From positions 2,176,001 to 2,240,000 of the forward strand of contig OZ220696.1 in the NCBI GenBank assembly GCA_965116495.1: DNA of 64,000 nucleotides. Reading direction: 5' to 3'. The notes beneath the pieces were generated by a model that was given only the letters and a program-made list of their open reading frames with translations, did not search any database and had not been told where the DNA came from. The translations under genes were made by a program, and so were the position numbers. Origin of the DNA: Gammaproteobacteria bacterium. GTDB lineage: Bacteria > Pseudomonadota > Gammaproteobacteria > Eutrophobiales > Eutrophobiaceae. Positions 1 to 64,000 of this stretch are shown here, one piece after another (position 1 is the first letter of the stretch; the number at the start of each line of letters is the position of its first letter).

Positions 1-415
1 GATTGGCCATGAACAGGGGTCAATTATTGTAATTCTAGGCACCGATCTGCCGATGTTGCCTATACAACTTCATCGGATGGCCAAACGGGCTGCTATTGGA
101 CTGGGGCGAACCGGAACCTGTGGTGGCCAGTATTCCGGTGATATTTTTCTTGCTTTCTCTACCGCAAACGAACTGCGTTTCCCGGGGATGCAGGATATGC
201 AGCCGGGCGAATATAATATAGATTTTATCAATAATCATCATCTTGATATCGTATTTGAAGCAGCAGTGCAGTCAATTGAAGAGGCAATCATCAACGCAAT
301 GATAGCTGCAAAATCAATGACGACGGTAAAACCGCCAGGATACACACTTGATGCAATTGACCATGATATTTTAAAAGATATCATGGGCAAGTACGGCCGG
401 CTGGATAGATTGTAA
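1..415 (+). CDS. P1/S58 (DmpA-like) aminopeptidase, C-terminal part (5' end outside window)
   Basis: Frame is open from base 2: GHEQG-SIIVILGTDLP..LHRMAKRAAIGLGRTG..SGDIFLAFSTAN..EEAIINA, typical DmpA-family motifs including the G-S autoprocessing site. Confidence 0.85.
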   Translation, partial: IGHEQGSIIVILGTDLPMLPIQLHRMAKRAAIGLGRTGTCGGQYSGDIFLAFSTANELRFPGMQDMQPGEYNIDFINNHHLDIVFEAAVQSIEEAIINAMIAAKSMTTVKPPGYTLDAIDHDILKDIMGKYGRLDRL

Positions 416-463
416 GGATGTCACCCAAGGCACATCTGAGTTATCAGGAATATTCCTGACATG

Positions 464-1606
464 TTATGCGCTGGAGGTATTTGATAGCGATAATCGAAAG
501 ATCAGGGCCAAACTTATGCCGACGCAGGCACAGCATAACCATAGTGCTGGGGCAATATTGCCTGATGAATAGACAGTTGCAACAACTGCCGGGCCGATGG
601 CCAGCCCGATACCGACGAAACCATTGGTGCTTGCAACGAGACGACCGGTATTATCAGCGGATGCTATACATGCCAGCATGTAGGGCAACACAAAATTCCA
701 GGCAAAATTAAACATGCACGCAGCAACCAGGTAGTCAAAGTAGGTCAGCGATGCTGTTAATAGTGCTATACCAAGAAACGTGAGAAAATGGCCGGCAATT
801 ATCGGAAGCATTCTTCCAAACCTGGATGTCAATGCGGCTGCAAGGCCCGCGCCTGCCAAGCCTAAAAGAGAAGAAATGGCAAGTGCTGTTCCTATGCTGG
901 CGCCACTGAACCCCGCATTGTCGCCGATTCGTTCTATGTATGCCCATACACCTGTAACGCCAATGTAGTAAACAAGCATTGCAAGCAAACCAAGTACTGC
1001 CCAGAAAAGTCGCCAGTGTTCAACAGATAAATTATTTCTGCTTTTAATGACGTGTTTTCCCTGGGCAGGAAGATATTTGACGAAAAACAGAAAAATTAAC
1101 ATTGCGAGTGCAATAGTGATGTACGCAAAACCTATCCCGAATACGGGCAGTAACCGGGAAAGTACCATTATGGATAGTGTTTGAAATAACAGGTTTCCCA
1201 TAATCAAAAATCCGAATACACGATCCGGGTCCTTCATTAAATGAATTGATACGACACATAACACCATACATGTGCCGGCACACGTGCCGGTAAATAATCT
1301 AAGCAGAAAAAATATTTCGAAATTGGTCGCAAAAACTGTACCTATATTGCCCGCGATGACACAAATCATTGCAATCCGGGCAACTGTTCGCCAGTTTACA
1401 TTCCTGACCCACCATAGCGCTGGAAGGCTGGCGAGGCCCATACCCCCAAGATCTGCAGACATTAAATAGCCAGCCTGGGCCTCGGTAAAACCCAGTTGAG
1501 ATACTAACGCGCCAACAAGTACCGGTGCCTCCAGGAGAACAGCCGCACCAAATGCACCCAGGAGCACGATAAGCACGACCGTTTTTATGCTGTTCACGTC
1601 ACTCAT
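464..1606 (-). CDS. MFS transporter
   Basis: 380 aa, about 12 hydrophobic segments, LLRLFTG and WAYIERIG motifs; paralogous to 55197-56363. Confidence 0.85.
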   Translation of the reverse strand: MSDVNSIKTVVLIVLLGAFGAAVLLEAPVLVGALVSQLGFTEAQAGYLMSADLGGMGLASLPALWWVRNVNWRTVARIAMICVIAGNIGTVFATNFEIFFLLRLFTGTCAGTCMVLCVVSIHLMKDPDRVFGFLIMGNLLFQTLSIMVLSRLLPVFGIGFAYITIALAMLIFLFFVKYLPAQGKHVIKSRNNLSVEHWRLFWAVLGLLAMLVYYIGVTGVWAYIERIGDNAGFSGASIGTALAISSLLGLAGAGLAAALTSRFGRMLPIIAGHFLTFLGIALLTASLTYFDYLVAACMFNFAWNFVLPYMLACIASADNTGRLVASTNGFVGIGLAIGPAVVATVYSSGNIAPALWLCCACVGISLALIFRLSLSNTSSA

Positions 1607-1693
1607 AGTTGTATTGCTTTTTGTTAATGGAAAAAGCGCATAGACGTTGTAGCCGGTTTCTATTGAGCGCCTGAATATTTCTCGAATCAGGCG

Positions 1694-3793
1694 TTAATTC
1701 CCAATGAAACGGTGCAACACGTTCCGGGTAATGCGGGCAATATCATTGTTACCATCATCAACCATCAGGCAGGGACTCCATGCCATGGAACCGGAAGAAA
1801 ATACTGCGCCGCCATTTGGCACTTCGTAGTAAGCGATATCGCAGCGAACCTCACCCAGTACCTCACCGGTACTCGGCAGGTCCTCGGGCAAATTCAAGGA
1901 AAAGCCTTCGAACTCTCTGGCGCTTGCCAGGCATACAGTAGACATCGGAGAGCCACGGCGGTAATCAACGCGATCGAATTCAAAACCGGCAGGGCCGCCC
2001 ATCAGGTCGCCGTCGGCGTAAATTCTATCGCTTTTAACACCGTCAAATATCCAGGCAAACTCCGGAAGCCTGCTTTCTTCAGTGCGGTAATAAGCTGCTG
2101 CGGGGCCGAAAACAACGCCGGAGGCGCCAACGCCCAGGAGCGCGTGGGGCTCTCTGCCCCGTGCGGCCCAGGGTCCGCAGAGACCGGCATCGGCAGCGTG
2201 AAAATACTCTCCCGGATTAGAATACCAGGGGATGATACCGGATTTCCCGCGGCGAACTTCAATCACGTTGGGGTCGAAAGGAAGTATGGATGCTACAAAG
2301 TAATACCCTTGCCCACCAAGATACATCAAACGACCACCTTCGTGTGTATAACGGGTGAGAGCATCCAGCATCTCGCGACTGCAGTATTCCGGGTGCTGGC
2401 CGGTAAGCACAACATTGTATGGTTCAAGTGCGCTCACACCTTCCCGGTGCAGATCATGGTCAGTAATGACGTCGAAGTCGATGTTGATGTGATTCAACCA
2501 ATCGGTAATGTACAGATCTGCACCCAGCTGGTGGGGGCCCTGCAGCAGCGGATGGATGTAACCAGGCCGCATGTTGACCAGGGGCCTGGACCAGCTGGAG
2601 TGGCAGCATCCCGTGCGGTCTTTGTGGATGTCATAAACACTGAGTAAACCCTGTTCAGCGGTCCATAAATCAGTTTCGCCAACAATTTCCTCAAAGGTTT
2701 TCCCGGCAATGTCTTTGATGGCGGGGTTTGGCCACCAGTGGCGTTCATTGGCGTAAGCCAGGTGGCTGAATGTAGGTAATAAAAACGCTACTTTGGCTTC
2801 AGGGCGGGCGCTGGCAGGTCGAATGACAAAGGGGATGCAGTCATAGCCGCCATTACCCTCCAGTTCTACGCCGTACATCCCCGGTGTTAAATCGTTTGGT
2901 ACTTCCCAGGTAATGAAGGGTTCCCAGTCTGCGTCGGTTAAATCATCCGAGTGAAAGGCAATGGCGCCATATTGTTCAAGTGCGTCCGTAAAGCGAATAT
3001 TGCCGCCATCCCAGTTATGCCCGGTCATCGCGCGTTGAGGGCAGTTAACCAGCTTGCCATGAAACGCATTTTTTCCGCTATCGAATACGGTATCGGAGCT
3101 TTGCGCCCGGGAAAAATCCCAGTCCGCCACCACTTCACTCTGGTTAGCGATGATCCTGGGCCGCTCAATTTTGCCGTCGAAACACGCGCTGACAGAGTCG
3201 CCTGTTAAGCATGCGGCAATACAAAAAGCAGAGCCGGGCGCAACTGGGTGACCAGCGCCGGAAAACGCCGTTTGAAAATGCTCAAGCTGATCAAATTCCA
3301 GGCTGCGCAGTACCAAATTCAACGTATTGCTATCGGCCTCGAGAAATGCTGTAACTTCAAACCACCTCAAGTCATCTACGGGCGATCGGCTACTGACAAT
3401 TACGCCTCCCCATCGAAACTCCACCAGGCCTGTTGGATTGACAAACAAACCATGGTTTCCATCCCAACACATAAGTGCTTGATCTTCACCACGCTGTGAG
3501 CCCGTTGGGCGAAAAAACAGGCTTAGTGACGGACATTCGGGTCGGGGAATAAAGTCATCAAAGCGAAGATAGCTGCCCAGGACTAAAGATTGTTCGCGCC
3601 CCGGGTAGTCGCCATTGAGACTGCTCTTAACAGGCTGGTGCAGTGTACGGGTGCGTGCCAGTTTCACCAGATGTGCAGCGAAGGTATCGGCTGGGGTGCT
3701 TGCCATAAACTGCAAGGTTCCGCCCTGTCGGACACTTGGCTTGCTACAGTAGCCGACGATTTTATCCGGGTTAATCACGGATTGTTTTAACAC
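1694..3793 (-). CDS. N,N-dimethylformamidase large (beta) subunit family protein
   Basis: 699 aa; LPTFSHLAYANE, SVYDIHKD..SWSRPL, HPEYCS, GGRLMYLGG, GFEFD, GGAVFSSGS motifs. Confidence 0.8.
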   Translation of the reverse strand: MLKQSVINPDKIVGYCSKPSVRQGGTLQFMASTPADTFAAHLVKLARTRTLHQPVKSSLNGDYPGREQSLVLGSYLRFDDFIPRPECPSLSLFFRPTGSQRGEDQALMCWDGNHGLFVNPTGLVEFRWGGVIVSSRSPVDDLRWFEVTAFLEADSNTLNLVLRSLEFDQLEHFQTAFSGAGHPVAPGSAFCIAACLTGDSVSACFDGKIERPRIIANQSEVVADWDFSRAQSSDTVFDSGKNAFHGKLVNCPQRAMTGHNWDGGNIRFTDALEQYGAIAFHSDDLTDADWEPFITWEVPNDLTPGMYGVELEGNGGYDCIPFVIRPASARPEAKVAFLLPTFSHLAYANERHWWPNPAIKDIAGKTFEEIVGETDLWTAEQGLLSVYDIHKDRTGCCHSSWSRPLVNMRPGYIHPLLQGPHQLGADLYITDWLNHINIDFDVITDHDLHREGVSALEPYNVVLTGQHPEYCSREMLDALTRYTHEGGRLMYLGGQGYYFVASILPFDPNVIEVRRGKSGIIPWYSNPGEYFHAADAGLCGPWAARGREPHALLGVGASGVVFGPAAAYYRTEESRLPEFAWIFDGVKSDRIYADGDLMGGPAGFEFDRVDYRRGSPMSTVCLASAREFEGFSLNLPEDLPSTGEVLGEVRCDIAYYEVPNGGAVFSSGSMAWSPCLMVDDGNNDIARITRNVLHRFIGN

Positions 3794-3846
3794 GAAATAG
3801 AAGCACTTCCCTGTGCTCGCACGTTCTCAGAACAAGTCAAATTCCG

Positions 3847-6225
3847 CTAAAAGTTATACTTTAACCGCAGGTACCACTCTGCTGGGCGGGATGCTGTAGC
3901 GATAACGGTAGCAGGGTCAGCTACGGTGGAAATACTGTAAATTTTATCAGTCAAGTTGGTGCCGCCCAGGCTGACAAGCCACTTATCGTCAGCACTGGTG
4001 TAGGTCAGACTGGCATCGAGGATGCCATAACTTTTCTGAAATGCTCTCGGGTCGTTAGCAAAATCTTTCTGCTGATCATCTGTCCAGCTGTAATCACTGC
4101 GTAAATAAAGTCGACCAGAATCATTATCAAAGAAGGTGACTGTCCCGCCTAGATGCAGAGTCATTTCTGGCGTTTGTTGAAATATAAAAGTATCTGCATT
4201 AGGGAATTCGCTAAGCATTTCAGGCGTAAAAGTTTTGTATTCCGCATCCATATATCCCAGGCTTGCCTGAATATCCAACCAATCTGTGGGCACAGCAACG
4301 ACCTCCAGTTCAACACCTTCAATCGTCGCAGTTCCGGCATTGGACAGTGTGGGAACCGTCAGCGGACCTCCCACGTCAACGTTCAGAGTTGTCTGAAAAT
4401 CTTCGTAATCAACATAGAACAGCGAGGTGTTCAGCCGCAACCTGTTGTCGAAAAACTCACCCTTCATGCCGATTTCATACGAATTTGCCGTTTCAGGGTC
4501 CGCATAACCAATAATATCGTCGCCGGTTAAACCCGGTGGTGGAACTATTGCAGGGAAGTATCGCATGGAAAAGCCGCCACCTTTGAAACCTTCCGCATAT
4601 AAGGCATACACCATCAGATCATCCGTAAATTGATAGCTCAAGCTGGCCATGGGCGTAACGCCGTCACTGGTACGCTTGTACTTGCCCGGTGGGAAAAGAT
4701 TAGTACCCAGAGGACCAAAAGCGCCGTCGAGGACATTTGTATACCCTGGAACAGGCCGCGCATCTGGGTTGGTATACCTATGTAGATGTTGCAAGGTAGG
4801 ATCAAAGCGTCGGGTTTCATCTGTGTAGCGTACGCCAGCGGTTAACGCGAGCTTATCCGTAATATCATAGGTACCCTGAGCAAACACTGCCCAACTGTTG
4901 TCGTCTATGAGACCACCGCTGTCAAAACCAAAGTCTCTGAACAAGACCGGGAAAACCTGGCGACCTTCCTCTGAACTATAATAGAAACCTGCCAGGTAAG
5001 AGAGCCGTCCAGCAAAGGCCGTGCTGGAAACCTGCAGCTCCTGGCTAAAGTTTTCCAACTCGATATCCTGTGCGATTGTGGAGAACCAGTAGGGATGTAT
5101 AGAAAGATTCTGATTCACGTCAACGTCTACCTCTCGATACGAGGTAATGGACTTCAGGTCAAAATCCCCAACGTTCCAGTCCAGGGTTAGCCCCAGGCCG
5201 CGAACGTCTGCATCCGACTGGTTCGGTCCTGACTGGGTAGTTTTTAAATCGTCAAGTCCAAATTCGTATTGCTCATTCATGCAAATCGGGTTTGAAAGCC
5301 GCGCCGCGCCTGCTGTTAACGCGCACTCACCAGTGGTAACGGAGGTGTTATTAAAAAGGCCTACTAGGGATGCGGTCTCGTCCGTTGCCAGCAGGAATTG
5401 CCCCGGTGTTTCTTCTCTGATTACAGACAGGTCAGCTGTTACTGTTGCCATCAAATCACTGGTGATATCCCACTCCAGTGCTAAACGGCCACTCATACGA
5501 TCAACATTGCCCTGGGTTTCCCCGGTGTTGGCTGCGATTTGAGGACTAACGTCAAAGCCAACGCGATCGACATGACCGTCGCGGTTTTGAGTTGACAAGG
5601 ATAAGCGGCCACGGAGAGTGTCAGTCATGGGACCCGAAACAAACAGCTTTCCATCTATACGATCATAATCGCCAAGGGTCACTTCAACGCCCCCTTCAAA
5701 CTCCTCTGTGGGTCGCTTGGAAGTAATTGAAATCGCACCACCGATCGTATTCCTGCCAAAAAGTGTCCCCTGGGGCCCGCGTAATACTTCGACCTGCTCG
5801 ACATCGACCGTATCCAGCAGAGAACCCACAGATTTACCTATGTAAACACCATCAAGGTAAACACCGACACCGGGCTCTACCGTAATAACATGGTCTGATT
5901 GACCAATGCCCCGAATATAAACCTGTGTCGATGCGCCGCCGCCAGATTCAGTTGCTACAGAGTCAAATTGTACGTTTGGCGTATATTTACCCACATCAGT
6001 TGTCCGCAGGATGCCACGTGTCTCTATTTGCTGGGCACTAAATGCAGACACAGAGATTGGTGTCTCTTGTAAGGATTCCTCCCGTCGCCTGGCGGTCACG
6101 GTTATTTCCTCTAGACCTGCTTCGCTGCCCTGGGATTGTGCGTATACGACAACGGGATACGTTCCTGGTATCGAAACGATGAACGCAACGATACCTGCGA
6201 GTGTTATCTTTTGTCGGGGTAACAT
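3847..6225 (-). CDS. TonB-dependent receptor
   Basis: LEEITVTARRREESLQ TonB box, VEVLRGPQGTLFGRNTIGG plug motif, terminal F. Confidence 0.95.
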   Translation of the reverse strand: MLPRQKITLAGIVAFIVSIPGTYPVVVYAQSQGSEAGLEEITVTARRREESLQETPISVSAFSAQQIETRGILRTTDVGKYTPNVQFDSVATESGGGASTQVYIRGIGQSDHVITVEPGVGVYLDGVYIGKSVGSLLDTVDVEQVEVLRGPQGTLFGRNTIGGAISITSKRPTEEFEGGVEVTLGDYDRIDGKLFVSGPMTDTLRGRLSLSTQNRDGHVDRVGFDVSPQIAANTGETQGNVDRMSGRLALEWDITSDLMATVTADLSVIREETPGQFLLATDETASLVGLFNNTSVTTGECALTAGAARLSNPICMNEQYEFGLDDLKTTQSGPNQSDADVRGLGLTLDWNVGDFDLKSITSYREVDVDVNQNLSIHPYWFSTIAQDIELENFSQELQVSSTAFAGRLSYLAGFYYSSEEGRQVFPVLFRDFGFDSGGLIDDNSWAVFAQGTYDITDKLALTAGVRYTDETRRFDPTLQHLHRYTNPDARPVPGYTNVLDGAFGPLGTNLFPPGKYKRTSDGVTPMASLSYQFTDDLMVYALYAEGFKGGGFSMRYFPAIVPPPGLTGDDIIGYADPETANSYEIGMKGEFFDNRLRLNTSLFYVDYEDFQTTLNVDVGGPLTVPTLSNAGTATIEGVELEVVAVPTDWLDIQASLGYMDAEYKTFTPEMLSEFPNADTFIFQQTPEMTLHLGGTVTFFDNDSGRLYLRSDYSWTDDQQKDFANDPRAFQKSYGILDASLTYTSADDKWLVSLGGTNLTDKIYSISTVADPATVIATASRPAEWYLRLKYNF

Positions 6226-6293
6226 GGTTTTGTCCTCCTCTAATAAGCTGGTTAATCTGTTAATGGCCGAATACCAATGTAAAACGCGCCGGG

Positions 6294-6569
6294 TTAGTTA
6301 CTCTGGGTTATATGATGACCATAGGGTTCGGACACCGTTACGGGCTCCCGGGACTTTTGCATCAATTTACCATCCTCGACGTCGAAGTATTCCGTCTTCG
6401 GTTCCTCCAGGGCGTCCCGGTTTTCTTCTCTGTCCACGCTATAGATGTCCCCATTCGGGCCGGTGCTTTTCGTTATGATATCATTGATTTTCCGGTAGTC
6501 TTCCCCATCAAGTGAAAAGTCGAAGACCCGCAGGTTTTCCTTGAGGCGAAGGGCATGTTGCGGTGTTTT
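6294..6569 (-). pseudogene. Aldo/keto reductase C-terminal fragment
   Basis: LKENLRVFDFSLDGED..GPNGDIYSVDRE resembles AKR C-termini; the catalytic N-terminal portion is absent. Confidence 0.55.
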
Positions 6570-6742
6570 CACTATGCCGGTAGGTTTTTTTCTCTCCCCG
6601 GGTAATCAGGAAACGGCCGCCGCAATTAATATCGGGACAGGCGATGATGGCGTCGTGCTCATCCAGTCGTACTTGGTCGTTTCCCGGCATCACCGGCAAT
6701 AACTTCCACCTTCAGGTCATAGAGTTCATATTCGTCTTTCAA
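6570..6742 (-). pseudogene. TIGR04076-family protein remnant (internal deletion and frameshift)
   Basis: My translation gives LKDEYELYDLKVEVIAG, then DWMST, then (other frame) DAIIACPDINCGGRFLITRG: both ends of this family without the middle. Confidence 0.55.
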
Positions 6743-6939
6743 GATTGTCCCCGATTTTTAGTCTCACCGGATGGCCTTACTGATCGAATGGCCGGAACAC
6801 TTGTATGTCCACTGCTAAAAGCGTCACTTGACCAATATTAGTCATACGACACCTATTTTGCAACATAATATTACCAACCATAGTTCGCCCACAGGGCAAA
6901 GAGCTTTATCTCGGTTGAATAACGGGGGTACTTTGGGGA

Positions 6940-7578
6940 TCAGGAGGCGAGAATGGTAAGGGCTTCACGCTTGATTTTTGCAGCAATATCCTTGATCTGA
7001 TACTTCTTTTCCACACCAGGGCTGTGGACGAGAGGGGTGCCCTGCAACATGGCCAGGATCAGGGCGGATTTGTCACGCTGTTCCTTCGGCGAAAGACCCG
7101 GTGTCAGGGGTTTTACCAGGGTATAAATATAGTCACAGTAGGCGGACGTCATTTTGTCACGGCATTCCGCCGCGAATTCATCCCTTGTGGCCAGAGCCCA
7201 GAGTTCAAACTGGAAGCCCCGCACGAAGGGTGTCTCATTGTCGTGGACACTGTATTCAATAAATGCGGCGAAGCGCTCTTCTGCAGTCATATCGGGTAAA
7301 TCCACTGCTGCTTTCGCCGTCTCCAGCTCCATATCTGTCATCTGTTCAACGACGGCCAGGAACAGATCTCTTTTGGTCGGAAAATAATATTGCAGGTTTC
7401 GCAGCGTGATCCCCAGTTTTGAGGCAATATTGCGCATTGTGAAGGCGCTGTAGCCATCATAGGCAAGGACTTCCGCCGCCGTGGTGAGTATATCCTGTAA
7501 TTTTTGTCGCCCCTTTGGATATATCGCGGTCCCGGGTGACAAAGCGGATAATTTTGAAGGATCGACACGTACATTCAT
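6940..7578 (-). CDS. TetR/AcrR family regulator
   Basis: ILTTAAEVLAYDGYSAFTMRNIASKLGITLRNLQYYFPTKRDL helix-turn-helix. Confidence 0.92.
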   Translation of the reverse strand: MNVRVDPSKLSALSPGTAIYPKGRQKLQDILTTAAEVLAYDGYSAFTMRNIASKLGITLRNLQYYFPTKRDLFLAVVEQMTDMELETAKAAVDLPDMTAEERFAAFIEYSVHDNETPFVRGFQFELWALATRDEFAAECRDKMTSAYCDYIYTLVKPLTPGLSPKEQRDKSALILAMLQGTPLVHSPGVEKKYQIKDIAAKIKREALTILAS

Positions 7579-7633
7579 CGAACGATATGCTTACTTTAGC
7601 GAGACCCGCGCAGCGACGAGGCACTGGTGGACA

Positions 7634-8032
7634 TCATAGACGCCCGGAAATTGTTGTGTTATCGGTTTTGAAACCGGGAGGCTGCTTGATTAGTGACTCG
7701 GCGGGGATGCCGAGTTGCTCGTGCAGGCGCCAAATCATTTTAAGTGTGAGTGAGCGTTTACGATTCAATATCTCATAAACACGATTTCTCCTGCCGATCA
7801 TCGGCTCAAGGTCTTTTGCCGTTAATCCCTTCTGTTCCATTTCAAACCTGATGGCGGCAACTGGGTCGGGTAAGTCAAGCGGATAATGCTTATGTTCATA
7901 CGCTTCGACCAGGGTCGCCAGTACATCCAGTTTTTCACCTTCAGGTGAATCCGGTTGCGCTGACATCAGCGTTTCTATCTGTTTCAGCGCCGCCCGATAG
8001 TCGGCATCTGTTTTGATGGGTTTGACTTCCAT
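7634..8032 (-). CDS. higA: HigA antitoxin (HTH)
   Basis: PIKTDADYRAAL..LVEAYE..PDPVAAIRFEMEQKGL..KRSLTLKMI. Confidence 0.9.
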   Translation of the reverse strand: MEVKPIKTDADYRAALKQIETLMSAQPDSPEGEKLDVLATLVEAYEHKHYPLDLPDPVAAIRFEMEQKGLTAKDLEPMIGRRNRVYEILNRKRSLTLKMIWRLHEQLGIPAESLIKQPPGFKTDNTTISGRL

Positions 8033-8050
8033 CAGTTGTTCCTCCAGGGA

Positions 8051-8353
8051 CTAAATGATTTGTGCATCAATCCGGTTATATTGGGCATGTGTCCCGATAA
8101 ACCGTATGTAAACCACTCGGTAAGCATAATTAACCCAGACAACCAGCCGATACTTGTTGCCGGCTATATTAAACACCACTCGTCCATCCTTGAGGATACT
8201 GGCATTGCTGAAATCCTGTTTGACATCAGCCGGCGAAGTCCAATCAGCTCGTAACGCTCGTCGATACCAGGCCCTGACCGGCTCTGCCGCATCTTTGTAT
8301 GCAGGGTTTTGCTCCCAGAGCCGTTCGAGCATAGAGAGCGCTATGATCCTCAT
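8051..8353 (-). CDS. higB: HigB toxin
   Basis: ASILKDGRVVFNIAGNKYRLVV..FIGTHAQY; toxin-first order with higA. Confidence 0.9.
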   Translation of the reverse strand: MRIIALSMLERLWEQNPAYKDAAEPVRAWYRRALRADWTSPADVKQDFSNASILKDGRVVFNIAGNKYRLVVWVNYAYRVVYIRFIGTHAQYNRIDAQII

Positions 8354-8413
8354 TATCCGACACCATGTCCTAAATTGGGACTATTATAATCGGTTATTCT
8401 ACATACTGCAATG

Positions 8414-8450
8414 GTTAACGGAAATCCTGTTAACGGAAATCCCTGTTAAC
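8414..8450. repeat. Short tandem repeat GTTAACGGAAATCC x2 plus GTTAAC
   Basis: Units start at 8414, 8429 and 8445, upstream of higB. Confidence 0.6.
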
Positions 8451-8523
8451 CGAACAAGCGGTAAAACGTGTCCTGGCCTGGCAACTTTCTGAAACAATGA
8501 AACAGCAAGGCATCAGAAAAGTG

Positions 8524-8548
8524 GAAATGGCCGGGGACGCAATAGTAA
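8524..8548 (-). repeat. Degenerate copy of tRNA-Phe 3' end (att-like site, most distal)
   Basis: atggccggggacgcaatagta versus tRNA atggccagggacagaatcgaa; shares the aatagta variant with the other copies. Confidence 0.55.
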
Positions 8549-8584
8549 AAACTCTGATGCCACAGTGCTCCGACCCCGGAACTT

Positions 8585-9763
8585 TTAAGTGATGTGCTCG
8601 CTCATCCATTCCTTCAGCAAAGACACTGCCTGCGCCTGGTGTGCGGGCTGCTCGCGGTAGTAGTGAGTCGCGCCGTCAATCCGTTCAAAGCGCTTGTTTG
8701 GACTCCCCAGGAGTTCAAAAATTTTTCGCGGGTGTGATGCCGGCACTGCATCGTCGGCCCCATTTTCAATGACCAGGGCCGGCACGCTGATCGCAGGTGC
8801 ATTGTCTGCGCTGCGTGCGCGGCTTTTATCAAAAGACCATTGCGACATCCACGACCGCAAGGTGGTAAAGCGGGCAAGACCCACGGGTCCCGAGTTGACT
8901 GCGCGCGGGTCACCGAGGTAGCAGTGATTGGGTTCGCGCTGGTTCGGATCGACTGCAGGGTCAATCCAGCGCGGGTCGCACATCGTCCGGTGAACAATGA
9001 ATGGGCGTTCAATCGCGCCGTCGTCAGCATAGGCAAGACGATCAAGCTGTTGTTTCACGCAGGTCGTGATGCGCCGGTTGCGCGCGATCTGCGCTGATCT
9101 GAATCTGTCGAGAAACTCCGCATTGAAAGGTGGCGTGTGAGTTGTTTCCTGTGCGTAAATATCAAGCTCGGGATCGCGCGTATCCGGGTCGGATTCAATC
9201 ATGACCGAAGGGTCGAGCCACTCGGTCAACGTTTCCGCGCGGCTGAGGTGCGCGGCGATACTGAGTATCCCGTCGGCCGCCGGCAGGCCGGCTGAAGACA
9301 GATCGACAGGGTCACCCGCAGGCGTGGCGGTGACGCTGGGCGTTTCGGCCTGTGCCTGGTAGTAGATAGATAAAGAGCCGCCGCCGCTCCAACCGGCGAG
9401 TATCACGTTCTCGTAGTTCAGTTCGTCGCGTGCGAAGGTGATATGCGCGCCCAGGTCGAGCAACACCTTCTCGATTATTAGCGGCGTGTCGTTACGCAGG
9501 TAGCGGCTGTTGCAACACATGACGTGTACGCCGGCTTCAGCGAGTGCCCTGGGTAAGGGCAGGAGAGACAGCGACGACGACGGATGCATGAACAGCAACA
9601 CCGATTTGGCGGGCGCAGCGCTACGCCGCAACAGTTGACCCTCGAGGAATATGCGGCCGGCTTGACCAACGAAGCCGTAAACTTCCGTGAACAGACTCTG
9701 CTCGTTGTATGAAATCGTATAGCCGTCGCGGGCGAACGGTTCGCGCAGTACTTCTATTTGCAT
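8585..9763 (-). CDS. Alpha/beta hydrolase
   Basis: GWSGG nucleophile elbow, ADDAVP Asp, ATHYY His. Confidence 0.85.
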   Translation of the reverse strand: MQIEVLREPFARDGYTISYNEQSLFTEVYGFVGQAGRIFLEGQLLRRSAAPAKSVLLFMHPSSSLSLLPLPRALAEAGVHVMCCNSRYLRNDTPLIIEKVLLDLGAHITFARDELNYENVILAGWSGGGSLSIYYQAQAETPSVTATPAGDPVDLSSAGLPAADGILSIAAHLSRAETLTEWLDPSVMIESDPDTRDPELDIYAQETTHTPPFNAEFLDRFRSAQIARNRRITTCVKQQLDRLAYADDGAIERPFIVHRTMCDPRWIDPAVDPNQREPNHCYLGDPRAVNSGPVGLARFTTLRSWMSQWSFDKSRARSADNAPAISVPALVIENGADDAVPASHPRKIFELLGSPNKRFERIDGATHYYREQPAHQAQAVSLLKEWMSEHIT

Positions 9764-9773
9764 GGACGCTTCG

Positions 9774-10274
9774 CTAAGCGGATTTAGTGCCGGCTTTGCG
9801 TGCGTTCCACTTGTCCATTTCCACTACCGCGTCCTGTGCCATCTGCGACCACATCGCCTTGGTGTCGGTGCGAACGGAAACTTCGAGGCGATGGCCGTTC
9901 GGATCGTAGAAGTACCAACTGTCGCACATGCCATGTTCCACCGGTCCCAGTACGTCGGTACCCATATCACGCAATCGCTGTGCCAGGGACGCCGCTTCCT
10001 CGTGGGAGTCGATCTCGAGAGCCAGGTGCTGCGCCCAATCCTGTTCAACTCGCGCCGCCGGACCGGCGTCTTCGAGGATGTCAAAGAAGGCGATGAAACT
10101 GCCGTCTTTCATCTCGAAGAAAATGTGGTTGTGCGGCTCGTTGCGTTGCAGTGACGGCACGTGTTCCTGGACCAGCGCGGCGGCGAACTTCAGGCCCAGG
10201 CCATCGACATAAAATTGCCGCGTCGCTTCAGCGTCGAGACAGCGATAGGCAACATGGTGAAGTTTCTTGAGCAT
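9774..10274 (-). CDS. VOC/glyoxalase family protein
   Basis: LHHVAYRC, QHLAL, SWYFYDPNGHRLE. Confidence 0.9.
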   Translation of the reverse strand: MLKKLHHVAYRCLDAEATRQFYVDGLGLKFAAALVQEHVPSLQRNEPHNHIFFEMKDGSFIAFFDILEDAGPAARVEQDWAQHLALEIDSHEEAASLAQRLRDMGTDVLGPVEHGMCDSWYFYDPNGHRLEVSVRTDTKAMWSQMAQDAVVEMDKWNARKAGTKSA

Positions 10275-10367
10275 CCGCTTGCCTCGTCTCCAGGGTAGCT
10301 TGATAATAATGTATAAAGAGATAAATTATACAAAAATATTATCGACGGTGTGAGGATTTGACGGCAC

Positions 10368-11612
10368 ATGACCATGGCACAAACTAAAAGCCCATCAACG
10401 GCGCGCTTTGCGCGCGACCTCGGCGAGGTACGCAAGGAAGTTCTGGCCAGGGTAGAAGCGATACTGCCGGCGCTGGCGGACGCGGCCGCAGACGCGGAAG
10501 CAGAACGTGATCTGACGCCGGAATCCTTCGCTGCCCTGGTCGAATCCGGTGCGCTGCGGCTGTTCGCGCCGCAACGAGCGGGCGGATACGAGGCCGGTTA
10601 CCGGACTTACGTTGACTCGACCGTCCTGTTGGCGCGCGCATGCGGTTCATCGGCGTGGTTTTCCTTCATTCTCAATCATGGGGACTGGCAGACCGGGCAG
10701 ATGAGCGCTGCGGTTCAGGAGCGTGTGTGGGCCGGCAATTCGGCTTCGGCGAAGGTTGCGGTGCCGCTCGCGCCGATGCCTGGCTGGCGCGCCGAGCGAC
10801 ATGACGGCGGCACAACGGTCTCGGGCGACTGGCCGTACTCGTCAGGTAGCTCGCACGTCAGTTGGGCGCTGATCGGTTTTCCGCTGCTGGACGATGACGG
10901 GTCGCAGACAGACAACATGATCGGGCTGGTCAAGACCAGCGGGATCCCGGTCCGCGACACCTGGCATGTTGCCGGTATGGCTGCGACCGGCAGCAACACC
11001 TTTGAAATACAGGATGTTTTTATACCGGACGAGGAAACGACCACCTTGTCCGCAATGATGAGCCACCGGTTTGAAACGCCCCACACCGCTGAAGCGCAAT
11101 ACCAGATGGATTCCGTCGTGGTCTTTCACATCGCGACCCTGGTGCCAGTGGTCAGCCTCGCGAAAGCCGCTCTGGATTTGACCATGGAACGCATCACGAC
11201 GCGTCCTAAACCGATGACTTATACGTTTTATACGGATACCACCAAGTCGGCCGCGACCCAGTTTGCGATGGCGCGCGCAACCTGGTTGATCGAGACGGCA
11301 TTGGAGCAGACGCGCGCCACCGCCGACGCCATCGATGCGCAAGCACTGACGGCGCGTCCGTTCCCGGCGATCGACCGCGCAACGTTTGCCATGCGTTCGG
11401 CACAGGCACATCGCATGTGCCGCGAAGGCGTGGACTTATTACTTGATGTACAGGGCGCAGGCTCTTTCGCTCTTAATAATCCGCTGCAGAGGATCTGGCG
11501 CGACATGCATGTAGCCAGCCGCCACGGTATGTCGGTGCCTGGCATGAAGCAGGAGATGTACGGCCGCGCGTTGCTGGGCGCCGATGAACAGCAGATGACG
11601 CCGATTCGCTAA
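10368..11612 (+). CDS. Acyl-CoA-dehydrogenase-fold flavin-dependent monooxygenase (HsaA/NcnH-like)
   Basis: LARACGSSAW, GDWPYSSGS, DTWHVAGMAATGSN, NPLQRIWRDMHVASRH. Confidence 0.85.
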   Translation: MTMAQTKSPSTARFARDLGEVRKEVLARVEAILPALADAAADAEAERDLTPESFAALVESGALRLFAPQRAGGYEAGYRTYVDSTVLLARACGSSAWFSFILNHGDWQTGQMSAAVQERVWAGNSASAKVAVPLAPMPGWRAERHDGGTTVSGDWPYSSGSSHVSWALIGFPLLDDDGSQTDNMIGLVKTSGIPVRDTWHVAGMAATGSNTFEIQDVFIPDEETTTLSAMMSHRFETPHTAEAQYQMDSVVVFHIATLVPVVSLAKAALDLTMERITTRPKPMTYTFYTDTTKSAATQFAMARATWLIETALEQTRATADAIDAQALTARPFPAIDRATFAMRSAQAHRMCREGVDLLLDVQGAGSFALNNPLQRIWRDMHVASRHGMSVPGMKQEMYGRALLGADEQQMTPIR

Positions 11613-11972
11613 TCGCGATTTAACGCAGGTATTCACCCAGCTTAAACAGGTCTACGAGTAAAGCAACCTGCCCCGGGACTTGCTGTAACTACACAGATTT
11701 CTCCGTCTCACGCTGGTTGAACAGAAAAAAATTTCGGTCAGGAGACGCACAAACTACCCACTGTCCAGTTATAATGATAACTGCATCAGGTCATCCACTT
11801 GGACGCGACTTTAAGATAGCCCTGGGATACAGCTTGAGCGTGTTTCAATATGTGGTAATACAACTCAGGAATATTATCTTTCCTGCCGGTACTTTAATTG
11901 ATTAAAGGAGGCAATGGCTCGACGCCTATTGTCGGTATTTCAATTATTGTTGTTTTGTCTATAGGGGTTGAT

Positions 11973-12266
11973 ATGAAATATCTCATTCTACTGATGCTTC
12001 TGTATATTCCACTCGTTCATTCGGCTGATTATCGCAAAGAAATTATGGATTATATGATTAATCCTTGCTTCAAACAAACCATGAAAAGAGAAGGACTGGA
12101 TCCAAATAATCCACAATTATTGAATTCATATATTGACACATATGGGAAGCGTATTATGGATAATGTTGAGATATTACAACTAACTTTAGAACAATATCAT
12201 CCGTCTTATCCAGAACGCCAAGAATTATATCAAATTGGATTACGCAGTTGTCTAGATGGGTTTTAA
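11973..12266 (+). CDS. Hypothetical exported protein
   Basis: MKYLILLMLLYIPLVHSA signal-peptide-like N-terminus after a GGGG RBS-like site; AT-rich. Confidence 0.55.
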   Translation: MKYLILLMLLYIPLVHSADYRKEIMDYMINPCFKQTMKREGLDPNNPQLLNSYIDTYGKRIMDNVEILQLTLEQYHPSYPERQELYQIGLRSCLDGF

Positions 12267-12389
12267 TGGAAGTATGGCCGAAAGAAAACCCGGCTAAACT
12301 ACACCTGACTGATATGGCCCACTACCTTGGCTAGAGGTTTGAATCTGACGAGAAGGATGTTCGCGTGATTGACAACAAAAGAACCACAA

Positions 12390-12956
12390 ATGAATAGAAA
12401 TATCATAGGAATAATTATAGCGCTGGTTGCTATATACATCTTTGCTACACCTTATATCACTGTGTACCGGATGGATATCGCCAACCAGAATCATGATGGA
12501 GATGCGCTATCCAAGTATATTGATTTCCCAGCATTGCGGCAAAGCATGAAAGACCAGATAAACGCGCAGCTACCAATCCTAATGACAAAAGAGGGGTTGG
12601 ACGATAATCCATTCACTCCTTTAGGAATCCTGTTGGCGAGCACGTTGATAGAAAAAATAATTGACACACGCATTACTTCGTCCGGAATTGTGGAGTCAAT
12701 GAAAAATATCCCTGACACATATGATGGTATTCTAAATGTTGACATTGACCTTTCAGATGCGTCTGCAGATGTTTTAAAGTCGTACGAATCTTTCAGCAAA
12801 TTTTCTGTAACCAGAACCGTTAAGGATACTGAATTGAACGATGATATAGTAATAAAATATTATTTAAGCCGTAGAGGATTAAACTGGAAATTAACTGAGA
12901 TTATACTCCCCCTGGCAGAATGGCAATCAGCGCTTGAACCAGTTCTCAGATTTTAA
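12390..12956 (+). CDS. DUF2939 domain protein
   Basis: N-terminal TM helix, ATPYITVY..DGDALSKYIDFPALRQSMKDQ..RRGLNWKLTEIILP. Confidence 0.75.
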   Translation: MNRNIIGIIIALVAIYIFATPYITVYRMDIANQNHDGDALSKYIDFPALRQSMKDQINAQLPILMTKEGLDDNPFTPLGILLASTLIEKIIDTRITSSGIVESMKNIPDTYDGILNVDIDLSDASADVLKSYESFSKFSVTRTVKDTELNDDIVIKYYLSRRGLNWKLTEIILPLAEWQSALEPVLRF

Positions 12957-13035
12957 AGCAGAAAAAAAGAAAAGAAGATATTGAACATTTAAATGTTGTT
13001 TCTGGTCTCTATAATAAGAAAAAAGGGTAACCATC

Positions 13036-13278
13036 ATGAATCGAATATTTCTGATTATTGGGCTTTTATTGACTCCACCACATATATTGGCCGATCCGGA
13101 TGACAAGGCCGATATTCCTGTTGACCTGATTGTCAAAGACCGTTCACAATTGACAATAACCAAAATGCGGGGTGGCTCTGATACCAGAAAAACCTACAGA
13201 GCTTGTGACCGGGATAAATGTTCGTATTTCACTGTACGGACGTACAGTGACGGAACCCAAGCCGTATATCCTCATTAA
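13036..13278 (+). CDS. Hypothetical small exported protein
   Basis: Signal-peptide-like start, Cys pair; no recognised domain. Confidence 0.4.
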   Translation: MNRIFLIIGLLLTPPHILADPDDKADIPVDLIVKDRSQLTITKMRGGSDTRKTYRACDRDKCSYFTVRTYSDGTQAVYPH

Positions 13279-13349
13279 TTTTACATTTATTTCTAAACCG
13301 CACTCCAATCCATTCATTGGCGCCGATTACACACACATCAGGAAATAGC

Positions 13350-13751
13350 ATGTTTAATCGTATTAAGTACGAAGATTTAAATTCTCGACAGAAGAAGAAA
13401 GACTACAATTTTCAAAAACTCGCATCCAGACTCGTCGATTACGGTTTCAACTGTTTACGACTCAGCGAGCAGGGAGCAGACTTTATCGCTCATCATATAG
13501 ATGGTAGTACTTTTATCAGAGGCACACTAACAGGGCGGTTAAGTATTGATAAGAAATACAACGGGAAAGATATCTATATTGCCTTTAATGAGAACAGCCG
13601 ATGGTATATTTATCCCCATGATAAATTACAGGATGAACTGCTTGATATGGGCTACATGTCCGGGACTGTATCGTGGGATATCCGTGGTATATACAACTGG
13701 CCAGGGCTTACTAAAAGACTGGTAGAACACATGGAGCAGTATGCAATTTAG
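13350..13751 (+). CDS. Restriction-endonuclease-fold-like conserved hypothetical protein
   Basis: YNFQKLASRLVDYGFNCLRL..GADFIAHH..GRLSIDKKY, PD-(D/E)XK-like layout with an atypical second motif. Confidence 0.5.
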   Translation: MFNRIKYEDLNSRQKKKDYNFQKLASRLVDYGFNCLRLSEQGADFIAHHIDGSTFIRGTLTGRLSIDKKYNGKDIYIAFNENSRWYIYPHDKLQDELLDMGYMSGTVSWDIRGIYNWPGLTKRLVEHMEQYAI

Positions 13752-13773
13752 AAGGTATCCGGGTTGGCGTTGA

Positions 13774-13800
13774 AAATACGGCCAGGGACGTAATAGTACT
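13774..13800 (-). repeat. Degenerate copy of tRNA-Phe 3' end (att-like site)
   Basis: aaatacggccagggacgtaatagtact, nearly identical to the 21143 copy. Confidence 0.75.
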
Positions 13801-14055
13801 GCTTTTATAACTTAGGAAGCTCTGTTTTTGTCAGAGGTTCCCTTGTTGACTTATCGAATTCCTTATTATCGTTAACCTGCTTACCCAACAATTTAACCAA
13901 GAAAATATCCAGATGTATTGCTGGTCTCATGCCGCACTTGTACGGCGGGTTGCTCGCCAGAGTTATTGTTTGGGCAGAGTCTCACTATTACTTGATTTTT
14001 ACGGTCATATCAGCTATTTTTACATTATACTGCGTCATAAATATTGAGGTTCTAT

Positions 14056-14406
14056 ATGAAATTTCAGGAATTCGTTGAAGATCAGGTTTTCTCACCCACG
14101 CTCGTCGCCACCGCGTTGCGTACAACCAGGAGTGAGATTGCCCATACACTGGGGCTGGGTCAGGACGCGTTCTCGCGCAGTTCCCGCATCCGGGCGAGGA
14201 AGACACAGACACGGTTGCGTCAGATGCTCGAAATTCTCCATCGGGTATCGACCCATACAGGTTCCGACCTGGCGGCCTATGCCTGGTTTCGCGCAGAGCC
14301 ATTATCCGGCTTTGGTGGTATGACCCCCGACCAACTGGTGCGGGAAGGCAAGGCTGATGATGTCCACGCTCATCTCGACCGAATCATGGCCGGCGGTTAC
14401 GCTTGA
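14056..14406 (+). CDS. Xre/MbcA/ParS-type antitoxin
   Basis: HTH plus AYAWFRAEPLSGFGGMTPDQLVREG toxin-binding domain. Confidence 0.88.
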   Translation: MKFQEFVEDQVFSPTLVATALRTTRSEIAHTLGLGQDAFSRSSRIRARKTQTRLRQMLEILHRVSTHTGSDLAAYAWFRAEPLSGFGGMTPDQLVREGKADDVHAHLDRIMAGGYA

Positions 14407-14421
14407 TACGTCGTCCTGCTG

Positions 14422-14934
14422 ATGCGTTTTTGCGGCCTCGTCTATCGCGCGCATAACCCGCGGTGGACCTGGGACGCGACTTCCGGAGAAGGGGCGCGCC
14501 GCCATGGGGGGCGCTTTAACCGAATAGGGGTCCCGGCACTTTATACGTCCCTGTCACCTGTCACAGCCATGAGAGAGGCCAGCCAGATAGGGCGGCCATT
14601 GCAGCCGATCACGCTGTGCGCCTACGAGGTCGATGCAGAGCCTGTATTCGATGTGTTGGACCCGTCAGAGCGGGAGGCACTGGGAGTAAAGACAGATGAC
14701 TTTTGTTGCCAATACTGGGAACGGGAAATGCTGGCGGGTATCTTACCGGCGTCGCAGCTTCTCGCCGACCGGCTGATTGCAGCCGGCTATATGGGTATGC
14801 GTGTTCAAAGTTTCGTACCGGGAGCCGGAACGGATGATCTCAACCTGGTATTCTGGCGCTGGGGCGACCACGGACCAGGCAAAGTGGTCCTCATAGATGA
14901 CGAGGAGCGTCTCCCAAAAAATACAGATGGGTGA
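14422..14934 (+). CDS. RES domain toxin (NAD+ phosphorylase family)
   Basis: YRAH..SGEGARRHGGRFN..ALYTS..AMRE..VQS..NLVFW. Confidence 0.9.
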   Translation: MRFCGLVYRAHNPRWTWDATSGEGARRHGGRFNRIGVPALYTSLSPVTAMREASQIGRPLQPITLCAYEVDAEPVFDVLDPSEREALGVKTDDFCCQYWEREMLAGILPASQLLADRLIAAGYMGMRVQSFVPGAGTDDLNLVFWRWGDHGPGKVVLIDDEERLPKNTDG

Positions 14935-14950
14935 CTCGGAGTTTCGCACT

Positions 14951-15173
14951 GCTTCCCGTTCATCCCGTCTCAACCTTCAATATCGGGTAATTTACGGAAT
15001 CGAAGGCGAGAACCTTATGGTCCAGGTGGTGGAAGTGACTGCCCATGATTACAGGAAAAAGGGCGCTCCGCTGCCATCCCGCAGCGCTGGTATTTCCTAA
15101 TTGGGATATAGAATCGGAAATTGCCGCATAGCCGCTTTATCCTAATTCGCGGTACAGCATCGGGTCAAACAGC
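14951..15173 (+). pseudogene. Internally deleted copy of the 21391-21935 TA locus
   Basis: 14951-15060 matches 21560-21669 and 15061-15173 matches 21865-21977 with few mismatches. Confidence 0.9.
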
Positions 15174-15218
15174 GCTGCCTGACGGAACCTCCTGATAATG
15201 GCGCAGTACAGGGCCAGA

Positions 15219-15245
15219 AAGTATGGCCAGGGGCAGAATAGTACC
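15219..15245 (-). repeat. Degenerate copy of tRNA-Phe 3' end (att-like site)
   Basis: aagtatggccaggggcagaatagtacc versus tRNA aagtatggccagggacagaatcgaact. Confidence 0.8.
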
Positions 15246-15259
15246 GAGCATAAATAGGG

Positions 15260-16489
15260 TTATACCAGGTAGCGCAGAAACTCCTCCGCACTGATTATCA
15301 GCACTTTATAGTTTCCCAACTTAACGATATCAAATACATTCGGTTTTTTCACAACCTGAAACGCGTACGGGCATTTGAGTTGCGGCAAAAACACTTTCCA
15401 GTTTTGCGATAATTTTTCCTGGTTCAGTTTTACTTCCACCGGAAACCAGGGCTTGTTGTTCCTTAACAGGAGAAAATCGATTTCCTTCTTTTCCTTGTTC
15501 CTGAGATAGCGCAGTTCATAGCTGCCAACACCTGTATCAGTCAGGTAATCACAATATTTCAACAGGTGCAATGCAACCAGGTTTTCAAAGCGGGATGCCT
15601 CATTTTCCACCTCGCTCCAATCCCAGAGGTACAGTTTTCCCTCTTTTTTTATGGAGCGGGACAGGGATTTTGAATAGGGCTTGACCTCAAAGAAATAATA
15701 CAATTCGTTCAGATACTGCAACCAGCGCCTGACCGTGGTATAGGCTACCTCAAGGTCTTCACTCAATGAGGTTATGCTCAACGGGTTAGCTGCTCGCTCC
15801 GGCAACAGACTAGCCAGCATTTCCACCTGGCTTAACTCCGGCAGCCGGCTCAGGTCGCGCAAGTCCTCCCTGATTATTCTCTCAACCCGGTTACGCCGCC
15901 ACAGGTTCAGGGTTCTATCCGTTCCGGCCAACAAAGGCTCTGGAAACGGTCCAAACCGAAGCAACAAAGGCAGGTAATCCTTGGCTCTCCCGCTGATTTT
16001 AATGGAACGTTCGAACACTGCATGCACCAGGTCAGGAGCGGCAATCCCGGGCTTCCTGCGAAGCATTTCATGCATTGAGAATGGATGCAGGCGCAGGTGA
16101 TAATATCTCCCCAGCAAGCTGTCACTACCCTTCCGGTAGATATTCAGGCGCGCGCTGCCGGTCACCAGTATATCGCAGGGCATGTCCAGGGTATCGTAAA
16201 CGCCTTTGAGGTTTTTCTTCCAGAATTTTGCCTTGTGCAGTTCATCGAGAACGATTAACGGTCTGGCATCATCCTGCACGGCAGGCGGGATTATGCCGCT
16301 CGGATCTTTGGTCCAAAGACGGCGGAACTTAATCTCGTCCCAGTTGTAATAAGCGCCGGTTTTGTACTGTTTTAAAATGCGCTTGGCCAATGTGGTCTTG
16401 CCACATTGCCTGGCGCCGGACATGAAGGCCATTTTCCCGGTTTGAAAACAGACCTCATTGAGTATATTTTCCAGGTAACGCTCTTTCAT
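15260..16489 (-). CDS. AAA_14 ATPase with DUF4143 / C-terminal nuclease-like domain
   Basis: GARQCGKTT, LDELHK, VTGSA, FENLVA, KEIDF..VEVK. Confidence 0.9.
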   Translation of the reverse strand: MKERYLENILNEVCFQTGKMAFMSGARQCGKTTLAKRILKQYKTGAYYNWDEIKFRRLWTKDPSGIIPPAVQDDARPLIVLDELHKAKFWKKNLKGVYDTLDMPCDILVTGSARLNIYRKGSDSLLGRYYHLRLHPFSMHEMLRRKPGIAAPDLVHAVFERSIKISGRAKDYLPLLLRFGPFPEPLLAGTDRTLNLWRRNRVERIIREDLRDLSRLPELSQVEMLASLLPERAANPLSITSLSEDLEVAYTTVRRWLQYLNELYYFFEVKPYSKSLSRSIKKEGKLYLWDWSEVENEASRFENLVALHLLKYCDYLTDTGVGSYELRYLRNKEKKEIDFLLLRNNKPWFPVEVKLNQEKLSQNWKVFLPQLKCPYAFQVVKKPNVFDIVKLGNYKVLIISAEEFLRYLV

Positions 16490-16601
16490 TATATGACTAT
16501 TTTAGCGACTGACGCCAAAATGGTCAACTCCTGCCGGGGCATCTGGCCATTTTATTGATTGCCGAGAAAATAGTCGTCTGTATTCCTTTGTCACCGATGC
16601 C

Positions 16602-16770
16602 TTGGAAACCGGGGATGCTGTGTACATAGCCAAGGCGATGGGGGTGGCAACTCGCGCCAAGGGCATGACGGAAATTGCCCGGGAGATAGGACTGTCACGC
16701 GAACAGCTTTACCGCTCTTTCAGTGAGAAAGGGAATCCAAGACTGAAAACCATGCTTGCCCTTAACATAT
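16602..16770 (+). pseudogene. Truncated HI1420-type addiction-module antidote
   Basis: ETGDAVYIAKAMGVATRAKGMTEIAREIGLSREQLYRSFSEKGNPRLKT; both termini missing, no toxin partner. Confidence 0.7.
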
Positions 16771-16852
16771 CCTTCAAACTGGTGATGCCACGACTTCTGA
16801 CGAATCTTTACAAATCCATTAGCTTGAAGAATTTTCAAAAAGTCACGGTATT

Positions 16853-17182
16853 TCAAGCCTCACAATGAATCAGGAATCCGGCACAATCCCTGTCATTTCC
16901 CCTGTTTTTGAAGAGCGTTGTTATCAGCAATATCAGAATAAACTTCATGCGAAGATTGAAAGGGACTTTGCGCGTTAAAAACCGGCGCTGTTCCTCTTTC
17001 GGTAAATTCCTGACATAATCCAGATACATTGAGATAGCTTCATTCAGTTCCTTGTAAACTTCATCAAAGCTCCCTCCCTGAACTGCCAAATCAAAATCCA
17101 GACAGAACGCTTCCCAATGTCCCAGTCTGCCTTCTGCATAACACCAGATGGCTTTGTTCATGTTAATCCCGGATTCTGTCAT
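16853..17182 (-). CDS. HicB-like (RNase H-fold) antitoxin-type protein, orphan
   Basis: WEAFCLDFDLAVQGGSFDEVYKELNEAISMYL. Confidence 0.65.
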   Translation of the reverse strand: MTESGINMNKAIWCYAEGRLGHWEAFCLDFDLAVQGGSFDEVYKELNEAISMYLDYVRNLPKEEQRRFLTRKVPFNLRMKFILILLITTLFKNRGNDRDCAGFLIHCEA

Positions 17183-17448
17183 TTCATCACCTCCCCGTTC
17201 ACCAGGCCAGCTAGCCACACATCTTGTGCGTTATATTATCAGCGTAATGGCTAAATGGGCATATGTGATGAATAATTTATTGACAAACCCCATTACAATC
17301 TGGCGTGAGCGGCGCCATACTCCCGGACTTATCCATTTTATTGACAAACCCTCTTACGACTTGGTGTGAGGGGAGGCTGTTTCAGGGCTTAGGACACGCT
17401 TTTGACGACGAAAATCATCGATCCGTATATTGCGCCTTCTTCATGCAG

Positions 17449-17745
17449 TTAATTTGCAGCCTGTACGTGTAATTTTACTCCCAGGGCCTTGATGATCTTT
17501 ATCACTGTCGTAAAGGACGGATTGCCCTCCGATGACAACGCCTTGTACAACCCCTGCCGTGTCATCCCGGCGCTTTCTGCCAACCTGCCCATGCCTTTTG
17601 CGCGGGCAATATTATTCAACGCGGTACGGATCAGGGCGCCATCACCGCTGTCTTCTTCCATACACGCGTCAAGATACAAGGCCATATCTTCTTCGGTATC
17701 AAGATAATCGATCACATCCCATCGGGTCAGTTTTACCTCAGCCAT
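17449..17745 (-). CDS. Addiction-module antidote (HI1420 family)
   Basis: WDVIDYLDTEEDMALYL..NIARAKGM..GLYKALSSEGNPSF. Confidence 0.9.
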   Translation of the reverse strand: MAEVKLTRWDVIDYLDTEEDMALYLDACMEEDSGDGALIRTALNNIARAKGMGRLAESAGMTRQGLYKALSSEGNPSFTTVIKIIKALGVKLHVQAAN

Positions 17746-18035
17746 GTTTGTACCTCCTCGGCTGTTTCAAGCGCGTGTTCAATGTCTTTGTTTTGTGTTT
17801 TTTTTGTGCCGCCACCCAACAGGACGATAATTTCAGTCCCTGATCGGATAAAATATATACGGTATCCGGGACCATAGTGGATGCGCATTTCAGCAACACC
17901 TTTACCTACCGCTCGGCAATCACCCAGGTTACCTTGTTGGACATTTTCCAGACGCGCCGCGATTTTCGCTTTTGCTCGCCTGTCCCGCAATCCTCTGAGC
18001 CATTTGCCAAAGACTTCCGTTGTCTGAATCAACAT
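17733..18035 (-). CDS. RelE/ParE-type addiction-module killer (HI1419 family)
   Basis: GNLGDCRAVGKGVAEMRIHYGPGYRIYF..LLGGGTKKTQNKDI; start placed at internal ATG 18035. Confidence 0.9.
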   Translation of the reverse strand: MLIQTTEVFGKWLRGLRDRRAKAKIAARLENVQQGNLGDCRAVGKGVAEMRIHYGPGYRIYFIRSGTEIIVLLGGGTKKTQNKDIEHALETAEEVQTWLR

Positions 18036-18218
18036 GGCGCTATAGTAAACTATAGTTGACACTAACGCCAATGCTTTTCTGGGGGCAGTGTGGGGTCAGA
18101 CCAGACCTGATTAGATAGTAATGTCGTCGTACAAGCATGAGAATCTTAAAACCCCGATTTTGATTGCAAAATGGGGAGTCTAAGGGGCAATATCAGGCGT
18201 GGGCGGTCATGGGGAAGT

Positions 18219-19097
18219 TTAGGAGTAAAATTCAGCGGGGTTTAACAACCTGCCCCAGCAGGGACATGGCGGATTCAGATGCCGACCAGTGTTTACCATA
18301 ATTTTGCCAATAGTCATACGCCTGGTCGGGGCCTCCAAGACTTGCTGTGACAGTCTGTGACCCCATAACCGGCGCAGCCGATCTTCTTTTACAACGACGT
18401 TCTGCATTACGTCTTCTATTGTGCGATGCCGGAATGCCAGCTTGGATTCCAGTTCCGGCATTATGTCTGCAAGTTCAGAGTCATGGTGATTCAGCAAATA
18501 CCACAGATCGTACAGGTCTCTGGGTTCATTGCGGGCACGGTCACTCAGCGCCACAATTTTCTCGACCATTATTTCATTGAGGCTATAGGTCAAAATGGTA
18601 GCCCCCTCCGGCAGATCATTGAACATATCGTATTGACGGAGAATTGGTCTTTCCTGTAATGGGAAACAGATTTTTTCGGTTAATGTGAAATCGACTTTCA
18701 CACTGTTCTTTGCGGGCAAGGGGCCTTGGTACTGCAGATAAAAGGTATAGTTGTTCCTGCCTGGTCGGCTGTCTTTTTGATCAAATTCAATATGCACGCC
18801 ACTGGCTGCTCTTACAGCATTATGAATATCCCCGAACCCTGTCATGATATCTTCAATGCCGAGGGGTTCAATCAGGGTAAAATCCATGTCCTCTGAAAAC
18901 CGGTAACCATCAAACCAGCAACGCCTTAACGCCGTCCCGCCCTTGAATGCCAGTTTTTCACGCAATGGGTGATTGCTCAAGCCGGACAGAAACCATGCCA
19001 GCACATAGTCTCGTTCAATGACGGCCTCAGGCAATCGCCTTTTGTTGTCTGTTACCAACGAATTTGTGATGAGCGAAATATTTCGTTGCGGAATCAT
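18219..19097 (-). CDS. AbiEii/AbiGii nucleotidyltransferase toxin (type IV TA)
   Basis: IERDY, FKGGTAL, RFSEDMDF, EKIVAL..PRDLYD; ATG overlaps the antitoxin stop at 19097. Confidence 0.9.
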   Translation of the reverse strand: MIPQRNISLITNSLVTDNKRRLPEAVIERDYVLAWFLSGLSNHPLREKLAFKGGTALRRCWFDGYRFSEDMDFTLIEPLGIEDIMTGFGDIHNAVRAASGVHIEFDQKDSRPGRNNYTFYLQYQGPLPAKNSVKVDFTLTEKICFPLQERPILRQYDMFNDLPEGATILTYSLNEIMVEKIVALSDRARNEPRDLYDLWYLLNHHDSELADIMPELESKLAFRHRTIEDVMQNVVVKEDRLRRLWGHRLSQQVLEAPTRRMTIGKIMVNTGRHLNPPCPCWGRLLNPAEFYS

Positions 19098-19933
19098 CAG
19101 CCAAACCTCACGGCATCTATCTCTTCGGGCGGCACGTTCAGTTGCAGGCGCCAACGAGCCAGGTGTTTTCCTTCGGCCGGCAGCAACGGGTCAAGGCGCT
19201 GGTACGTGTTCGTCAACAGGCTGCGCAGGTACTCAAGCGTACTGGCATTCGCCATCTCATAACGCTCAAGCAGGTAGCCGAGTCGACGAACGACGACGCC
19301 CGCGCCCAGACGGGAGGCATACTCCACCAGACGCTCCACATTCAATGCTTCACGCTGCATCCACATGCCTTTGCCGACTTCCGTGATGCCGCCCACATGG
19401 GCCGGGTGCCGTAAACCGTCAATAATGGTCCGCTCCATATCACTGACAATCACATGGCGATGCTTGTCCACCCAGTGCTTCGTTGTACCGAAAAACTGCT
19501 CGTCGGTGATATGAATGAATTTGAACGGGAACCCGCCAACAGTCTGGGGGCGCAGCCGTTTCGTACATGACACATGCAAGGTCAGGACCGGTTGCGTCAC
19601 CATGCGATGGATCTCAAGCGCGGAGCCGTGTGAGATGAAGTAACTGTTTGGCTGCACTATTTCCTGTGCGATGATATAGGGGTTGTCAACATGCTCACTG
19701 GCCCGACCCAGTTGAAACGGGACCAGATTGTACAGCCCGGGTTTCAGACGCGTCACCAGGCCGCGCTGGACCGCCTTGTGCACCAGGTTGCTGGCCGCCT
19801 GTGGAGACAAACCGGTGATGGATATCACATCATCAAGCGCAAACGTTGATCTGTCCCGCTCATTCAACTCAGTGATCATCTGAGCAGCCCGAGGTCCAAG
19901 TGTCTTGAATTTTGAATTATATCGAGAGTTCAT
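19097..19933 (-). CDS. AbiEi antitoxin (type IV TA)
   Basis: N-terminal wHTH (RLKPGLY), YFISHGSAL, SDMERTIIDGL..GGITE..RRLGYLL. Confidence 0.88.
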   Translation of the reverse strand: MNSRYNSKFKTLGPRAAQMITELNERDRSTFALDDVISITGLSPQAASNLVHKAVQRGLVTRLKPGLYNLVPFQLGRASEHVDNPYIIAQEIVQPNSYFISHGSALEIHRMVTQPVLTLHVSCTKRLRPQTVGGFPFKFIHITDEQFFGTTKHWVDKHRHVIVSDMERTIIDGLRHPAHVGGITEVGKGMWMQREALNVERLVEYASRLGAGVVVRRLGYLLERYEMANASTLEYLRSLLTNTYQRLDPLLPAEGKHLARWRLQLNVPPEEIDAVRFG

Positions 19934-20336
19934 ATTCTATCCCAAAGAAGATATATTATGCGTATATAATATAATAATAATTATATAAATTGTCAATAAT
20001 ATTACCTTTTAGATAATATATGCACCATATATTATAACTTATACCTGTCGTGTGCGTGTGCCAGGCGGTTGAAGCGCTGACACGGTATTGAAAAAAGCAG
20101 GCCCGGCCAATTTTTCGAGGACTTCCTGAAAGAACAAAGATTAATGCCGTTTACTATTTCATTGTCCCAACATCTGTCCCAACATTTTTTCCGATATGAA
20201 ACTGCATCTCTGCGGAGGCGATATGTAATCTTCGTGAGGATTTGTAACTCATTGTATTAATGGTAATTATCGAATTTTTCGATGTTTCCTGATACTACTC
20301 AGACCCTGGCTTGATCCCAATCAGGAATCATCTATA

Positions 20337-20672
20337 ATGACTCCTGTGCGGGTAATCGCAAAAAGGTCATTAAGGAAGGTCTGGGAGTCGGTGCCTGAAT
20401 ATGCTGATGCGAAGGAGCCATTGGAGGCCTGGTATTTTGAAGTAATCAGGGCCTCATGGACTACTCCCCAGGAGTTGAAAGCACAGTTTGGATCGGCCAG
20501 TATCCTCAAAAACAGCCGGGTTGTTTTCAATATAGCGGGGAATAAGTACCGGCTCGTTGTTGCCGTCGATTACCGGAGACAGGCCTGTTTTGTGAAGTTT
20601 GTCGGCATTCACAAGCAATATGACACTATTGATGCGGAGACGTATGATGGATATTCAGCCCATAAAAAATGA
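20337..20672 (+). CDS. higB: HigB toxin
   Basis: ASILKNSRVVFNIAGNKYRLVV; paralog of 8051-8353. Confidence 0.9.
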   Translation: MTPVRVIAKRSLRKVWESVPEYADAKEPLEAWYFEVIRASWTTPQELKAQFGSASILKNSRVVFNIAGNKYRLVVAVDYRRQACFVKFVGIHKQYDTIDAETYDGYSAHKK

Positions 20673-21003
20673 ACGGGATTACGACCAGGCCCTTGCAGCA
20701 GTCGAAAGGCTGTGGGGAGCCGAAGAAGGGACGGAAGCGGGTGACAAACTGGATATCCTGTTAATCCTCGTTGAAGATTACGAAGACAAGCACCACCGGA
20801 TTTCACCACCGGACCCCGTGGATGCCATCAAATTCAGGATGGAACAAATGAACCTGACGAGAAAGGACCTGGAGCCCTGTATCGGCAACCGGGGCAGGGT
20901 TTCGGACATCCTGAACCGGCGCCGTGAACTCTCGTTGGCCATGATAAGAAACCTTCATTCCAGGCTGTCCATTCCGTTGGAGAGTCTTATCGGCGAGGCC
21001 TGA
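20644..21003 (+). CDS. higA: HigA antitoxin
   Basis: PIKNERDYDQAL..PDPVDAIKFRMEQ..RRELSLAMIRNL. Confidence 0.9.
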   Translation: MMDIQPIKNERDYDQALAAVERLWGAEEGTEAGDKLDILLILVEDYEDKHHRISPPDPVDAIKFRMEQMNLTRKDLEPCIGNRGRVSDILNRRRELSLAMIRNLHSRLSIPLESLIGEA

Positions 21004-21124
21004 AAGAAGGACCCGTACACCCGCCCTTCGACATTTCACCCGGCCCGCAGCTTGTCCCATCCATAAGGTTGTGCTGATTGACGATGAGGATCGTCTATCA
21101 AAGAATACACAGCAGTATACACGG

Positions 21125-21169
21125 CCGGTTCGATTCAGGCGAAAGTATGGCCAGGGACGTAATAGTACT
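21125..21169 (-). repeat. Copy of tRNA-Phe 3' end plus downstream flank (att-like site)
   Basis: ccggttcgattcaggcgaaagtatggccagggac versus 23028 ccggttctattcagacgataagtatggccagggac; 16-bp exact core at 21143-21158. Confidence 0.88.
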
Positions 21170-21390
21170 AAACTGATAAGATACTGTTATAAAAGCTTTT
21201 TTATTGGTTTAATAAATTCCATTGTAACATTTATTACAACATTTTGTCTTGTAAGGATTTGATGCCCTGCAGGTGGATCAGGGTACGGGTAGGAGGTCAT
21301 CCTCCACACGAAGCATTTTGATCTGCAATTTTATCGATGTGCCACCAAAATGTTTGACATATCTTATATGGTATATATACTCTTTTTAGT

Positions 21391-21672
21391 ATGTGGGCCG
21401 TTTATGAACATCGCCGGGTTGACAAACAGCTCACTAAGGCTCCGATTGAAGTACAGAAACGTTATGAGAAATGGAAGGATATTGTCAGTATTTCGGGTCC
21501 TGCCGGATTGAAGCTGATACGCGGTTTTCATGATGAGGCGCTTCGTGGTGAGTGGCAAGGCTTCCGTTCATCCCGCCTCAACCTACAATATCGGGTAATT
21601 TACGGAATCGAAGGTGAGAACCTTATGGTCCAGGTGGTGGAAGTGACTGCCCATGATTACAGGAAAAAATGA
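21391..21672 (+). CDS. RelE/HigB-like mRNA interferase toxin
   Basis: GFHDEALRGEWQGFRSSRLNLQYRVIY..AHDY; TTGACA..TATACT promoter-like sequence upstream. Confidence 0.85.
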   Translation: MWAVYEHRRVDKQLTKAPIEVQKRYEKWKDIVSISGPAGLKLIRGFHDEALRGEWQGFRSSRLNLQYRVIYGIEGENLMVQVVEVTAHDYRKK

Positions 21673-21935
21673 TTATGAAAGAATTTCGAGAAGCAAAATC
21701 CCGTATTCAAATTTCAACCGGGGAATCCGTCAGAATTATCAGGGAATTGCAGGAACTCAGCCAGAATGAACTTGCCGCTGTCACGGGTATCCCTCAATCG
21801 ACCATCTCCGCAATTGAGCGAGACAGGATCAACCTGGGAGTTGAACGGGCCAAGGTCCTTGCCAGGGCGCTCAGGTGCCATCCCGCAGCGCTGGTATTTC
21901 CTAATTGGGATATAGAATCGGAAATTGCCGCATAG
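21669..21935 (+). CDS. XRE-family HTH antitoxin
   Basis: RELQELSQNELAAVTGIPQSTISAIE; ATGA overlap with the toxin. Confidence 0.88.
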   Translation: MIMKEFREAKSRIQISTGESVRIIRELQELSQNELAAVTGIPQSTISAIERDRINLGVERAKVLARALRCHPAALVFPNWDIESEIAA

Positions 21936-22081
21936 TCGCTTTATCCTAATTCTCGATACAGCATCGGGTCAAACAGCATAGTCTTCCGATCAGGATTTGC
22001 GCAATTCGCCATAATTTTACCTCTAACCAGTATTCCGTTGTTTCTACCAGGAATGTTGCGCGGGATTTAAGGTCAAGCGCT

Positions 22082-22352
22082 TCAGAACGCCACCCTGTCC
22101 CCTCCCTTGAGCAGCAGAATCTCCCGCGCTTCATCTGGCGTCGCCACCTGCAGCCCCAGCCCTTCAATGATCTTGCGCACACGGGATACCTGATCGGCGT
22201 TGGATGTGGCCAGTTCACCCTTGCCCAGCCACAGCGAATCCTCAAGGCCGACCCGTACATGCCCACCCATGGAGGCGGCCATCGCGGCAACCCGCATCTG
22301 GTTGGCACCCGCGGCGAGCACCGACCAGCGGTAGTTATCGCCGAATAGGCGA
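22082..22352 (-). pseudogene. 3-keto-5-aminohexanoate cleavage enzyme (BKACE/DUF849) C-terminal fragment
   Basis: WSVLAAG..GGHVRVGLEDSL..ATSNADQV..ATPDEAREIL; N-terminal two-thirds absent. Confidence 0.85.
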
Positions 22353-22400
22353 ATTCTCCAGCTGGCCCGACGCACACATTAAATAATATTCATTGCATAG

Positions 22401-22419
22401 TGTAATCATATTGATTACA
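22401..22419. promoter_or_regulatory. Palindromic operator candidate for the downstream higBA
   Basis: TGTAATCA-tat-TGATTACA directly upstream of ATG 22428. Confidence 0.6.
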
Positions 22420-22427
22420 ATTCATGA

Positions 22428-22715
22428 ATGATAAGGAAGTTTCACCATAAGGGACTCAAGCGGTTTTTTGCCGACCCGCGGTACAGTGACAAGCGTGGAA
22501 TCAACCCGGACACGGCGTCACGCCTCATCGTCATTCTTGATGCGCTTGACGTTATTGAGAAAGCGGAAGAGATGGATATCTCAGGCCTGTATTTTCACAA
22601 ACTGAAAGGTGTGAGAAAAGGTGTATACAGCGTTCGCGTTACGGGCAACTGGCGAATCACCTGGAAGATGGCTGGTGAAGATGTTACCGATGTAAACCTG
22701 GAGGATTATCACTGA
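22428..22715 (+). CDS. higB: HigB-like plasmid-maintenance killer toxin
   Basis: MIRKFHHKGLKRFF..HKLKG..YSVRVTGNWRITW..VNLEDYH. Confidence 0.92.
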   Translation: MIRKFHHKGLKRFFADPRYSDKRGINPDTASRLIVILDALDVIEKAEEMDISGLYFHKLKGVRKGVYSVRVTGNWRITWKMAGEDVTDVNLEDYH

Positions 22716-23005
22716 TGAACCGTAAACCCTCACACCCGGGCGCGTTGATTAGAAACGTCATCCTGCCTGAGACCGGATTATCCGTCAGTTCACTCGCCGA
22801 GCGCTGTGGTGTTGCGCGCAATACCATGTCGAAGCTCATAAACGAGCGTGGTGACGTCACCGAGGACCTGGCCATTCGTCTGAGTTGTGTGCTGGGCAGC
22901 ACACCCGGGTTCTGGCTGGCCATGCAGTCGAAACTGAACTTATGGAAACTGGAGCGCAAGAACAGGCAAATCTACAGCCGTATGGAGCGCGTTCAGACAG
23001 GCTGA
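22715..23005 (+). CDS. higA: HigA (VapI-type) antidote
   Basis: PSHPGALI..SKLINER..LAIRL..TPGFWLAMQ. Confidence 0.92.
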   Translation: MNRKPSHPGALIRNVILPETGLSVSSLAERCGVARNTMSKLINERGDVTEDLAIRLSCVLGSTPGFWLAMQSKLNLWKLERKNRQIYSRMERVQTG

Positions 23006-23051
23006 ATAGCATAATCGCGCACAATGTCCGGTTCTATTCAGACGATAAGTA

Positions 23052-23124
23052 TGGCCAGGGACAGAATCGAACTGCCGACACAGGGATTTTCAGTCCCCTG
23101 CTCTACCTACTGAGCTACCTGGCC
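23052..23124 (-). tRNA. tRNA-Phe (GAA), CCA not encoded
   Basis: Reverse complement GGCCAGGTAGCTCAGTAGGTAGAGCAGGGGACTGAAAATCCCTGTGTCGGCAGTTCGATTCTGTCCCTGGCCA folds as a cloverleaf with anticodon GAA. Confidence 0.97.
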
Positions 23125-23248
23125 AAATCGATGCGGGCGCCACTGAAGAGGTGACGTCGAAGAAAGGGAGGTATTAAATCTTACTCCGGGTTTTCCGTCA
23201 AGCGGGAGATTTATTATGCGCAGTTTCCGCTTACAGAGTGTTTACAGG

Positions 23249-23521
23249 CTATTCGGTTGGGGAAACAAACTCCTTCGGTCTTTCGGAACCTTCGCCGAAG
23301 AAAAATTTCTCCATTTCCTCTTCGAGAAATGCCCGCGCTTTCGCTTCGAACGGGGTCAGGCGGTATTCGTTGATCAGCATGGTCTGGTGTGACAGCCACA
23401 TCTGCCACGCCTCCTTCGACACGTTTTCATAGATGCGGACCCCCAGCTGGCCGGGGTATGGCGGGGCGACCAGTCCTTCCGCTTCCCGGTTCAGTTTTAT
23501 GCAAGTGACTGTATGTGCCAT
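23249..23521 (-). CDS. yggX: Fe(II)-trafficking / oxidative damage protection protein
   Basis: [39 protein letters not shown]; follows mutY. Confidence 0.95.
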
Positions 23522-23549
23522 GGTGTTCTCTCCTGTGTGTCGTTCGATA

Positions 23550-24587
23550 TTAGACCTTCTCCATCAGCGCTTTCACCGGAGCGGCCATGCCAATTTCCGG
23601 CCCGTGTTCCGGCGCATACCAGAGGTAGGCTTCATTATCCCCTATTGTATCCGCCTTGTCCCTGATTACGGCTTTGACCGGGGTAATATCCAGGTAAAAG
23701 TGACTGAAGCTGTGGCGGATTTGCGGTAGTGTGGTGAGCGCCCCGGATACCAGGACAGCGCGGGTCTTTATCCAGTCGGCCAGTTCCGTGCCGGAGTTGT
23801 ATTCAGGGAAACTCCATAACCCTCCCCATACACCGGCTGGAGGACGTTTTTCCAGCAGGATTTCCCCCTGTTCGTTTTCCAGCAGGGCGAATACAATCCG
23901 GCGCACCGGCAATGAAGTCTTTGTTCTCCCGGTCGGTAATTCCTTCTGCTCGCCGTGGCGGAATGCATAGCAACCTGATGCGAGGGGACAAGCGTCGCAG
24001 CGCGGCCGGGACCGGGTACAGACCGTGGCGCCCAGGTCCATGACGGCCTGGGTGTAGGCGGCCGTTTCCTGTTGCGGCGTTTCCCTTTCGGCCAGTTCCC
24101 ACAAGCGCTTCTCTACCTCCCCGTGGCCGGGCCATCCGTATATTCCATAGAAGCGGGCCAGCACCCGTTTTACGTTACCGTCGAGGATGGGAGCGCGGCG
24201 GCCATGGCCCAGGGTCATTATGGCCCCGGCGGTGGAACGTCCGATGCCGGGCAATGCCATCAAAGCCTCCGGATCATCGGGCAGGCGGCCGGCGAAATCT
24301 CGGGAGATAAGCTGTGCGGCCCGGTGCATATTCCTTGCCCTGGCATAATATCCCAGCCCCGTCCAGAGATGCAGCACCCGGTCCAAGGGGGCAGCGGCCA
24401 GGGGGACAGCGTCCGGAAACCGTTCAACAAAGCGGATGAAATACGGTATAACGGTCTTCACCTGGGTCTGCTGCAGCATGATTTCGGATACCCAGACGCG
24501 ATAAGGTCCGGGGTCCTGCTGCCAGGGGAGATCATGCCGGCCATGTTGTCTGAACCAGGGCAGTAATGCTGCAGCAAGCTCCGGCAT
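23550..24587 (-). CDS. mutY: A/G-specific adenine glycosylase
   Basis: [35 protein letters not shown]-x6-C-x2-C-x5-C cluster motif. Confidence 0.97.
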
Positions 24588-24616
24588 CAGTAATCAGCCT
24601 GAATATTTGATATCTA

Positions 24617-25183
24617 TCACGTCTCGTCGCTATGGGCGCCGGCGACCATGCTCTCCATCCTGAGGATGCTGTCACGCGCTTCCGTGACCATTTTGCGTTT
24701 CAGAAAAAACGGGCCGATGCCGGGCGGGACCCAGAAATCAGGCTGGAGTCGGAAACGATAGTTGATTTTACACCGGTCCGGGCCGAGCGGTTCGATCTGC
24801 CATTCCGTCCTGCCGTATTTGAAATCGCTTTGTTCCGGGACCATGATTGCCAGGAGCCTGCCGTCGGAGTACTGTTCCAGGTCCTCGACCATCACGACCT
24901 TGAAACAGAAGAATATGATACAGGTTTTGACGACGAGCCGGCGCCGGGTCTTATCCTCAGGCGCGTCCGGCACAAGACCCGATTCGATCATCACGTCGCT
25001 GAGTTCCTTGAAATTATCGTGGTCCATCAGGAGCGCTATCAGACCATCCCGTCCGGCCTCGACCTGCATCGTGAGGTCCAGTTGGTAATCGTTGCCCTCA
25101 TGCTCGACTTGGGCATACTGTATCTCTCCGGCGCTTGACAGCACACTGAAACAAACCAGAGCAGCAATTACCAGTTGTCGCAT
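24617..25183 (-). CDS. SRPBCC/START-like exported protein
   Basis: Signal peptide, CIIFFC, SDFKYGRTEWQI, PDFWVPPGIGP. Confidence 0.6.
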   Translation of the reverse strand: MRQLVIAALVCFSVLSSAGEIQYAQVEHEGNDYQLDLTMQVEAGRDGLIALLMDHDNFKELSDVMIESGLVPDAPEDKTRRRLVVKTCIIFFCFKVVMVEDLEQYSDGRLLAIMVPEQSDFKYGRTEWQIEPLGPDRCKINYRFRLQPDFWVPPGIGPFFLKRKMVTEARDSILRMESMVAGAHSDET

Positions 25184-25260
25184 TGTTCCTGTGTCATAAA
25201 TTGTTACCTGATCCGCGCCGTTTATTATACTGGATTCCGGCTTGGGCTGGAATATCAGGT

Positions 25261-25284
25261 GGGGACGGACTTAAGTCCGTCCCC
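25261..25284. repeat. 24-bp perfect palindrome (REP-like family 2)
   Basis: GGGGACGGACTTAAGTCCGTCCCC; identical copy at 61363-61386. Confidence 0.85.
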
Positions 25285-25307
25285 GGACAGGCCGTATTAA
25301 TCAGTGC

Positions 25308-28298
25308 TCAGTTCTTTTTGAAAATTCCCTTCAAACCTTCTTTCAGGCCCTCTTTCAGTAACTCCTTTACCGGGTCGAATTCGGAGTCCTCATCCGTTTC
25401 CTCCTCCTTTTCCCTAGCGTCGGGCTCTCCTGCCCCGGGAAGCGGCAAATCGAGAACGTCAAAGACTTTATTCAACAGTAATCCGGACACTATATCTTCC
25501 CAGTCAAGCCTTATTTTCGGATTATCCAGCGGGCCGGAGACCTTCAGGGGCAATTCCAGCCCTTCCAGTTCGGCCAGTTCTTTTCCGCCCGCGCCTTTTG
25601 CGGTATTGGCGACAGTCGCCCGGGCCTGGTAGTCGATGGTACCGGTGTGCAGGTCCGCCAGCACGCCGGCGCCCTGCAGGCGAAATGCCGGCGCTTTCAG
25701 GACCAGGTCATCCATTCGGATTATACCGTCTTTTGCTATGGGATTACCGGTGAATTCGGTAAAATCGGTCGCCGCAGTTTCCTCCACGTCGACGCTCCCG
25801 CCCCGTTTGAACTGTTTCCACCGGCGCAACGTCCGGCCCAGGTTGAAGCCGGTAATGGCGCCCTCGGTGAAGCTCATACTCATCCGGCCGTCCAGGCTAC
25901 GCTTCATGGCGGCAATGCCGGTACCCTCGGCGGTCAATACAGCAGTGAAATTACCCCTGCCGCGCAGGCGCGCCTTGTTCTTAATGTCCATCAGCAACGG
26001 TTCGGCCTGGATACCCGCCAGGTTTGCATTGAGCGTAAGCACCGGGATCCGGGAGTTCATGTCGAGGTTGATACCGGCAGCTAACCGGCCTTCATACAGG
26101 GCAGCCGTTACCGGGTCTGCCCGCAATACACCGTCCTGCGCCTTCAGTTGTAATGTAAAACCATCCAGGCGCGCCTTCGAAACAATCAGCCTGTCTATTC
26201 TCAGATCTCCCTCCATATCCGTGGCAGCCAGGAAAGCTATGGGAAGAGCGGCGAGCTCACCGGCTTTCCTGTTTGTCCGCGGGCTTCCCTGCCCGTTGTT
26301 CGGACCGGGAGGCAGATAGCGATCCAGGTCCAGTTGATCCACATCCAGGTCGAACTGTGAAACCGCTTCGTCCCGCATTCTGATCTCACCGCTGAGGCGC
26401 GTGTCATCCAGTTGCAACACCACATGCTCCAGGTCCAGGCCTGTTGCGGACCGGTCGAACCGGCCGGCCATGGAAACCTCGGTAAAGGTCTTATCGTCCT
26501 TCGTTTCGGGAAGTTCCTGCTTGAGTTGCCGGGCCATCCGGCGCAGGTTGAACGGTGAGATCTCCAGTTGTCCGCGGGCGGCAGGCTCATCGAAGATATC
26601 GGCGAACTCGACGTGGCCGGTGGTCCTGAGCCCAAGTCCATCCAGGGTAAATTCGTCGAGCACAAGCGTCTCCTTATCCAGGTTGAGCCAGGTATTTGCA
26701 TTGAGAGTCATGGTTGCGGGAGAACCGGGAATATCCGGCCCGGCGAATACGGCTGCAAGGGACATCATCTCCAGGGAAATCCCCGATCCTTTCCCCTCTA
26801 CGCGGGTATCAAGCTCCACGGATTGCAGGACCTGGGCCAGACCGGCCTGGTCCAGCGCCGTGAGCAGCCCCGCAATTCGGCTGCCCTTTATATTCAGGTT
26901 GCCCTCTACCTCACCCCTCCTGCTATTCATGTTCCTGGCGTCCAGCGCGCCCGATGCATCGAGACCCAGGGCTTCCAGCGACAGCGCCGGCACGGAGATG
27001 TCGCCGCTTTTCAGGTCGGCATCGAAGGCGGTCGTTACCCGGAATGCCCGGGCCGGGATACCCGCCAGTTTCCTGCCGTAACGGGCCAGCGCGGCGTCCT
27101 GTCCCCCCTGCAACTGACCCAGGACCTGCATCAGGGCAGGCAGGTCCGGCCCGCCGGCGTTCAATTCTCCCTGATAGCCTGGAGTCTCGGAGTGAATGTT
27201 ACGGGCCTTCACCGCGCCGTTGATGACCGCGCCCAGCAGGTTCGCCGACAGTTCGGACAAATCGATATCACCCCTTTCCAGGTCCGCATCCACCGTGGCG
27301 CTAACCTGGAAACTACGGTCCGCCAGCCGGGCCAGTTGTGACGCCAGCGCCTCTATCTCAGCCACCTTGAACAACAGACCCAGGTCCGGGCCCTGTGCGT
27401 CCAGGGTCGCGGCAATGGCAGGCGCGGTCGAATCGAGCCGTTGCGCGCTGAGATTGCCCCTGATCGAGGCATCCAGGACACTGAGGGTGAAATCGGAAAG
27501 CGCCGCCGTTGCCTCGTCCAGGTTCATATCAAGCGCGGCGGACAGCTTCGCCGCAGTCTCCCCGCCAGGTATATTCGCGCCGCTGATCACAGCATTAATA
27601 TCCAGGGGGGCAATGGCGATGCGCTGTTCATCCGTGGCGTAGTTAATGATACCGGCCAGGGACACGGTCGCGCCAAGCGCCGGCTTGGCGCTGTTGCCGC
27701 GAAAACTCAGATTGATATCGACGGGTTCGCCGTATTTCAGTTCCGCGGTCGAAATATCGAGACCGGAGACCTCGTAGCGTACCTTTTCGCGCCGGTCGTG
27801 CAGGGTGATCCTGGCGTCCTCGATGGCTACACCGCCCAGGGCAATTGCAGCCAAGGGCAGCAACGGTTTATCTCGTGCGGCGTCAGCCACGTCGTCGAGG
27901 ACGTCCCAGTTGGCAAGGCCCTGCTCATTGCGCACCAGGTTGATAACGGCGCCCCTGACGGCAACCGTATCCACTTCGTATTCTTCCCGTAGCAAGGGGA
28001 GTAATTTGACACGCAGCTTGACGTAATCCAGGGAAGCGAACGGTTCGGCGCCGAACACTTCGGTATTGGCGACGCTGATATTACCGGCTTCCACACCCAG
28101 CCAGGGATAAAAGGTAAAAGCGACAGGCCCGTCAAGGGAGATATTCCGGCCTGTCTCCTTGTGGAACCTTGCCTCTATCCAGTCCTTGTGTTCGTTGGGA
28201 TCGATTGTGCTGACCAGGATGACCACAGCCGCTATCGTGATAACGCTGAGTCCTGCCAGCCAGAACAGGAGTTTGATCAGCTTCTTCAGGAGATTCAT
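25308..28298 (-). CDS. asmA: AsmA family protein (elongated)
   Basis: N-terminal TM, IDPNEHK..TGRNISLDG..FYPWLG, C-terminal LPLKVSGPLDNP; asmA-mutY-yggX synteny; start set at ATG 28298. Confidence 0.88.
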   Translation of the reverse strand: MNLLKKLIKLLFWLAGLSVITIAAVVILVSTIDPNEHKDWIEARFHKETGRNISLDGPVAFTFYPWLGVEAGNISVANTEVFGAEPFASLDYVKLRVKLLPLLREEYEVDTVAVRGAVINLVRNEQGLANWDVLDDVADAARDKPLLPLAAIALGGVAIEDARITLHDRREKVRYEVSGLDISTAELKYGEPVDINLSFRGNSAKPALGATVSLAGIINYATDEQRIAIAPLDINAVISGANIPGGETAAKLSAALDMNLDEATAALSDFTLSVLDASIRGNLSAQRLDSTAPAIAATLDAQGPDLGLLFKVAEIEALASQLARLADRSFQVSATVDADLERGDIDLSELSANLLGAVINGAVKARNIHSETPGYQGELNAGGPDLPALMQVLGQLQGGQDAALARYGRKLAGIPARAFRVTTAFDADLKSGDISVPALSLEALGLDASGALDARNMNSRRGEVEGNLNIKGSRIAGLLTALDQAGLAQVLQSVELDTRVEGKGSGISLEMMSLAAVFAGPDIPGSPATMTLNANTWLNLDKETLVLDEFTLDGLGLRTTGHVEFADIFDEPAARGQLEISPFNLRRMARQLKQELPETKDDKTFTEVSMAGRFDRSATGLDLEHVVLQLDDTRLSGEIRMRDEAVSQFDLDVDQLDLDRYLPPGPNNGQGSPRTNRKAGELAALPIAFLAATDMEGDLRIDRLIVSKARLDGFTLQLKAQDGVLRADPVTAALYEGRLAAGINLDMNSRIPVLTLNANLAGIQAEPLLMDIKNKARLRGRGNFTAVLTAEGTGIAAMKRSLDGRMSMSFTEGAITGFNLGRTLRRWKQFKRGGSVDVEETAATDFTEFTGNPIAKDGIIRMDDLVLKAPAFRLQGAGVLADLHTGTIDYQARATVANTAKGAGGKELAELEGLELPLKVSGPLDNPKIRLDWEDIVSGLLLNKVFDVLDLPLPGAGEPDAREKEEETDEDSEFDPVKELLKEGLKEGLKGIFKKN

Positions 28299-28363
28299 TG
28301 ATCCGCCAGCTATATCAACTGTGCAGCCGGTTGACCTCGACGAGACATTAAACGGACCGAGCC

Positions 28364-29776
28364 TCAACCGTCATCGGCGTTAAGGGTTGCCAGGTAGCGG
28401 CGCGCCTCGGCAACCGCCTTCTTAACCGTATCGGGGGCAGTCCCGCCTGAAATATCCCGGGCGGATACGGAGCCTTGCAGCGTCAGGTATTCGTAAACGT
28501 CAGCTTCAATTCCATCGTGGAATTGCTGCAATTCATGCAGTTCCAGGTGTTCCAGTTCACGGCCCTGCCGTATGGCAAGTTTCACGATGTTGCCGGCGAT
28601 AGTGTGGGCATTCCGGAACGCCATCCCTTTCACGACCAGGTAATCAGCCAGGTCGGTGGCCGTCAGGTAACCTTCCTGCGAGGCAGCCAACATGGCGCTG
28701 CGGTTGACCTGTATCGAGGGAACCAGCTTGAGGTAGGCCTCAAGACACAGCTTCACCGTATCCACTGCATCGAATACGCATTCCTTGTCCTCCTGGTTAT
28801 CCCGGTTGTATGCCAGCGGTTGCCCCTTCATGATAGTCAGCATGGCCATCAGGTCGCCATAAACCCGGCCTGTCTTGCCGCGCACCAGTTCTGCCACGTC
28901 GGGGTTCTTCTTTTGCGGCATGATGGAGGAACCGGTGCAGAGCGCATCGTCGATGTCGATGAAACCGAATGCCGGCGACAACCACAGGATAAGTTCCTCG
29001 GAAAACCGTGATAAGTGCAGCATGACCAGCGCCGCGGCGGCGCAGGACTCGATTATGAAGTCCCGGTCACTCACGGCGTCCAGCGAATTCTCCGCCACGG
29101 CGGAAAACCCCAGCAACCCGGCGCTCAACGACCGGTCGACGGGGTAACGCGTGCCGGCCAATGCCGCAGCCCCCAGCGGCATTACGTTGATTCGTTCGAG
29201 GCAATCACCGAAACGTTGCCGGTCCCGCTTCAACATTTCATACCAGGCCAGCATATGGTGACCGAACGTGACCGGCTGCGCCGGCTGCAAGTGGGTATAG
29301 CCCGGCATCAGGGTCGCGGCTTCCTGCTCGGCCAGTGCCACCAGCGCCTGCATGTTATGCAGCAATAACGACCTGATTTGCCCTGTTTCCGCGCGCAGGT
29401 AAAGGCGCAGGTCGGTAGCGACCTGGTCGTTACGCGAACGGCCGGTATGCACTTTTTTTCCCACCTCACCGACCCGTTCAACCAGGGCAGCCTCAATATT
29501 CATGTGGACGTCTTCCAGTTCCTGCTTCCAGGTGAACCTGCCTGCCTCGATCTCGGCCAGGATGGCATTCAGCCCATCGGTGATCTGCTCACATTCGGCC
29601 TGCGCCAGCACACCGGCGCGCGCCAGCGTCGCCACGTGGGCGATCGACCCCCGGATATCATACGGGGCCAGTCTCTGGTCGAAAGACACGGATTGGGTAA
29701 ACTCCTCCACGAACCGGTCCGTGGCCCCGGTAAACCGGCCACCCCAGGGCTTTTCTGTTTTGTTCTCGGTTGCCAT
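28364..29776 (-). CDS. argH: Argininosuccinate lyase
   Basis: [27 protein letters not shown]. Confidence 0.97.
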
Positions 29777-29885
29777 CGGCAAGAATTAACGTTATCAGCA
29801 GGGCGGATAGTATACCGCAGTAAAGAAAAAGGTGGCAGACTAACCGTACGCCGGGTGTGACTGAAAGTGTGGTCAAACGCCTTAC

Positions 29886-30055
29886 TGTCATTCCCGCGAA
29901 GGCGGGAATCCAGTGAAAAAAACGTCCTCAAGGGACACCTTGTAATGTGTCCCCCGCTTACAACATGCGGGGGGCAGGCTCCAGTGACATGTTTAACAGA
30001 CTGGATTCCTGCCCCTGCTCAACGCCATACAGGGACAGGCTTTCGCAGGAATGAC
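29886..30055. repeat. Composite REP-like element (GTCATTCCCGCGAAGGCGGGAATCCAG family), inverted pair
   Basis: Forward copy 29886-29914 and an inverted, interrupted copy 30001-30055. Confidence 0.8.
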
Positions 30056-30066
30056 GTCTCTTCTGC

Positions 30067-31065
30067 TTACTGCTCTGACCAGGCATCGTCATCAGGACTG
30101 TAGATATAACACGGCTTAAACTTTCCCGCCTCCACGACGCAGATCTCCGTCAACCGCCTGACCCTCATGCTTTCCACGTAATCCATGTGCAAGAACAGGT
30201 CCAGGTTGTGCAGGTATTCGGCTTCAATAACCTTGAACGGCAGTGTTGAACGGCCCATGGTCAGGCTGACCAGGCGTTTGAGCGCCGATCCGGCATCGTT
30301 CGCGTGCAACGTCGTGTATACACCGCGATGTCCCGTATTCAACGCCTGGAAGAATACTTCTGCGGCATCCGGCTCCCTGATCTCCCCGACGATGATCCGG
30401 TCGGGCCGCTGGCGCAGGGACGTCGCCAGAAGTGTTGCCAGGGTCAGTGCCGGAGTATCCTCGGAATCATGCCGTTGCGCCTCCATGTGTATGACATTGG
30501 GGGCGTTCATCCTGATCTCCGCCACGTCTTCACAGACCACGATCCGCTCACGCTTCGGAATGGCAAAAGACAATGCATTCAGCAACGTGGTCTTGCCGCT
30601 GTTGGTGGCGCCCGATACCAGCAGGTTATCGCCGCGTTCCACGGCATCGAGCAACAAGTCCTTCATCGCCGTATTGATGGTATGGCTCTCCACCAGGTGT
30701 TCGAGGTCCAAACCGCGGCGCCGGTGCAGGCGAATCGACAGGGTGCAACCGCCAGGCGTGGCCGCCGGCAAGGTCGCACATAACCGGCTGCCGTCAGGCA
30801 GGCGCGCATTGATGACAGGCGTTGTCACCGGATCGAAGTATTGCGACAAGGCATTGGCAACCTGTTCAATCAGGGTAGCGACGGCAGCGTCATCACGGAA
30901 TAAAAACGCGGTTTTATACATGCCCTGATCCAGGTCGTCCGCCCAGATGTCGTCATAGCGGTTGACCATGACATTCGTCACCCGGTCGTTGTCCAGAAGG
31001 GGTTGGATGGGCGAGAGGTAGAACCTGACCAGTTCCCAATCAGCGCTGGTTAATGCGGTCAACAT
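30067..31065 (-). CDS. VirB11/CpaF/TadA family secretion ATPase
   Basis: ARLPDGSR, SGATNSGKTT, RQRPDRIIVGEIR, NTGH..TTLHAN. Confidence 0.92.
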   Translation of the reverse strand: MLTALTSADWELVRFYLSPIQPLLDNDRVTNVMVNRYDDIWADDLDQGMYKTAFLFRDDAAVATLIEQVANALSQYFDPVTTPVINARLPDGSRLCATLPAATPGGCTLSIRLHRRRGLDLEHLVESHTINTAMKDLLLDAVERGDNLLVSGATNSGKTTLLNALSFAIPKRERIVVCEDVAEIRMNAPNVIHMEAQRHDSEDTPALTLATLLATSLRQRPDRIIVGEIREPDAAEVFFQALNTGHRGVYTTLHANDAGSALKRLVSLTMGRSTLPFKVIEAEYLHNLDLFLHMDYVESMRVRRLTEICVVEAGKFKPCYIYSPDDDAWSEQ

Positions 31066-31242
31066 GATGATCCTTTATCCATATCCATACCTGTTTCCGT
31101 CAGTTCCCGCGTTAAGGTTTACGGGAACTTTTTCGTTATTGTAATCGATTCCGTCCATCCGTCATAGTGGACAGGGATTGTCCACTATCCAGCCACATAG
31201 ATGTGATTAGATGAGCCGCCCTCTGGGCGACATAGTATTTCA

Positions 31243-31269
31243 CTGGATTCCCGCATGCGCGGGAATGAC
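31243..31269. repeat. REP-like palindrome
   Basis: CTGGATTCCCGCATGCGCGGGAATGAC. Confidence 0.8.
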
Positions 31270-31353
31270 GAATGAGAATGTTTTCTGCTAGAATGCAAGA
31301 CTGATGGAAATAACTGGAGGAGACCGGCGTACGGAGTGCCGGCACACAGGAAT

Positions 31354-33048
31354 ATGGACGATTATCTACCCCGACTGGCAAGCTGGAGCGACCCCTGGTT
31401 CTGGCTGTGTTTTACCACCCTTCTTTATACGAATACCGTCATCGGCTTCTTCCCTCTCGCGTCGGACAGGGAGTTGACCGCGGCAGAGCACTTTTTAATG
31501 CACGCGCGGCGGCTCCTGCTGCTCATGTTCCTTGTTCTGTTCCCGGGCTTCCCATTGATCCTGTGGTTCCTGGCGACAAGCGTCACAGGCAGTGTCGCGG
31601 CCGCCAATAATATTGTGGATATAGTCATCATCAGCCGGGCCGGAAGGATGTGGGGGCTGGTAGCCGGCGGCCTGCTAGCCGGTCTGCTGACCCGGATCGT
31701 TTTCCTGCGCTACCTGTATCCGCGCTTCTCGTCCTGGTACATTTTCAGGCGGGTCTCGCAACGGGGCGACCAGGTATCCGATATACGGACCGAGGCCGAC
31801 CGCTACCGGGAAAAGAATTTTCGGCCCGGGAAATACTACAAGGCCGGGAAAATGTTTATCGGATTACGCCAGGATGACAAACCCCTGTACGTCGCAACGG
31901 AAGACTGGAAAAACTGGAACCAACGGATGGTAGGCGCTACCCAGACCGGCAAGGGTATCCTGTTCGGCGTGCAACTGGACCAGTCCGTACGTCAGGGGTT
32001 TTGTACGGTTTTCTTCGACGTGAAGCCGGACAGGCACGCACTGGGGATCATGAAAAAAGCCTGCAAAGAGACCGGCAGGCGGCTGGTCACCGTCGATTTC
32101 AACGGCGAACTCCCAGGGAAATGGTCGCCGTTCAGGACCGGCGCCGACCGAGAGATAAAGACCCGGCTGATGCAGGCCTATAACCTCGCAGAAAGAGGCG
32201 ACACGGCGGACTTCTACAAGATTGGTGAGCGGGAATTCCTTGAATCAGTTTTCGACAAGTGGAACAAGGAACTCATCGACCTGCCGAAACTGCTCAGGGA
32301 CTCGGCGAAACCACCACCCACCGTCACCAACCTGACCCGGGAGATGCTGGCTTTGTCCGCGCTGAAGCCGGGACGCAGCAAGGGGGTCGATATAGAACGT
32401 GTGCTGCGGGAAAACGCGGTACTCTACGTGCGTTCGTCTGCCACGGACCCGGTTGTCAAACGCGCCACCCAGGTATTCCTGTTATGCCTCCTGCAGGCCA
32501 CGACGCGCATGTATCGGCGCCGGGAACGATCCAGCCACCTGTTCATCGGCATAGACGAGGTGAAGTTCCTGGCTACCGATATCCTGGGGGACATGCTGGC
32601 GACCATCACGGGGTTCGATTGCCACCTCGCCATCGCCTACCAGAGCCTGGGCGACCTGAAATCCGTCAACAAACGACTGGTCAACGTGGAAGCCCTGGAG
32701 TTCAGCGTGGAGAACAACTGCAAAATGTCCCTGTACTACCAGCCCAACGACTTCGAGACAGCCGAATACGCCGCCCGGCAAAGCGGCACGAAACAGGCCA
32801 GCCGCTACCGCATGAACGTGGATATCAACAAAGCGGGCGGCGAGGTATACGCCGAGAGAAACCTGATCACCCAGGAAGAGGTGTACTACATCCACCCGAA
32901 TACCCTGATGATGCTGCCGTCCAGGGTGGCCATGGCAAAGATGCCGGGCAGACTGGCCGAGATCATCCACACAGCCTGGGTGGCCGTGGAGCCTGCTTAC
33001 CTGGACCCCCCTTGTCATTCCCGCGAAAGCGGGAACCCAGTCAATTAA
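31354..33048 (+). CDS. Type IV coupling protein-like ATPase (VirD4/TraD family)
   Basis: Three N-terminal TM segments, Walker A GATQTGKG, Walker B IGIDEV, AYQSLGDL, DFETAEYAARQSG. Confidence 0.82.
   Translation: MDDYLPRLASWSDPWFWLCFTTLLYTNTVIGFFPLASDRELTAAEHFLMHARRLLLLMFLVLFPGFPLILWFLATSVTGSVAAANNIVDIVIISRAGRMWGLVAGGLLAGLLTRIVFLRYLYPRFSSWYIFRRVSQRGDQVSDIRTEADRYREKNFRPGKYYKAGKMFIGLRQDDKPLYVATEDWKNWNQRMVGATQTGKGILFGVQLDQSVRQGFCTVFFDVKPDRHALGIMKKACKETGRRLVTVDFNGELPGKWSPFRTGADREIKTRLMQAYNLAERGDTADFYKIGEREFLESVFDKWNKELIDLPKLLRDSAKPPPTVTNLTREMLALSALKPGRSKGVDIERVLRENAVLYVRSSATDPVVKRATQVFLLCLLQATTRMYRRRERSSHLFIGIDEVKFLATDILGDMLATITGFDCHLAIAYQSLGDLKSVNKRLVNVEALEFSVENNCKMSLYYQPNDFETAEYAARQSGTKQASRYRMNVDINKAGGEVYAERNLITQEEVYYIHPNTLMMLPSRVAMAKMPGRLAEIIHTAWVAVEPAYLDPPCHSRESGNPVN
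33013..33041. repeat. REP-like palindrome translated as the C-terminus of the coupling protein
   Basis: TGTCATTCCCGCGAAAGCGGGAACCCAGT reads CHSRESGNP. Confidence 0.8.
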
Positions 33049-33072
33049 ACAATCGCCGAAGGCGATCCTCAA

Positions 33073-33420
33073 TTAACGGGGAACAGACCTGGGGCCTGTC
33101 CCCGGCGCGATGACCCCCGGCGCACCCTCCCACTTGCGCGGCGCCCCGTTCGCCACCGCCCGGGCCAGTTTCGGCGTACCCGTCGGACACTTGTTCAGGA
33201 ACCTCAACCGCGCGGCAAATGTCGCCGGCCAGGTGAATTTCTTGATGGCAAAATAATGGGACAACGCCGGGTTACACGCCCCGGGACGCGCCGGTGAGGA
33301 CAGGCAAAGCAGGGCTTCACAGGACAGGCGCGTAACACCCGTTAACAGGTCGGCGCCGGGAACCGCCCGTCCCTGGCCAAGGATCAACAACAGGAACACC
33401 ATGTAACACATCCGTTTCAT
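33073..33420 (-). CDS. TrbM/KikA family conjugal transfer protein
   Basis: Signal peptide plus LTGVTRLSCEALLCLSS..ACNPALSHYF..ARLRFLNKCP four-Cys pattern. Confidence 0.8.
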   Translation of the reverse strand: MKRMCYMVFLLLILGQGRAVPGADLLTGVTRLSCEALLCLSSPARPGACNPALSHYFAIKKFTWPATFAARLRFLNKCPTGTPKLARAVANGAPRKWEGAPGVIAPGTGPRSVPR

Positions 33421-33506
33421 TTCCTATACTCCTTTTTGATGACCGGGGACAGACCCCCGGAGATAAACAGCGATCAAATAATAGCGCAAAACAACACTTC
33501 CCCTAT

Positions 33507-33535
33507 AAAAAAAGGCGATCAAAAGATCGCCTTTT
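33507..33535 (-). terminator. Intrinsic terminator (possibly bidirectional)
   Basis: AAAAGGCGATC-aaaa-GATCGCCTTTT hairpin with a T-run on the minus strand, just after stop 33543. Confidence 0.7.
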
Positions 33536-33542
33536 CCGCCGG

Positions 33543-33914
33543 TCAGTTCCAACCTGCTGCAAGCGCGACAGGCATGTCGCGTTGCGGTTGGACGCGGCGA
33601 AGGTGACGCACCGGTTCCAGGAATGCCTGGCAGACAGCTATTTTCTCGAAGCTGTCGAAATTATTGACCGCCTCATGGTAGTCAATAATGACAGAAGAGT
33701 AATAGCCTTCCTCCGCATCCTCGATACGGACTTCGGCAACGTAGAAGGGAGCACCAAATCCTGCGACCTCAAAGGTCAGGTTCCGGTACTTGTCGGTAAC
33801 CAGTTCACCTGTTTGGACTTCGCCGTCCCTGACTATCGTATACCAGCCATCTTCACTTTTCTCTGCCTTAACAGCAGAGTCAATACCAGCAATGAGTTGA
33901 TAATCAACGCTCAT
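33543..33914 (-). CDS. Hypothetical protein
   Basis: Acidic 123-aa ORF with GAGGT RBS and a downstream terminator. Confidence 0.55.
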   Translation of the reverse strand: MSVDYQLIAGIDSAVKAEKSEDGWYTIVRDGEVQTGELVTDKYRNLTFEVAGFGAPFYVAEVRIEDAEEGYYSSVIIDYHEAVNNFDSFEKIAVCQAFLEPVRHLRRVQPQRDMPVALAAGWN

Positions 33915-34068
33915 GATCGCTACCTCAAGAGTTAGTTTCAAGGGTAGGCAATCCGCAACTATCCGGGGGACCCGGATAAATCCGGGTCGCCCGTTTACTC
34001 ACTTTCAAGTATAGCTGAACGGGCCGGCCAGTCCAACAAAAGACAGTATTTATTTGCCCTCCCCGTTC

Positions 34069-34096
34069 GTCATTCCGGCGAAAGCCGGAATCCAGT
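34069..34096. repeat. REP-like palindrome
   Basis: GTCATTCCGGCGAAAGCCGGAATCCAGT. Confidence 0.8.
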
Positions 34097-34254
34097 AGAC
34101 CAAGAGTCACCTTTTGGGCGACACATCTGCTTACATCCCTGTGACTGGGTACCGGCCATTCCCTGGCCGGTATGACAGCCGGGTCAAGTCCGGCATGACG
34201 GCGGGTATGGCATTCATTGCTCCCTTTTCGTCGGGTTCCTGTTATATTGGCGAT

Positions 34255-35745
34255 ATGAAACAGGCAAAACTACAGCGTTTCGGAGAACTGCCGGAGCGCG
34301 CCCGGTTCGATGCGCTGGATCACTGGGTCATCGTCATAAGAGAACCGGAGGGAAAGCGGGGATGGCCGCACTTTCCTTACCGCGATGTCCTGCAAAAACG
34401 CCATCAACGGCTGCGCCGGAACGCCGATGACAGCTCGCCGCCGCTGCTCACCGACCTGCCCAATGACAGGGCCGGGCGCGTCGCGATGTCCACCATCAAG
34501 CCGGACTTGTCCACCTTCGAGTTGCTCAGCCTGGCGCGCAAACTGGTGGACGGCCACCATGACTACCGTACAACCGAACTGGGCATCGCTGTCATCGGCT
34601 TTTCCGCGAAACAGTCCGCGCGGGTGGCGGAAGCCCTGCTGGCGGCCGCGTTGGCGGCTGACGCGGAAATGCCGGACTATCACAGCAAACGCAAAGACCA
34701 CAGTAGGCTTGAACAGGTCCACCTGTACGGCGTGCCGGAAAAATACGGGTTTGAGCGCACCTTCGCGGAAGACGAGGGCAATGCCCTGGCGCGCTACCTG
34801 ACCGCCCTGCCCCAGAATGAACTGACCCCGGCGCTGTATCGCAAGCATATCGCCGGGTTAGCCAAAGAATTCGGCTGGAAAAGCCAGTTCTTCAGCATTA
34901 ACCAACTGGAGAAGAAAAAGGCCGGCGCGTTTCTGGCTGTCGCACAGGGAAGTCCCGACAAAGACGGGGGGATAGTGCGCCTGCGTTATGTGCCCGACGA
35001 ACCCGAATCCAACGACGCCCTGTCCCTGGTGGGCAAGGGCATCTGTTTCGACACCGGCGGCGTCAACCTGAAACCCCATAACTACATGATGGGCATGCAC
35101 GAGGACATGGAAGGCAGCGCGGTGGCGCTTGGCGCCCTGGCGGCGCTGACCCGGCTCAAGGCGCCGTTTCCGGTTGAATGCTGGCTGGCGATCTGCACCA
35201 ACCACATCGGCCCGGACGCCTACAACCCCGGCGATATAGTAACCGCCGTTGACGGCACCACTATCGAGATCGTCCACACCGATGCCGAGGGCAGGATGGT
35301 GCTGGCGGACACCCTGGCGTTCGCCTCCCGCAGCAAACCGAAACTGATTATCGACTACGCCACCCTGACCGGGGCCTGCGTCTACGCCATCGGCAAGACC
35401 TACAGTGGCGTGTTCACCAACAAGGCCAACTTTCTACCCGTCATGGTCAAGGCGGGGGTAAACAGCGGCGAGCGGGTCTGGCCGTTTCCCATGGACGAGG
35501 ACTACGACAAGGCCCTGGAGAGCAAGTTCGCCGACACCAAGCAGTGCAGTAGCGACCCCGGCGTGGACCATATCCTCGGTGCGCGCTTCCTGCAACGGTT
35601 CGTCAAGCACGACTGCCCGTGGATCCATGTAGACCTCTCCGCCGGCAACAACAAGGGCGGCCTGGCACACGTTCCCACCGACACCACGGGCTTCGGTGTG
35701 CGGTTTACCCTGAACCTGCTACTGGACCAGAAACTGATGAAATAA
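34255..35745 (+). CDS. M17 leucyl aminopeptidase family protein
   Basis: VGKGICFDTGG..DMEG, HTDAEGRMVLAD, ATLTGA. Confidence 0.93.
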   Translation: MKQAKLQRFGELPERARFDALDHWVIVIREPEGKRGWPHFPYRDVLQKRHQRLRRNADDSSPPLLTDLPNDRAGRVAMSTIKPDLSTFELLSLARKLVDGHHDYRTTELGIAVIGFSAKQSARVAEALLAAALAADAEMPDYHSKRKDHSRLEQVHLYGVPEKYGFERTFAEDEGNALARYLTALPQNELTPALYRKHIAGLAKEFGWKSQFFSINQLEKKKAGAFLAVAQGSPDKDGGIVRLRYVPDEPESNDALSLVGKGICFDTGGVNLKPHNYMMGMHEDMEGSAVALGALAALTRLKAPFPVECWLAICTNHIGPDAYNPGDIVTAVDGTTIEIVHTDAEGRMVLADTLAFASRSKPKLIIDYATLTGACVYAIGKTYSGVFTNKANFLPVMVKAGVNSGERVWPFPMDEDYDKALESKFADTKQCSSDPGVDHILGARFLQRFVKHDCPWIHVDLSAGNNKGGLAHVPTDTTGFGVRFTLNLLLDQKLMK

Positions 35746-35760
35746 CCGGCGCGCTCTGTC

Positions 35761-35848
35761 CGTCATTCCCGCGCCCGTTCGTCATTCCGGCGAAAGCCGG
35801 AACCCAGGCCAATTTTTTTACTGGATTCCCGCGTATACGGGAATGACG
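35761..35848. repeat. Cluster of REP-like palindromes between convergent genes
   Basis: Partial, forward and inverted GTCATTCC..GGAATCCAG-type copies. Confidence 0.8.
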
Positions 35849-35867
35849 AACAAAGAAAGACAGCCTA

Positions 35868-36314
35868 CTACCAGACTCCAACGTTCTCAGCCGATGCCCA
35901 CGGCTCCTGTGGCGCTCTCGCCCCACCCTTCTGCAACAGTTCAATGGAGATATTATCCGGCGTACGCAGGAACGCCATGTGACCGTCCCGCGGCGGCCGG
36001 TTGATGGTAACGCCGCTGTCCGCAATCTTCTGGCAGGTGGCATAGATATCATCCACCTCGAAAGCGACGTGACCGAAGTTGCGCCCGCCGGCGTACTCTT
36101 CCGGGTCCCAGTTATAGGTTAACTCCAGCACCGGCGCGGGCTGGCCCGGCCCCTCCATCCCGTCCACGTCACCGGAGGCGGCCAGGAACACCAGGGTAAA
36201 ACGTCCCTTCTCGCTCTCCATTCGTTTCACTTCCTGCATGCCCATGACGTCACAGAAAAAAGACATGGTCTTGTCCAGGTCGGAGACCCGGAGCATGGTG
36301 TGTAGATATCGCAT
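35868..36314 (-). CDS. gloA: Lactoylglutathione lyase (glyoxalase I)
   Basis: [42 protein letters not shown]. Confidence 0.85.
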
Positions 36315-36349
36315 TGGTTTTCTCCTTTATCGGGGGTTGTTTATCTCAC

Positions 36350-36407
36350 GTCATTCCGGTTTAAGTTTATCCCTGCGAAAGCAGGGACCGGAATCCACTA
36401 TTTGAAT
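36350..36407. repeat. REP-like element at the left edge of the defence island
   Basis: GTCATTCCGG...CCGGAATCCA with an inner CCCTGCGAAAGCAGGG hairpin. Confidence 0.65.
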
Positions 36408-36413
36408 CATGTT

Positions 36414-37619
36414 TTAGCCGACGCCGGCCATCGCTGAAGCCTTAATCTGCGTGACCGAAAGTCTATTAAGCGCATTGTCTATCAAGTTTACCGCATCATC
36501 AATATCTGCGTCTGTCGTGTCAAAGCCGAGACTGAATCGGATGGATGCTTCGGCATCTTCAGGGGATAGACCTATGGCTTTGAGAACGTGGGAAGGTTCC
36601 GGAATCCCGGATGTGCAGGCCGACCCGGTAGAAGCGGCAAGATGGGGCTGAAGCACCTGCAGAATATCCTGGGCGTAGAAACCTTCGAAGCAAATATTGG
36701 CATTGCCGGGGTGGCGGGATTCTTCGGTGGGGCCGTTCAATCGGATGGACCAGGGCAAGTCCGCCAATTTTTCGAGGAGGCGATCCCGTCTTTGACGCAG
36801 GAAGGTACGCTTTTGCCTCGACTCAGTACTACTCAGAAGTTCGGCAGCCGCACCCATGCCTACGCACAAAGCCGTAGGAACGGTGCCTGCGCGCAAACCG
36901 TTCTGTTGTCCACCCCCGTAGATAAGCGGTTCCAGGCGATCCTGCAACTCCCGGCGGATGTAGAGCGTGCCGATACCTTTCGGTCCGTACATCTTGTGGG
37001 CGGACAGACTCAACATGTCTACATGCTCGGCAACTCCCCGTATATCCATGGAAACGGGAGCCTGGGCGGCATCGCAATGAAATATGGCGCCTGCGTTTCT
37101 CACGAGTTCAGAAATTTCTTGGATGTCCTGTATTGTGCCAATTTCATTATTCACCGCCATGATGGAAACGGCGAGTACGTCTTCATCCAAGGCATCTTCC
37201 AGTGACGCCAACAGGACGCGGCCTTCCCTGTCGACGGTTAGATGCTCTACAGGAAGACCATGCTGGTCGGAAATTACCCGTCCGGCTGCAAGCACGCACT
37301 TGTGCTCAATCTCGCTGAGGATAAAACGTCTCCTTCTGCTTAATGAGCGAACGCGACGGGCAAGCCCAAGCAGGGCCATGTTGTTCGCTTCAGTGGCGCC
37401 TGACGTGAAAATGATCTCATCAGGGTCGGCGCCAATCAAAGCTGCGACTTGCGCTGCCGCCTGCTCCACGGCAAGAGAACTTTTCCAACCGAGTGTGTGG
37501 TCTGCTGAATGGGGGTTGCCGAAGGATTCCCTGAAATACGGCAGCATCCGGTCCAGGATCTGTTGATCGACGGGTGTGGTCGCCTGGTGATCCAGATAGA
37601 TGGTTTCTGAAATCCTCAT
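36414..37619 (-). CDS. sspA: Cysteine desulfurase (SspA/DndA/IscS-like)
   Basis: YLDHQATTP, FTSGATEANN, SAHKMYGPKG, STGSAC; divergent from the sspBCD-like genes with no isc/suf neighbours. Confidence 0.85.
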   Translation of the reverse strand: MRISETIYLDHQATTPVDQQILDRMLPYFRESFGNPHSADHTLGWKSSLAVEQAAAQVAALIGADPDEIIFTSGATEANNMALLGLARRVRSLSRRRRFILSEIEHKCVLAAGRVISDQHGLPVEHLTVDREGRVLLASLEDALDEDVLAVSIMAVNNEIGTIQDIQEISELVRNAGAIFHCDAAQAPVSMDIRGVAEHVDMLSLSAHKMYGPKGIGTLYIRRELQDRLEPLIYGGGQQNGLRAGTVPTALCVGMGAAAELLSSTESRQKRTFLRQRRDRLLEKLADLPWSIRLNGPTEESRHPGNANICFEGFYAQDILQVLQPHLAASTGSACTSGIPEPSHVLKAIGLSPEDAEASIRFSLGFDTTDADIDDAVNLIDNALNRLSVTQIKASAMAGVG

Positions 37620-37774
37620 TAATTTCAATCAGATATAAGAAAAAACCCCAAGCCGATAAAGTTTCTGACTTTGTTGCTGAAATATGCAAAAAAACGATAA
37701 CGTACGGATTGACTATAGCATACTCAATACATTAAAATCGAACTGGAGTTGTACTCCAGGAAGGAAATAGACTT

Positions 37775-38740
37775 ATGCCATATAAGCCACTGCTTGAAGC
37801 AAATTATCGCCCGTCATTCTCGGGACATGAGACCTTTCCCCTACGCTACGGATGGCTGAAAAAAGCATTCGACCGCGTTGCCGAAACTGAGCATTACTAT
37901 CATAATAAATCCCTGTGTTGGGCCGAAGACGCCATCGCACGCTTCGGTGTCGGAAAAAATATGGTTGCCTCCATACGCCATTGGGCAACAAGTTGTGATA
38001 TTATTGAAGAACCTGATAAGGAAGATTCAGTCAAAACGACAACACTTGGACAAAAGCTTTTTGGAAACAATGGGATAAAAGGGATTGACCCATATATGGA
38101 ACACCCCGCCACACTCTGGCTCATCCATTGGAAGTTGGCCGCCCAACCGAAGAAAACAACCTGGTTCTGGGCTTTCGGCCATTATCCGGCAGTTACCTTT
38201 TCCCGTAACCAATTCGTGCAAAAAATCGGGCGTCTTGCAAAGGATCGCGTGTGGCGTGTCTCAAATACGACTATCAAAAATGACGTTGCCTGTTTTATCC
38301 GGACTTATGCAGCACGGCAAGCAACGGGAAGAACCGGCCATGATGATGCACTGGAATCACCGCTGACGGAATTGGGATTGATCAAAACCGTAGGAGAAAA
38401 AGACGGATTTCGTTTTATGCGCGGCCCCAAAGCAACCCTCACTGACGGCGTGTTTGTATATGCCCTGCTGGATTTCTGGTCGCGCTACTCTGATGCCAAC
38501 ACATTGTCATTTGAAGCTCTTACTTACGAACCAGGCGGACCGGGGCGCGTGTTTGCCCTGGAAGAGAATGATGTAGTCGATCGCTTGACGGCGCTCGAAG
38601 ATATAACGAGTGGGAAGTTGCGATGGTCTGAGGCCGCCGGTTTGAAACAGGTGGTCCGCAATATTGATATCGACGAAGAAACAAAACTCCAATACCTGTT
38701 TTCCGATTATGACAGTTCAACCGTAGAGGGAACAAATTAG
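37775..38740 (+). CDS. sspB: DUF4007 protein (SspB-like nickase)
   Basis: FSGHETFPLRYGWLKK, GVGKNMVASIRHW, DPYME..LWLIHWKL, LESPLTELGLI. Confidence 0.88.
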   Translation: MPYKPLLEANYRPSFSGHETFPLRYGWLKKAFDRVAETEHYYHNKSLCWAEDAIARFGVGKNMVASIRHWATSCDIIEEPDKEDSVKTTTLGQKLFGNNGIKGIDPYMEHPATLWLIHWKLAAQPKKTTWFWAFGHYPAVTFSRNQFVQKIGRLAKDRVWRVSNTTIKNDVACFIRTYAARQATGRTGHDDALESPLTELGLIKTVGEKDGFRFMRGPKATLTDGVFVYALLDFWSRYSDANTLSFEALTYEPGGPGRVFALEENDVVDRLTALEDITSGKLRWSEAAGLKQVVRNIDIDEETKLQYLFSDYDSSTVEGTN

Positions 38741-38742
38741 TA

Positions 38743-41700
38743 ATGCTGAAAGAACACGTCCATATTGCCAGGCGTTTTTTGAGATCAATACGCATCGATA
38801 CTGATCTTACTGAAAGCTCGGCATTGGAAGGTTTTATTTGCCCGCAGTCATCCAGAGATGTCCTGATGACCATGGCACGCCACGTAACCGAAACCGGACA
38901 AGGCGCATTCACCTGGACCGGTCCGTACGGAAGTGGGAAGTCCAGCTTGGTCGTTGCACTGAGCGCATTGTTAAGCGGCAGTGCTTCTCTACGCGCGCAA
39001 GCGGGAAAGATATTCGGATGGGAATTGACGGATACCATCGCGGAAGCGATGCCCTCGGGAACTGAAGGATGGCGCATCGTGCCTGTGGTCGGTGTTCGGG
39101 ATGATCCTGTCAGGGTAATTGGAGAAGCCGCTCGACGGGAACTAGTCGTAAAACGCCGTCCTCGCGGCGGGTGGAGAGAAAGCAACCTGATAAAAGCGCT
39201 GACAGATGCCGCTGAATACAAGCCTGACAGGTACGGCGGGGTTGTCTTGTTCATTGACGAGATGGGCAAATTCCTGGAAAGCGCTGTCAGGGACGGTTCC
39301 GATATCTACGTCTTCCAGCAACTTGCGGAAGCGGCGTCACGGAGCAAGGGGCGCTTGCTGGTAATCGGTATACTGCACCAGTCATTCGAGGAGTATACCC
39401 ACCGGCTTTCCCATGAAATAAGGGACGAATGGGCCAAGGTACAAGGACGGTTCATAGACTTGGTGATCAATGCGACGGGCGAAGAGCAGATAGAACTGAT
39501 TTCCCGCGCAATCGAAAGTGATCGTCAACCCAAGATTATGGATGACCTTAGCTCCAATGTCGCTCAGGTTACGCTGCAAAATAACAAGATCGACATTGAT
39601 CGACTCGCCTCGAGGCTGACAGCATGCTGGCCCCTGCACCCGGTTGTCACCTGCCTGCTCGGCCCCATCTCGCGCCGTCGGTTCGGACAAAACCAGCGCA
39701 GCCTGTTCGGCTTTTTGAACTCGGCAGAGTTATTCGGGTTTCAGGATTTCCTGAAACACGCCGATGATGAGAAGTTATATACACCGGACATGCTCTGGGA
39801 TTACCTGCGCGCCAACCTGGAGCCATCCATATTGGCATCACCGGACGGCCATCGCTGGGCGTTGGCCGCCGAGGCGCTTGAACGGTGTGAATCTCAGGAC
39901 GGCAACGAACTACACATCAGTCTTTTGAAAACCATTGCCGTCATAGACCTGTTCAAGGAACGTTCAGGGATTATCGCAAACTTCAACGTACTGCAAACCT
40001 GTTTCCATGAAATACCCGACCAGGAACTCCCGGGCGCCTTGTTGAAGCTGAATAACTGGTCATTCACCATTTACAAAAAGTACCTTGAGACACATGCTAT
40101 TTTTGCCGGTAGCGATTTCGATATCGATCAAGCCACGCGGTCGGCGCTTGAACAGATACATGAGATAGATTTCAAGGAACTTAAATCACTAGCAGGCATT
40201 CAGCCCATTCTAGCCAAGCGGCACTATCACGAGACCGGGACGTTGCGATGGTTTGAGGTAAACATCATACCGCTCAGTGCTCTCCGTGATACTGTCGAGC
40301 ATTACCAGCCTGAGAAGGGGGCCATAGGCCAATTTATTCTTGCCGTACCCACCGCGGGTGAGAGCGAAGAAGAAGCAACAAAACTGTGTCGAGAAGCAGC
40401 CGACCATGATGCCCCCTGGGACAGTCTGGTCGGCATGTCGAAGGCATCATGGACGATTATTCCATTAGCCCGTGAACTGCTTGCATTGGAATGGGTAAGT
40501 GACGAACATCCTGAATTGGCGGGTGATTCTGTTGCTAGGCGGGAAGTTTCCGCACGCCTAGCAGCCCTGCAATCACTGCTTGAAACAGAATTGCACAAAT
40601 CCTTTGATAATGCCAAATGGTTTGGCAAATCACACACCGCCCAGCCCCTGAGGCAGGCTGAACTGAACAACATCGCATCAGAACTTGCAGACAGTCGTTT
40701 CAACCAATGTCCACACTTGCATAATGAACTGTTGAACCGGCAGAAACCGTCCGGCAGCGCCGTGGCAGCCCAAAATATATTGCTGCGACGCATGGTTCTG
40801 AACAAAGGGGAGGACAGGCTGGGCATCCGGAAATTCCCGGCAGAAGCCGGCCTGTTTGTTTCAATACTGGATGCGTCCGGGCTTTATCGGAAACGCAATG
40901 ATCAATGGCGATTCTTGCCTCCCGATAAACACTCGGACTCCTGTTGTCTTATCCCGATGTGGGAAGCTGCGAGCACGCTGGTACATGAAAAAACTATCAC
41001 CGTCACGGATTTGTATGATCTCTGGCGCAAACCACCCTTCGGTGTGAAAGACGGACTACTACCGGTTCTTTCCGTCGCATTCATTCTGTCACAACAGGAG
41101 AAACTGGCAGTCTACCGGGAAGGATTATTCAAAGCCCGATTTGACGACGTTGACGTTGACTACCTGGCAAAGGATCCGAACACCATCCAGGTCCGGTGGA
41201 TGGATTTATCCGACATAGCCCGCAGGTTATTGTCGGAAATGGCGGCAATAGTCCGGGACCTGGACGAAACCAACCGGCTCAGTCAACTTGAACCCATCGA
41301 CGTCGCCCGCGGATTGGTAGCGATATATGACCAATTACCACAATGGACTAAACGGACCATGCGGCTGTCAGCCAACGCGATCCACATCAGGGACATGTTC
41401 AAGCGCGCGCGCGATCCGAACAAGTTCCTGTTTGATGATATACCGGAAACACTGGGAGGAGATATTTCCCAAATCGACGAGGAAGCCCTGCACCGATTAG
41501 TAGAAAAAGTACGCGATGGTCTGACTGAACTGGCAAACGCCTATCCCTCAATGTTGCATAGGTTGCGAGAAACCCTGCTCTCCGAATTGGGTGTGCATAA
41601 TATCTCCCCGCAATCACTGAATGAACTGCGTGACCGCGCTGAAAACATCCGTCAGGTCGAAGGCGATTTCAAACTCGAAGCTTTCATCGGCAGGATTGCA

Positions 41701-42126
41701 CAATTCAATGATACCGGTGCAAGCATCGAAGATATAGCCAGCCTGGCGGCGAACAAACCACCCCGTCACTGGATTGATCCCGATCGCGACCGGACGACCG
41801 TCGAGATTGCTGAACTTTCGCAAAAATTTCTGCGGGCTGAATTATATGCTCGGGTTAAAGACCGACCTGACAAACGCCATGCCATGGCAGTAGTCGTCGG
41901 GATGGATGGCCGACCGACACCAGTTCATGAAGAATTTGCTATTGCTGACATGGATCGAAATCAGGTAGATCTATTAATCAAGCAAGTAAAAGACGCATTG
42001 GAGCACAGCGGAGAAAGACGCCGCAATATCATCCTGGCCGCCCTGGCAGAATTAAGCGCCTTGTATCTCAAACAGGCTGCATCCGATCATACGGATACAG
42101 AACAAAAGGAACAGACGGCGTCATGA
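38743..42126 (+). CDS. sspC: Large P-loop ATPase (SspC-like)
   Basis: 1127 aa; TGPYGSGKS, IDEMGKFLE, EWAKVQGRF, FGQNQRSLFGFL, PPFGVKDG. Confidence 0.85.
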   Translation: MLKEHVHIARRFLRSIRIDTDLTESSALEGFICPQSSRDVLMTMARHVTETGQGAFTWTGPYGSGKSSLVVALSALLSGSASLRAQAGKIFGWELTDTIAEAMPSGTEGWRIVPVVGVRDDPVRVIGEAARRELVVKRRPRGGWRESNLIKALTDAAEYKPDRYGGVVLFIDEMGKFLESAVRDGSDIYVFQQLAEAASRSKGRLLVIGILHQSFEEYTHRLSHEIRDEWAKVQGRFIDLVINATGEEQIELISRAIESDRQPKIMDDLSSNVAQVTLQNNKIDIDRLASRLTACWPLHPVVTCLLGPISRRRFGQNQRSLFGFLNSAELFGFQDFLKHADDEKLYTPDMLWDYLRANLEPSILASPDGHRWALAAEALERCESQDGNELHISLLKTIAVIDLFKERSGIIANFNVLQTCFHEIPDQELPGALLKLNNWSFTIYKKYLETHAIFAGSDFDIDQATRSALEQIHEIDFKELKSLAGIQPILAKRHYHETGTLRWFEVNIIPLSALRDTVEHYQPEKGAIGQFILAVPTAGESEEEATKLCREAADHDAPWDSLVGMSKASWTIIPLARELLALEWVSDEHPELAGDSVARREVSARLAALQSLLETELHKSFDNAKWFGKSHTAQPLRQAELNNIASELADSRFNQCPHLHNELLNRQKPSGSAVAAQNILLRRMVLNKGEDRLGIRKFPAEAGLFVSILDASGLYRKRNDQWRFLPPDKHSDSCCLIPMWEAASTLVHEKTITVTDLYDLWRKPPFGVKDGLLPVLSVAFILSQQEKLAVYREGLFKARFDDVDVDYLAKDPNTIQVRWMDLSDIARRLLSEMAAIVRDLDETNRLSQLEPIDVARGLVAIYDQLPQWTKRTMRLSANAIHIRDMFKRARDPNKFLFDDIPETLGGDISQIDEEALHRLVEKVRDGLTELANAYPSMLHRLRETLLSELGVHNISPQSLNELRDRAENIRQVEGDFKLEAFIGRIAQFNDTGASIEDIASLAANKPPRHWIDPDRDRTTVEIAELSQKFLRAELYARVKDRPDKRHAMAVVVGMDGRPTPVHEEFAIADMDRNQVDLLIKQVKDALEHSGERRRNIILAALAELSALYLKQAASDHTDTEQKEQTAS

Positions 42127-42965
42127 ATACTGAAGCCAGTAAGCGGCATGTGCTGGGTCTGTCCGGCGGGCGAGACAGCGCGGCCTTGGCCGTATATATG
42201 CGGCAACACCACCCGGAATTGAATATCGAATACTTTTTTACAGACACTGGCAAAGAACTACCGGAAGTCTACGAATATCTTGGTCGTCTTGAAGGTTTCC
42301 TGGGCCAGCCGATATTACGGCTGAATCCAGACCGCGATTTCGACTTCTGGCTCAAGCAGTACAACGATTTCCTACCTTCGCCCCAAAGCCGCTGGTGTAC
42401 CAGGCAACTGAAACTTCGGCCATTCGAACAATGGCTGCGTCCCAAGCTCGAAAATGGGGAAACCATCTACAGCTATGTCGCAATCCGTTCTGACGAAGAG
42501 TACCGCGAGGGCTATGCTTCCAAAAACGACAGGCTCATAGTGCGACTGCCTTTTAAGGAAGTTGGCGTCGACAAGGCCGGAGTGCTCGAGATACTTGACG
42601 GCGCCGGCCTGGGCCTGCCGACATACTACGAATGGCGAACCCGTAGTGGTTGTACCTTCTGTTTCTTCCAGCAGAAAATCGAATGGGTCCGGTTGAAAGA
42701 ACATCATCCTGACGCATTCGAGGAAGCCAAGGCTTATGAAAAGAACTCAGTGGGCCACGGATCTCCTTTCACCTGGAGTCAAGGCGAAGCCCTTGATGAA
42801 TTGGAAAAGCCGGAACGGATCAGTCAAATCAGGCAGGAGCATGAACAGCGTCTGTTACGTATGCGTTGTAAGGTCCAGCCTAATCCGTTACGGCCTGATA
42901 ATGATCCGCTGGATATTGATGATTTATACGGTCGGGCGAAGGTTTGTTTGGCTTGTCATAAATAG
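42123..42965 (+). CDS. sspD: PAPS-reductase family protein (SspD-like)
   Basis: PP-loop SGGRDS, RWCT, SGCTFCFFQ, terminal CLACHK; ATGA overlap with sspC. Confidence 0.88.
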   Translation: MNTEASKRHVLGLSGGRDSAALAVYMRQHHPELNIEYFFTDTGKELPEVYEYLGRLEGFLGQPILRLNPDRDFDFWLKQYNDFLPSPQSRWCTRQLKLRPFEQWLRPKLENGETIYSYVAIRSDEEYREGYASKNDRLIVRLPFKEVGVDKAGVLEILDGAGLGLPTYYEWRTRSGCTFCFFQQKIEWVRLKEHHPDAFEEAKAYEKNSVGHGSPFTWSQGEALDELEKPERISQIRQEHEQRLLRMRCKVQPNPLRPDNDPLDIDDLYGRAKVCLACHK

Positions 42966-42982
42966 AAACTGGAGAAAGATAC

Positions 42983-43507
42983 TTGAATTTCGATTTACTG
43001 GTAGACTTTGTAAATGAAGCAACCGAAGAAATAGCAAAGTATCAGGTTGAGTTCACCTTGTCTTCCCCGAATATGAGAGTAAACCAATATGTAGTTCCTT
43101 TCCTTAAGTGGGATTCAATAAGTTACGGTGATGCTGAGATATGTAAAGTCCCAAATGACAAACGAGGAATATATGCTTTTGCCATCTGTCAACTGAGTGA
43201 CGTGCTACCGCCTCATGGATACATTCTATATGTTGGAATTGCAGGCCGCGACTCTAAGCGCTCATTGAGAGAACGCTACAAAGACTATCTTAATGAAAAA
43301 AAAGTCATCAAATCATCTCCTAGAATTGCGCGAATGATCGGCACTTGGCATGATGTGTTGCGATTTTTTTTTGCTCCTGTAAGTGATGACGTTTCAGCAG
43401 ATGATCTGAAAAAACTAGAAAAAGAATTGAATTCAGTTCTAATACCACCGTTTTCTGAGAACGACTTAGAGGCAGACATTAAACGCAAACGGAGGGCGTT
43501 TCGATGA
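42983..43507 (+). CDS. GIY-YIG nuclease-like protein
   Basis: RGIYAF..ILYVGIA..SLRERYKDY..LEKEL..PPF. Confidence 0.7.
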   Translation: MNFDLLVDFVNEATEEIAKYQVEFTLSSPNMRVNQYVVPFLKWDSISYGDAEICKVPNDKRGIYAFAICQLSDVLPPHGYILYVGIAGRDSKRSLRERYKDYLNEKKVIKSSPRIARMIGTWHDVLRFFFAPVSDDVSADDLKKLEKELNSVLIPPFSENDLEADIKRKRRAFR

Positions 43508-44763
43508 AAAAATTGAGAAAGATTGTTCTACCTGCAATTCGCGGAATTATGGGTGACTGGGTATATTATTCATGCCTTATGGACTTGAAAGAGTTAAGCT
43601 CAAGAGTTCACTACGCAGAGGAGATTCATAAAAATCAGGCACTCTCAGATATGATTCAAAGAAGGCTAAAGGCCGGACGAAGTGCACAAATTGCTGAATA
43701 TCTCAAGATTCAGCCGGAACGTTTCTTTAATTCTCTCGTCGTTGCAACTTATGGCGGACAGCCTAACTGGCACGCTCTATCTAATGTTAGTGGCAAAACA
43801 GTTAACAATGAATTACGCGATATACGAGATGCAACTATCGCATCAGTCGGATTCTTAACTCTAAGAGGGGATGAAAAACTTTTTGCATTAGACGGACAAC
43901 ACCGGCTTGCTGGTATAAAAAAAGCTATTAGAGATGAAATGGAGCAAGATCCGTTTGATGAAGTATCAGTAATTTTTGTTGCCCACAAAGATACCTCCAA
44001 AGGCTTAGAGAGAACTAGAAGATTATTCACGACCCTCAATAAGACTGCGCGGCCGGTGTCTAAAGGCGATATTATTGCTTTAGATGAAGATGATGTAATG
44101 GCTCTTTGTGCTAGGCGACTTATTGAAGAAACTGATTTCTTTTTCGGGAATCGCATAGCATTCGTAGCAAATAATAACTTACCTGGGGCAAATATCACTA
44201 GCCTCACAACAATCGGAAATTTATATGACATTTTGACTATTTTGTTCACCAATGGGCAATCAGACTTGAAAAAAAGGAAAAGTGATCTACAAAGAGTACG
44301 ACCAAACGATGATATTCTTGAGCAGTACTATAAATATTCTGAGGGGTTTGTATCGCTACTTGGTGAAAATTTCGAAGAGTTATATGAATTTTTCGCTGCC
44401 AAAGATACTACCGCTATTGTAAAAAAATACCGGGGAAATTTTGGAGGCCGCGCAACTTTCCGTCCAATTGGTCTAGATGTATTTACAAGAGTAATAGCTC
44501 AACTCTCAAAAGAGATGACACTCGCCGAAGCTATTAAACTTGTTGCAAAATTGCCTCGAAATCTTTCTGATGCGCCTTACGAAGGATTGATGTGGGATTC
44601 AAACCAAAAGATAATTCTCAACGGGCATAAAGTAACTTTGCGCGAGGTGCTTTTATTCATGCTGGGAAGGAACACCAAAAAATATTCAGAACCGATACTG
44701 TTAGATAGATATAGGCGAGAAACTGATAACAACAAAATAAACCTACCCGAAAAACTAATTTAG
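43504..44763 (+). CDS. DGQHR-domain (DndB-like / ParB-fold) protein
   Basis: PAIRGIMG, IQR, FFNSLVV, ALDGQHRLAG, RRLFTTLNK. Confidence 0.88.
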   Translation: MKKLRKIVLPAIRGIMGDWVYYSCLMDLKELSSRVHYAEEIHKNQALSDMIQRRLKAGRSAQIAEYLKIQPERFFNSLVVATYGGQPNWHALSNVSGKTVNNELRDIRDATIASVGFLTLRGDEKLFALDGQHRLAGIKKAIRDEMEQDPFDEVSVIFVAHKDTSKGLERTRRLFTTLNKTARPVSKGDIIALDEDDVMALCARRLIEETDFFFGNRIAFVANNNLPGANITSLTTIGNLYDILTILFTNGQSDLKKRKSDLQRVRPNDDILEQYYKYSEGFVSLLGENFEELYEFFAAKDTTAIVKKYRGNFGGRATFRPIGLDVFTRVIAQLSKEMTLAEAIKLVAKLPRNLSDAPYEGLMWDSNQKIILNGHKVTLREVLLFMLGRNTKKYSEPILLDRYRRETDNNKINLPEKLI

Positions 44764-44770
44764 CAATAGC

Positions 44771-44943
44771 TGCGTAATCCGGCTGATCGTGAACACTCAT
44801 TCTGGTTGAACGTGAACACCGATTCCGGTTCATCGTGAACACCTGTTCCGGTTGAACGTGAACACTTTTCCGGTCATTTCCGGAATCACTGTTCACGTTC
44901 CCGGAATCACCGTTCACAATCAACCGGAATCATTCTCAACGCA
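44771..44943. mobile_element. IS21-like non-autonomous remnant (fused ends, no transposase)
   Basis: Starts TGCGT, ends ACGCA; CGTGAACAC repeated at 44788, 44811, 44834, 44857 (23-bp period), then inverted GTTCAC copies at 44891 and 44912. Confidence 0.7.
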
Positions 44944-45015
44944 TTGAACTTGTAACCCTTGGTAGGCTCTCTCCTTTTTGGAGGAACTTGTCCTTGAAAA
45001 TCTTTTCGCTAGTAA

Positions 45016-45450
45016 TTATGTAACTAGTTTTTCCAATTCATCAAACAAAGACCACAGCGGTCGCTCATCTGGATCAGACATTATTTGAATCAAGTAAGGC
45101 ATCCCAGCATTTGCGACACCTAGGCAATAATCAAAAATTTCCCTGTAATCAGACAAAGACTCTATATCCTCAGTTGTACCTAAGTATGCGAGTAGCATAT
45201 GGTTAATTCTGTATGGGTCAGTAGAGAAAATTGTTGCAGGAGTTGCGTTGTACGTGTCAGCGTCTGGCTCTGGGTCTAAGCCTTTCGAAAGACCTATTAA
45301 AAAAGCCATATACCAGAAATCTACTTGTCTTTTAAATGGGGCATACTCTGGTGTACTCTTATTTCCTCCTGTGCGGCTATAACTAACAACTGACTCTCTA
45401 TATTTGTTAGGTATTTCCACGTTGTATGATGCGAAAGGATTAGCAATCAT
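45016..45450 (-). CDS. Small hypothetical protein (PbeD-like position)
   Basis: 144 aa, AGGAG RBS, last gene of the operon; PFKRQVDFWYMAFLIG..ANAG pattern reminiscent of small ATPase partners in DNA-sulfur loci. Confidence 0.6.
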   Translation of the reverse strand: MIANPFASYNVEIPNKYRESVVSYSRTGGNKSTPEYAPFKRQVDFWYMAFLIGLSKGLDPEPDADTYNATPATIFSTDPYRINHMLLAYLGTTEDIESLSDYREIFDYCLGVANAGMPYLIQIMSDPDERPLWSLFDELEKLVT

Positions 45451-45462
45451 ATCTAAACTCCT

Positions 45463-47604
45463 TTAAGAAACAGATTCGTTATTTACTCTTTCGCATGTAT
45501 GGCAACGTGATCTATGGTCACAACTGCATCTAATAATGCGAGCATCATTTACTTCCGCCTGGTGTACTAACATTCTCGGGTAGTGTGCAGGATTGGTTAT
45601 CGTATAAACCTTACCAGCCTTTGTATCAATAATGCTTTCAACACCCGCTATCTCGTCGTGCGTCAGGAAGAGAACAACTTGACTACCTTCCATAATGGTT
45701 CGTCGAAGAACAGATCTCTTTACGAAACCAGACATCATCCCTAGAGGGGTATCAATAACATTAGGTGCTTCGACTTGACTTACCTTTGTTAATGCCAAAA
45801 TAAATGCAAGAGTGATGGCCCTACGTGATGCTCCATTCAAATCTTGATCGGGATTGAGTTGGTGACCATTTGGCCCGTACACCAAGATATCGTAGTCTTC
45901 GGTCAACTCAGCTTTTGTAATCAATGTGAGGTCGTTGACCTCGGGCTCAGCACCGATCATCTCTAAAAATATGCGATTCATTTCATCACTTACCTTCTTT
46001 AGCTCTTCTTTCACCAAATGTTCCTCTATTTGGTGGAATATATTTTGAACATTACGTGATAGATTGAGCTTGTCCACAGACGAATCAGTTTTAGTAAGTT
46101 TCTTTTCGATTTTCTTCCTATTATCTTCGGCGTCCCGTTTGCGTTGTTTAGATTCTTCAATCGAACTCTCACGTTGGCCAAGTCGTATTCTCGCCGAATC
46201 CAATTTACGAGATAACGAATATTCCAGTTCTCGGTATTCGTTTAGTGAAGTATCATCTATAGCGTCGCGATCAGCGATGAGCTTCTTCAGTCTTTTTTGG
46301 TCAGCAGAAAGGTCCGACATGAACTCATAAAAATCCTTATTCCGCGAAGCATAATATTGAACCCACCCATCTGAACGCGACTTATCAAATTGTTCGCTTC
46401 TCACTGCGTAGAATAGGCTTGTCGCTGCCTCCTGTAACGCGTCGGAGGCTCGACTGTCCTCTATAGATTCTTGAATTGAGTCCCTTGCTTTCATCCCAAT
46501 TTTTGTTTCTGTAGATAAATCTGCACCACAAAAACACTTGTCACGGCTAAGAAGCTCTTCAAGTATAGGGATATTTACTTTTGGGAGTCGCTTCTTCTTA
46601 CTCATGCCATTTAGAAGTGCTAGACCTTTTTTTGCTGACTTAGATATAAGTACGGCTGATAAATGATCGGAATTAAGCAGGGTAGATATATCTTCTAAGG
46701 CTTTCTTTGAGCCTTGAGTACCACGTTCGATATCTTTTCTACACTTGTTTATGTCCGCTACCAATTTGGATTTGTCACCAAGCTTTAAAGCCTCTTCAAT
46801 CTTTTTTCGTGTGGAATTCAGTGTGCTACTGCCCTCACTGATCTCACTCTCGAGCGTTTTTCTTTCCTTTTCCCACTCAGTAATATCTTCCTCAAATCCT
46901 ACGATGCGATCATTAAATTTTTCAAGCTCTTTTGCATAATCAGTGTCATCAATCCTTGAGCCAAATTTGCTAGCGGCTTTATCGAGGTGGTTAATCGTCT
47001 TATCTAAAATATCGAGTCCTAATAATGCCTCAATGGCATCGCTCACACGCTTTCTTTTTACACCCCGAGTTGCTGCTGCTTCGATGAACGACATGGCGCT
47101 ATCACCGTCAGTAAAATACACATCCTTCAAGGCACCGGGAATACTGCTCTCGATAATTTCTTCCACATCGGAAGCCAATATACGTTCAGACCCCTCGGGC
47201 TTAATTTCAAAGAGTATTACTCCCTCTGCCTCACGGCGTATGTCCCCCGAATCACTAGGATACTCAATACACGTCCTAAGTAATCTGTATTGTTTTTTTT
47301 GGAGCTCATGAGCACTGCGCCCGAGAGTTACTACTTGGTCTGTCTCGAACTCTATCTCTACTGACACCTCAACTTTCTGGATAGTCTCCTTCATATCTGA
47401 AGGGAAAAGGGGGTATTGTTTACCAATACCAGGCAATGCTCTGTTTCCAAAAAGACCCCATAGCAAAGCAGTTTTGCATGTGGTTTTACCAGATTCGTTT
47501 GCAGCTCGTATTACAGTAAGATTTTTCTTTTCGTCACATGAAAAATCCAGTGTGAGGTCTTTCAATAAACGAAAATTATTAATACTTGCTCTTATCAACT
47601 TCAT
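45463..47604 (-). CDS. SMC/Rad50-like ABC ATPase (PbeC/DndD-like)
   Basis: Walker A AANESGKTT, YFTDGD, coiled coils with a CFCG hook, signature LNGASRR, Walker B VIDTPLG, LTHDE. Confidence 0.88.
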   Translation of the reverse strand: MKLIRASINNFRLLKDLTLDFSCDEKKNLTVIRAANESGKTTCKTALLWGLFGNRALPGIGKQYPLFPSDMKETIQKVEVSVEIEFETDQVVTLGRSAHELQKKQYRLLRTCIEYPSDSGDIRREAEGVILFEIKPEGSERILASDVEEIIESSIPGALKDVYFTDGDSAMSFIEAAATRGVKRKRVSDAIEALLGLDILDKTINHLDKAASKFGSRIDDTDYAKELEKFNDRIVGFEEDITEWEKERKTLESEISEGSSTLNSTRKKIEEALKLGDKSKLVADINKCRKDIERGTQGSKKALEDISTLLNSDHLSAVLISKSAKKGLALLNGMSKKKRLPKVNIPILEELLSRDKCFCGADLSTETKIGMKARDSIQESIEDSRASDALQEAATSLFYAVRSEQFDKSRSDGWVQYYASRNKDFYEFMSDLSADQKRLKKLIADRDAIDDTSLNEYRELEYSLSRKLDSARIRLGQRESSIEESKQRKRDAEDNRKKIEKKLTKTDSSVDKLNLSRNVQNIFHQIEEHLVKEELKKVSDEMNRIFLEMIGAEPEVNDLTLITKAELTEDYDILVYGPNGHQLNPDQDLNGASRRAITLAFILALTKVSQVEAPNVIDTPLGMMSGFVKRSVLRRTIMEGSQVVLFLTHDEIAGVESIIDTKAGKVYTITNPAHYPRMLVHQAEVNDARIIRCSCDHRSRCHTCERVNNESVS

Positions 47605-47825
47605 TATCGATCTCCTAATTCCTTTATCCGATCTGCTACGAACGAAACTTCATCCATGATGCTCTCGATCATTCGTGATCTAGGGACAGATTCGGAACTA
47701 GCCTCCAACATGTATATTTTGTTGCAAAGCAATTTAATTTTCTCCTTCTGCCCATCAGTCCAGGAATCTGTCGAGTCCACTTCCCGAGAAATCATCTCTG
47801 ATATCTTTTTGTATCCAATACTCAT
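47604..47825 (-). CDS. Small helical protein (PbeB-like position)
   Basis: 73 aa, start/stop overlap with both neighbours. Confidence 0.65.
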   Translation of the reverse strand: MSIGYKKISEMISREVDSTDSWTDGQKEKIKLLCNKIYMLEASSESVPRSRMIESIMDEVSFVADRIKELGDR

Positions 47826-49939
47826 TTATCTCTCTCCAGCATAGATAACATTTCATTCATTAATTCAATGGAACCATCACTCTCAAGCCCGTTTGAACTG
47901 AGTTTAGAGAAGAAACTCATGCGCTCAAATTCGTTACGCAGAAGACTTTTAAGATCCCTATCCATCCTCCATGAATCCAACTTGGGTATTACAACAAAGT
48001 CATGTACAACAGCCTTTTCTTTTTGAGTACTGGGTGACAACCGTAGTACTCTGCCCAATCTCTGAACCCATTGACGCTTTACTGTATTACTTGCAAGAAA
48101 ATATGCAGTTTCTGTCTGAGGTATATTAAATCCTTCATCTAAGACACGCTTTGAGGTAAGAACTTGGTACTCTCCAGCTTCAAATGACTGAACTATTCGT
48201 TTTAGAGTCTTGGGACTACTTGTTTCGTCTGCGGTCACCTGATGAAAGTTTACTGCACGTTTAGATAAAAGTTGATTTAGTGCTTCTAACTGCTCAGGAT
48301 TTTTGTCTGTGCAAAAGAATAGTGTTCTTTGAATCTCGTATTTTTTCTTAGGTAAAATTTCAACTAGCCTAGAAATCTTTCCTGAAGCTGCCTCAACGAT
48401 TCTTCTTCTCTGTAAACAGAGCAGTTTCCAACGCTCTTTCTCGGAATTCCCATCATCCAACTCAGCTGCGTAGCTCAATTTACGAATCTTATCTGTTAAG
48501 TCAGACCATTGCTCTTGCTCTTCATAATCAAGTTGAACTTTGTGAACGTGGTAATCATATGGGACAAGGCAGCTTCCAATCGCTTTCTCTAGAGGAAAGT
48601 CATAAACCACGTCTCCAAAGTAATTTATCAAAAACTCAGTTCCACATTCATCAAACTGTCGAACATGAGTTGCTGATAGACCCATTAAATATTTAAAGCA
48701 ATCCCTAGCCTCAGCCTGAAAACCAATGCTTCCTAGGTTGTGAACTTCGTCCCCAATTAACATTATCGGCATAATCATACTGGCTTCTTCCAGAATTACA
48801 GTCAAATCAGACTTGAGTGCCTCATGGGTTAGCACAACAACCTCATTATGAGAGACCTCATGCCTTAGTTTTCTGATTTGTCCCTTAAGCACTCTCTTGA
48901 CTTCTCTTTTGGAAACTCCATAGGTATTTTGTGGAATAACAGAAAATGACCTCACATCATCGGACCACTGATTAAGCAAAGCTTTTGTAGGTACAGCAAT
49001 TACAATGAGTAATTTTTCTTCTCTTGAGCTAACTTTGCTCGCTGCAACTAAAGCGGTAAGTGTTTTACCTCCACCTGTAGCTATCGAGAGAATACCCTTT
49101 CCTTTTTTCATCCACGCATTTATCGCTTCGCCCTGATGTGCATACTCTCCAGTTTGATAATTTAACCATTTCGGGATAATCAACTTGGACTTTATATCTC
49201 CTACTTCACTAGAGCCTAATTCTTCAAGAATCTTGGCATTCAAATAAGATGGCCAGTCGCATACACCGCGTTTCTTCTCATTAATCTCAGAAAGGTATTC
49301 AATTGTTTTTTTATTGACTTCAATAGTCTCTACACCCTCGTATCTACCACTCCAGAGCAACTCGAAAGTCTCTCGAATTATATCGACACCTTGCTCACCT
49401 GCAGTGTTATCAAATTCTTTACTTATACCTATCTGTTCAGTATTTAGTGAAAACCCTTTGCCAGTTGCATTAACTGAACCGTGAATCGCTATTCCGCCGA
49501 ACTCAGTTTCAAAAATCCAACATTTTGCATGAAAAAGCCCTTGTTTCTGCAAACCTAGTTTTAGACTAAGTCGACCCGTTGCAACTAAATAAGCCAATGC
49601 GCTAACAGCTCTTGTTCGGAGATTGTCTTCTGTGAGCTCAAATCCAGGGAAAAGCAAAGAGATTATATTTTCGTTATTGACAATAGCAATTTTTAGCGCT
49701 TTTAAATCTTGCTCTTCTAAGTTTGGACCTACAATAAACCTTATTGAGCTGCCTTTAGCTGCTAAAAAGTGGCTTAATGAGCGGGCTAATTCGCTTAAAG
49801 CTCCACTAGTAAAATATCCACTCATACAAGATATTTTTGAAGCAATTTCAACGATAGGTAGAAATACTTCACGATCGATATCATGCTTGTTAACAAAGTA
49901 AACCGGCTTTAGTTCGGCGATTGTGTTTGAGGTAGTCAA
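47822..49939 (-). CDS. PLD(HKD)-nuclease plus SF2 helicase fusion (PbeA-like)
   Basis: GYFTS, HAK..GSVN, ATGGGKT, DEVH, GLSAT, LDEGFNIP, QRLGRVLR. Confidence 0.88.
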   Translation of the reverse strand: MTTSNTIAELKPVYFVNKHDIDREVFLPIVEIASKISCMSGYFTSGALSELARSLSHFLAAKGSSIRFIVGPNLEEQDLKALKIAIVNNENIISLLFPGFELTEDNLRTRAVSALAYLVATGRLSLKLGLQKQGLFHAKCWIFETEFGGIAIHGSVNATGKGFSLNTEQIGISKEFDNTAGEQGVDIIRETFELLWSGRYEGVETIEVNKKTIEYLSEINEKKRGVCDWPSYLNAKILEELGSSEVGDIKSKLIIPKWLNYQTGEYAHQGEAINAWMKKGKGILSIATGGGKTLTALVAASKVSSREEKLLIVIAVPTKALLNQWSDDVRSFSVIPQNTYGVSKREVKRVLKGQIRKLRHEVSHNEVVVLTHEALKSDLTVILEEASMIMPIMLIGDEVHNLGSIGFQAEARDCFKYLMGLSATHVRQFDECGTEFLINYFGDVVYDFPLEKAIGSCLVPYDYHVHKVQLDYEEQEQWSDLTDKIRKLSYAAELDDGNSEKERWKLLCLQRRRIVEAASGKISRLVEILPKKKYEIQRTLFFCTDKNPEQLEALNQLLSKRAVNFHQVTADETSSPKTLKRIVQSFEAGEYQVLTSKRVLDEGFNIPQTETAYFLASNTVKRQWVQRLGRVLRLSPSTQKEKAVVHDFVVIPKLDSWRMDRDLKSLLRNEFERMSFFSKLSSNGLESDGSIELMNEMLSMLERDK

Positions 49940-50329
49940 GAAAACCTTACAGTTATATCTGTGATGCGTAGGTTTTTATTCTTTAGCCCTACAGTTTTTT
50001 TGGAGTTTCCTCGATGAACTGCGCCAGAATTATGGAACATTATGTTATTGGAGAACTACCATAACATTATTTTAGCTCTGCAAATTTTCTGATACTAAAT
50101 CGTATATCTTTTTTACATCATATTCTGAAACAAATCTATAACAATGAAGACTTCAGAAATACCTAGCAAACGTTTTTTATAGTAAGAAATCAATCAAATT
50201 GGTGTCCATCTCCGAATTTCATCTCTGAATTTAGCATGCAGACGCAGCTATACTCCTTTCCGCATCCTAGCCAGCCGCAACAGCTAGCGTTTCATGGGGT
50301 TATCAACCCAGGAAGGGGGGATTAGAGGC

Positions 50330-50795
50330 TCAGATCTTTAAATTCAAAACCCCCTCAAAAACCCCAAACGCCACCTCCCCATACAAACAGAAAACCACTC
50401 TCACCAGCCCGGTTTCTCCCTGCAGGTAATCTATCGTAGCGGATAGCATGATCTCCGCGCAGCGCTCGATCGGAAAACCGAACACGCCGGTGCTGATAGC
50501 TGGGAACCCGACGCTTTTCAGACCGTTTTTGTCTGCGACTCTCAGGCTGTTCAGCTTTGCTTTCCTGAGTTTTTCCTCCTCGTCCCCTTCTCCCTTGCGC
50601 GGGCCGACGGCATGGATGATGCGCCGCGCCTTGAGGTTGCCGCCGCCGGTGACCACCTTTGGCGCGAATGGCGCCGGCCACGCCCGCGCCTAATATGAGC
50701 GAGGCATTGGCCGCATTGACGATAACGTCGGTGTGGAGTTCGGTGATGTCGCCCTCGACGAGTTCCAGGGTTTTATCGTTGATTTGAATGTGCAA
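50330..50795 (-). pseudogene. Macro domain (ADP-ribose hydrolase, YmdB-like), frameshifted with internal deletion
   Basis: [20 protein letters not shown] in one frame; [26 protein letters not shown] in another. Confidence 0.85.
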
Positions 50796-50902
50796 TTTTG
50801 AATGCCATTAAAGTCAAGCTTGAGTTTAAAGGTGCTTTCGATCCGGAATATACACACGATTATACGGTTAGAAATTTAGCTTGAATACTTCTCAGGAAAA
50901 AC

Positions 50903-51034
50903 ACAGTTGTAACAAAGACGGTAATCTTGCAGTCCATACGTTGCCTGAAAAACGCGGGACTGCGCTGCTTGATTTATTGTCAACATTTGATGATGAATTT
51001 ATAGAAATTCTTGAAGAAAATTACCAAAACCGGC
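50903..51034 (+). repeat. About 132-bp direct repeat, copy 1
   Basis: Highly similar to 52707-52838 (offset 1804 bp). Confidence 0.9.
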
Positions 51035-51205
51035 TTTTACTGCTGCCAACCGTCGAATCCTTACTCTAATTGGCGATATAACACTGAATGCGACTTGAAG
51101 ATCGTTAAGATCAATCCCCTCTGATCCACTCCAGCACCCCGCCCACCCACGGTCCGTCCAGGTCGCCGCATGCCAGGCAAGTCGGCGGCCAGCCGCCACC
51201 GGTGA

Positions 51206-52603
51206 TCAGCGCGCCGACTGCATCTGTTTCCACTCGATAAATTCCGGTACCCGAAGCCTGTATCGCGCCAGTGCCGCCTCATGCAGGCGCTGCAATTCAT
51301 CGTCAACCAGACCAATGAACCTGTCGATATCTTCATCAGGGACACGGCCTTCTGTCAGGCATGCAATGGATTCCGCAGTGGCTGCAAGCCTGTCCTTGAC
51401 GATGCGGCCTATGACTGATTCAATTATCGGCCTGTATTTATGCCTGAACGGATCGGGCCTGCCGGCAAGGTCCTTTGAGAGATTGTACCGTTGGCATGAC
51501 CGTTCATAGGCCCAGACGAACACGTCGATCAGCAGGTCGGGCTGGTTCAGTTCGTACACGCCCAGCATCCCTTCAATATAGGTTTTTTTGGGGACGCCAA
51601 CGAACGATAACGGACACAGCCTGTTTTTGATCAGCGGGATGTTGGCGCCCAGCCGCGCCACCCGCTTATTGACATCGGTAAAAGGCTGCAGGTACGGGAT
51701 ATGAACCATCAGGAAAAACGCCTGCTCAAACGGGTCGTCGATGGCCTTTGCCTTGTCCAGAATCAGCCTGAAATACTGCTCTACCTGTTGGGGGACCGCC
51801 ATTGGCATGTAAACAGACCCGCCTATCTCAACGATCTTGTTCCGCAAGCGCCCGCTGTCATCCGGGCCGCTCATTAAACTGTCCGACAATACGGCGTGCA
51901 GGCTCAGGAAGGTGTACATGTTGAAATCCACGTATTCCACCTCCTGAACCAACATCTCTATGGCGCGTTTGTGGTTCAGGATCATCGTCGCCTCAAAAGG
52001 GTCTTTTCCTTCGGCGAGCCTGCCGGCTTCAATCAGGTTCTGTGTGTCCATGAGCGAATAGGTGTTTCCTTCAAGCCTGCTTGATGCCCAAGGCAGGTCT
52101 ATCAGCAACCTGTCAATTAAAACGAGCGGATAGGTCCCGTCATCTGCCTGTCCGGGTTCCTTGAGTGTCCCGATGTTGCGCAGGTGCGCCCTGATGTCGT
52201 CCGGCAAGTAGCTCGTCACATTTGGCCCGTAACTCTCCAGGTAGTCTCTATGGTAGGAGACGGGATCACGGCCGTGAACAGGCCTTTGCACATACTCCCT
52301 GATCGTCTTGCTCTCATCCGACACGGGGATCTGGATTTCAACGTCGGGTTCCGGTATTGCTGAGGAGGCTGGTGATCTGCCAGGTGGCTTCCTGTAATGC
52401 ACCGCACGCGCTTTCCCGACCCGGATGATTTTCCCTTCATCAACGAGGTCTGCCAGCCTGCGCATGAACGTTCGGTGACTTGGAGGGTCATCCTGCATCC
52501 TTTCCTTCAGGGCTTTAAATATGTCAGCGCTACCGAGGCCCTTATCGTTATCGGACGCGAGTACAATCTCTGATATCACTTCTGTTAAATCATTAATTTT
52601 CAT
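51206..52603 (-). CDS. Fic family protein with N-terminal wHTH
   Basis: WASSRLEGN inhibitory-type motif, YLQPFTDVNKRVARL Fic motif variant. Confidence 0.9.
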   Translation of the reverse strand: MKINDLTEVISEIVLASDNDKGLGSADIFKALKERMQDDPPSHRTFMRRLADLVDEGKIIRVGKARAVHYRKPPGRSPASSAIPEPDVEIQIPVSDESKTIREYVQRPVHGRDPVSYHRDYLESYGPNVTSYLPDDIRAHLRNIGTLKEPGQADDGTYPLVLIDRLLIDLPWASSRLEGNTYSLMDTQNLIEAGRLAEGKDPFEATMILNHKRAIEMLVQEVEYVDFNMYTFLSLHAVLSDSLMSGPDDSGRLRNKIVEIGGSVYMPMAVPQQVEQYFRLILDKAKAIDDPFEQAFFLMVHIPYLQPFTDVNKRVARLGANIPLIKNRLCPLSFVGVPKKTYIEGMLGVYELNQPDLLIDVFVWAYERSCQRYNLSKDLAGRPDPFRHKYRPIIESVIGRIVKDRLAATAESIACLTEGRVPDEDIDRFIGLVDDELQRLHEAALARYRLRVPEFIEWKQMQSAR

Positions 52604-52644
52604 ATATCAAACCTGCCTGGCAATGCGTATCAACTACACATAGA

Positions 52645-52686
52645 TGGCACGATACTGGCATAATACTGGCACAATAATGGCACGAT
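52645..52686. promoter_or_regulatory. Four 11-bp-period direct repeats upstream of fic
   Basis: TGGCAYRATAC-like units at 52645, 52656, 52667, 52678. Confidence 0.65.
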
Positions 52687-52706
52687 TTCAAGTCGACCAG
52701 CAAAAG

Positions 52707-52838
52707 ACAGTTATAACAAAGACGCTAATCTTGTAGTCCATACATTGCCTGAAAATCGCGGGACTGCGCTGCTTGATTTATTGTCAACATTTGATGACGA
52801 ATTTATAGAAATTCTTGAGGAAATTTACCTGAACCAGC
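52707..52838 (+). repeat. About 132-bp direct repeat, copy 2
   Basis: Matches 50903-51034. Confidence 0.9.
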
Positions 52839-52849
52839 CGATTTGATCG

Positions 52850-52890
52850 AATTTAGCAAGTTTATGATATTTTCATAAACTTGCTAAATT
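52850..52890. promoter_or_regulatory. Perfect 18-bp inverted repeat (operator candidate), followed by TATAAT
   Basis: AATTTAGCAAGTTTATGA-tattt-TCATAAACTTGCTAAATT; TATAAT at 52894-52899. Confidence 0.7.
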
Positions 52891-52905
52891 AGCTATAATT
52901 CTGTC

Positions 52906-54102
52906 ATGGACCCTGTCAGAAATCCCTTTACACCCGGCGCCGGCACACCACCTCCGCAATTAGCTGGGCGTGATGAACTACTGGAACGGATGCGTATCGT
53001 CCTGGAACGCACCCGTCTTGGGCGGCCATCCAAGAGTCTGCTACTGGTGGGGCTGCGTGGTGTCGGAAAGACCGTACTGCTGGGCAAGATGTGTGACGAT
53101 GCTGAGGCTTCGGCTATGCAGACTCTCCGTATTGAAGCGCCTGAGGGCCGTTCCTTGCCTGCCATTCTTGCCCCGCAACTACGTCGGGCGTTATTGCGCT
53201 TGTCTGTTATCGAACAGGCAAGGGAATTGGCACAAAGAGCCCTGCGCGGGTTGGCCGGCTTCGCCACTGCGTTAAAGTTTAAGTACAACGACATTGAAGT
53301 TGGGCTGGATTTCGACACAGAACCTGGGCTCGCAGACAACGGTGATTTGGAACTGGACTTGCAGGCGCTGCTTGAAGTGTCCGGCGCAGCAGTCGCGAGC
53401 GCCGGGACGGGTCTGGCGCTTTTTGTTGATGAGTTGCAATACGTCGATGAAGACCAATTGGCGGCCTTGATTATGGCGCTGCATCGTACCGCCCAGCGTC
53501 GCTTGCCGGTGGTACTCGCAGGAGCGGGGTTGCCGCAATTGCGCGGGCGCATGGGAAAAGCGAAATCCTATGCCGAGCGCTTGTTCGATTTTCCTGAAGT
53601 AGGTCCATTACCTCCAACTGCCGCACGCGTTGCCATTAGCGACCCCGCTGAGGCCGAAGGTGAAAGCATAGACACAGATGCGCTGGATTACATTATTTCG
53701 GAAACACAGGGTTATCCTTATTTTTTACAGGAATGGGGCAAACAGGCATGGGATATCACCGAATCATCCCCTATCACTATGGAAGACGTGGAAAAAGCTT
53801 CTCAGAGTGCGATTGCTGCATTGGACGAAGGTTTCTTTCGCGTACGCTTTGATCGACTGACGCCTTCCGAAAAGCGTTACCTGCGCGCTATGGCGGAATT
53901 GGGGCCTGGACCTCACCGTTCAGGTTCTATCGCCGAAGTACTGGAACGCGGGGTGACCTCTCTTGCTCCTGTCCGCAGCCAACTTATAGCGAAGGGGATG
54001 ATCTGGAGTCCCAGCCATGGTGACACAACTTTCACGGTACCACTGTTTGACGGCTTCATGCGGCGCATCATGCCCGACGACGACTGGAAAACTGTATCCT
54101 GA
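52906..54102 (+). CDS. AAA ATPase with C-terminal winged helix
   Basis: NPFTPGAG..LAGR, GLRGVGKT, FVDELQ, GYPYFLQEWG, FTVPLF. Confidence 0.88.
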   Translation: MDPVRNPFTPGAGTPPPQLAGRDELLERMRIVLERTRLGRPSKSLLLVGLRGVGKTVLLGKMCDDAEASAMQTLRIEAPEGRSLPAILAPQLRRALLRLSVIEQARELAQRALRGLAGFATALKFKYNDIEVGLDFDTEPGLADNGDLELDLQALLEVSGAAVASAGTGLALFVDELQYVDEDQLAALIMALHRTAQRRLPVVLAGAGLPQLRGRMGKAKSYAERLFDFPEVGPLPPTAARVAISDPAEAEGESIDTDALDYIISETQGYPYFLQEWGKQAWDITESSPITMEDVEKASQSAIAALDEGFFRVRFDRLTPSEKRYLRAMAELGPGPHRSGSIAEVLERGVTSLAPVRSQLIAKGMIWSPSHGDTTFTVPLFDGFMRRIMPDDDWKTVS

Positions 54103-54185
54103 AGCACAGAGCCTGATAGCGTATTTCCCTCCCGGGGAGAGGGATGCCTACCCTGACTTATCCCTGAACCGGAAAATGACATGCA

Positions 54186-55007
54186 TCAATGCCCCCTGAT
54201 CCACTCCATCACCCTGCCCGCCCAGAGCCCGTCCGGGTCGCCGCATGCCAGGTTGGCCTGCAAATGGTCGCAACCCTCCAGTTCCAGGCTGGCAGTCTCA
54301 CCCCCTGCATTCCGCAGAGCCCGTTCCATCTTGTGCGCCTGGGTGATCAGGTGGGGGAAATCCCCGCTGCCCCAGGACAGGAAGAATGGCGGCGGCGTAC
54401 CCTGGATATTGCAGATGGGGCTGGCCGCTTCTTCGTTGCCGACCGGACCCAGGAAGCGCGGGCGCATGGACAGGCCTGAGCCTTCACGGAAGTCGAACAC
54501 GCCGGAGACGGGCAGGCAGCCGCGTACGACGTCCACGGGCAGCCCGTAGTCTTCCTGCCAGTCCTTGCGCACAGCCATCAGGCTGGTCTGGTGTCCGCCC
54601 GCGGAATGGCCGGATATGAACAGGCGGTCCGGGTCGCCGGACAGCTTGTCGACGTTCTCATAAACCCATTTCAGCCCGCTCATGCAGTCGTCCAGCCCGG
54701 CCGGGAAGATGTGGGCCGGGGCCAGCCGGTAACCGATGCTGACGAAACCGATGCCGGCCTGGTTGAAGACCGGCGCCATGAATGCCATCCACTCCTTATA
54801 GCCGCTGGTCCAGCCGCCGCCGTGGATCATGATGAACACGTTGCCGTCGGGGTCCGGCGCCGGGAACCAGAGCACGCTCTGGTAGGGATCCGGCCCGTAG
54901 TTGTCTTCGGCGCCGCCGATTTCCGCGGCTTTCTCCAGCAAGTACCTGTTGTATTCCCTGGCGAAGTCGGATACGGGTTCATGTGGGGGGTAGTCTTCGG
55001 GTTTCAT
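54186..55007 (-). CDS. Alpha/beta hydrolase (HSL / arylformamidase-like)
   Basis: HGGGW, GHSAGG, DH His motif. Confidence 0.85.
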   Translation of the reverse strand: MKPEDYPPHEPVSDFAREYNRYLLEKAAEIGGAEDNYGPDPYQSVLWFPAPDPDGNVFIMIHGGGWTSGYKEWMAFMAPVFNQAGIGFVSIGYRLAPAHIFPAGLDDCMSGLKWVYENVDKLSGDPDRLFISGHSAGGHQTSLMAVRKDWQEDYGLPVDVVRGCLPVSGVFDFREGSGLSMRPRFLGPVGNEEAASPICNIQGTPPPFFLSWGSGDFPHLITQAHKMERALRNAGGETASLELEGCDHLQANLACGDPDGLWAGRVMEWIRGH

Positions 55008-55196
55008 GGTGTTTGTTCCAGTGATTTGTGGGTTATGAATCTGGTTAGTATCCGGTTAAGGCGGATTGTTGTAAACCAATTATATCCAAGTTGCAGGATG
55101 TCATAAATTTCGTGATTGTATGATCGGGCGGAAGTTGTGGTTACAATGGCTGACAGGCCGATCTGTTATTCATGTTAACCAACCCGGGGGGCAGTC

Positions 55197-56363
55197 ATGG
55201 AATCCATAGCACAATCATCGGAGTTGCGTCAGGAATTGGAATCGGGCCGGTTTCTGGCCGCGGTGTTCATGACCGGGGTGCTGGGAATCGCTTCGTTCCT
55301 GGTGCTGCCTTCCCTCGTTCTCGGATTTGTCTCCGACCTCGGCTTCACTGAGCTTCAAATCGGCAGGATATCCACTTTCCAGTTGCTGGGGCTCGGTCTT
55401 GGTTCCGTTGCCAGCGTTTTCCTGATGAAACACCTCGATTGGAGGAACCTGTCGCGTTTCGGGCTGGCGCTGCTCCTGGCCGGCGATTTCGTCTGTACGT
55501 TGACCGGGGACTTTACATCTTTGCTGGTCCTGCGTTTTATCTCCGGGTTTGCCGGAGGGGTGTGCGTTTCATTTGCTGCCTACGGACTGGGGCTGACGGC
55601 CAATACGGACCGGAATTTCGGTATATTCATGACTGTACAGGTGGGTTTTGCCATTATCGCCAGTTTTTCTTTTCCGTCTGTACTTGACCTGGCGGGTCTG
55701 GATGGAATCTTTTTTGTCCTGTGTCTGCTGGAACTGGCGGGTATTATTCTGGTCTCCCGTTTCATGCCTGCAAAGCGCTGGGAAAGCGCATCACGGGAGC
55801 ATGGCAATGACCGCTTCCACTGGGCCATGTGTACGCTGGTGATGATCGGGCTCGTCTTCTTTTTCACGGCCATCGGCATGTTCTGGACTTATATTGCGCC
55901 CATTGGTCTTGATGCGGGGTTGAGCAAGCAACAGACCGGCAACGCGGTGAGTATCGCATTGTTCGGGGCATTGCTGGGCGCCTATGCCGCCGCCGCATTT
56001 AACATCAAATTTGGCCGGGTGCTGCCGCTGACGCTGACACTGGCCTTGCAACTGCTCGCATTGCTGCTGCTTTACCAGGGACTTGACTACCTGATGTTCT
56101 GCGCCGCTGCTGCGCTGTTCGGCTTCGGCTGGTACATGTACGTCCCTTACCAATTCGCGCTGCTGGCTGAGTTCGATAAGGACGGCAGGCCCATGCTCCT
56201 GTTGAATGCTGTCGCCGGCCTGGGTTCAGGCCTGGGACCGGCCATTGCCGCGTATACCCTGGCGGGCGGTTACTCCCTGCTCTATATGCTCTGCGCCCTG
56301 TTCCTGGTCTTGTCGCTGGCGTGGCACCTGGCGGCGATCGGTCTGGGGAAGAAATACCTGTAA
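55197..56363 (+). CDS. MFS transporter
   Basis: About 12 TM segments, LRFISG; paralog of 464-1606. Confidence 0.85.
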   Translation: MESIAQSSELRQELESGRFLAAVFMTGVLGIASFLVLPSLVLGFVSDLGFTELQIGRISTFQLLGLGLGSVASVFLMKHLDWRNLSRFGLALLLAGDFVCTLTGDFTSLLVLRFISGFAGGVCVSFAAYGLGLTANTDRNFGIFMTVQVGFAIIASFSFPSVLDLAGLDGIFFVLCLLELAGIILVSRFMPAKRWESASREHGNDRFHWAMCTLVMIGLVFFFTAIGMFWTYIAPIGLDAGLSKQQTGNAVSIALFGALLGAYAAAAFNIKFGRVLPLTLTLALQLLALLLLYQGLDYLMFCAAAALFGFGWYMYVPYQFALLAEFDKDGRPMLLLNAVAGLGSGLGPAIAAYTLAGGYSLLYMLCALFLVLSLAWHLAAIGLGKKYL

Positions 56364-56386
56364 TCCGCGCTGGAACCTGTTGAGTC

Positions 56387-57769
56387 ATGAAACATATCAC
56401 TGAACCTTCCGCGGCGGACTGGCTTGCCCGGCTGAAAAATGGCGATATCTCGTCGGTGGAACTGGTCGAGCAGACCATCGCCCGGATTAACGAGGTCAAC
56501 CCGAAGCTGAACGCTGTAGTGGCGCATGACCCGGAAACCTGCGTCAGGCTGGCACAGGAGGCAGACATGCAACGCCGCAAGGGAACGGAACTGCCGCTGC
56601 TCGGCCTGCCTGTCACCGTGAAGGATTCAATAGATGCGGCCGGTTTCCCCTGCACCGGTGGTTCGTTTGCGCGCGAGCATTTCCGCCCGGACAAGGATTC
56701 CACCGTCGTGGCGCGCCTGCGTAAGGCAGGGGCTATCGTGGTTGCAAAGACCAATCTCCCCGAATATTCCTCTTCCTACGAGACCGACAACGCCATTTTC
56801 GGTTGTACCAACAATCCGTTCGATACACAACGCACCGCGGGCGGCTCCACCGGTGGTGAGGGCGCCCTGCTGGGCGCTGATGCCTCACTTGCCGGTATTG
56901 GCCTGGACGGCGGCGGCTCCATCCGCGTGCCCAGCCATTACTGCGGCATTTACGGCATCAGGCCGACTACGGGACGGGTGCCGGACACGGGAACCTGGCC
57001 GGAAACCCGGGATACGGGCTACCGGGACCTGATGTGCGTCGGGCCGATGGCGCGCTATGCCGAGGATCTGGCGCTGATATTGCCGGTCATCTCGGGGGCG
57101 GACTGGATAGATCCCTATGCGGTACCGGCGCCGCTGTTCTCGCCGGACGATGTGATTGTGAGCGAATTGCGCATTGGTTTTTACACTCATGACGGCGTCG
57201 CCAAAGTCAGCCAGGAAACCGAACAAGCAGTGGCGCGCATTGTGGAGGCCATGGAGCAGGCCGGTTGCCGAGTCACAGAGGCAGATTTACCGGACGTAAC
57301 TGATGCGACCGAAATCTTCTTTTCCATGGCAGGTGCGGACGGCGGCGTTCGCACCCTGAAAGATCTCAAGGGGGCAGATGACCGGCATCATATACAGTTC
57401 AAAACCTTGCTGGACGGTTTCGGCGAGTCCACGAGCCTGCCTGACTTTTTCGACCTGCAGGGCCGCTTTTTTGACTTCCGGGCACGCATGCGCCAATTCA
57501 TGAGTGGCTATGACCTCGTTATCGCGCCGGTGACTACCGGACCGGCGCCGCGCCACATGGAAACACCTTACGGCATTCCACAGGACGAATACTTTCTATA
57601 CCGCGCCTTCAACTATGTCCATACCTATGCCCTGGCCGGATTGCCTGTCGCCGTTGCCCCAGCAGGCGCCCAGGACGGGCTGCCGCTGGGAGTGCAGCTT
57701 GCCGCTCAGCCTTTTCGGGAAGATGTAGCGCTGGCTGTGGCCGCGTATTTGCAGGAAAACCTGGGTTAA
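56387..57769 (+). CDS. Amidase signature family enzyme
   Basis: GLPVTVKD, GGSTGGEG, DGGGSIRVP, GLPLGVQL. Confidence 0.93.
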   Translation: MKHITEPSAADWLARLKNGDISSVELVEQTIARINEVNPKLNAVVAHDPETCVRLAQEADMQRRKGTELPLLGLPVTVKDSIDAAGFPCTGGSFAREHFRPDKDSTVVARLRKAGAIVVAKTNLPEYSSSYETDNAIFGCTNNPFDTQRTAGGSTGGEGALLGADASLAGIGLDGGGSIRVPSHYCGIYGIRPTTGRVPDTGTWPETRDTGYRDLMCVGPMARYAEDLALILPVISGADWIDPYAVPAPLFSPDDVIVSELRIGFYTHDGVAKVSQETEQAVARIVEAMEQAGCRVTEADLPDVTDATEIFFSMAGADGGVRTLKDLKGADDRHHIQFKTLLDGFGESTSLPDFFDLQGRFFDFRARMRQFMSGYDLVIAPVTTGPAPRHMETPYGIPQDEYFLYRAFNYVHTYALAGLPVAVAPAGAQDGLPLGVQLAAQPFREDVALAVAAYLQENLG

Positions 57770-57784
57770 AGAATTAGTTGCTTA

Positions 57785-57810
57785 CTGGATTCCTGCTTTG
57801 CAGAAATGAC
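57785..57810. repeat. Degenerate REP-like palindrome
   Basis: CTGGATTCCTGCTTTGCAGAAATGAC. Confidence 0.6.
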
Positions 57811-57847
57811 AGCGGGAACCTGCGTTATAATTTCTTGTGCTTTTTTC

Positions 57848-59968
57848 TCAACGCCCAGGTACCAGGTTTGCCGGCATATACTCCGGGTCGTGGGCGCGTT
57901 TAATGATGTAGGCATGTATAGCGTCTGTTTCAGCTTTCTCCAGGTGCCCGGTAAAGCCGGGCATGCCTTTTGCCAGGCGCGCGCCGCCCAGGACGATTGC
58001 GTCCCAGAGAGTATGGGTGGCCGTATCCATGTAGCGTAAATCCGGGAGGACGCCGGCGCTGATACCGGCATCACCGTGGCAACGGGAGCAGTACTGGTGG
58101 TACAGCAGCTTGCCCAGGACTACGGTGTCAGCATCGGCTGTGTGCGCCGGTGGCGCCGGTGGTTCAGGTAACGGCGGGAGCGGCGGCAGTTCAGCGGTGC
58201 CGTCCAACGTGTAGGCCACGATACGGTTCAGCGCCCGCGCCCCGGCCCACTTGGCAACGATGCCTGATTCAATGCCGAAGGCCGTCCCGTAACCGGCCAT
58301 CACCGCCACGTACTGTTTGCCGCCCACCTGGTAGGTGACCGGCCCGGCCAGCACCGCGGTCTGGGCGTCGTGAGCCCAGAGACGTTCACCGCTGTCGGCA
58401 GCATAGGCGATAAACTCGCCATGGGAGGTGCCCTGGAACACCAGGTTACCGGCGGTCGCCAGCACGCCGCCGTTCCAGGCGATCGGGTGCTCCACGGTCC
58501 AGCGCGCCTGTTGTTCCAGGGGATCCCAGGCCAGCAGGTAACCCTTGAGCAGTTCGGAAATCCCTTTCTGGATTGCCGGGTCTTCCGGCATGGAGGCGAT
58601 GACCGGGTCCAGGCCGGTGTTCACCGTGACCTTGCTGAACTCGAACTGTTCCACTTCCTTGTACACCCAGGGCAGGTCCTGCGCCGGGATATAAACCAGC
58701 CCGGTGCCGGGGTGGTAGGCCATCGGATGCCAATTGTGGCCGCCGGGCGCAGCCGGCGAACTGGCGAACTCGCCGTCCTGGTAGCGGGCATTGGGCGCTT
58801 CGACGGGACGCCCGGTACGCATGTCGATGCGCAAGGCCCAGGTCACCTCGACGAAAGGCTCGGCCGACAGCAGTTCGCCGTCGGTCCGGTCGATGACGTA
58901 GAAGAACCCGTTTTTCGGCGCTTGCATGAGCACCTTGCGCGGTTCGCCGTCAATCTCCAGGTCCGCCAGCATGATATGTTGTGTGGCGGTGAAGTCCCAG
59001 GTATCGCCGGGCGCGGTCTGGTAGTGCCAGACGTATTTGCCTGTGTCCGCATCCAGGGCGACGATGGACGCCAGGAACAGGTTGTCACCGCCGCCCGGAC
59101 TGCGCACGCGCCGGTTCCAGGGGGTGCCGTTGCCTACACCCAGGTATACAAGGTTCAGTTCCGGGTCATAGCTGATGGCATCCCATACGGTGCCGCCACC
59201 GCCGTATTGCCACCACTCACCGGTCCAGGTCTCTGCGGCCTGTTCCAGGATGGGGTTTTCAAAGGGCAGTGCAGGATCGCCGGGTACCGTGTAGAAACGC
59301 CACACCTGCTCGCCGGTTGCAGCATCATAGGCCGTGACGAAACCCCGTGCGTCAAACTCTGCGCCGCCATTGCCGATAAGCACCTTGCCGTTGACGACCC
59401 GGGGGGCGCCGGTGATGGTGTAGCGCAGGTCGCCCGGCGTGGTCTGCACCGACCAGACTTCCTCGCCGCTTGCAATATCCAGCGCTATCAGCCTGCCGTC
59501 CAGCGTACCCACGTAAACCATGTCGCGCCACAGCGCAAGGCCGCGGTTGACCACGTCGCAACAGGCATCGATGCCTTTCTGTGGCGGCACCTGGGGGTCG
59601 TATTCCCACAGCAGTTCGCCGGCGGCGGCATCCAGCGCATAGACCCGGCTCCAGGTGCCGGTGGTGTACATGCGCCCTTCTGCGATCAGGGGCGTTGCTT
59701 CCAACCCGCGTTTGCTGGGCAGATCCAGGTGCCAGGCAAGTTTCAGTTGCGCCACGTTCTGCGCATTGATTTCACCCAGTGGACTGTAGCGTTGTTCACT
59801 GTAAGTGCGGCCGTGGTTCAACCAGTTGTGGGGTTCCGTATCGGCATTCACGAGGCGCTCATCACTGACCCCGGCGGTATCGGAGTCCTGCGGCGCTTCG
59901 CTGCGGTCGCAGGCGGCTAGCAGCAGGCATACAATAAAAAATCCGGTCGATACAAAACGAGCGCTCAT
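57848..59968 (-). CDS. Type II quinohemoprotein (PQQ + cytochrome c) alcohol dehydrogenase, lipoprotein-like
   Basis: LLAAC lipobox, ACCDVVNRG, WHYQTAPGDTWDF, KNGFFYVIDR, C-terminal CSRCH. Confidence 0.93.
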   Translation of the reverse strand: MSARFVSTGFFIVCLLLAACDRSEAPQDSDTAGVSDERLVNADTEPHNWLNHGRTYSEQRYSPLGEINAQNVAQLKLAWHLDLPSKRGLEATPLIAEGRMYTTGTWSRVYALDAAAGELLWEYDPQVPPQKGIDACCDVVNRGLALWRDMVYVGTLDGRLIALDIASGEEVWSVQTTPGDLRYTITGAPRVVNGKVLIGNGGAEFDARGFVTAYDAATGEQVWRFYTVPGDPALPFENPILEQAAETWTGEWWQYGGGGTVWDAISYDPELNLVYLGVGNGTPWNRRVRSPGGGDNLFLASIVALDADTGKYVWHYQTAPGDTWDFTATQHIMLADLEIDGEPRKVLMQAPKNGFFYVIDRTDGELLSAEPFVEVTWALRIDMRTGRPVEAPNARYQDGEFASSPAAPGGHNWHPMAYHPGTGLVYIPAQDLPWVYKEVEQFEFSKVTVNTGLDPVIASMPEDPAIQKGISELLKGYLLAWDPLEQQARWTVEHPIAWNGGVLATAGNLVFQGTSHGEFIAYAADSGERLWAHDAQTAVLAGPVTYQVGGKQYVAVMAGYGTAFGIESGIVAKWAGARALNRIVAYTLDGTAELPPLPPLPEPPAPPAHTADADTVVLGKLLYHQYCSRCHGDAGISAGVLPDLRYMDTATHTLWDAIVLGGARLAKGMPGFTGHLEKAETDAIHAYIIKRAHDPEYMPANLVPGR

Positions 59969-60018
59969 GGTTATAATTATATTGCAAAAACAATCAATGA
60001 AAAACGACGCGGAGATTC

Positions 60019-61302
60019 ATGGCTGACACACCTATCAGAGAGATGGAAGACAACATCGACGGATTGAATAAACGCCTGGAACCGTATCCCGACTACCTGA
60101 AGGCGGAACTGGGCCTGCGCAACCACTGGTACGCCGCGCTGTTCGGCCATGAACTGGAAGAAGGGAAATGCAAGGGTGAGATGATAATGGGGGAACGGAT
60201 CCTGTTCAAACGGGTTGACAGCGATGTGTACGCCATCGCTGATCGGTGCCCCCATCGCGGCGCGGCCTTTTCCGCCCGGCCCGAATGCTATACGAAAAAC
60301 ACGGTGACCTGCTGGTTCCATGGTTTTACCATCGATGTGCGGGATGGGATGCTCGTGCAGATCGTTACCGACCCGGACAGCAGGCTGATCGGCAGGCTCA
60401 AGCACAAGACTTACCCGGTCAGGGAGATTAACGGGGTTGTCTTTGTGTTCATGGGCGACATGGACCCGCCGCCGCCCATAGAACAGGACCTGCAGCCTAA
60501 ATTCCTGCGGCCCAAACTGGCGTTCCACCCGGTCGCCCGCAACAAGTTCCGGGCCAACTGGCGCATTGCCGCGGAGAACGGTTTCGACGCCGCCCACCTG
60601 TACGCCCACCGCAAGGCCGGCATATTCGATTTCACCGATGCCAGCATGCCCCTCTCCAGTTTCCCGAAAACACCGGATTCACTGGAGATCATCGACAACG
60701 ACGAGGGTCCCTGGGGCATCGTCAAGGTGGATGACTACACGGTCTGGACGACGGAGATCGAGGGCAAGACCGTGAACGCGGTGAACCTGGACCCGGACAA
60801 CATCCCTCCCCCGGATGTGCCCCAGGAGACCGTTGTCGGCATTTATCTGCCCTGCGGACTGGAAGTGGACTGGTGGCCGGCCCCCGGGGTGCTGCACTTT
60901 GAGTGGTTCACACCCATCGACGAAGACCACCACATGTATTTTATCTGCCATGCCACCGAAGTGAATTCGGAAGAGGAAGCAGAAGCCTTCTACAAGACCT
61001 GCCGGGAAGAATACATACCGGTCACCTGGAAGGCGGCAACGGACCAGGCCGCGCCCATGGGTGACGGCACCGAATGGGGTTTCAACAACTTCGACGCCTT
61101 CGGACGGGAGCAGATCCACCATGTGTATCAATACGAAGACTTCTGGCACCAGGAAAAACTGATCCGCCCCGACATGACCGTATCGAAATGGCGCATGCTG
61201 GCCAACAAGCGCATGCGCGGCATACAGCAGCGCCGGGGCTGGGCCAGGATGCAAGGCTGGTCGCCGGACGGGCAGGACTATGACCCGAAGAAGACCTGGT
61301 AG
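60019..61302 (+). CDS. Rieske non-heme iron oxygenase, CarAa/OxoO-like
   Basis: LGLRNHWY, CPHRG..ECYTKNTVTCWFHG, ENGFDAAHLYAH, GFNNFD. Confidence 0.85.
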   Translation: MADTPIREMEDNIDGLNKRLEPYPDYLKAELGLRNHWYAALFGHELEEGKCKGEMIMGERILFKRVDSDVYAIADRCPHRGAAFSARPECYTKNTVTCWFHGFTIDVRDGMLVQIVTDPDSRLIGRLKHKTYPVREINGVVFVFMGDMDPPPPIEQDLQPKFLRPKLAFHPVARNKFRANWRIAAENGFDAAHLYAHRKAGIFDFTDASMPLSSFPKTPDSLEIIDNDEGPWGIVKVDDYTVWTTEIEGKTVNAVNLDPDNIPPPDVPQETVVGIYLPCGLEVDWWPAPGVLHFEWFTPIDEDHHMYFICHATEVNSEEEAEAFYKTCREEYIPVTWKAATDQAAPMGDGTEWGFNNFDAFGREQIHHVYQYEDFWHQEKLIRPDMTVSKWRMLANKRMRGIQQRRGWARMQGWSPDGQDYDPKKTW

Positions 61303-61318
61303 ATGTTGGGTTTACCTT

Positions 61319-61386
61319 GGGGACGGACTTACGTTCGTCCCCGGATGAGTCTGGGACTGTTTGGGGACGGACTTAAGTCCGTCCCC
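61319..61386. repeat. Two REP-like family 2 palindromes
   Basis: Imperfect copy 61319-61342 and perfect GGGGACGGACTTAAGTCCGTCCCC at 61363-61386. Confidence 0.85.
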
Positions 61387-61429
61387 AGATACGTACGGGG
61401 ATAACGAAAAACAATAGAGACTGAATAAA

Positions 61430-62056
61430 ATGACTGACAAAATTGAGCTTTTGACAAAAGACCTGTTCGGCCTGGAGTACTGGCCGGCGCTGCCCGCTTT
61501 CCTCATCTCAACCGCGGATGAAACAGGCACACCGCACCTGGCGCCTTACAGCCTGGTGTTCTTTCCGTCCTATACCAACGTTGCTGAAGACGAAGATACG
61601 CCCAAGATCATTTCACTGGTCATCGGTGATTACGATACCTTTGCCGGCGCAAAAGAGTCCCGTACCTACCGGAATATCGCGAATACCAAAGAGTTTGTCG
61701 TCAACGTGCCCACTGCGAAAATAGTCAACCAGTTAAATACCACCGTGTTCCCGGCCGACGATAAATTCGCGGCATCCGGGTTGACCCCGGAACCCTCGGC
61801 AAAAACAGCGGCGCCCGCGGTGGCGGAATGCCCGGTGAACTACGAATGCGAACTGCTGAGGGTGGAAGAACACCGCTGGCTGGGCGAAGTCATACACGGG
61901 AAAGTCGTCGCGGTACGGGTCGATACATCTTTGCACAACACCCCCGCCAAAGACCGCATGGCGTCCCTGGCGCCCGTCCTGCACTATGCCTACGACCATT
62001 ACAACGGCACCTACTACGGCCTTGGAGACGTGCTGCTGGAAGAGATAGAGGAATAA
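61430..62056 (+). CDS. Flavin reductase-like (DIM6/NTAB) protein
   Basis: HLAPYS, TYRNIANTKEFVVNVP, GLTPEPS..PAVAECPVNYEC. Confidence 0.85.
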   Translation: MTDKIELLTKDLFGLEYWPALPAFLISTADETGTPHLAPYSLVFFPSYTNVAEDEDTPKIISLVIGDYDTFAGAKESRTYRNIANTKEFVVNVPTAKIVNQLNTTVFPADDKFAASGLTPEPSAKTAAPAVAECPVNYECELLRVEEHRWLGEVIHGKVVAVRVDTSLHNTPAKDRMASLAPVLHYAYDHYNGTYYGLGDVLLEEIEE

Positions 62057-62260
62057 GATATTTGGGGGGATATTTGGGGTCAGAGTAAAAATACCCGACA
62101 TTAAGTCCGCTATATCTGACAAAGCACCGGCCCGGTCAGGTTAAGATAAAGCAGGCCCAGCACCGATGACTTGAACAACGGTGACCGGTCTTTACCCAGT
62201 TCCCCGGGATTAAGTGAATTTAATGTTGTGTCACCTGGATTACCTGAGTTAATATTTGAT

Positions 62261-62282
62261 ATTATGTCATTTTTGACATAAT
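62261..62282. promoter_or_regulatory. Palindromic operator candidate
   Basis: ATTATGTCA-tttt-TGACATAAT upstream of the TA pair. Confidence 0.6.
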
Positions 62283-62291
62283 ATTGCTTTT

Positions 62292-62630
62292 ATGGATGAT
62301 AAGGATAAATCTTTAGTCTGGCTACACGACGAGATAAGAACACCTCCATTTTCAGAAGGTGCCAGAATTGAGGCGGGTTTTTTGCTCAGGCGACTACAGC
62401 GTGGCGACAAGCTGAGTATGCCACAATCCCGACCGATGCCGGAAATCGGAAAACACTGCCATGAATTGAGGATTAATGACAAAAATCTAACCTGGAGAAT
62501 AATGTATCGAATTGCTCGCGATGCGATCGTCTTGCTTGGGGTCTTTGAAAAGAAAACTGGTAAAACACCAAAATATATAATCGACGTTTGTAGAAAACGA
62601 ATGAAGGCGTATGACGATGAAATCAAGTAA
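62292..62630 (+). CDS. RelE-like (Gp49) toxin
   Basis: SRPMPEIGKHCHELRI..WRIMY..FEKKTGKTP. Confidence 0.9.
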   Translation: MDDKDKSLVWLHDEIRTPPFSEGARIEAGFLLRRLQRGDKLSMPQSRPMPEIGKHCHELRINDKNLTWRIMYRIARDAIVLLGVFEKKTGKTPKYIIDVCRKRMKAYDDEIK

Positions 62631-62934
62631 ACGGGAAAAACTTGAAAAAGCCGGCTGGAAAGTTGGTACAGTCGATGAATTCCTGTCTCTTTCCCCTGAA
62701 GAATCAGCTTTTATTGAAATGAAATTGGCATTATGTGATTCAGTTAAATCAATGCGGGCCAAAAAACGCCTCAGCCAAACTGAATTTGCAAAGTTAATTT
62801 CATCCAGTCAATCACGCGTAGCCAAGATTGAAGCGGGCGACCCTTCTGTATCCCTCGACCTGGTAATGAAGTCTCTATTGAGTCTCGGTGCTACTAAAAA
62901 AGATGTAGCCAGGCTTATTGTAGCCGGCAAATAA
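62611..62934 (+). CDS. XRE HTH antitoxin
   Basis: LEKAGWKVGTVDEFL..SSQSRVAKIEAGDPSVSLD. Confidence 0.9.
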   Translation: MTMKSSKREKLEKAGWKVGTVDEFLSLSPEESAFIEMKLALCDSVKSMRAKKRLSQTEFAKLISSSQSRVAKIEAGDPSVSLDLVMKSLLSLGATKKDVARLIVAGK

Positions 62935-62975
62935 TTTAACCTGCCTGAACCGAACCAAGTCAAACGGAGCATGGA

Positions 62976-63266
62976 ATGATTATCGAAAACCAGGAGCAGG
63001 TCACCGAGGCCGTACTGGGCGAACTTGAGCGCATTGAGAATCCTCGTCTGAAGGAAGTACTTAGCGCTGCAGTCCGGCATCTGCACGATCTCGCCCGTGA
63101 AGTGCATCTTACCGAGGCCGAATTTCGCCGTGGATGTACGGTCCTGGCGCAGGCGGGGCAACTGACGAATAAAAGTCATAACGAAATCGTGCTCCTGGCC
63201 GGGACCCTGGGTTTAAGGAGACCAACGGCCGGAGCAGGTAGTGTGGGAGCGCCCTTGACATTATGA
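62976..63266 (+). pseudogene. Intradiol (catechol/hydroxyquinol 1,2-) dioxygenase N-terminal fragment
   Basis: NPRLKEVLSAAVRHLHDLAREVHLTEAE..NEIVLLAGTLG, then unrelated sequence; catalytic domain missing. Confidence 0.75.
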
Positions 63267-63278
63267 CGTTATGACGTT

Positions 63279-63524
63279 ATGATGCCTTACATGAAGACAG
63301 AATCCAAACGGGCAACCATCTATTTTTACCCTGAGCTTCACCATGCATTACGCCTGAAGTCGGTTGAGACAAACCGTTCCATATCGGACATGGTGAACGA
63401 AGCTGTGCAGTTAAGCCTTGCAGAAGATGCGGAAGACCTGGAAGCCATATCAAATCGCGCCAAGGAGCCGAACCTGGTGTTTGAAGACGTAGTAAAGGAT
63501 TTGAAACGTCGTGGAAAAATATAA
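63279..63524 (+). CDS. Ribbon-helix-helix (CopG-like) antitoxin
   Basis: KRATIYF..LHHALRLKS..SISDMVNEAV..EDAEDL; tandem TTATGACG repeats upstream. Confidence 0.85.
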   Translation: MMPYMKTESKRATIYFYPELHHALRLKSVETNRSISDMVNEAVQLSLAEDAEDLEAISNRAKEPNLVFEDVVKDLKRRGKI

Positions 63525-63777
63525 CATCCTTATCAAGCCTTCCGCAGTAAAGGAACTTGAAGCAATCCCCCAAAAGAAAATACGGCAACAAATAATTCGC
63601 CGGATTCAGAGCCTGGCAACAGACCCCTTCCCGCCTGGCGCCAGCAAGCTGGCCGGCAATGATCGATTCAGACTGCGTCAGGGCGCATATAGAATCATCT
63701 ATACAGTATGGAAGCTGCAACTTACGATCAACGTCATCAAGGTCGGACACAGGAAAGATATTTACAGAAATCAATAG
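63511..63777 (+). CDS. RelE/ParE toxin
   Basis: SAVKEL..LATDPFPPGASKL..RLRQGAYRIIY..VGHRKDIY. Confidence 0.9.
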   Translation: MEKYNILIKPSAVKELEAIPQKKIRQQIIRRIQSLATDPFPPGASKLAGNDRFRLRQGAYRIIYTVWKLQLTINVIKVGHRKDIYRNQ

Positions 63778-64000
63778 ACGCGGGGTCGGTCCCTGGACTC
63801 GTCATTCTCGCCGGTCTGCAGCAGTTTCAGCGGCAAAGGGTAGGTTTTAACCTCACCTATCTCCCCCCAGGACCTGGTTTTTGTCCAGATTTCACCCTGC
63901 GGATATTGACTGATCTGTTTGATGTCCTTGGGCCGCAACTGGTTGGTCCATTTGACCTCGACGGGACAGCACTGCCCTTTTTTGATACAGGCGATATCAA
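63771..64000 (-). CDS. C-terminus of a probable AAA/DUF4143-type protein (5' part outside window)
   Basis: My translation: DIACIKKGQCCPVEVKWTNQLRPKDIKQ.. ending at TGA 63771. Confidence 0.5.
   Translation of the reverse strand, partial: DIACIKKGQCCPVEVKWTNQLRPKDIKQISQYPQGEIWTKTRSWGEIGEVKTYPLPLKLLQTGENDESRDRPRVY

What the first reader, a model, noticed from the sequence alone, without database searches (positions are those of the whole stretch)
8524..23124. Integrase-free tandem array delimited by repeated tRNA-Phe 3'-end (att-like) sites sharing a common variant
Seen: the tRNA 3' end (plus strand aagtatggccagggacagaatcgaact, 23047) recurs in the same orientation at 21143, 15219, 13774 and 8524, defining segments of about 1.9, 5.9, 1.4 and 5.2 kb. 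All four copies replace the T-loop-derived aatcgaa with aatagta, so they resemble each other more than independent decay would predict. The nearest copy also keeps about 20 bp of downstream flank. No recombinase gene is visible. Established: integrative elements duplicate tRNA 3' ends and can stack. Inference: repeated site-specific capture of small cargo units (mostly TA) by one recombinase family acting in trans, in an integron- or tycheposon-like manner.
Basis: partly seen in the sequence, partly recalled or inferred. Interest (0 to 1): 0.76.

Follow-up and report, generated by a model that had tools for sequence, protein, structure and literature searches.

The report
Toxin-antitoxin packets stacked behind tRNA-Phe
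Behind the phenylalanine tRNA gene of this uncultured bacterium, toxin-antitoxin and other genes sit in packets separated by integrase docking scars; related species carry some of the same packets in other orders, and one carries an integrase-bearing mobile element at the same spot that likely leaves such scars and probably ferries the enzyme-less packets between species.

Summary
Observation confirmed: four same-strand variant copies of the tRNA-Phe 3' end, the only exact motif matches in the 4.34-Mb genome; no recombinase found within about 30 kb. The copies look like distal attachment scars of tyrosine-integrase elements: 7-bp overlap, element-type left half-site (the shared 'variant'), and IHF-like and arm-type motifs at fixed spacing. 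Congener G022 has an integrase/relaxase element at the same tRNA ending in this same site, followed by ~1-kb integrase-free TA units. One HigBA unit runs site-to-site with different neighbours in two species. Cargo shared with G022 differs at 16 of 261 silent sites, against 55 of 149 in mutY, so units likely crossed species recently. Against a tidy cassette system: only one of the four sites here is intact, the long segments are deletion mosaics, 94 of 106 homology breakpoints are not at sites, and no excised circle was shown. Best reading: tandem accretion with CIME-like remnants carried by visiting elements; trans mobilisation is untested. The scan reported similar arrays at other tRNAs in at least 19 genomes. 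Unexplained: a ~25-nt unit start carrying an inverted T-loop copy.

The parts
23051..23125 (-). tRNA-Phe(gaa), single copy, no encoded CCA; integration target. Inferred 7-bp overlap at 23056-23062 (T-stem/acceptor junction)
   Evidence: overlap inferred from where copies stop varying
23028..23050 (-). Conserved unit start (trailer) with an inverted T-loop-like 9-mer
22428..23005 (+). HigB/HigA pair (unit D start); follows a distal site in G022
   Evidence: Pfam PF05015, TIGR02607; 95% to G022 over 726 nt
22060..22352 (-). 3' fragment of a beta-keto acid cleavage enzyme gene, whole in G022 (about 725 nt missing here)
   Evidence: PF05853; alignment
21391..21935 (+). RelE-like toxin and HTH antitoxin (unit B)
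   Evidence: TIGR02385, PF01381; 99% to G022
21125..21242 (-). Site 1, the only intact one: trailer 21125-21142, core 21143-21169, IHF-like motif 21176-21188, arm-type repeat 21223-21242
   Evidence: IHF and arm labels recalled
20337..21003 (+). HigB/HigA-like pair (unit C); a complete site-to-site 1057-bp unit in G016 and G022
   Evidence: PF09907
20167..20185 (-). Orphan arm-type repeat: unit C's distal site, whose IHF-like motif and core are missing here
18219..19933 (-). AbiEi/AbiEii type IV TA pair
   Evidence: PF13338, PF08843
17449..18071 (-). HI1419/HI1420-type addiction module
   Evidence: TIGR02683, TIGR02684
16602..17218 (.). Partial HI1420-type antitoxin (+) and a 121-aa ORF of unknown function (-)
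   Evidence: PF21716; phrog_12841
15260..16489 (-). AAA_14/DUF4143 ATPase gene
   Evidence: 89% to G004
15219..15245 (-). Site 2: core only, one change in the overlap, no arm or IHF-like motif
14951..15173 (+). Internally deleted second copy of the RelE/HTH pair (matches 21560-21668 and 21864-21977)
   Evidence: 96% identity
14044..14934 (+). Xre/RES TA pair; also in G014 in front of a site
   Evidence: PF09722, PF08808
13774..13902 (-). Site 3: core 13774-13800, IHF-like motif split by a 31-bp hairpin insertion (13811-13841), arm repeat about 13883-13902
   Evidence: alignment; hairpin also at genome 2,100,408
11898..13751 (+). Low-GC ORFs: DUF2939 and three with no family hit
8585..11612 (.). 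Catabolic genes: alpha/beta hydrolase, glyoxalase-like, acyl-CoA-dehydrogenase-like
8523..8549 (-). Site 4: relic core whose right side continues in the middle of an HTH antitoxin gene, probably a microhomology deletion
7634..8353 (-). HigB/HTH pair beyond the last site
   Evidence: PF09907, PF01381

Best explanation
The four repeats are likely distal attachment scars left by a family of tRNA-targeting tyrosine-integrase mobile elements that insert at the 3' end of tRNA-Phe, and the gene packets between them are integrase-free units that are probably ferried between species by such an element when it sits next to them. Steps: (1) an integrase/relaxase element inserts through the 7-bp overlap, restoring the tRNA and pushing older DNA outward behind a site made of its own left arm plus the previous tRNA flank (anatomy shown; activity inferred). 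(2) Deletions fuse the tRNA-proximal trailer to more distal cargo and a distal site, making ~1-kb units with one arm only (deletion junctions shown; order inferred). (3) A visiting element excises with a more distal site, transfers with the unit, integrates in a new host and later leaves alone (cis-mobilisation; inferred by analogy). (4) TA cargo likely favours retention (inferred). In this genome the stack is mostly decayed.
For: Anatomy: of 28 distal sites in 12 genomes, 17 have the arm repeat at -82/-83 and 19 the IHF-like motif at -30 from the overlap (alignment). G022 has a 399-aa integrase (PF13356+PF22022+PF00589), MobC and a relaxase starting 170 nt behind tRNA-Phe; the 12.3-kb element ends in a site with the same variant and is followed by units of 1059, 1098, 1057 and 2249 bp. 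The same arm repeat precedes its integrase start and those of sister integrases at other tRNAs. In 5 relatives (G002, G003, G004, G015, G022) a distal site carries the CCA. Of 1275 site pairs, 16 share a flank and 14 of these share one side only; 12 of 106 homology-block ends lie within 45 nt of a core in both genomes, about 0.1 expected if uniform, 5.2 as a loose upper bound. Unit C is site-to-site with different neighbours in G016 and G022. One contig of a related organism joins the tRNA core directly to unit C, skipping 1904 nt (run X10). Fourfold-degenerate differences to G022: mutY 55/149, yggX 11/33, six cargo genes 2/42, 4/51, 1/41, 1/41, 1/39, 7/47.
Against: No recombination was observed: no site-to-site joint among the 6 listed in the four best runs (contigs only). 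94 of 106 block ends are not at cores in both genomes and the pairs are not independent. Only 1 of 20 fetched tRNA-Phe regions holds the integrase and 1 of 20 fetched integrase loci is at tRNA-Phe, so the helper rests on one genome. The units' start differs from the G022 element's start beyond the first few bases, so they are not simple truncations of that element. Some cargo is about as diverged as core genes (G001 higB2 8/38 vs mutY 32/169; G019 higB1 10/35 vs 30/171).
Confidence: 0.66

Rival explanations
1. The ~1-kb units are true non-autonomous cassettes: a transiently present integrase excises them as circles in trans, and a one-armed site plus the conserved trailer is enough to re-integrate them at the tRNA.
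For: Complete site-to-site units of 0.7-1.5 kb in 7 relatives plus the Xre/RES unit here. The same trailer starts about 10 different cargos and its exact form occurs only in tRNA-Phe arrays among 23 genus genomes. This genome's order (tRNA, D start, B end, site, C) is a circular permutation of G022's B-C-D opened at the C|D site.
Against: No circle shown; the 21169-to-20220 joints in X8 and X15 have only 34-41 letters on the short side, inside the start that units share. No arm repeat was found at unit starts, whereas the KplE1 model uses arm sites on attL (PMC2951348, passages). The SNP pattern in the shared B/D repeat is mixed, not a single crossover. Units encode no transfer function, so a carrier is still needed.
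Confidence: 0.2
2. The sites are dead scars of old insertions; the units never moved by site-specific recombination, and sharing between species comes from homologous recombination or illegitimate deletion at a tolerant hotspot.
For: Three of four sites here are damaged; most breakpoints are elsewhere; microhomology deletions are visible; the tRNA and the sites themselves offer homology.
Against: Units change order and neighbours exactly at cores; arm and IHF-like spacing is kept in 17 and 19 of 28 sites; yggX and mutY next to the tRNA are as diverged as expected for different species while the cargo is not.
Confidence: 0.11
3. An integron-type or serine-recombinase cassette array.
For: Small promoter-bearing TA units in a row; the T-loop and the inverted trailer copy form a rough dyad around the tRNA end.
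Against: No IntI over cut-off, no PF00239 or PF07508 in a 99.5% complete genome; dyad spacing varies by 1-2 nt between copies; the site anatomy matches the tyrosine-integrase element of G022.
Confidence: 0.03

Closest known systems
Cis-mobilizable elements (CIMEs) and tandem accretion with IMEs (PMC5704250, passages read; Pavlovic 2004 and Bellanger 2011 seen only as reference entries there)
   Same: Integrase-less units bounded by att sites, stacked at a tRNA 3' end next to an integrative mobilizable element; G022 shows exactly an IME followed by such units.
   Different: Gammaproteobacterial; units as small as one TA pair (~1 kb); unit starts lack the arm repeat of the IME's tRNA-side junction and carry a trailer of unknown origin; reordering between species is visible.
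Tandem ssrA-specific genomic islands of Dehalococcoides (PMC3146451, passages read)
   Same: Many short target-end repeats downstream of one gene, a conserved non-target motif upstream of each repeat that disagrees with the gene, and 15 islands without integration module.
   Different: There a serine recombinase (DsiB) and 16 islands keep the module; here a tyrosine integrase with arm and IHF-like sites, found in 1 of 20 relatives, and TA rather than dehalogenase cargo.
KplE1/IntS-type tRNA-inserted elements (PMC2951348, passages read); 'P4-like' label recalled
   Same: Integrase gene just behind the tRNA, facing away, arm-type sites over its promoter region, IHF use.
   Different: These are autonomous for excision; the window holds only their scars. 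No directionality factor was identified here.
Tycheposon islands of Prochlorococcus (10.1101/2020.12.28.424599, passages read)
   Same: New elements push older ones outward, leaving partial tRNAs scattered through an island.
   Different: Tycheposons carry their own integrase and often replication genes; the helper here has a relaxase, and the repeat is ~11 nt of identity rather than ~40.
Integrons (recalled)
   Same: Row of small units, many TA pairs.
   Different: No IntI over cut-off in the genome; sites are tRNA-derived cores with arms.

Membership tests
CIME / tandem accretion | No integration or transfer genes in the unit | tested here: met
CIME / tandem accretion | Distal att site retained with element-type arm | tested here: met
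   Intact at 21143 only; 17 of 28 distal sites across genomes have the arm repeat
CIME / tandem accretion | Proximal att site retained | tested here: inconclusive
   Core present, but no arm repeat found at unit starts, unlike the G022 element
CIME / tandem accretion | Derived by decay from an ICE/IME | tested here: inconclusive
   Unit ends in G007 and G015 are 76-80% like the G022 element's end; unit starts differ from it
CIME / tandem accretion | Mobilised in cis by an adjacent element | not testable with these tools
   Arrangement present in G022; no assay
IME (G022 element, not in the window) | Own integrase plus relaxase and no mating apparatus | tested here: met
   PF00589/PF13356/PF22022, PF03432, PF05713; MbeA-like below cut-off; no mating-pore family among the 12 of its ORFs scanned
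Integron | IntI integrase in the genome | tested here: not met
   0 of 9 matches over TIGR02249 cut-off
Integron | attC hairpins | not tested
   No attC model was run; no long inverted repeat at the sites among the 25 longest listed
Tycheposon | Element encodes a site-specific integrase | tested here: not met
Serine-integrase array | Serine recombinase in genome or beside relatives' arrays | tested here: not met
   for this genome; none among the 83 relatives' ORFs scanned

The most novel reading that the evidence does not exclude
A genus-wide pool of ~1-kb, enzyme-less toxin-antitoxin cassettes is excised, reordered and re-integrated at tRNA-Phe by a visiting integrase acting in trans, with a conserved trailer holding an inverted T-loop copy standing in for the missing second arm: an integron-like cassette system built from lambda-type att sites.
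Probability: 0.2. Interest if true: 0.72.

Novelty: new variant of a known kind. Interest (0 to 1): 0.42.

Why it matters
Integrase-less stacks behind tRNA genes are common but usually lack a named enzyme. Here a candidate cognate integrase, its intact element, intact and damaged sites and recently exchanged ~1-kb units are all available, so the open question of whether such units only ride along in cis or also move as their own circles can be tested with a few plasmids. It also offers a route by which TA modules spread between species without encoding any mobility gene. The general phenomenon (accretion, CIMEs) is known, which caps the interest.

Tried and rejected
Circles in public data: 8 of 23 listed runs were laid, all contigs. 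No site-to-site joint among the 6 joints listed for X1, X4, X5, X6. The 21169-to-20220 joints in the two viral metagenomes were rejected as circle evidence (34-41 letters, inside the shared start); 15 further joints were not shown. The X15 contig lacking the 31-bp insertion has depth 2 and is only a hint. Habitat: one unlaid run reads 'sponge metagenome'; not used as evidence. Wider spread of the variant site: genome-contig scan gave 8 stretches from 3 records, all matching relatives already held; metagenome scans gave 0 (trailer pattern) and 1 locus, identical to G016 and so not independent; the 4 viral matches have no tRNA, arm or integrase; no viral relative of the integrase was confirmed. 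Other genera of the family with extra tRNA-Phe fragments (6 genomes fetched) have longer exact tRNA copies, a different class. A second tRNA-Phe integrase: P0002 (89% identical) could not be placed on DNA. Trailer as terminator or as antisense competitor of the tRNA fold: no consistent hairpin in 13 folds, cloverleaf unchanged with the trailer. Trailer as tRNA-Cys relic: one mismatch over 16 nt to the antisense T-arm but flanks differ; left open. Williams 2002 (PMC100330) is not held; the junction subsite is cited from PMC4383910 (passages). PMC5812530 passages gave nothing useful. Literature searches for a description of this system (listings only unless named above) found none, but most subscription papers are not searched and no supplements were read. 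Look-alikes among earlier scan findings by place: none.
Full report
Observation. The window holds one tRNA, tRNA-Phe(gaa), minus strand 23051-23125, behind mutY and an Fe(II)-trafficking gene here called yggX (name recalled). Four same-strand copies of its 3' end lie at 21143, 15219, 13774 and about 8523, spaced 1904, 5924, 1445 and 5251 bp, all with the AATAGTA variant. No recombinase was found in or near the array; the genome's 9 tyrosine recombinase matches are elsewhere, no serine recombinase was found and no match passes the integron-integrase cut-off. Record titles of relatives read Gammaproteobacteria MAG. The variable region continues to conserved genes about 32.6 kb from the tRNA.

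Anatomy of the site. I fetched up to 20 kb behind tRNA-Phe in 20 relatives (19 of the 22 congeners plus one other genus) and extended three of them. A profile scan found distal copies in 10 of 20, and a degenerate one turned up in G004. Read in tRNA direction, a full site is: a tandem arm-like repeat, an IHF-like motif (both labels recalled), a left half-site with TACTATT or TTCTATT, a nearly invariant 7-mer GTCCCTG, and a right half. Of 28 distal sites in 12 genomes, 17 have the repeat at -82/-83 and 19 the IHF-like motif at -30 (one G004 position was entered slightly off and counts as a miss). The 7-mer lies at the T-stem/acceptor junction, one of the three crossover subsites named in PMC4383910 (passages). 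So the shared 'variant' is most simply the incoming element's own left half-site, present in every distal junction by construction. In 5 relatives a distal site carries the CCA end, as expected for a displaced original flank. The same anatomy stands at nine other places in this genome, several beside tails of tRNA-Lys, -Thr, -Glu and -Leu.

The enzyme. In G022 a 399-aa integrase with arm-binding, central and catalytic domains starts 170 nt behind tRNA-Phe, followed by MobC, a relaxase and restriction-type cargo; the 12.3-kb element ends in a site with the same variant. The arm repeat also precedes its start codon and those of sister integrases at other tRNAs, the layout described for IntS of KplE1 (PMC2951348, passages). 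It is rare: 1 of 20 regions; 15 of 126 family genomes have a homolog at E<=1e-60, and 1 of the 20 loci fetched is at tRNA-Phe. This genome has sisters at tRNA-Lys (61%) and at 488 kb (50%), whose cores differ; cross-talk is untested.

The units. Behind the G022 element come units of 1059 (BrnT/BrnA), 1098 (RelE/HTH, B), 1057 (HigBA, C) and 2249 bp (HigBA plus a catabolic gene, D). C is a complete site-to-site unit with other neighbours in G016; here it follows B but has lost its distal core, keeping the arm repeat at 20167-20185. D is distal in G022 but first behind the tRNA here. Of 1275 pairs among 51 sites (tRNAs included, one spurious hit, one pair within a genome), 16 share a 200-nt flank above 75% and 14 share one side only. 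Public contigs add a related organism with the tRNA joined directly to C at the core (X10, one contig, depth 48) and one with C before D as in G022 (X9). Silent-site differences to G022 are 55/149 in mutY and 11/33 in yggX but 16/261 over six cargo genes; to G016, 60/155 in mutY against 2/43 and 2/51 in unit C. These units therefore likely crossed species lines recently, with the boundary at the tRNA.

Against a tidy system. Only site 21143 is intact. 15219 is a bare core; 13774 has a 31-bp hairpin inserted in its IHF-like motif; 8523 is a core fused to the middle of an antitoxin gene. The first segment is a fusion of D's start and B's end; 14951-15173 is a deleted second copy of B. Among 106 ends of homology blocks between islands, 12 lie within 45 nt of a core in both genomes (about 0.1 expected if uniform, 5.2 as a loose upper bound) and 94 do not; the pairs are not independent. 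Some cargo is as diverged as core genes. No excision or circle was demonstrated (contigs drop rare variants).

Mechanism. Shown: site anatomy, a candidate cognate element, reordering at cores, low cargo divergence, deletion junctions. Inferred: elements insert and push older DNA outward; deletions fuse the tRNA-side trailer to distal cargo plus a distal site; a visiting element picks units up by excising with a more distal site and drops them in a new host. That needs only the unit's distal arm, which is what units keep, and matches the IME-CIME scenario in PMC5704250 (passages). I put this at 0.66. Independent circles moved in trans (0.2) would explain the circular-permutation relation between this genome and G022 and the trailer shared by about 10 cargos, but lack direct support. 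Dead scars (0.11) and an integron or serine system (0.03) fit worse.

Unexplained. The trailer after the core holds an inverted copy of the T-loop, varies between the same two letters as the left half-site, and in exact form occurs only in tRNA-Phe arrays among 23 genus genomes. It is absent from the G022 element's own start. It may be an extra integrase binding site, a relic of another site, or a tRNA-processing signal.

Comparison and verdict. It works like tandem accretion with CIMEs and closely resembles the ssrA islands of Dehalococcoides (PMC3146451, passages), where a conserved non-target motif also precedes each repeat and 15 islands lack an integration module. It is not an integron or tycheposon by the tests run. 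CIME membership is partly met: genes absent and distal site kept, proximal arm not found, mobilisation untested. The scan's own notes list 19 similar findings in at least 19 genomes (8 shown, unchecked), none by place for this locus. New variant of a known kind; interest 0.42, mainly because enzyme and substrates are both in hand for a direct test.

Noticed in passing
G000 genome 1,136,332-1,149,423: Sister element at tRNA-Lys(ctt): integrase 61% identical to the G022 one, MobC, a relaxase that aligns in two pieces, and a distal site with the same arm/IHF-like anatomy.
   Followed up: partly
G000 genome 1,217,042; 1,221,220; 993,354; 1,983,996; 1,012,383; 2,478,391; 2,481,209; 4,032,908: Further sites of the same anatomy for other targets; the tRNA-Leu(gag)-like and tRNA-Glu(ctc)-like ones lie about 0.87 and 1.1 Mb from their tRNAs, suggesting rearrangements.
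   Followed up: partly
G000 genome 1,008,439-1,011,900: Three adjacent tyrosine recombinase genes, a RIT-like trio (label recalled), next to a tRNA-Cys-like site and tRNA-Leu(taa).
   Followed up: no
G015 and G022; L075: A clade of integrases about 50% identical to the tRNA-Phe one occurs in four equal-scoring copies in G015 and four in G022; one G015 copy lies between mutY and yggX, and it is 93% identical to the G000 gene at 488 kb.
   Followed up: no
window 13811-13841 and genome 2,100,408-2,100,442: A ~31-35-bp hairpin present twice in the genome, here inside an IHF-like motif; possibly an insertion-sequence footprint.
   Followed up: partly
window about 16490-16560; G004, G016, G018, G022: A palindromic operator-like motif in front of the AAA_14/DUF4143 gene recurs next to or fused with att cores in several relatives.
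   Followed up: no
L011 (G001): The first 1.15 kb behind the tRNA is repeated at 99% behind the fourth site, and IS transposase genes are scattered through this array.
   Followed up: no
window 43001-50000: A 7-kb stretch at about 40% GC, outside the finding.
   Followed up: no
window 20136 and 8448, runs X1 and X4: A contig at about half the main depth joins these two places with 18 letters between; not at att cores, probably another strain or locus.
   Followed up: no
G104:C19:28440-28865: Three tRNA-Phe 3' ends at a 204-bp period in a small genome of the family.
   Followed up: no

Follow-up and report, generated by a model that had tools for sequence, protein, structure and literature searches.

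The phosphorothioate (PT) systems closest to the locus analysed here have been described with two different writers. PbeABCD is known from DndCDEA-PbeABCD of Haloterrigena jeotgali A29 (Xiong 2019, PMC6459918), which is identical to the CxC ABC-ATPase system (Rakesh 2024, PMC10853773); haloarchaeal Pbe requires the PT mark and not the writer proteins, and 165 of 553 pbeAC came without a recognised writer (PMC6459918). SspABCD is known with SspE (PMC13251355) and with SspFGH, the latter being a precedent for one Ssp writer serving more than one effector additively (Wang 2021, PMC8092258), and 83.9% of sspBCD were reported without a partner effector (PMC8092258). Both modules, SspABCD and PbeABCD, are already published. 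We found no paper on their pairing in our literature searches; subscription reviews and some supplements outside the scope of these searches could show it.

The window analysed here is a stretch of 64,000 nucleotides from a gammaproteobacterial genome (G000; one contig, 99.5% complete). Its positions 36414..49939 carry ten ORFs, all intact, and the coordinates, strands and sizes that the earlier note gave for them were confirmed from the translations. The sspABCD genes oppose a convergent pbeABCD operon, with the GIY-YIG and DGQHR genes downstream of sspD:

sspA, 36414..37628, minus strand: cysteine desulfurase, 404 aa, transcribed away from sspB
sspB, 37775..38740, plus strand: DUF4007 triple-HTH protein, 321 aa
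sspC, 38743..42126, plus strand: BrxC/ORC-type AAA+ ATPase, 1127 aa
sspD, 42123..42965, plus strand: PP-loop/PAPS-reductase-like protein, predicted sulfur-inserting subunit, 280 aa
GIY-YIG-like nuclease gene, 42983..43507, plus strand: 174 aa, variable cargo, 40% GC
DGQHR (DndB/ParB-fold) gene, 43504..44763, plus strand: 419 aa, overlaps the GIY-YIG stop, also variable cargo, 39% GC
internally repeated element, 44772..44990, no strand: sits between the converging operons, with inverted internal matches
pbeD, 45016..45450, minus strand: DndE-like double ribbon-helix-helix protein, 144 aa
pbeC, 45463..47604, minus strand: ABC ATPase with a CxC hook and, at its C terminus, a four-cysteine tail, 713 aa
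pbeB, 47604..47825, minus strand: small protein, 73 aa, named by position and size
pbeA, 47822..49939, minus strand: SF2 DEVH helicase that carries a fused single-HKD nuclease domain, 705 aa

Contigs of two public runs span 37461-42368, 42662-44817 and 44931-50615 with zero differences from the window, which argues against a mis-assembly, although the runs possibly stem from the source sample itself. The ssp genes have a GC content of 48-55% and the pbe genes of 39-42%. Another public contig, about 89% identical, joins 36357 to 50352 (the sequence between is unknown) and suggests an empty site; we did not take this joint as the ends of an island, since at that identity the contig comes from a relative. 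No direct repeat was found at the locus ends, and no relatives among the viral contigs searched. The element between the operons, which presumably resembles an IS21-family end, has similar copies at 1362160-1362273 of this genome and in locus L004. A promoter/terminator scan of 44700-45100 gave no signal above chance.

All four Ssp homologues are present, each with an Ssp protein as its best PADLOC model, and sspBCD form one run. SspA scored 443 bits (DndA 433) and matches PF00266, SspB 364 bits (PF13182, 294 bits), SspC 1349 bits, with Walker A and Walker B seen in the translation, and SspD 447 bits against 22 for DndC. The dN/dS ratio is 0.11 for sspC (against L004) and 0.035 for sspD, and a second desulfurase homologue, 24% identical to SspA, lies elsewhere in the genome. 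By analogy with its homologues, this set is predicted to write single-strand PT marks; in the strains that have been studied, such marks lie at a short motif, CpsCA.

The opposing operon resembles PbeABCD gene by gene. PbeA (PADLOC PbeA, 588 bits; PF13091, PF04851, PF00271) fuses the HKD nuclease domain to the SF2 helicase; HxK is kept in 124 of 125 homologues, and the position of the HKD aspartate is Glu at this locus. PbeB, assigned from position and size, has 73 aa between A and C compared with 66 aa in H. jeotgali; it had no match in PADLOC, Pfam or NCBIfam, and its homologues occupy the same position in close relatives (dN/dS 0.03). PbeC scored 176 bits with the PADLOC PbeC model and 114 with DndD. 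Its hook cysteines C357 and C359 are invariant, the CxC zinc hook being found in 146 of 146 aligned sequences, so that CxC-hook ABC ATPase (PMC10853773) is more apt than the "SMC-like ATPase" of the earlier note. A four-cysteine tail follows in 145 of the 146 and in 123 of the 125 library representatives that are full-length. Three canonical PbeCs lack the tail, and canonical copies score 623-1011 bits. The PbeC tree gives 0.99 support to an Ssp-linked clade, weak evidence given that it includes only three canonical PbeCs and omits loci without SspC. PbeD had no PADLOC, Pfam or NCBIfam match and nothing significant in a PDB sequence search. Its model (pLDDT 92.6) matches DndE best (7x4e, Z 8.8, rmsd 3.4, 111 aligned; 5wtu, Z 7.6), the next-ranked rows are likewise ribbon-helix-helix proteins, and Foldseek again placed DndE first (E 2.3); on this predicted structure, PbeD is a DndE-fold protein. 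The pbe genes are under purifying selection (dN/dS 0.03-0.12), and in none of the Pbe proteins did we identify a PT-binding pocket.

Compared with DndCDEA-PbeABCD, the locus shares the A-B-C-D order, the HKD domain with SF2 helicase, a small B, a CxC-hook ATPase, a DndE-fold D and an adjacent PT writer. Unlike in that system, the writer is Ssp, of the single-strand type, and not Dnd: DndC and DndH were not found genome-wide, and tblastn for DndC or DndD was likewise blank. With SspABCD-SspE (PMC13251355), the locus has in common the writer genes, their order and the divergent sspA, whereas the genome lacks SspE and the slot is taken by GIY-YIG plus DGQHR and pbeABCD. For full-length SspE (DUF262-DUF1524), the only match in the genome was an N-terminal one of 46 bits, against 385-755 bits in four SspE genomes, and the three DUF262 genes elsewhere were of the GmrSD, HEC-06 and Orf5 types. 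The locus also differs from SspABCD-SspFGH, in that PADLOC found no SspF, SspG or SspH there. A tblastn search with one distant SspFGH trio as query was blank, a search for SspF without positive-control response gave no match, and the sole match to the SspH model was a cellular FtsK. BREX type 4 (PMC12914056, PMC12839542) has homologous PAPS-reductase, BrxC/SspC and DUF4007 genes and a desulfurase; we rejected it as the identity of this locus, whose effector is of the Pbe type and whose 14 proteins include no match to PglZ or BrxL (BrxL tblastn was also blank genome-wide). The profile results from PADLOC, Pfam and NCBIfam thus agree with the earlier note that SspE, PglZ, BrxL and DndC are not recognisable here, and we found no sspE or dndC elsewhere in the genome that could serve these modules.

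The linkage, whose recurrence across genomes the earlier note had proposed to check, does recur. At least two of sspBCD lie within 10 kb in 66 of 80 GTDB PbeC loci, and in 53 of the 58 with both full flanks (5 have fewer than two ssp genes); these counts are not independent, because the related loci share descent and many of the records may stem from similar communities, and the Pbe clade is delimited by the search patterns themselves. The linked loci are spread over about ten phyla, against a background of sspD in 7 of 400 genomes of the class. Among 69 loci with any ssp gene, 35 are convergent, 24 ssp-then-pbe, 7 pbe-then-ssp and 3 divergent, and on plasmid CP099618 sspABCD-pbeABCD form one run of overlapping or abutting ORFs. 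Further eight-gene loci are those of Methylobacterium sp. 174MFSha1.1, Thiothrix fructosivorans, Microbulbifer flavimaris and Ectothiorhodospira magna. In 15 convergent loci the stops of sspD and pbeD are 0-282 bp apart, which leaves no space for a further gene. A C5-methylase motif occurred in 0 of 66 loci and an amino-methylase motif in 1 of 66 by a crude regular expression, and the putative methyltransferase TIGR04096 in 10 of 66. We conclude that the ssp-pbe pairing is not chance.

A recurrent pairing could still arise from two independent modules that travel together, Pbe being a defence in its own right, or a back-up (abortive) one, that phage factors set off, a guard of Ssp and not a reader of its mark. 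CxC systems without Dnd do occur in many bacteria, and PbeB has been proposed as the brake of a suicide mode (Rakesh 2024, PMC10853773). Moreover, cassettes are swapped freely downstream of sspD within the genus, the lineage has members without Ssp (L025, L064, L075), and agreement between the trees of the two modules is modest (Mantel r 0.35-0.43, compared with 0.82-0.91 within modules), so that co-descent is partial. We nevertheless regard this explanation as unlikely. Linkage of about 90% in one lineage, maintained through four arrangements and a fusion into one run, exceeds what island clustering would be expected to give. Furthermore, dndC was found in 0 of 160 loci of this Pbe lineage (9 of 50 linked genomes have it at any position), and these flanks yielded no SspG/H-like genes. 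Canonical Pbe partitions instead with Dnd in the same genus, where three of four other PbeA copies directly follow dndCD and the fourth lies near a dndD fragment.

The relation of PbeC and PbeD to DndD and DndE raises another possibility, that of a hybrid writer in which they aid SspD/SspA in installing PT, at a new motif or on both strands, with Pbe joining target selection instead of only reading. The DndE fold of PbeD and the DndD-model matches of PbeC would fit this, as would L043 and L074, with sspD upstream of pbeA and neither sspB nor sspC within 10 kb, and L016, where a remote SspC-like ATPase, BrxL and a desulfurase accompany the Pbe lineage. However, the locus has a full SspABCD set, which most congeners conserve without Pbe, and haloarchaeal dndCDEA makes PT alone (PMC6459918); we consider a hybrid writer improbable.

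With regard to SspE, the claim of an architecture without it holds for this locus and for all of the 50 linked genomes tested (0 of 50 in a search with positive control), but sspE occupies the slot in 14 of 66 linked loci, where the writer may have been kept for SspE. The pairing of an Ssp writer with a Pbe effector, proposed as a writer/effector swap, is recurrent; the notion that Pbe always replaces SspE had to be abandoned. Such a change of writer is plausible because of the dependence of haloarchaeal Pbe on the mark and not on writer proteins (PMC6459918). Several interchangeable cassettes, Pbe among them, occur next to Ssp, and the majority of Ssp loci do without Pbe: it is present in 4 of 19 sampled sspD loci, this one counted, and in 0 of 6 other sspD loci of the class sample. 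A second Pbe lineage, about 21% identical, sits in this slot next to the same SspD in two genomes (G457, G458), the latter without dndC.

The slot beside sspD, which accepts unrelated cassettes, behaves as a defence hotspot would. At this locus it holds a 174-aa protein without PADLOC, Pfam or NCBIfam match, which we call a putative GIY-YIG nuclease from its motif (Y64, Y83, G85, R98 and E146 invariant across 7 aligned rows), its first Atlas hit (0.98, a cluster named putative GIY-YIG) and a weak Foldseek match of a pLDDT-63 model (ranks 1-2, including 2lwf, R.Eco29kI; E 7e-3 and 0.15). The adjoining 419-aa protein scores 107 bits with TIGR03187 (DGQHR; cut-off 59) and matches PF14072; DndB was rejected as its identity, the equivalog TIGR03233 giving only 57 bits against a cut-off of 328, and the DGQHR profile found nothing significant among PDB sequences. 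A complex prediction for the two returned no answer (score 0.00) and carries no evidential weight.

One could propose that this pair is the real mark reader, a split SspE analogue with a ParB-fold NTPase sensor and a nuclease, and Pbe a passenger. The two overlapping genes lie downstream of sspD in its orientation, and a DGQHR gene follows all 9 GIY homologues found. Other ParB-fold cargo (SspE, DUF262 with kinase or SIR2) is frequent in the slot, and SspE joins a ParB-fold DGQQR domain to a nuclease (PMC13251355). Yet most linked loci lack the pair, among them the two closest ones, in which the slot is empty (L030) or holds other cargo (L004); L142 has the pair together with an SspE-cluster gene, and DndB-family proteins have been described as regulators (PMC6459918). 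We find this reading the least credible. Within the architecture proposed by the earlier note, the SspABCD writer and, of the Pbe-like effector, PbeA and PbeC are recovered by PADLOC, but GIY-YIG and DGQHR, found in 9 of 160 PbeC loci, are no fixed part or core of it. They make up a second, optional cassette in a slot whose content is exchangeable, and might be an SspE-like sensor-nuclease in split form.

Considering all the above results, we favour SspABCD acting with an Ssp-associated lineage of PbeABCD, the marks probably being used to block unmarked phage DNA, and we think it somewhat more probable than its contrary that Ssp and Pbe are functionally coupled. The PT chemistry, its motif, the dependence of Pbe on the mark and phage defence are what we infer from homologues. 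As known for these, SspA would mobilise cysteine sulfur, SspB and SspC would choose and prepare one strand, and SspD would insert the sulfur. PbeC, a zinc-hook ABC ATPase, and PbeD, a DndE-fold DNA binder, may scan DNA as a Rad50/DndDE-like unit, PbeA may translocate on DNA without the mark and stall or nick it, and PbeB may serve as a small adaptor or as a brake. Analogy with the haloarchaeal system suggests that Pbe would require host PT to act and that PT-marked phage would escape. We take the pairing to be a probable, so far undescribed system of phage defence.

A broader proposal, which we put forward tentatively and at slightly less than even chances, is that Pbe with the four-cysteine tail is a dedicated third effector of single-strand PT. 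Pbe would have been recruited to Ssp at least twice, and would hence read backbone sulfur whatever the writer; the slot on the sspD side would be an exchangeable reader port, in which the GIY-YIG/DGQHR unit, as a split counterpart of SspE, and a helicase-MORC-PLD trio not described so far are also found.

PbeB, PbeD and the GIY-YIG protein have no model matches and PbeC scores low, so current tools may under-call the system. If the proposed coupling is true, recurrent Ssp-Pbe would account for part of the effector-less sspBCD (Table S2 of PMC8092258, with its 2,211 partnerless sspBCD, includes two Pbe-linked loci of our set) and possibly for part of the writer-less pbeAC. Likewise, the mechanism of Pbe, so far studied in one haloarchaeon, would become accessible in cultured bacteria and E. 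coli, where DNA cutting and the Rad50-like sensing of a one-strand mark would become addressable questions.

The ten ORFs described in the earlier note were borne out by our ORF check of the window. Together with their surroundings they are arranged as follows:

30067-31065, reverse strand: presumably a secretion-type ATPase, judged from motifs
31336-33048, forward strand: an ORF that we take, from its motifs, to be coupling-protein-like
36414-49939: the locus, with sspA (reverse), sspBCD, GIY-YIG and DGQHR genes (forward), and the converging pbeDCBA (reverse)
44772-44990: an element with internal repeats, presumably resembling an IS21-family end
50333-50795, reverse strand: a macro-domain gene broken across two frames near 50650

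PADLOC models matched the four writer genes (sspA 443, sspB 364, sspC 1349, sspD 447 bits) as well as pbeA (588) and pbeC (176). The 419-aa protein belongs to the DGQHR/DndB family, scoring over the domain cut-off and under the DndB equivalog cut-off, while the 174-, 73- (PbeB) and 144-aa (PbeD) proteins had no match in any profile library searched. In the 174-aa protein, alignment showed GIY-YIG residues, the nearest Atlas cluster carries a GIY-YIG name, and Foldseek, from a mediocre predicted model, placed GIY-YIG structures at ranks 1-2. PbeA keeps helicase motifs and the HxK motif, the latter in 124/125 homologues, and the CxC hook is present in 146/146 PbeC sequences. Compared with the close relative L004, dN/dS was 0.03-0.12 for sspC, sspD and each of the pbe genes. 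GC content is 48-55% in the ssp genes versus 39-42% in pbe and the cargo, i.e. the genes filling the slot between sspD and the pbe module.

The two ORFs at 30067-33048 are possibly the remnant of a conjugative element. In congeners the macro-domain gene is intact (172-187 aa) and adjoins the same slot. Contigs of a related organism join near 36357 and 50352, and the congener G455 has the glyoxalase-like gene and no sspA within 1.5 kb, which is consistent with an empty site.

The genome, a single contig 99.5% complete, yielded no DndC, DndH or DndD, and the SspE model reached 46 bits versus 385-755 in four known SspE carriers; in these searches the absence of SspE and DndC noted earlier extended genome-wide. 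Its three DUF262 genes are of GmrSD/HEC-06/Orf5 types. The SspF search was blank, with no positive control matching. A match to the SspH model turned out to be FtsK. By these searches, Ssp is the sole phosphorothioate (PT) writer of this genome and is without a known Ssp effector. The predicted PbeD fold is confident (pLDDT 92.6); of the 48,161 chains compared with it, DndE gave the best matches (Z 8.8 and 7.6). A hybrid writer, with PbeC-PbeD helping Ssp to install PT, is quite improbable.

The linkage proposed in the earlier note recurs across genomes. A PbeC profile retrieved 189 GTDB and 335 metagenome relatives, and the best 80 of each were analysed. At least two of sspB, sspC and sspD lay within 10 kb in 66 of the best 80 GTDB loci (all three in 58), in 53 of the 58 with both full flanks (all three in 46), and in 42 of the best 80 metagenome loci, which are mostly short. 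sspD occurred in 7/400 genomes of the class, a background against which we claim no P value because the loci are kin, many perhaps from similar communities. By record title, the loci span Gamma-, Alpha- and Betaproteobacteria, Acidobacteriota, Poribacteria, Latescibacterota, Verrucomicrobiota, Planctomycetota, Rhodothermales, Binatia, Thermodesulfobacteriota, Nitrospirales and Bacillota. The ssp and pbe modules stand to each other in each of the four possible orientations. In 15 convergent loci the facing stops lie less than 300 bp apart, and plasmid CP099618 carries sspA-B-C-D-pbeA-B-C-D as a single run of overlapping or abutting ORFs.

This Pbe lineage differs from the canonical type, which in the genus sits at a different site, immediately 3' of dndCD, in three genomes. 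No dndC was found at the 160 PbeC loci. A four-cysteine tail, lacking in three canonical PbeCs, is present in 145/146 PbeC sequences of this lineage and in 123/125 full-length representatives within the best 150 library matches. PADLOC scores fall far below those of the canonical proteins, suggesting that this lineage probably lay outside the sets behind those models.

Some loci depart from the common layout. In L016 (491-9783), L096, L101 and L102, pbe lies directly 3' of a BrxL gene, and L016 also has a distant SspC-like ATPase and a desulfurase, which suggests pairing with a BREX-4-like writer. L043 (6769-9748) and L074 (4653-9744) have sspD 5' of pbeA and neither sspB nor sspC within 10 kb. 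The Chloroflexota locus L064 (8232-9680) encodes a short PbeA (483 aa), with ssp genes absent.

The slot is variable. Across the 66 linked GTDB loci, slot or flank held SspE in 14, TIGR04096 putative methyltransferases in 10, DUF262 plus kinase in 10, a MORC-histidine-kinase pair in nine, and DUF262 plus SIR2 in two; 14 had no recurring family there. Genome-wide searches of 50 of the 52 linked genomes without local sspE, their completeness not given, found SspE in none and DndC in nine. The earlier description "without sspE" therefore holds for this genome and those 50, but not for the 14 linked loci with SspE. GIY-YIG homologues occur in 9/160 loci, with DGQHR coming after the GIY-YIG gene in all nine; the pair is missing from the nearest relatives, L030 and L004, with which DNA identity ends at 42965 and restarts at 45013. 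It cannot be retained as part of a fixed architecture. That GIY-YIG/DGQHR is the true reader appears the least probable of the readings considered.

The L004 slot has an element similar to that at 44772-44990, with transposase-like genes. After pbeD, a MORC-histidine-kinase (790 aa) and an unannotated 633-aa protein follow in 18/160 loci (for example L136:12712-16976, L056 and L031), and DUF262 with a Ser/Thr kinase in 14/160.

The Ssp-Pbe pairing is real and recurrent, built from two known modules, and we did not find it in print. Literature searches returned no paper on it, nor was it described in the accessible portions of PMC6459918, PMC10853773, PMC8092258, PMC12914056, PMC12839542, PMC7464106, PMC12707154, PMC13251355 and PMC8569181; the word "Pbe" is absent from the main text of PMC8092258, PMC12914056 and PMC12839542. 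Table S2 of PMC8092258 gives Ectothiorhodospira magna B7-7, as well as Methylobacterium sp. 174MFSha1.1, as without both effectors; the two carry adjacent pbeABCD (L022, L058).

That the locus is expressed, marks DNA with PT and gives defence is a prediction, and we infer the function of the pairing from haloarchaeal Pbe. According to PMC6459918, all four haloarchaeal genes contribute, pbeA only partly; the requirement is for PT and not the writer protein; and PT-marked virus escapes, with cleavage not seen. In PMC10853773 (Rakesh 2024), the case made is for cleavage or suicide. By analogy, Ssp would put its mark on DNA, and PbeC-PbeD would scan DNA and license PbeA against DNA without the mark, a mechanism that we consider probable.

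Viewed from the Ssp side, the genus has sspD in 11/23 genomes and this Pbe lineage in 2/23, and no Pbe was found at the six other class-sample sspD loci. Taxon samples gave 19 sspD loci (six class, 13 order, this locus counted): this Pbe lineage in two, a second Pbe lineage in two, a helicase-MORC-PLD trio in six, SspE in two, SspFGH-like genes in one, methyltransferase-HNH in two, DGQHR in one, and three unresolved. Agreement of distance matrices was strong for genes of one module (0.82-0.91) and modest across the two modules (0.35-0.43). Pbe as an independent back-up module, which the modest agreement favours and the recurrent linkage speaks against, is unlikely; we keep to the reading that Pbe probably acts on the Ssp mark.

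The second Pbe lineage (L182:10526-15558 in G458; L185:4559-9582 in G457) occupies the same slot, beside SspD that is 91% identical; its PbeA is 28% and its PbeC ~21% identical, and the cysteine tail is absent. The trio (SF2 helicase ~545 aa, MORC/HATPase ~620 aa, PLD protein ~305 aa) comes immediately after sspD, reading in the same direction, at loci from three or more families (L183:13227-17642, L187, L188, L196:8208-12624, L167:5043-9634, L168:9595-14257). It had no good match to any PADLOC system and is a candidate further Ssp effector.

The picture is that of Ssp as a resident writer with swappable effectors, paired with Pbe in a minority of Ssp loci; one Pbe lineage is almost always beside Ssp, and the second was separately recruited.

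Follow-up and report, generated by a model that had tools for sequence, protein, structure and literature searches.

Introduction

The phosphorothioate (PT)-gated single effectors SspE and DndI are described as a DUF262 NTPase fused to an HNH nickase, with the PT-modulated ParB-fold NTPase controlling the nuclease (PMC11662687, PMC13251355), and in both the Tyr that senses PT lies in a P-x-Y-Q motif (PMC13251355). SspFGH is reported to be additive with SspE (PMC8092258). DndB binds the promoter of its own operon and regulates it, and it limits the PT level (PMC4507180). The question whether proteins of the DndB family are defence enzymes or repressors only is raised in PMC10853773, and a two-protein effector made of the gene pair analyzed here would bear on it.

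The pair, a predicted GIY-YIG nuclease gene (ORF1) and a gene for a DndB-like DGQHR protein (ORF2), appears in print once, as a catalogue entry with no PT link, and is otherwise uncharacterized. Table S5B of Rousset et al. (2022; PMC9122126) lists it as system 144, ‘DndB | GIY_YIG_domain’, with 14 occurrences; the entry is a catalogue row, neither the row nor its section draws the link to phosphorothioation, and the cloned-plasmid file of that paper holds no DndB entry. No functional study of the pair was found in full-text searches of a largely open-access literature, and the accessible parts of PMC4619093, PMC12839542 and PMC12914056 do not describe it.

Here, we analyzed the pair in a window of 64,000 nt (the whole stretch of DNA under study, contig OZ220696.1 of assembly GCA_965116495.1; coordinates are window positions) from a Gammaproteobacteria bacterium of the Eutrophobiaceae, whose genome is a single contig, 99.5% complete.

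Results

Gene order and composition at the locus

ORF1 and ORF2 lie directly 3′ of the operon sspBCD, which together with sspA makes up a complete PT writer (Table 1). Three features noted in the initial annotation were all borne out: 17 bp between sspD and ORF1, an ATGA overlap and a lower GC content, with 39–40% GC in the pair vs. 48–52% in sspBCD (ORF1 39.8%, ORF2 39.0%; sspB 48.4%, sspC 52.0%, sspD 51.4%; genome 54.7%). Both genes are likewise below sspC in GC in all 17 of the homologous loci that were measured, so that low GC is a family trait and was rejected as a mark of recent insertion at the window. A terminator-like site was sought in the spacer and none was found, and read-through from sspBCD would be consistent with this absence; a promoter and terminator scan gave no excess when compared with shuffled sequence.

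Facing the pair is a convergent CxC/Pbe-like operon, overlooked in the initial annotation, which is another candidate effector at the locus. We considered it as SspFGH and rejected this, the genes being PbeA/PbeC-like by PADLOC; the SspF, SspG and SspH models matched none of nine locus proteins, and a three-gene SspFGH with an FtsK-type SspH is absent there. Full-length SspE or SspH was not found in the host genome: outside the locus there is one short FtsK-domain match only, and three DUF262 genes were discarded as SspE since only ∼100 of 766 model positions match. The CxC/PbeAC-like module of the window stands with an Ssp, not a Dnd, writer, a pairing seen again in several homologous loci and in either orientation, and it adjoins the ORF1-ORF2 pair in only part of them.

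The 173-bp non-coding element between the pair and the convergent module contains inverted arrays of internal repeats (23 bp and 21 bp) and has short inverted ends, and we take it to resemble a miniature IS21-family element; partial relatives occur in the host-genome contig at ∼1,362,160 and ∼3,249,820. Farther on, a 137-bp direct repeat (91%) flanks a Fic-domain gene. The secretion ATPase and coupling genes upstream of the island suggest a conjugative element nearby.

Table 1. Features of the window at and around the ORF1-ORF2 pair
Feature	Position	Strand	Basis or remark
Type II/IV secretion ATPase and TraG/VirD4-like coupling genes	30067-33048		upstream of island
sspA, cysteine desulfurase (PT writer)	36414-37628	-	PADLOC SspA, 443 bits
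sspBCD operon (PT writer)	37775-42965	+	
sspB	37775-38740	+	PADLOC SspB, 364 bits
sspC	38743-42126	+	PADLOC SspC, 1349 bits
sspD	42123-42965	+	PADLOC SspD, 447 bits
TAG stop of sspD	42963-42965	+	
17-nt spacer with GGAG ribosome-binding-like site	42966-42982	+	between sspD stop and ORF1
ORF1, 174 aa, TTG start, stand-alone GIY-YIG nuclease domain (predicted)	42983-43507	+	fold and invariant residues
ATGA, ORF1 stop overlapping ORF2 start	43504-43507	+	
ORF2, 419 aa, predicted full-length DndB paralogue	43504-44763	+	PF14072, TIGR03187, ParB fold
Non-coding element, 173 bp	44771-44943		between pair and convergent module
Convergent CxC/Pbe-like module (candidate effector)	45016-49939	-	faces pair
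Small protein of the module, putatively DndE-like	45016-45450	-	by position
Coiled-coil ABC ATPase of the module	45463-47604	-	PADLOC PbeC, 176 bits
PLD-SF2 helicase of the module	47822-49939	-	PADLOC PbeA, 588 bits
Direct repeat, first copy	50898-51034		137 bp, 91%
Fic-domain gene	51206-52603		between repeat copies
Direct repeat, second copy	52702-52838		137 bp, 91%

ORF1 belongs to the GIY-YIG superfamily

No PADLOC, Pfam or NCBIfam model matched ORF1, and its identity rests on a fold search and on invariant residues. Relatives numbered 417 in a word-indexed search and 519 cluster representatives in a profile search. When the AF2 model (pLDDT 75.5) was compared with 48,161 chains in a VIA structure search, the top seven rows were all GIY-YIG proteins: T4 EndoII (Z 7.9, rmsd 3.1, 106 aligned), the UvrC N-domain (7.3), a Grx N-domain (7.1), I-TevI (6.3), Hpy188I (6.0), PD-T4-3 (5.8) and Eco29kI (5.5), and the next row had a Z of 4.8. 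Each of these values is middling, and all seven rows are concordant. The top Foldseek rows were also GIY-YIG, but with E > 0.001, and the Atlas cluster of ORF1 is labelled ‘putative GIY-YIG’ (0.98).

The motif set comprises G62-x-Y64 and Y83-x-G85, R98, Y102 and E146. Y64, Y83, G85, R98 and E146 do not vary among 109 divergent ORF1-family sequences, and Y102 is present in all but one; we presume that Y64, Y83, R98, Y102 and E146 have the catalytic roles mapped from I-TevI. Column 158, where GIY-YIG proteins usually have a conserved C-terminal Asn, holds N in 49, S in 33 and V in 18 of the 109, with Ser in the clade of the window, and D161 is kept in 91. ORF1 has no recognizable added DNA-binding domain, and a weak search of 7992 candidates gave no longer or fused forms. 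By its fold and invariant residues ORF1 is a member of the GIY-YIG superfamily; judging from the model and the conserved residues, it is likely an active nuclease.

ORF2 resembles DndB over its full length

ORF2 scored above the cut-offs of PF14072 (DndB; 94.8 bits vs. 29.1) and TIGR03187 (DGQHR; 107.3 bits vs. 58.85), and far under that of the DndB equivalog TIGR03233 (57.2 bits vs. 328). It is the sole PF14072 protein of the host genome and is alignable with DndB end to end at ∼20% identity. A tree separated all 37 family rows from six DndBs by a branch with 100/100 support, at which long branches meet. By sequence, then, ORF2 is a full-length DndB paralogue that stands outside canonical DndB. 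The two domain calls of the initial annotation, GIY-YIG and DGQHR, thus agree with the fold search, the invariant residues and the PF14072 and TIGR03187 matches.

The N-domain has a ParB/Srx fold (VIA Z: PadC 7.2, pNOB8 ParB 6.9, sulfiredoxin 6.8, KorB 6.7, SspE 4.4) with I51-Q52-R53, D130-G-Q-H-R134 and F175-x-x-x-N179. Every one of the 37 rows has QR and FxxxN; DGQHR is found in 36, the remaining one having DGQNR. The C-domain is helical, and comparison with the VIA structures assigned no fold to it. A PDB sequence search with the ORF2 profile gave no match at E 0.1, and Foldseek gave none for either the ORF1 or the ORF2 model at E 0.001.

The initial annotation related the DGQHR motif to the DGQQR of the DUF262 domain of SspE; ORF2, however, is a DndB paralogue and not a DUF262 protein. 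ORF2 does not match PF03235 (DUF262), its motif is DGQHR and not DGQQR, it has no HNH (no PF07510 match), and the hhalign probability with SspE, calculated against a single sequence, was 0.2%; only the ParB fold is shared. At the position preceding QR, 35 of the 37 ORF2s have Ile and two have Leu, whereas the SspE of locus L010 and two DndI-like proteins have Tyr, a correspondence made by motif and not by superposition. With the PT-sensing Tyr replaced, PT sensing by ORF2 would need another surface.

The two genes form one unit

A pair not conserved together would have told against the initial annotation, but the two genes are conserved together. Among 38 homologous loci, which were found from ORF1 by close-family patterns and lean to the clade of the window, ORF2 is directly 3′ of ORF1 in 34, and the other four are at a contig edge (two) or have a truncated ORF1 (two, one beside an IS transposase). 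The ORF1 stop and the ORF2 start overlap in 33 of the 34 adjacent pairs, with starts as given by the ORF caller. Of 401 genomes sampled, four had the ORF1 family, own genome included, and strong ORF2 matches (≥273 bits) were in the same four, adjacent. Eight weak ORF2 matches were seven canonical DndBs next to dndC and one protein cut by a contig end, so that, this contig-edge case aside, no ORF2 of the family was seen without ORF1 in the sample. All five plasmid records with ORF2 at ≥38% identity also have ORF1.

Pairwise identities of ORF1 and ORF2 correlated with a rho of 0.87, vs. 0.52 and 0.54 with SspD (27 Ssp loci), values that are descriptive since kin are not independent. Two more order-level searches gave 2 of 301 genomes each, one new in each, so the module is rare. 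On these sequence comparisons the pair is a real, conserved and mobile two-gene module. In genome G935 (L084:5980-6228, L071:7711-7980) an sspBCD-ORF1-ORF2 locus has its GIY-YIG gene split in two by an integrated phage of ∼35 kb.

The pair accompanies Ssp and Dnd writers and other effectors

sspD was present in 30 of the 38 homologous loci and directly 5′ of the pair in 29 of these, in agreement with the slot first noted; dndB was present in one locus and SspH in one, and in the remaining six the sequence 5′ of ORF1 is no longer than 1.04 kb. Beyond these loci, the pair lies no more than ∼16 kb from ssp or dnd genes in five more genomes, three plasmids and one ICE. In the genomes, the pair faces sspD (G085), lies beyond sspBCD-sspFGH at ∼16 kb from sspD (G099), follows sspD (G513), directly follows dndBCDE (G709) or lies by dndDE-A (G084). 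It stands with Ssp genes on a Roseobacter plasmid, heads sspFGH on the Rhizobium K1/93 plasmid, precedes dndBCDEA on the Rhizobium NXC14 plasmid and faces dndBCDE on a Salmonella ICE. These neighbourhoods cover three of the five plasmid matches, H3 and H4 (same identity as H2) being set aside; the PT-link counts also set aside L074 (divergent, with a 109-aa GIY-YIG and 28% ORF2) and L062 (contig edge). Wherever the flanks of a chromosomal or plasmid locus were adequate, ssp or dnd genes were present. On the ORF2 tree the Ssp label needs three changes. In Dnd loci a canonical dndB adjoins the pair, and therefore ORF2 is not the local DndB.

Other effectors stand alongside the pair. In L010 a full SspE (1082 bits) is encoded 0.6 kb 3′ of it; SspFGH accompanies it in L004, L020, L043 and G099 (SspH fragments in L027 and L030), DUF262-DUF1524 DndI-like genes in L041 and L079, and DndH in L054. 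It also co-occurs with DndFGH, with CxC/Pbe modules and with a helicase-GHKL-PLD triplet. It follows that the pair is not bound to act as a substitute for SspE. The suggestion that it is a split analogue of SspE fits the host genome, which has no full-length SspE or SspH, but not L010, where the pair does not replace the SspE beside it.

Three arrangements were seen in passing. The triplet of SF2 helicase, GHKL ATPase and PLD-family genes beside sspBCD recurs (L025:11913-16306, L006, L007, L011, L023, L042, L053 and others) and matches no full PADLOC system. In five loci (L014:3306-4470, L021:5456-6661, L028, L032, L053) sspC and sspD are separated by a two-gene insert, coding for a ∼185-aa unknown protein and a SAM-dependent methyltransferase, which in L006 lies elsewhere in the island. 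In E. coli PEC209 (L081:18778-20457) a DGQHR protein that appears as two pieces (101 and 281 aa) lies between dndE and dptH and adjoins a small membrane-type gene.

Prophage copies and their E. coli hosts

ORF2 relatives were found in five viral records, and three of these hold an intact pair without ssp or dnd, one in a P2-like and two in lambdoid contexts. In the P2-like prophage the pair alone fills the gpQ-gpA slot, which is a defence hotspot of P2 (PMC9122126). The catalogued system 144 is of the same family: its proteins WP_086048488 and WP_064761658 are ∼24% and ∼40% identical to ORF1 and ORF2. A further viral record, a large provirus (L074:7655-10559), has after its lysis genes a divergent pair with a short GIY-YIG and a DGQHR protein, followed by an HD-domain (dGTPase-like) gene. 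L071 was considered as a phage-borne copy and rejected; it is a host sspBCD record with ORF1 split by a phage.

Among 5426 complete E. coli genomes, two carry the P2 cassette with the pair. Both hosts carry dndBCDE-dptFGH, unlinked and 1.15 and 2.6 Mb away, when compared with a background of dndC matches in 207 of 5426 genomes (3.8%). The two blocks over which their dnd islands align show identities of only 84% and 77%, suggesting that the islands were acquired separately. The hosts are close kin, however (99.97% identical over a 19-kb core stretch), and the lineage may simply be dnd-rich; with n = 2 the co-occurrence is suggestive only.

A PAPS-reductase-domain gene is present in four of the five viral records, and in one of them it is a true SspD; a 94%-complete provirus with the pair has none. 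The P2-type PAPS-reductase gene is in 67 E. coli genomes and the pair in only two, and the P2 portal is in 1662. The phage PAPS reductase beside P2 gpA is thus a weak candidate for a private PT writer. Phage genes of this domain with weak SspD/DndC similarity (L078:16026-17033, L073:9288-10196, L083:7678-9156) may possibly have a role in DNA modification.

Discussion

By analogy with DndI and SspE, the pair may be a mobile, PT-coupled, two-protein anti-phage effector in which the DndB-like protein controls the predicted GIY-YIG nuclease in trans, a reading on which we are evenly divided. The folds, the intact motifs, the adjacency, the co-variation, the PT link and the co-existing effectors support it. 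Set against it are the Ile or Leu in place of the sensing Tyr, the lack of a fused ORF1-ORF2 protein in the weak search, the Ser in the Asn column of ORF1, the provirus that has the pair and no PAPS-reductase gene, the kinship of the two E. coli hosts and the lean of the 38 loci to the clade of the window. ORF1 and ORF2 would bind each other; ORF2, as an NTPase sensing PT, would bind DNA and hydrolyze nucleotide in a PT-dependent manner, and hydrolysis on PT-marked DNA would switch or release ORF1, which would nick or cut unmarked phage DNA and spare marked host DNA. The family serves both writer types, so the sensor would not be tied to one PT motif. It is conceivable, if doubtful, that the pair is a split, motif-agnostic PT reader-nuclease in which a DndB-family NTPase licenses the separate GIY-YIG nuclease, which takes single-strand Ssp or double-strand Dnd marks and with which phages borrow the sulfur marks of the host against competing phages. 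Temperate phages would then carry the pair without a writer, and the host marks would serve as the self signal.

We hold it to be unlikely that the pair is a guard or suicide backup, in which ORF2 restrains ORF1 and frees it upon nucleotide depletion or loss of the PT machinery, with destruction of the cell's own DNA; the PT link would then point to what is guarded and not to a DNA mark that is read. Suicide backup is the role proposed for stand-alone URI/GIY-YIG nucleases at the borders of Dnd loci, and DndB may work via nucleotide pools and be an effector itself (Rakesh, 2024; PMC10853773). Tight coupling of the two genes, the absent sensing Tyr and the finding that the pair is always additional to another effector module would fit such a guard. 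In contrast, the nuclease gene comes first, whereas in toxin-antitoxin modules the regulator is usually first, and two unrelated writer complexes would be served more easily via a shared DNA mark than via shared protein contacts.

That the pair is a self-sufficient, PT-free defence system which merely accumulates in defence islands appears quite improbable. The initial annotation had offered an independent two-gene system, and this stands insofar as the pair is its own mobile unit, stands by itself in the cargo slots of P2 and lambdoid prophages, has 14 occurrences in the P2 hotspot (PMC9122126) and has changed its partner system several times (the three label changes on the ORF2 tree). It does not stand for the chromosomal and plasmid loci, since every adequately flanked one has ssp or dnd nearby; the position directly after sspD in 29 of 30 loci, and after dndE in G709, and the two dnd-positive prophage hosts that were checked also argue against it.

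There is little to recommend writer-side homeostasis or repair, with ORF1 nicking PT sites or stalled intermediates and ORF2 limiting or turning over PT, even though the pair stands in the writer operon whichever effector comes next, DndB limits the PT level (PMC4507180) and ORF2 is its paralogue, and the UvrC N-domain is the second fold match of ORF1. The pair also occupies prophage defence slots far from writers, elsewhere heads sspFGH or faces sspD, and is in 4 of 401 genomes vs. at least seven dndB-dndC loci in the same sample. Finally, full-length similarity to DndB, which binds the promoter of its own operon (PMC4507180), would allow ORF2 to be a promoter repressor only, with ORF1 a passenger, but this is scarcely credible when ORF2 is not seen without ORF1 (one contig-edge case aside), the ORF1 catalytic residues are kept in 109 of 109 sequences and canonical dndB co-occurs.

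If the pair is such a split reader-nuclease, the DndB family would gain a direct role as effector. The natural 1.7-kb E. coli version makes PT dependence directly testable in laboratory strains with existing Dnd and Ssp plasmids.

When compared with known systems, the pair is like DndI (IscS-DndBCDE-DndI) and SspE (SspABCD-SspE) in its ParB fold, its QR and DGQxR motifs, its predicted nuclease and its place beside a PT writer, and DndI and SspE can likewise add to other effectors (PMC11662687, PMC13251355). In contrast, (i) it consists of two proteins, with a GIY-YIG and a DndB-type DGQHR domain, whereas SspE and DndI are one protein with HNH/DUF1524 and a DUF262 DGQQR domain; (ii) its family serves both Ssp and Dnd and co-occurs with true SspE and DndI-like genes; and (iii) Ile takes the place of the PT-sensing Tyr. 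The pair lies outside the SspE/DndI family, having neither the DUF262 DGQQR, nor the fused HNH, nor that Tyr. ORF2 is like DndB (TIGR03233) in its Pfam family, its DGQHR, QR and FxxxN motifs and its full-length alignment, but unlike DndB it is tied to a nuclease gene, is found with Ssp and in prophages, and does not head dndCDE. ORF1 is like the stand-alone restriction nucleases T4 EndoII, Eco29kI, Hpy188I and PD-T4-3 in fold and catalytic residues, at 11–24% identity; to our knowledge, these enzymes work without a coupled ParB-fold partner. A two-protein effector that joins a GIY-YIG nuclease to a DndB-like protein would be a new architecture.
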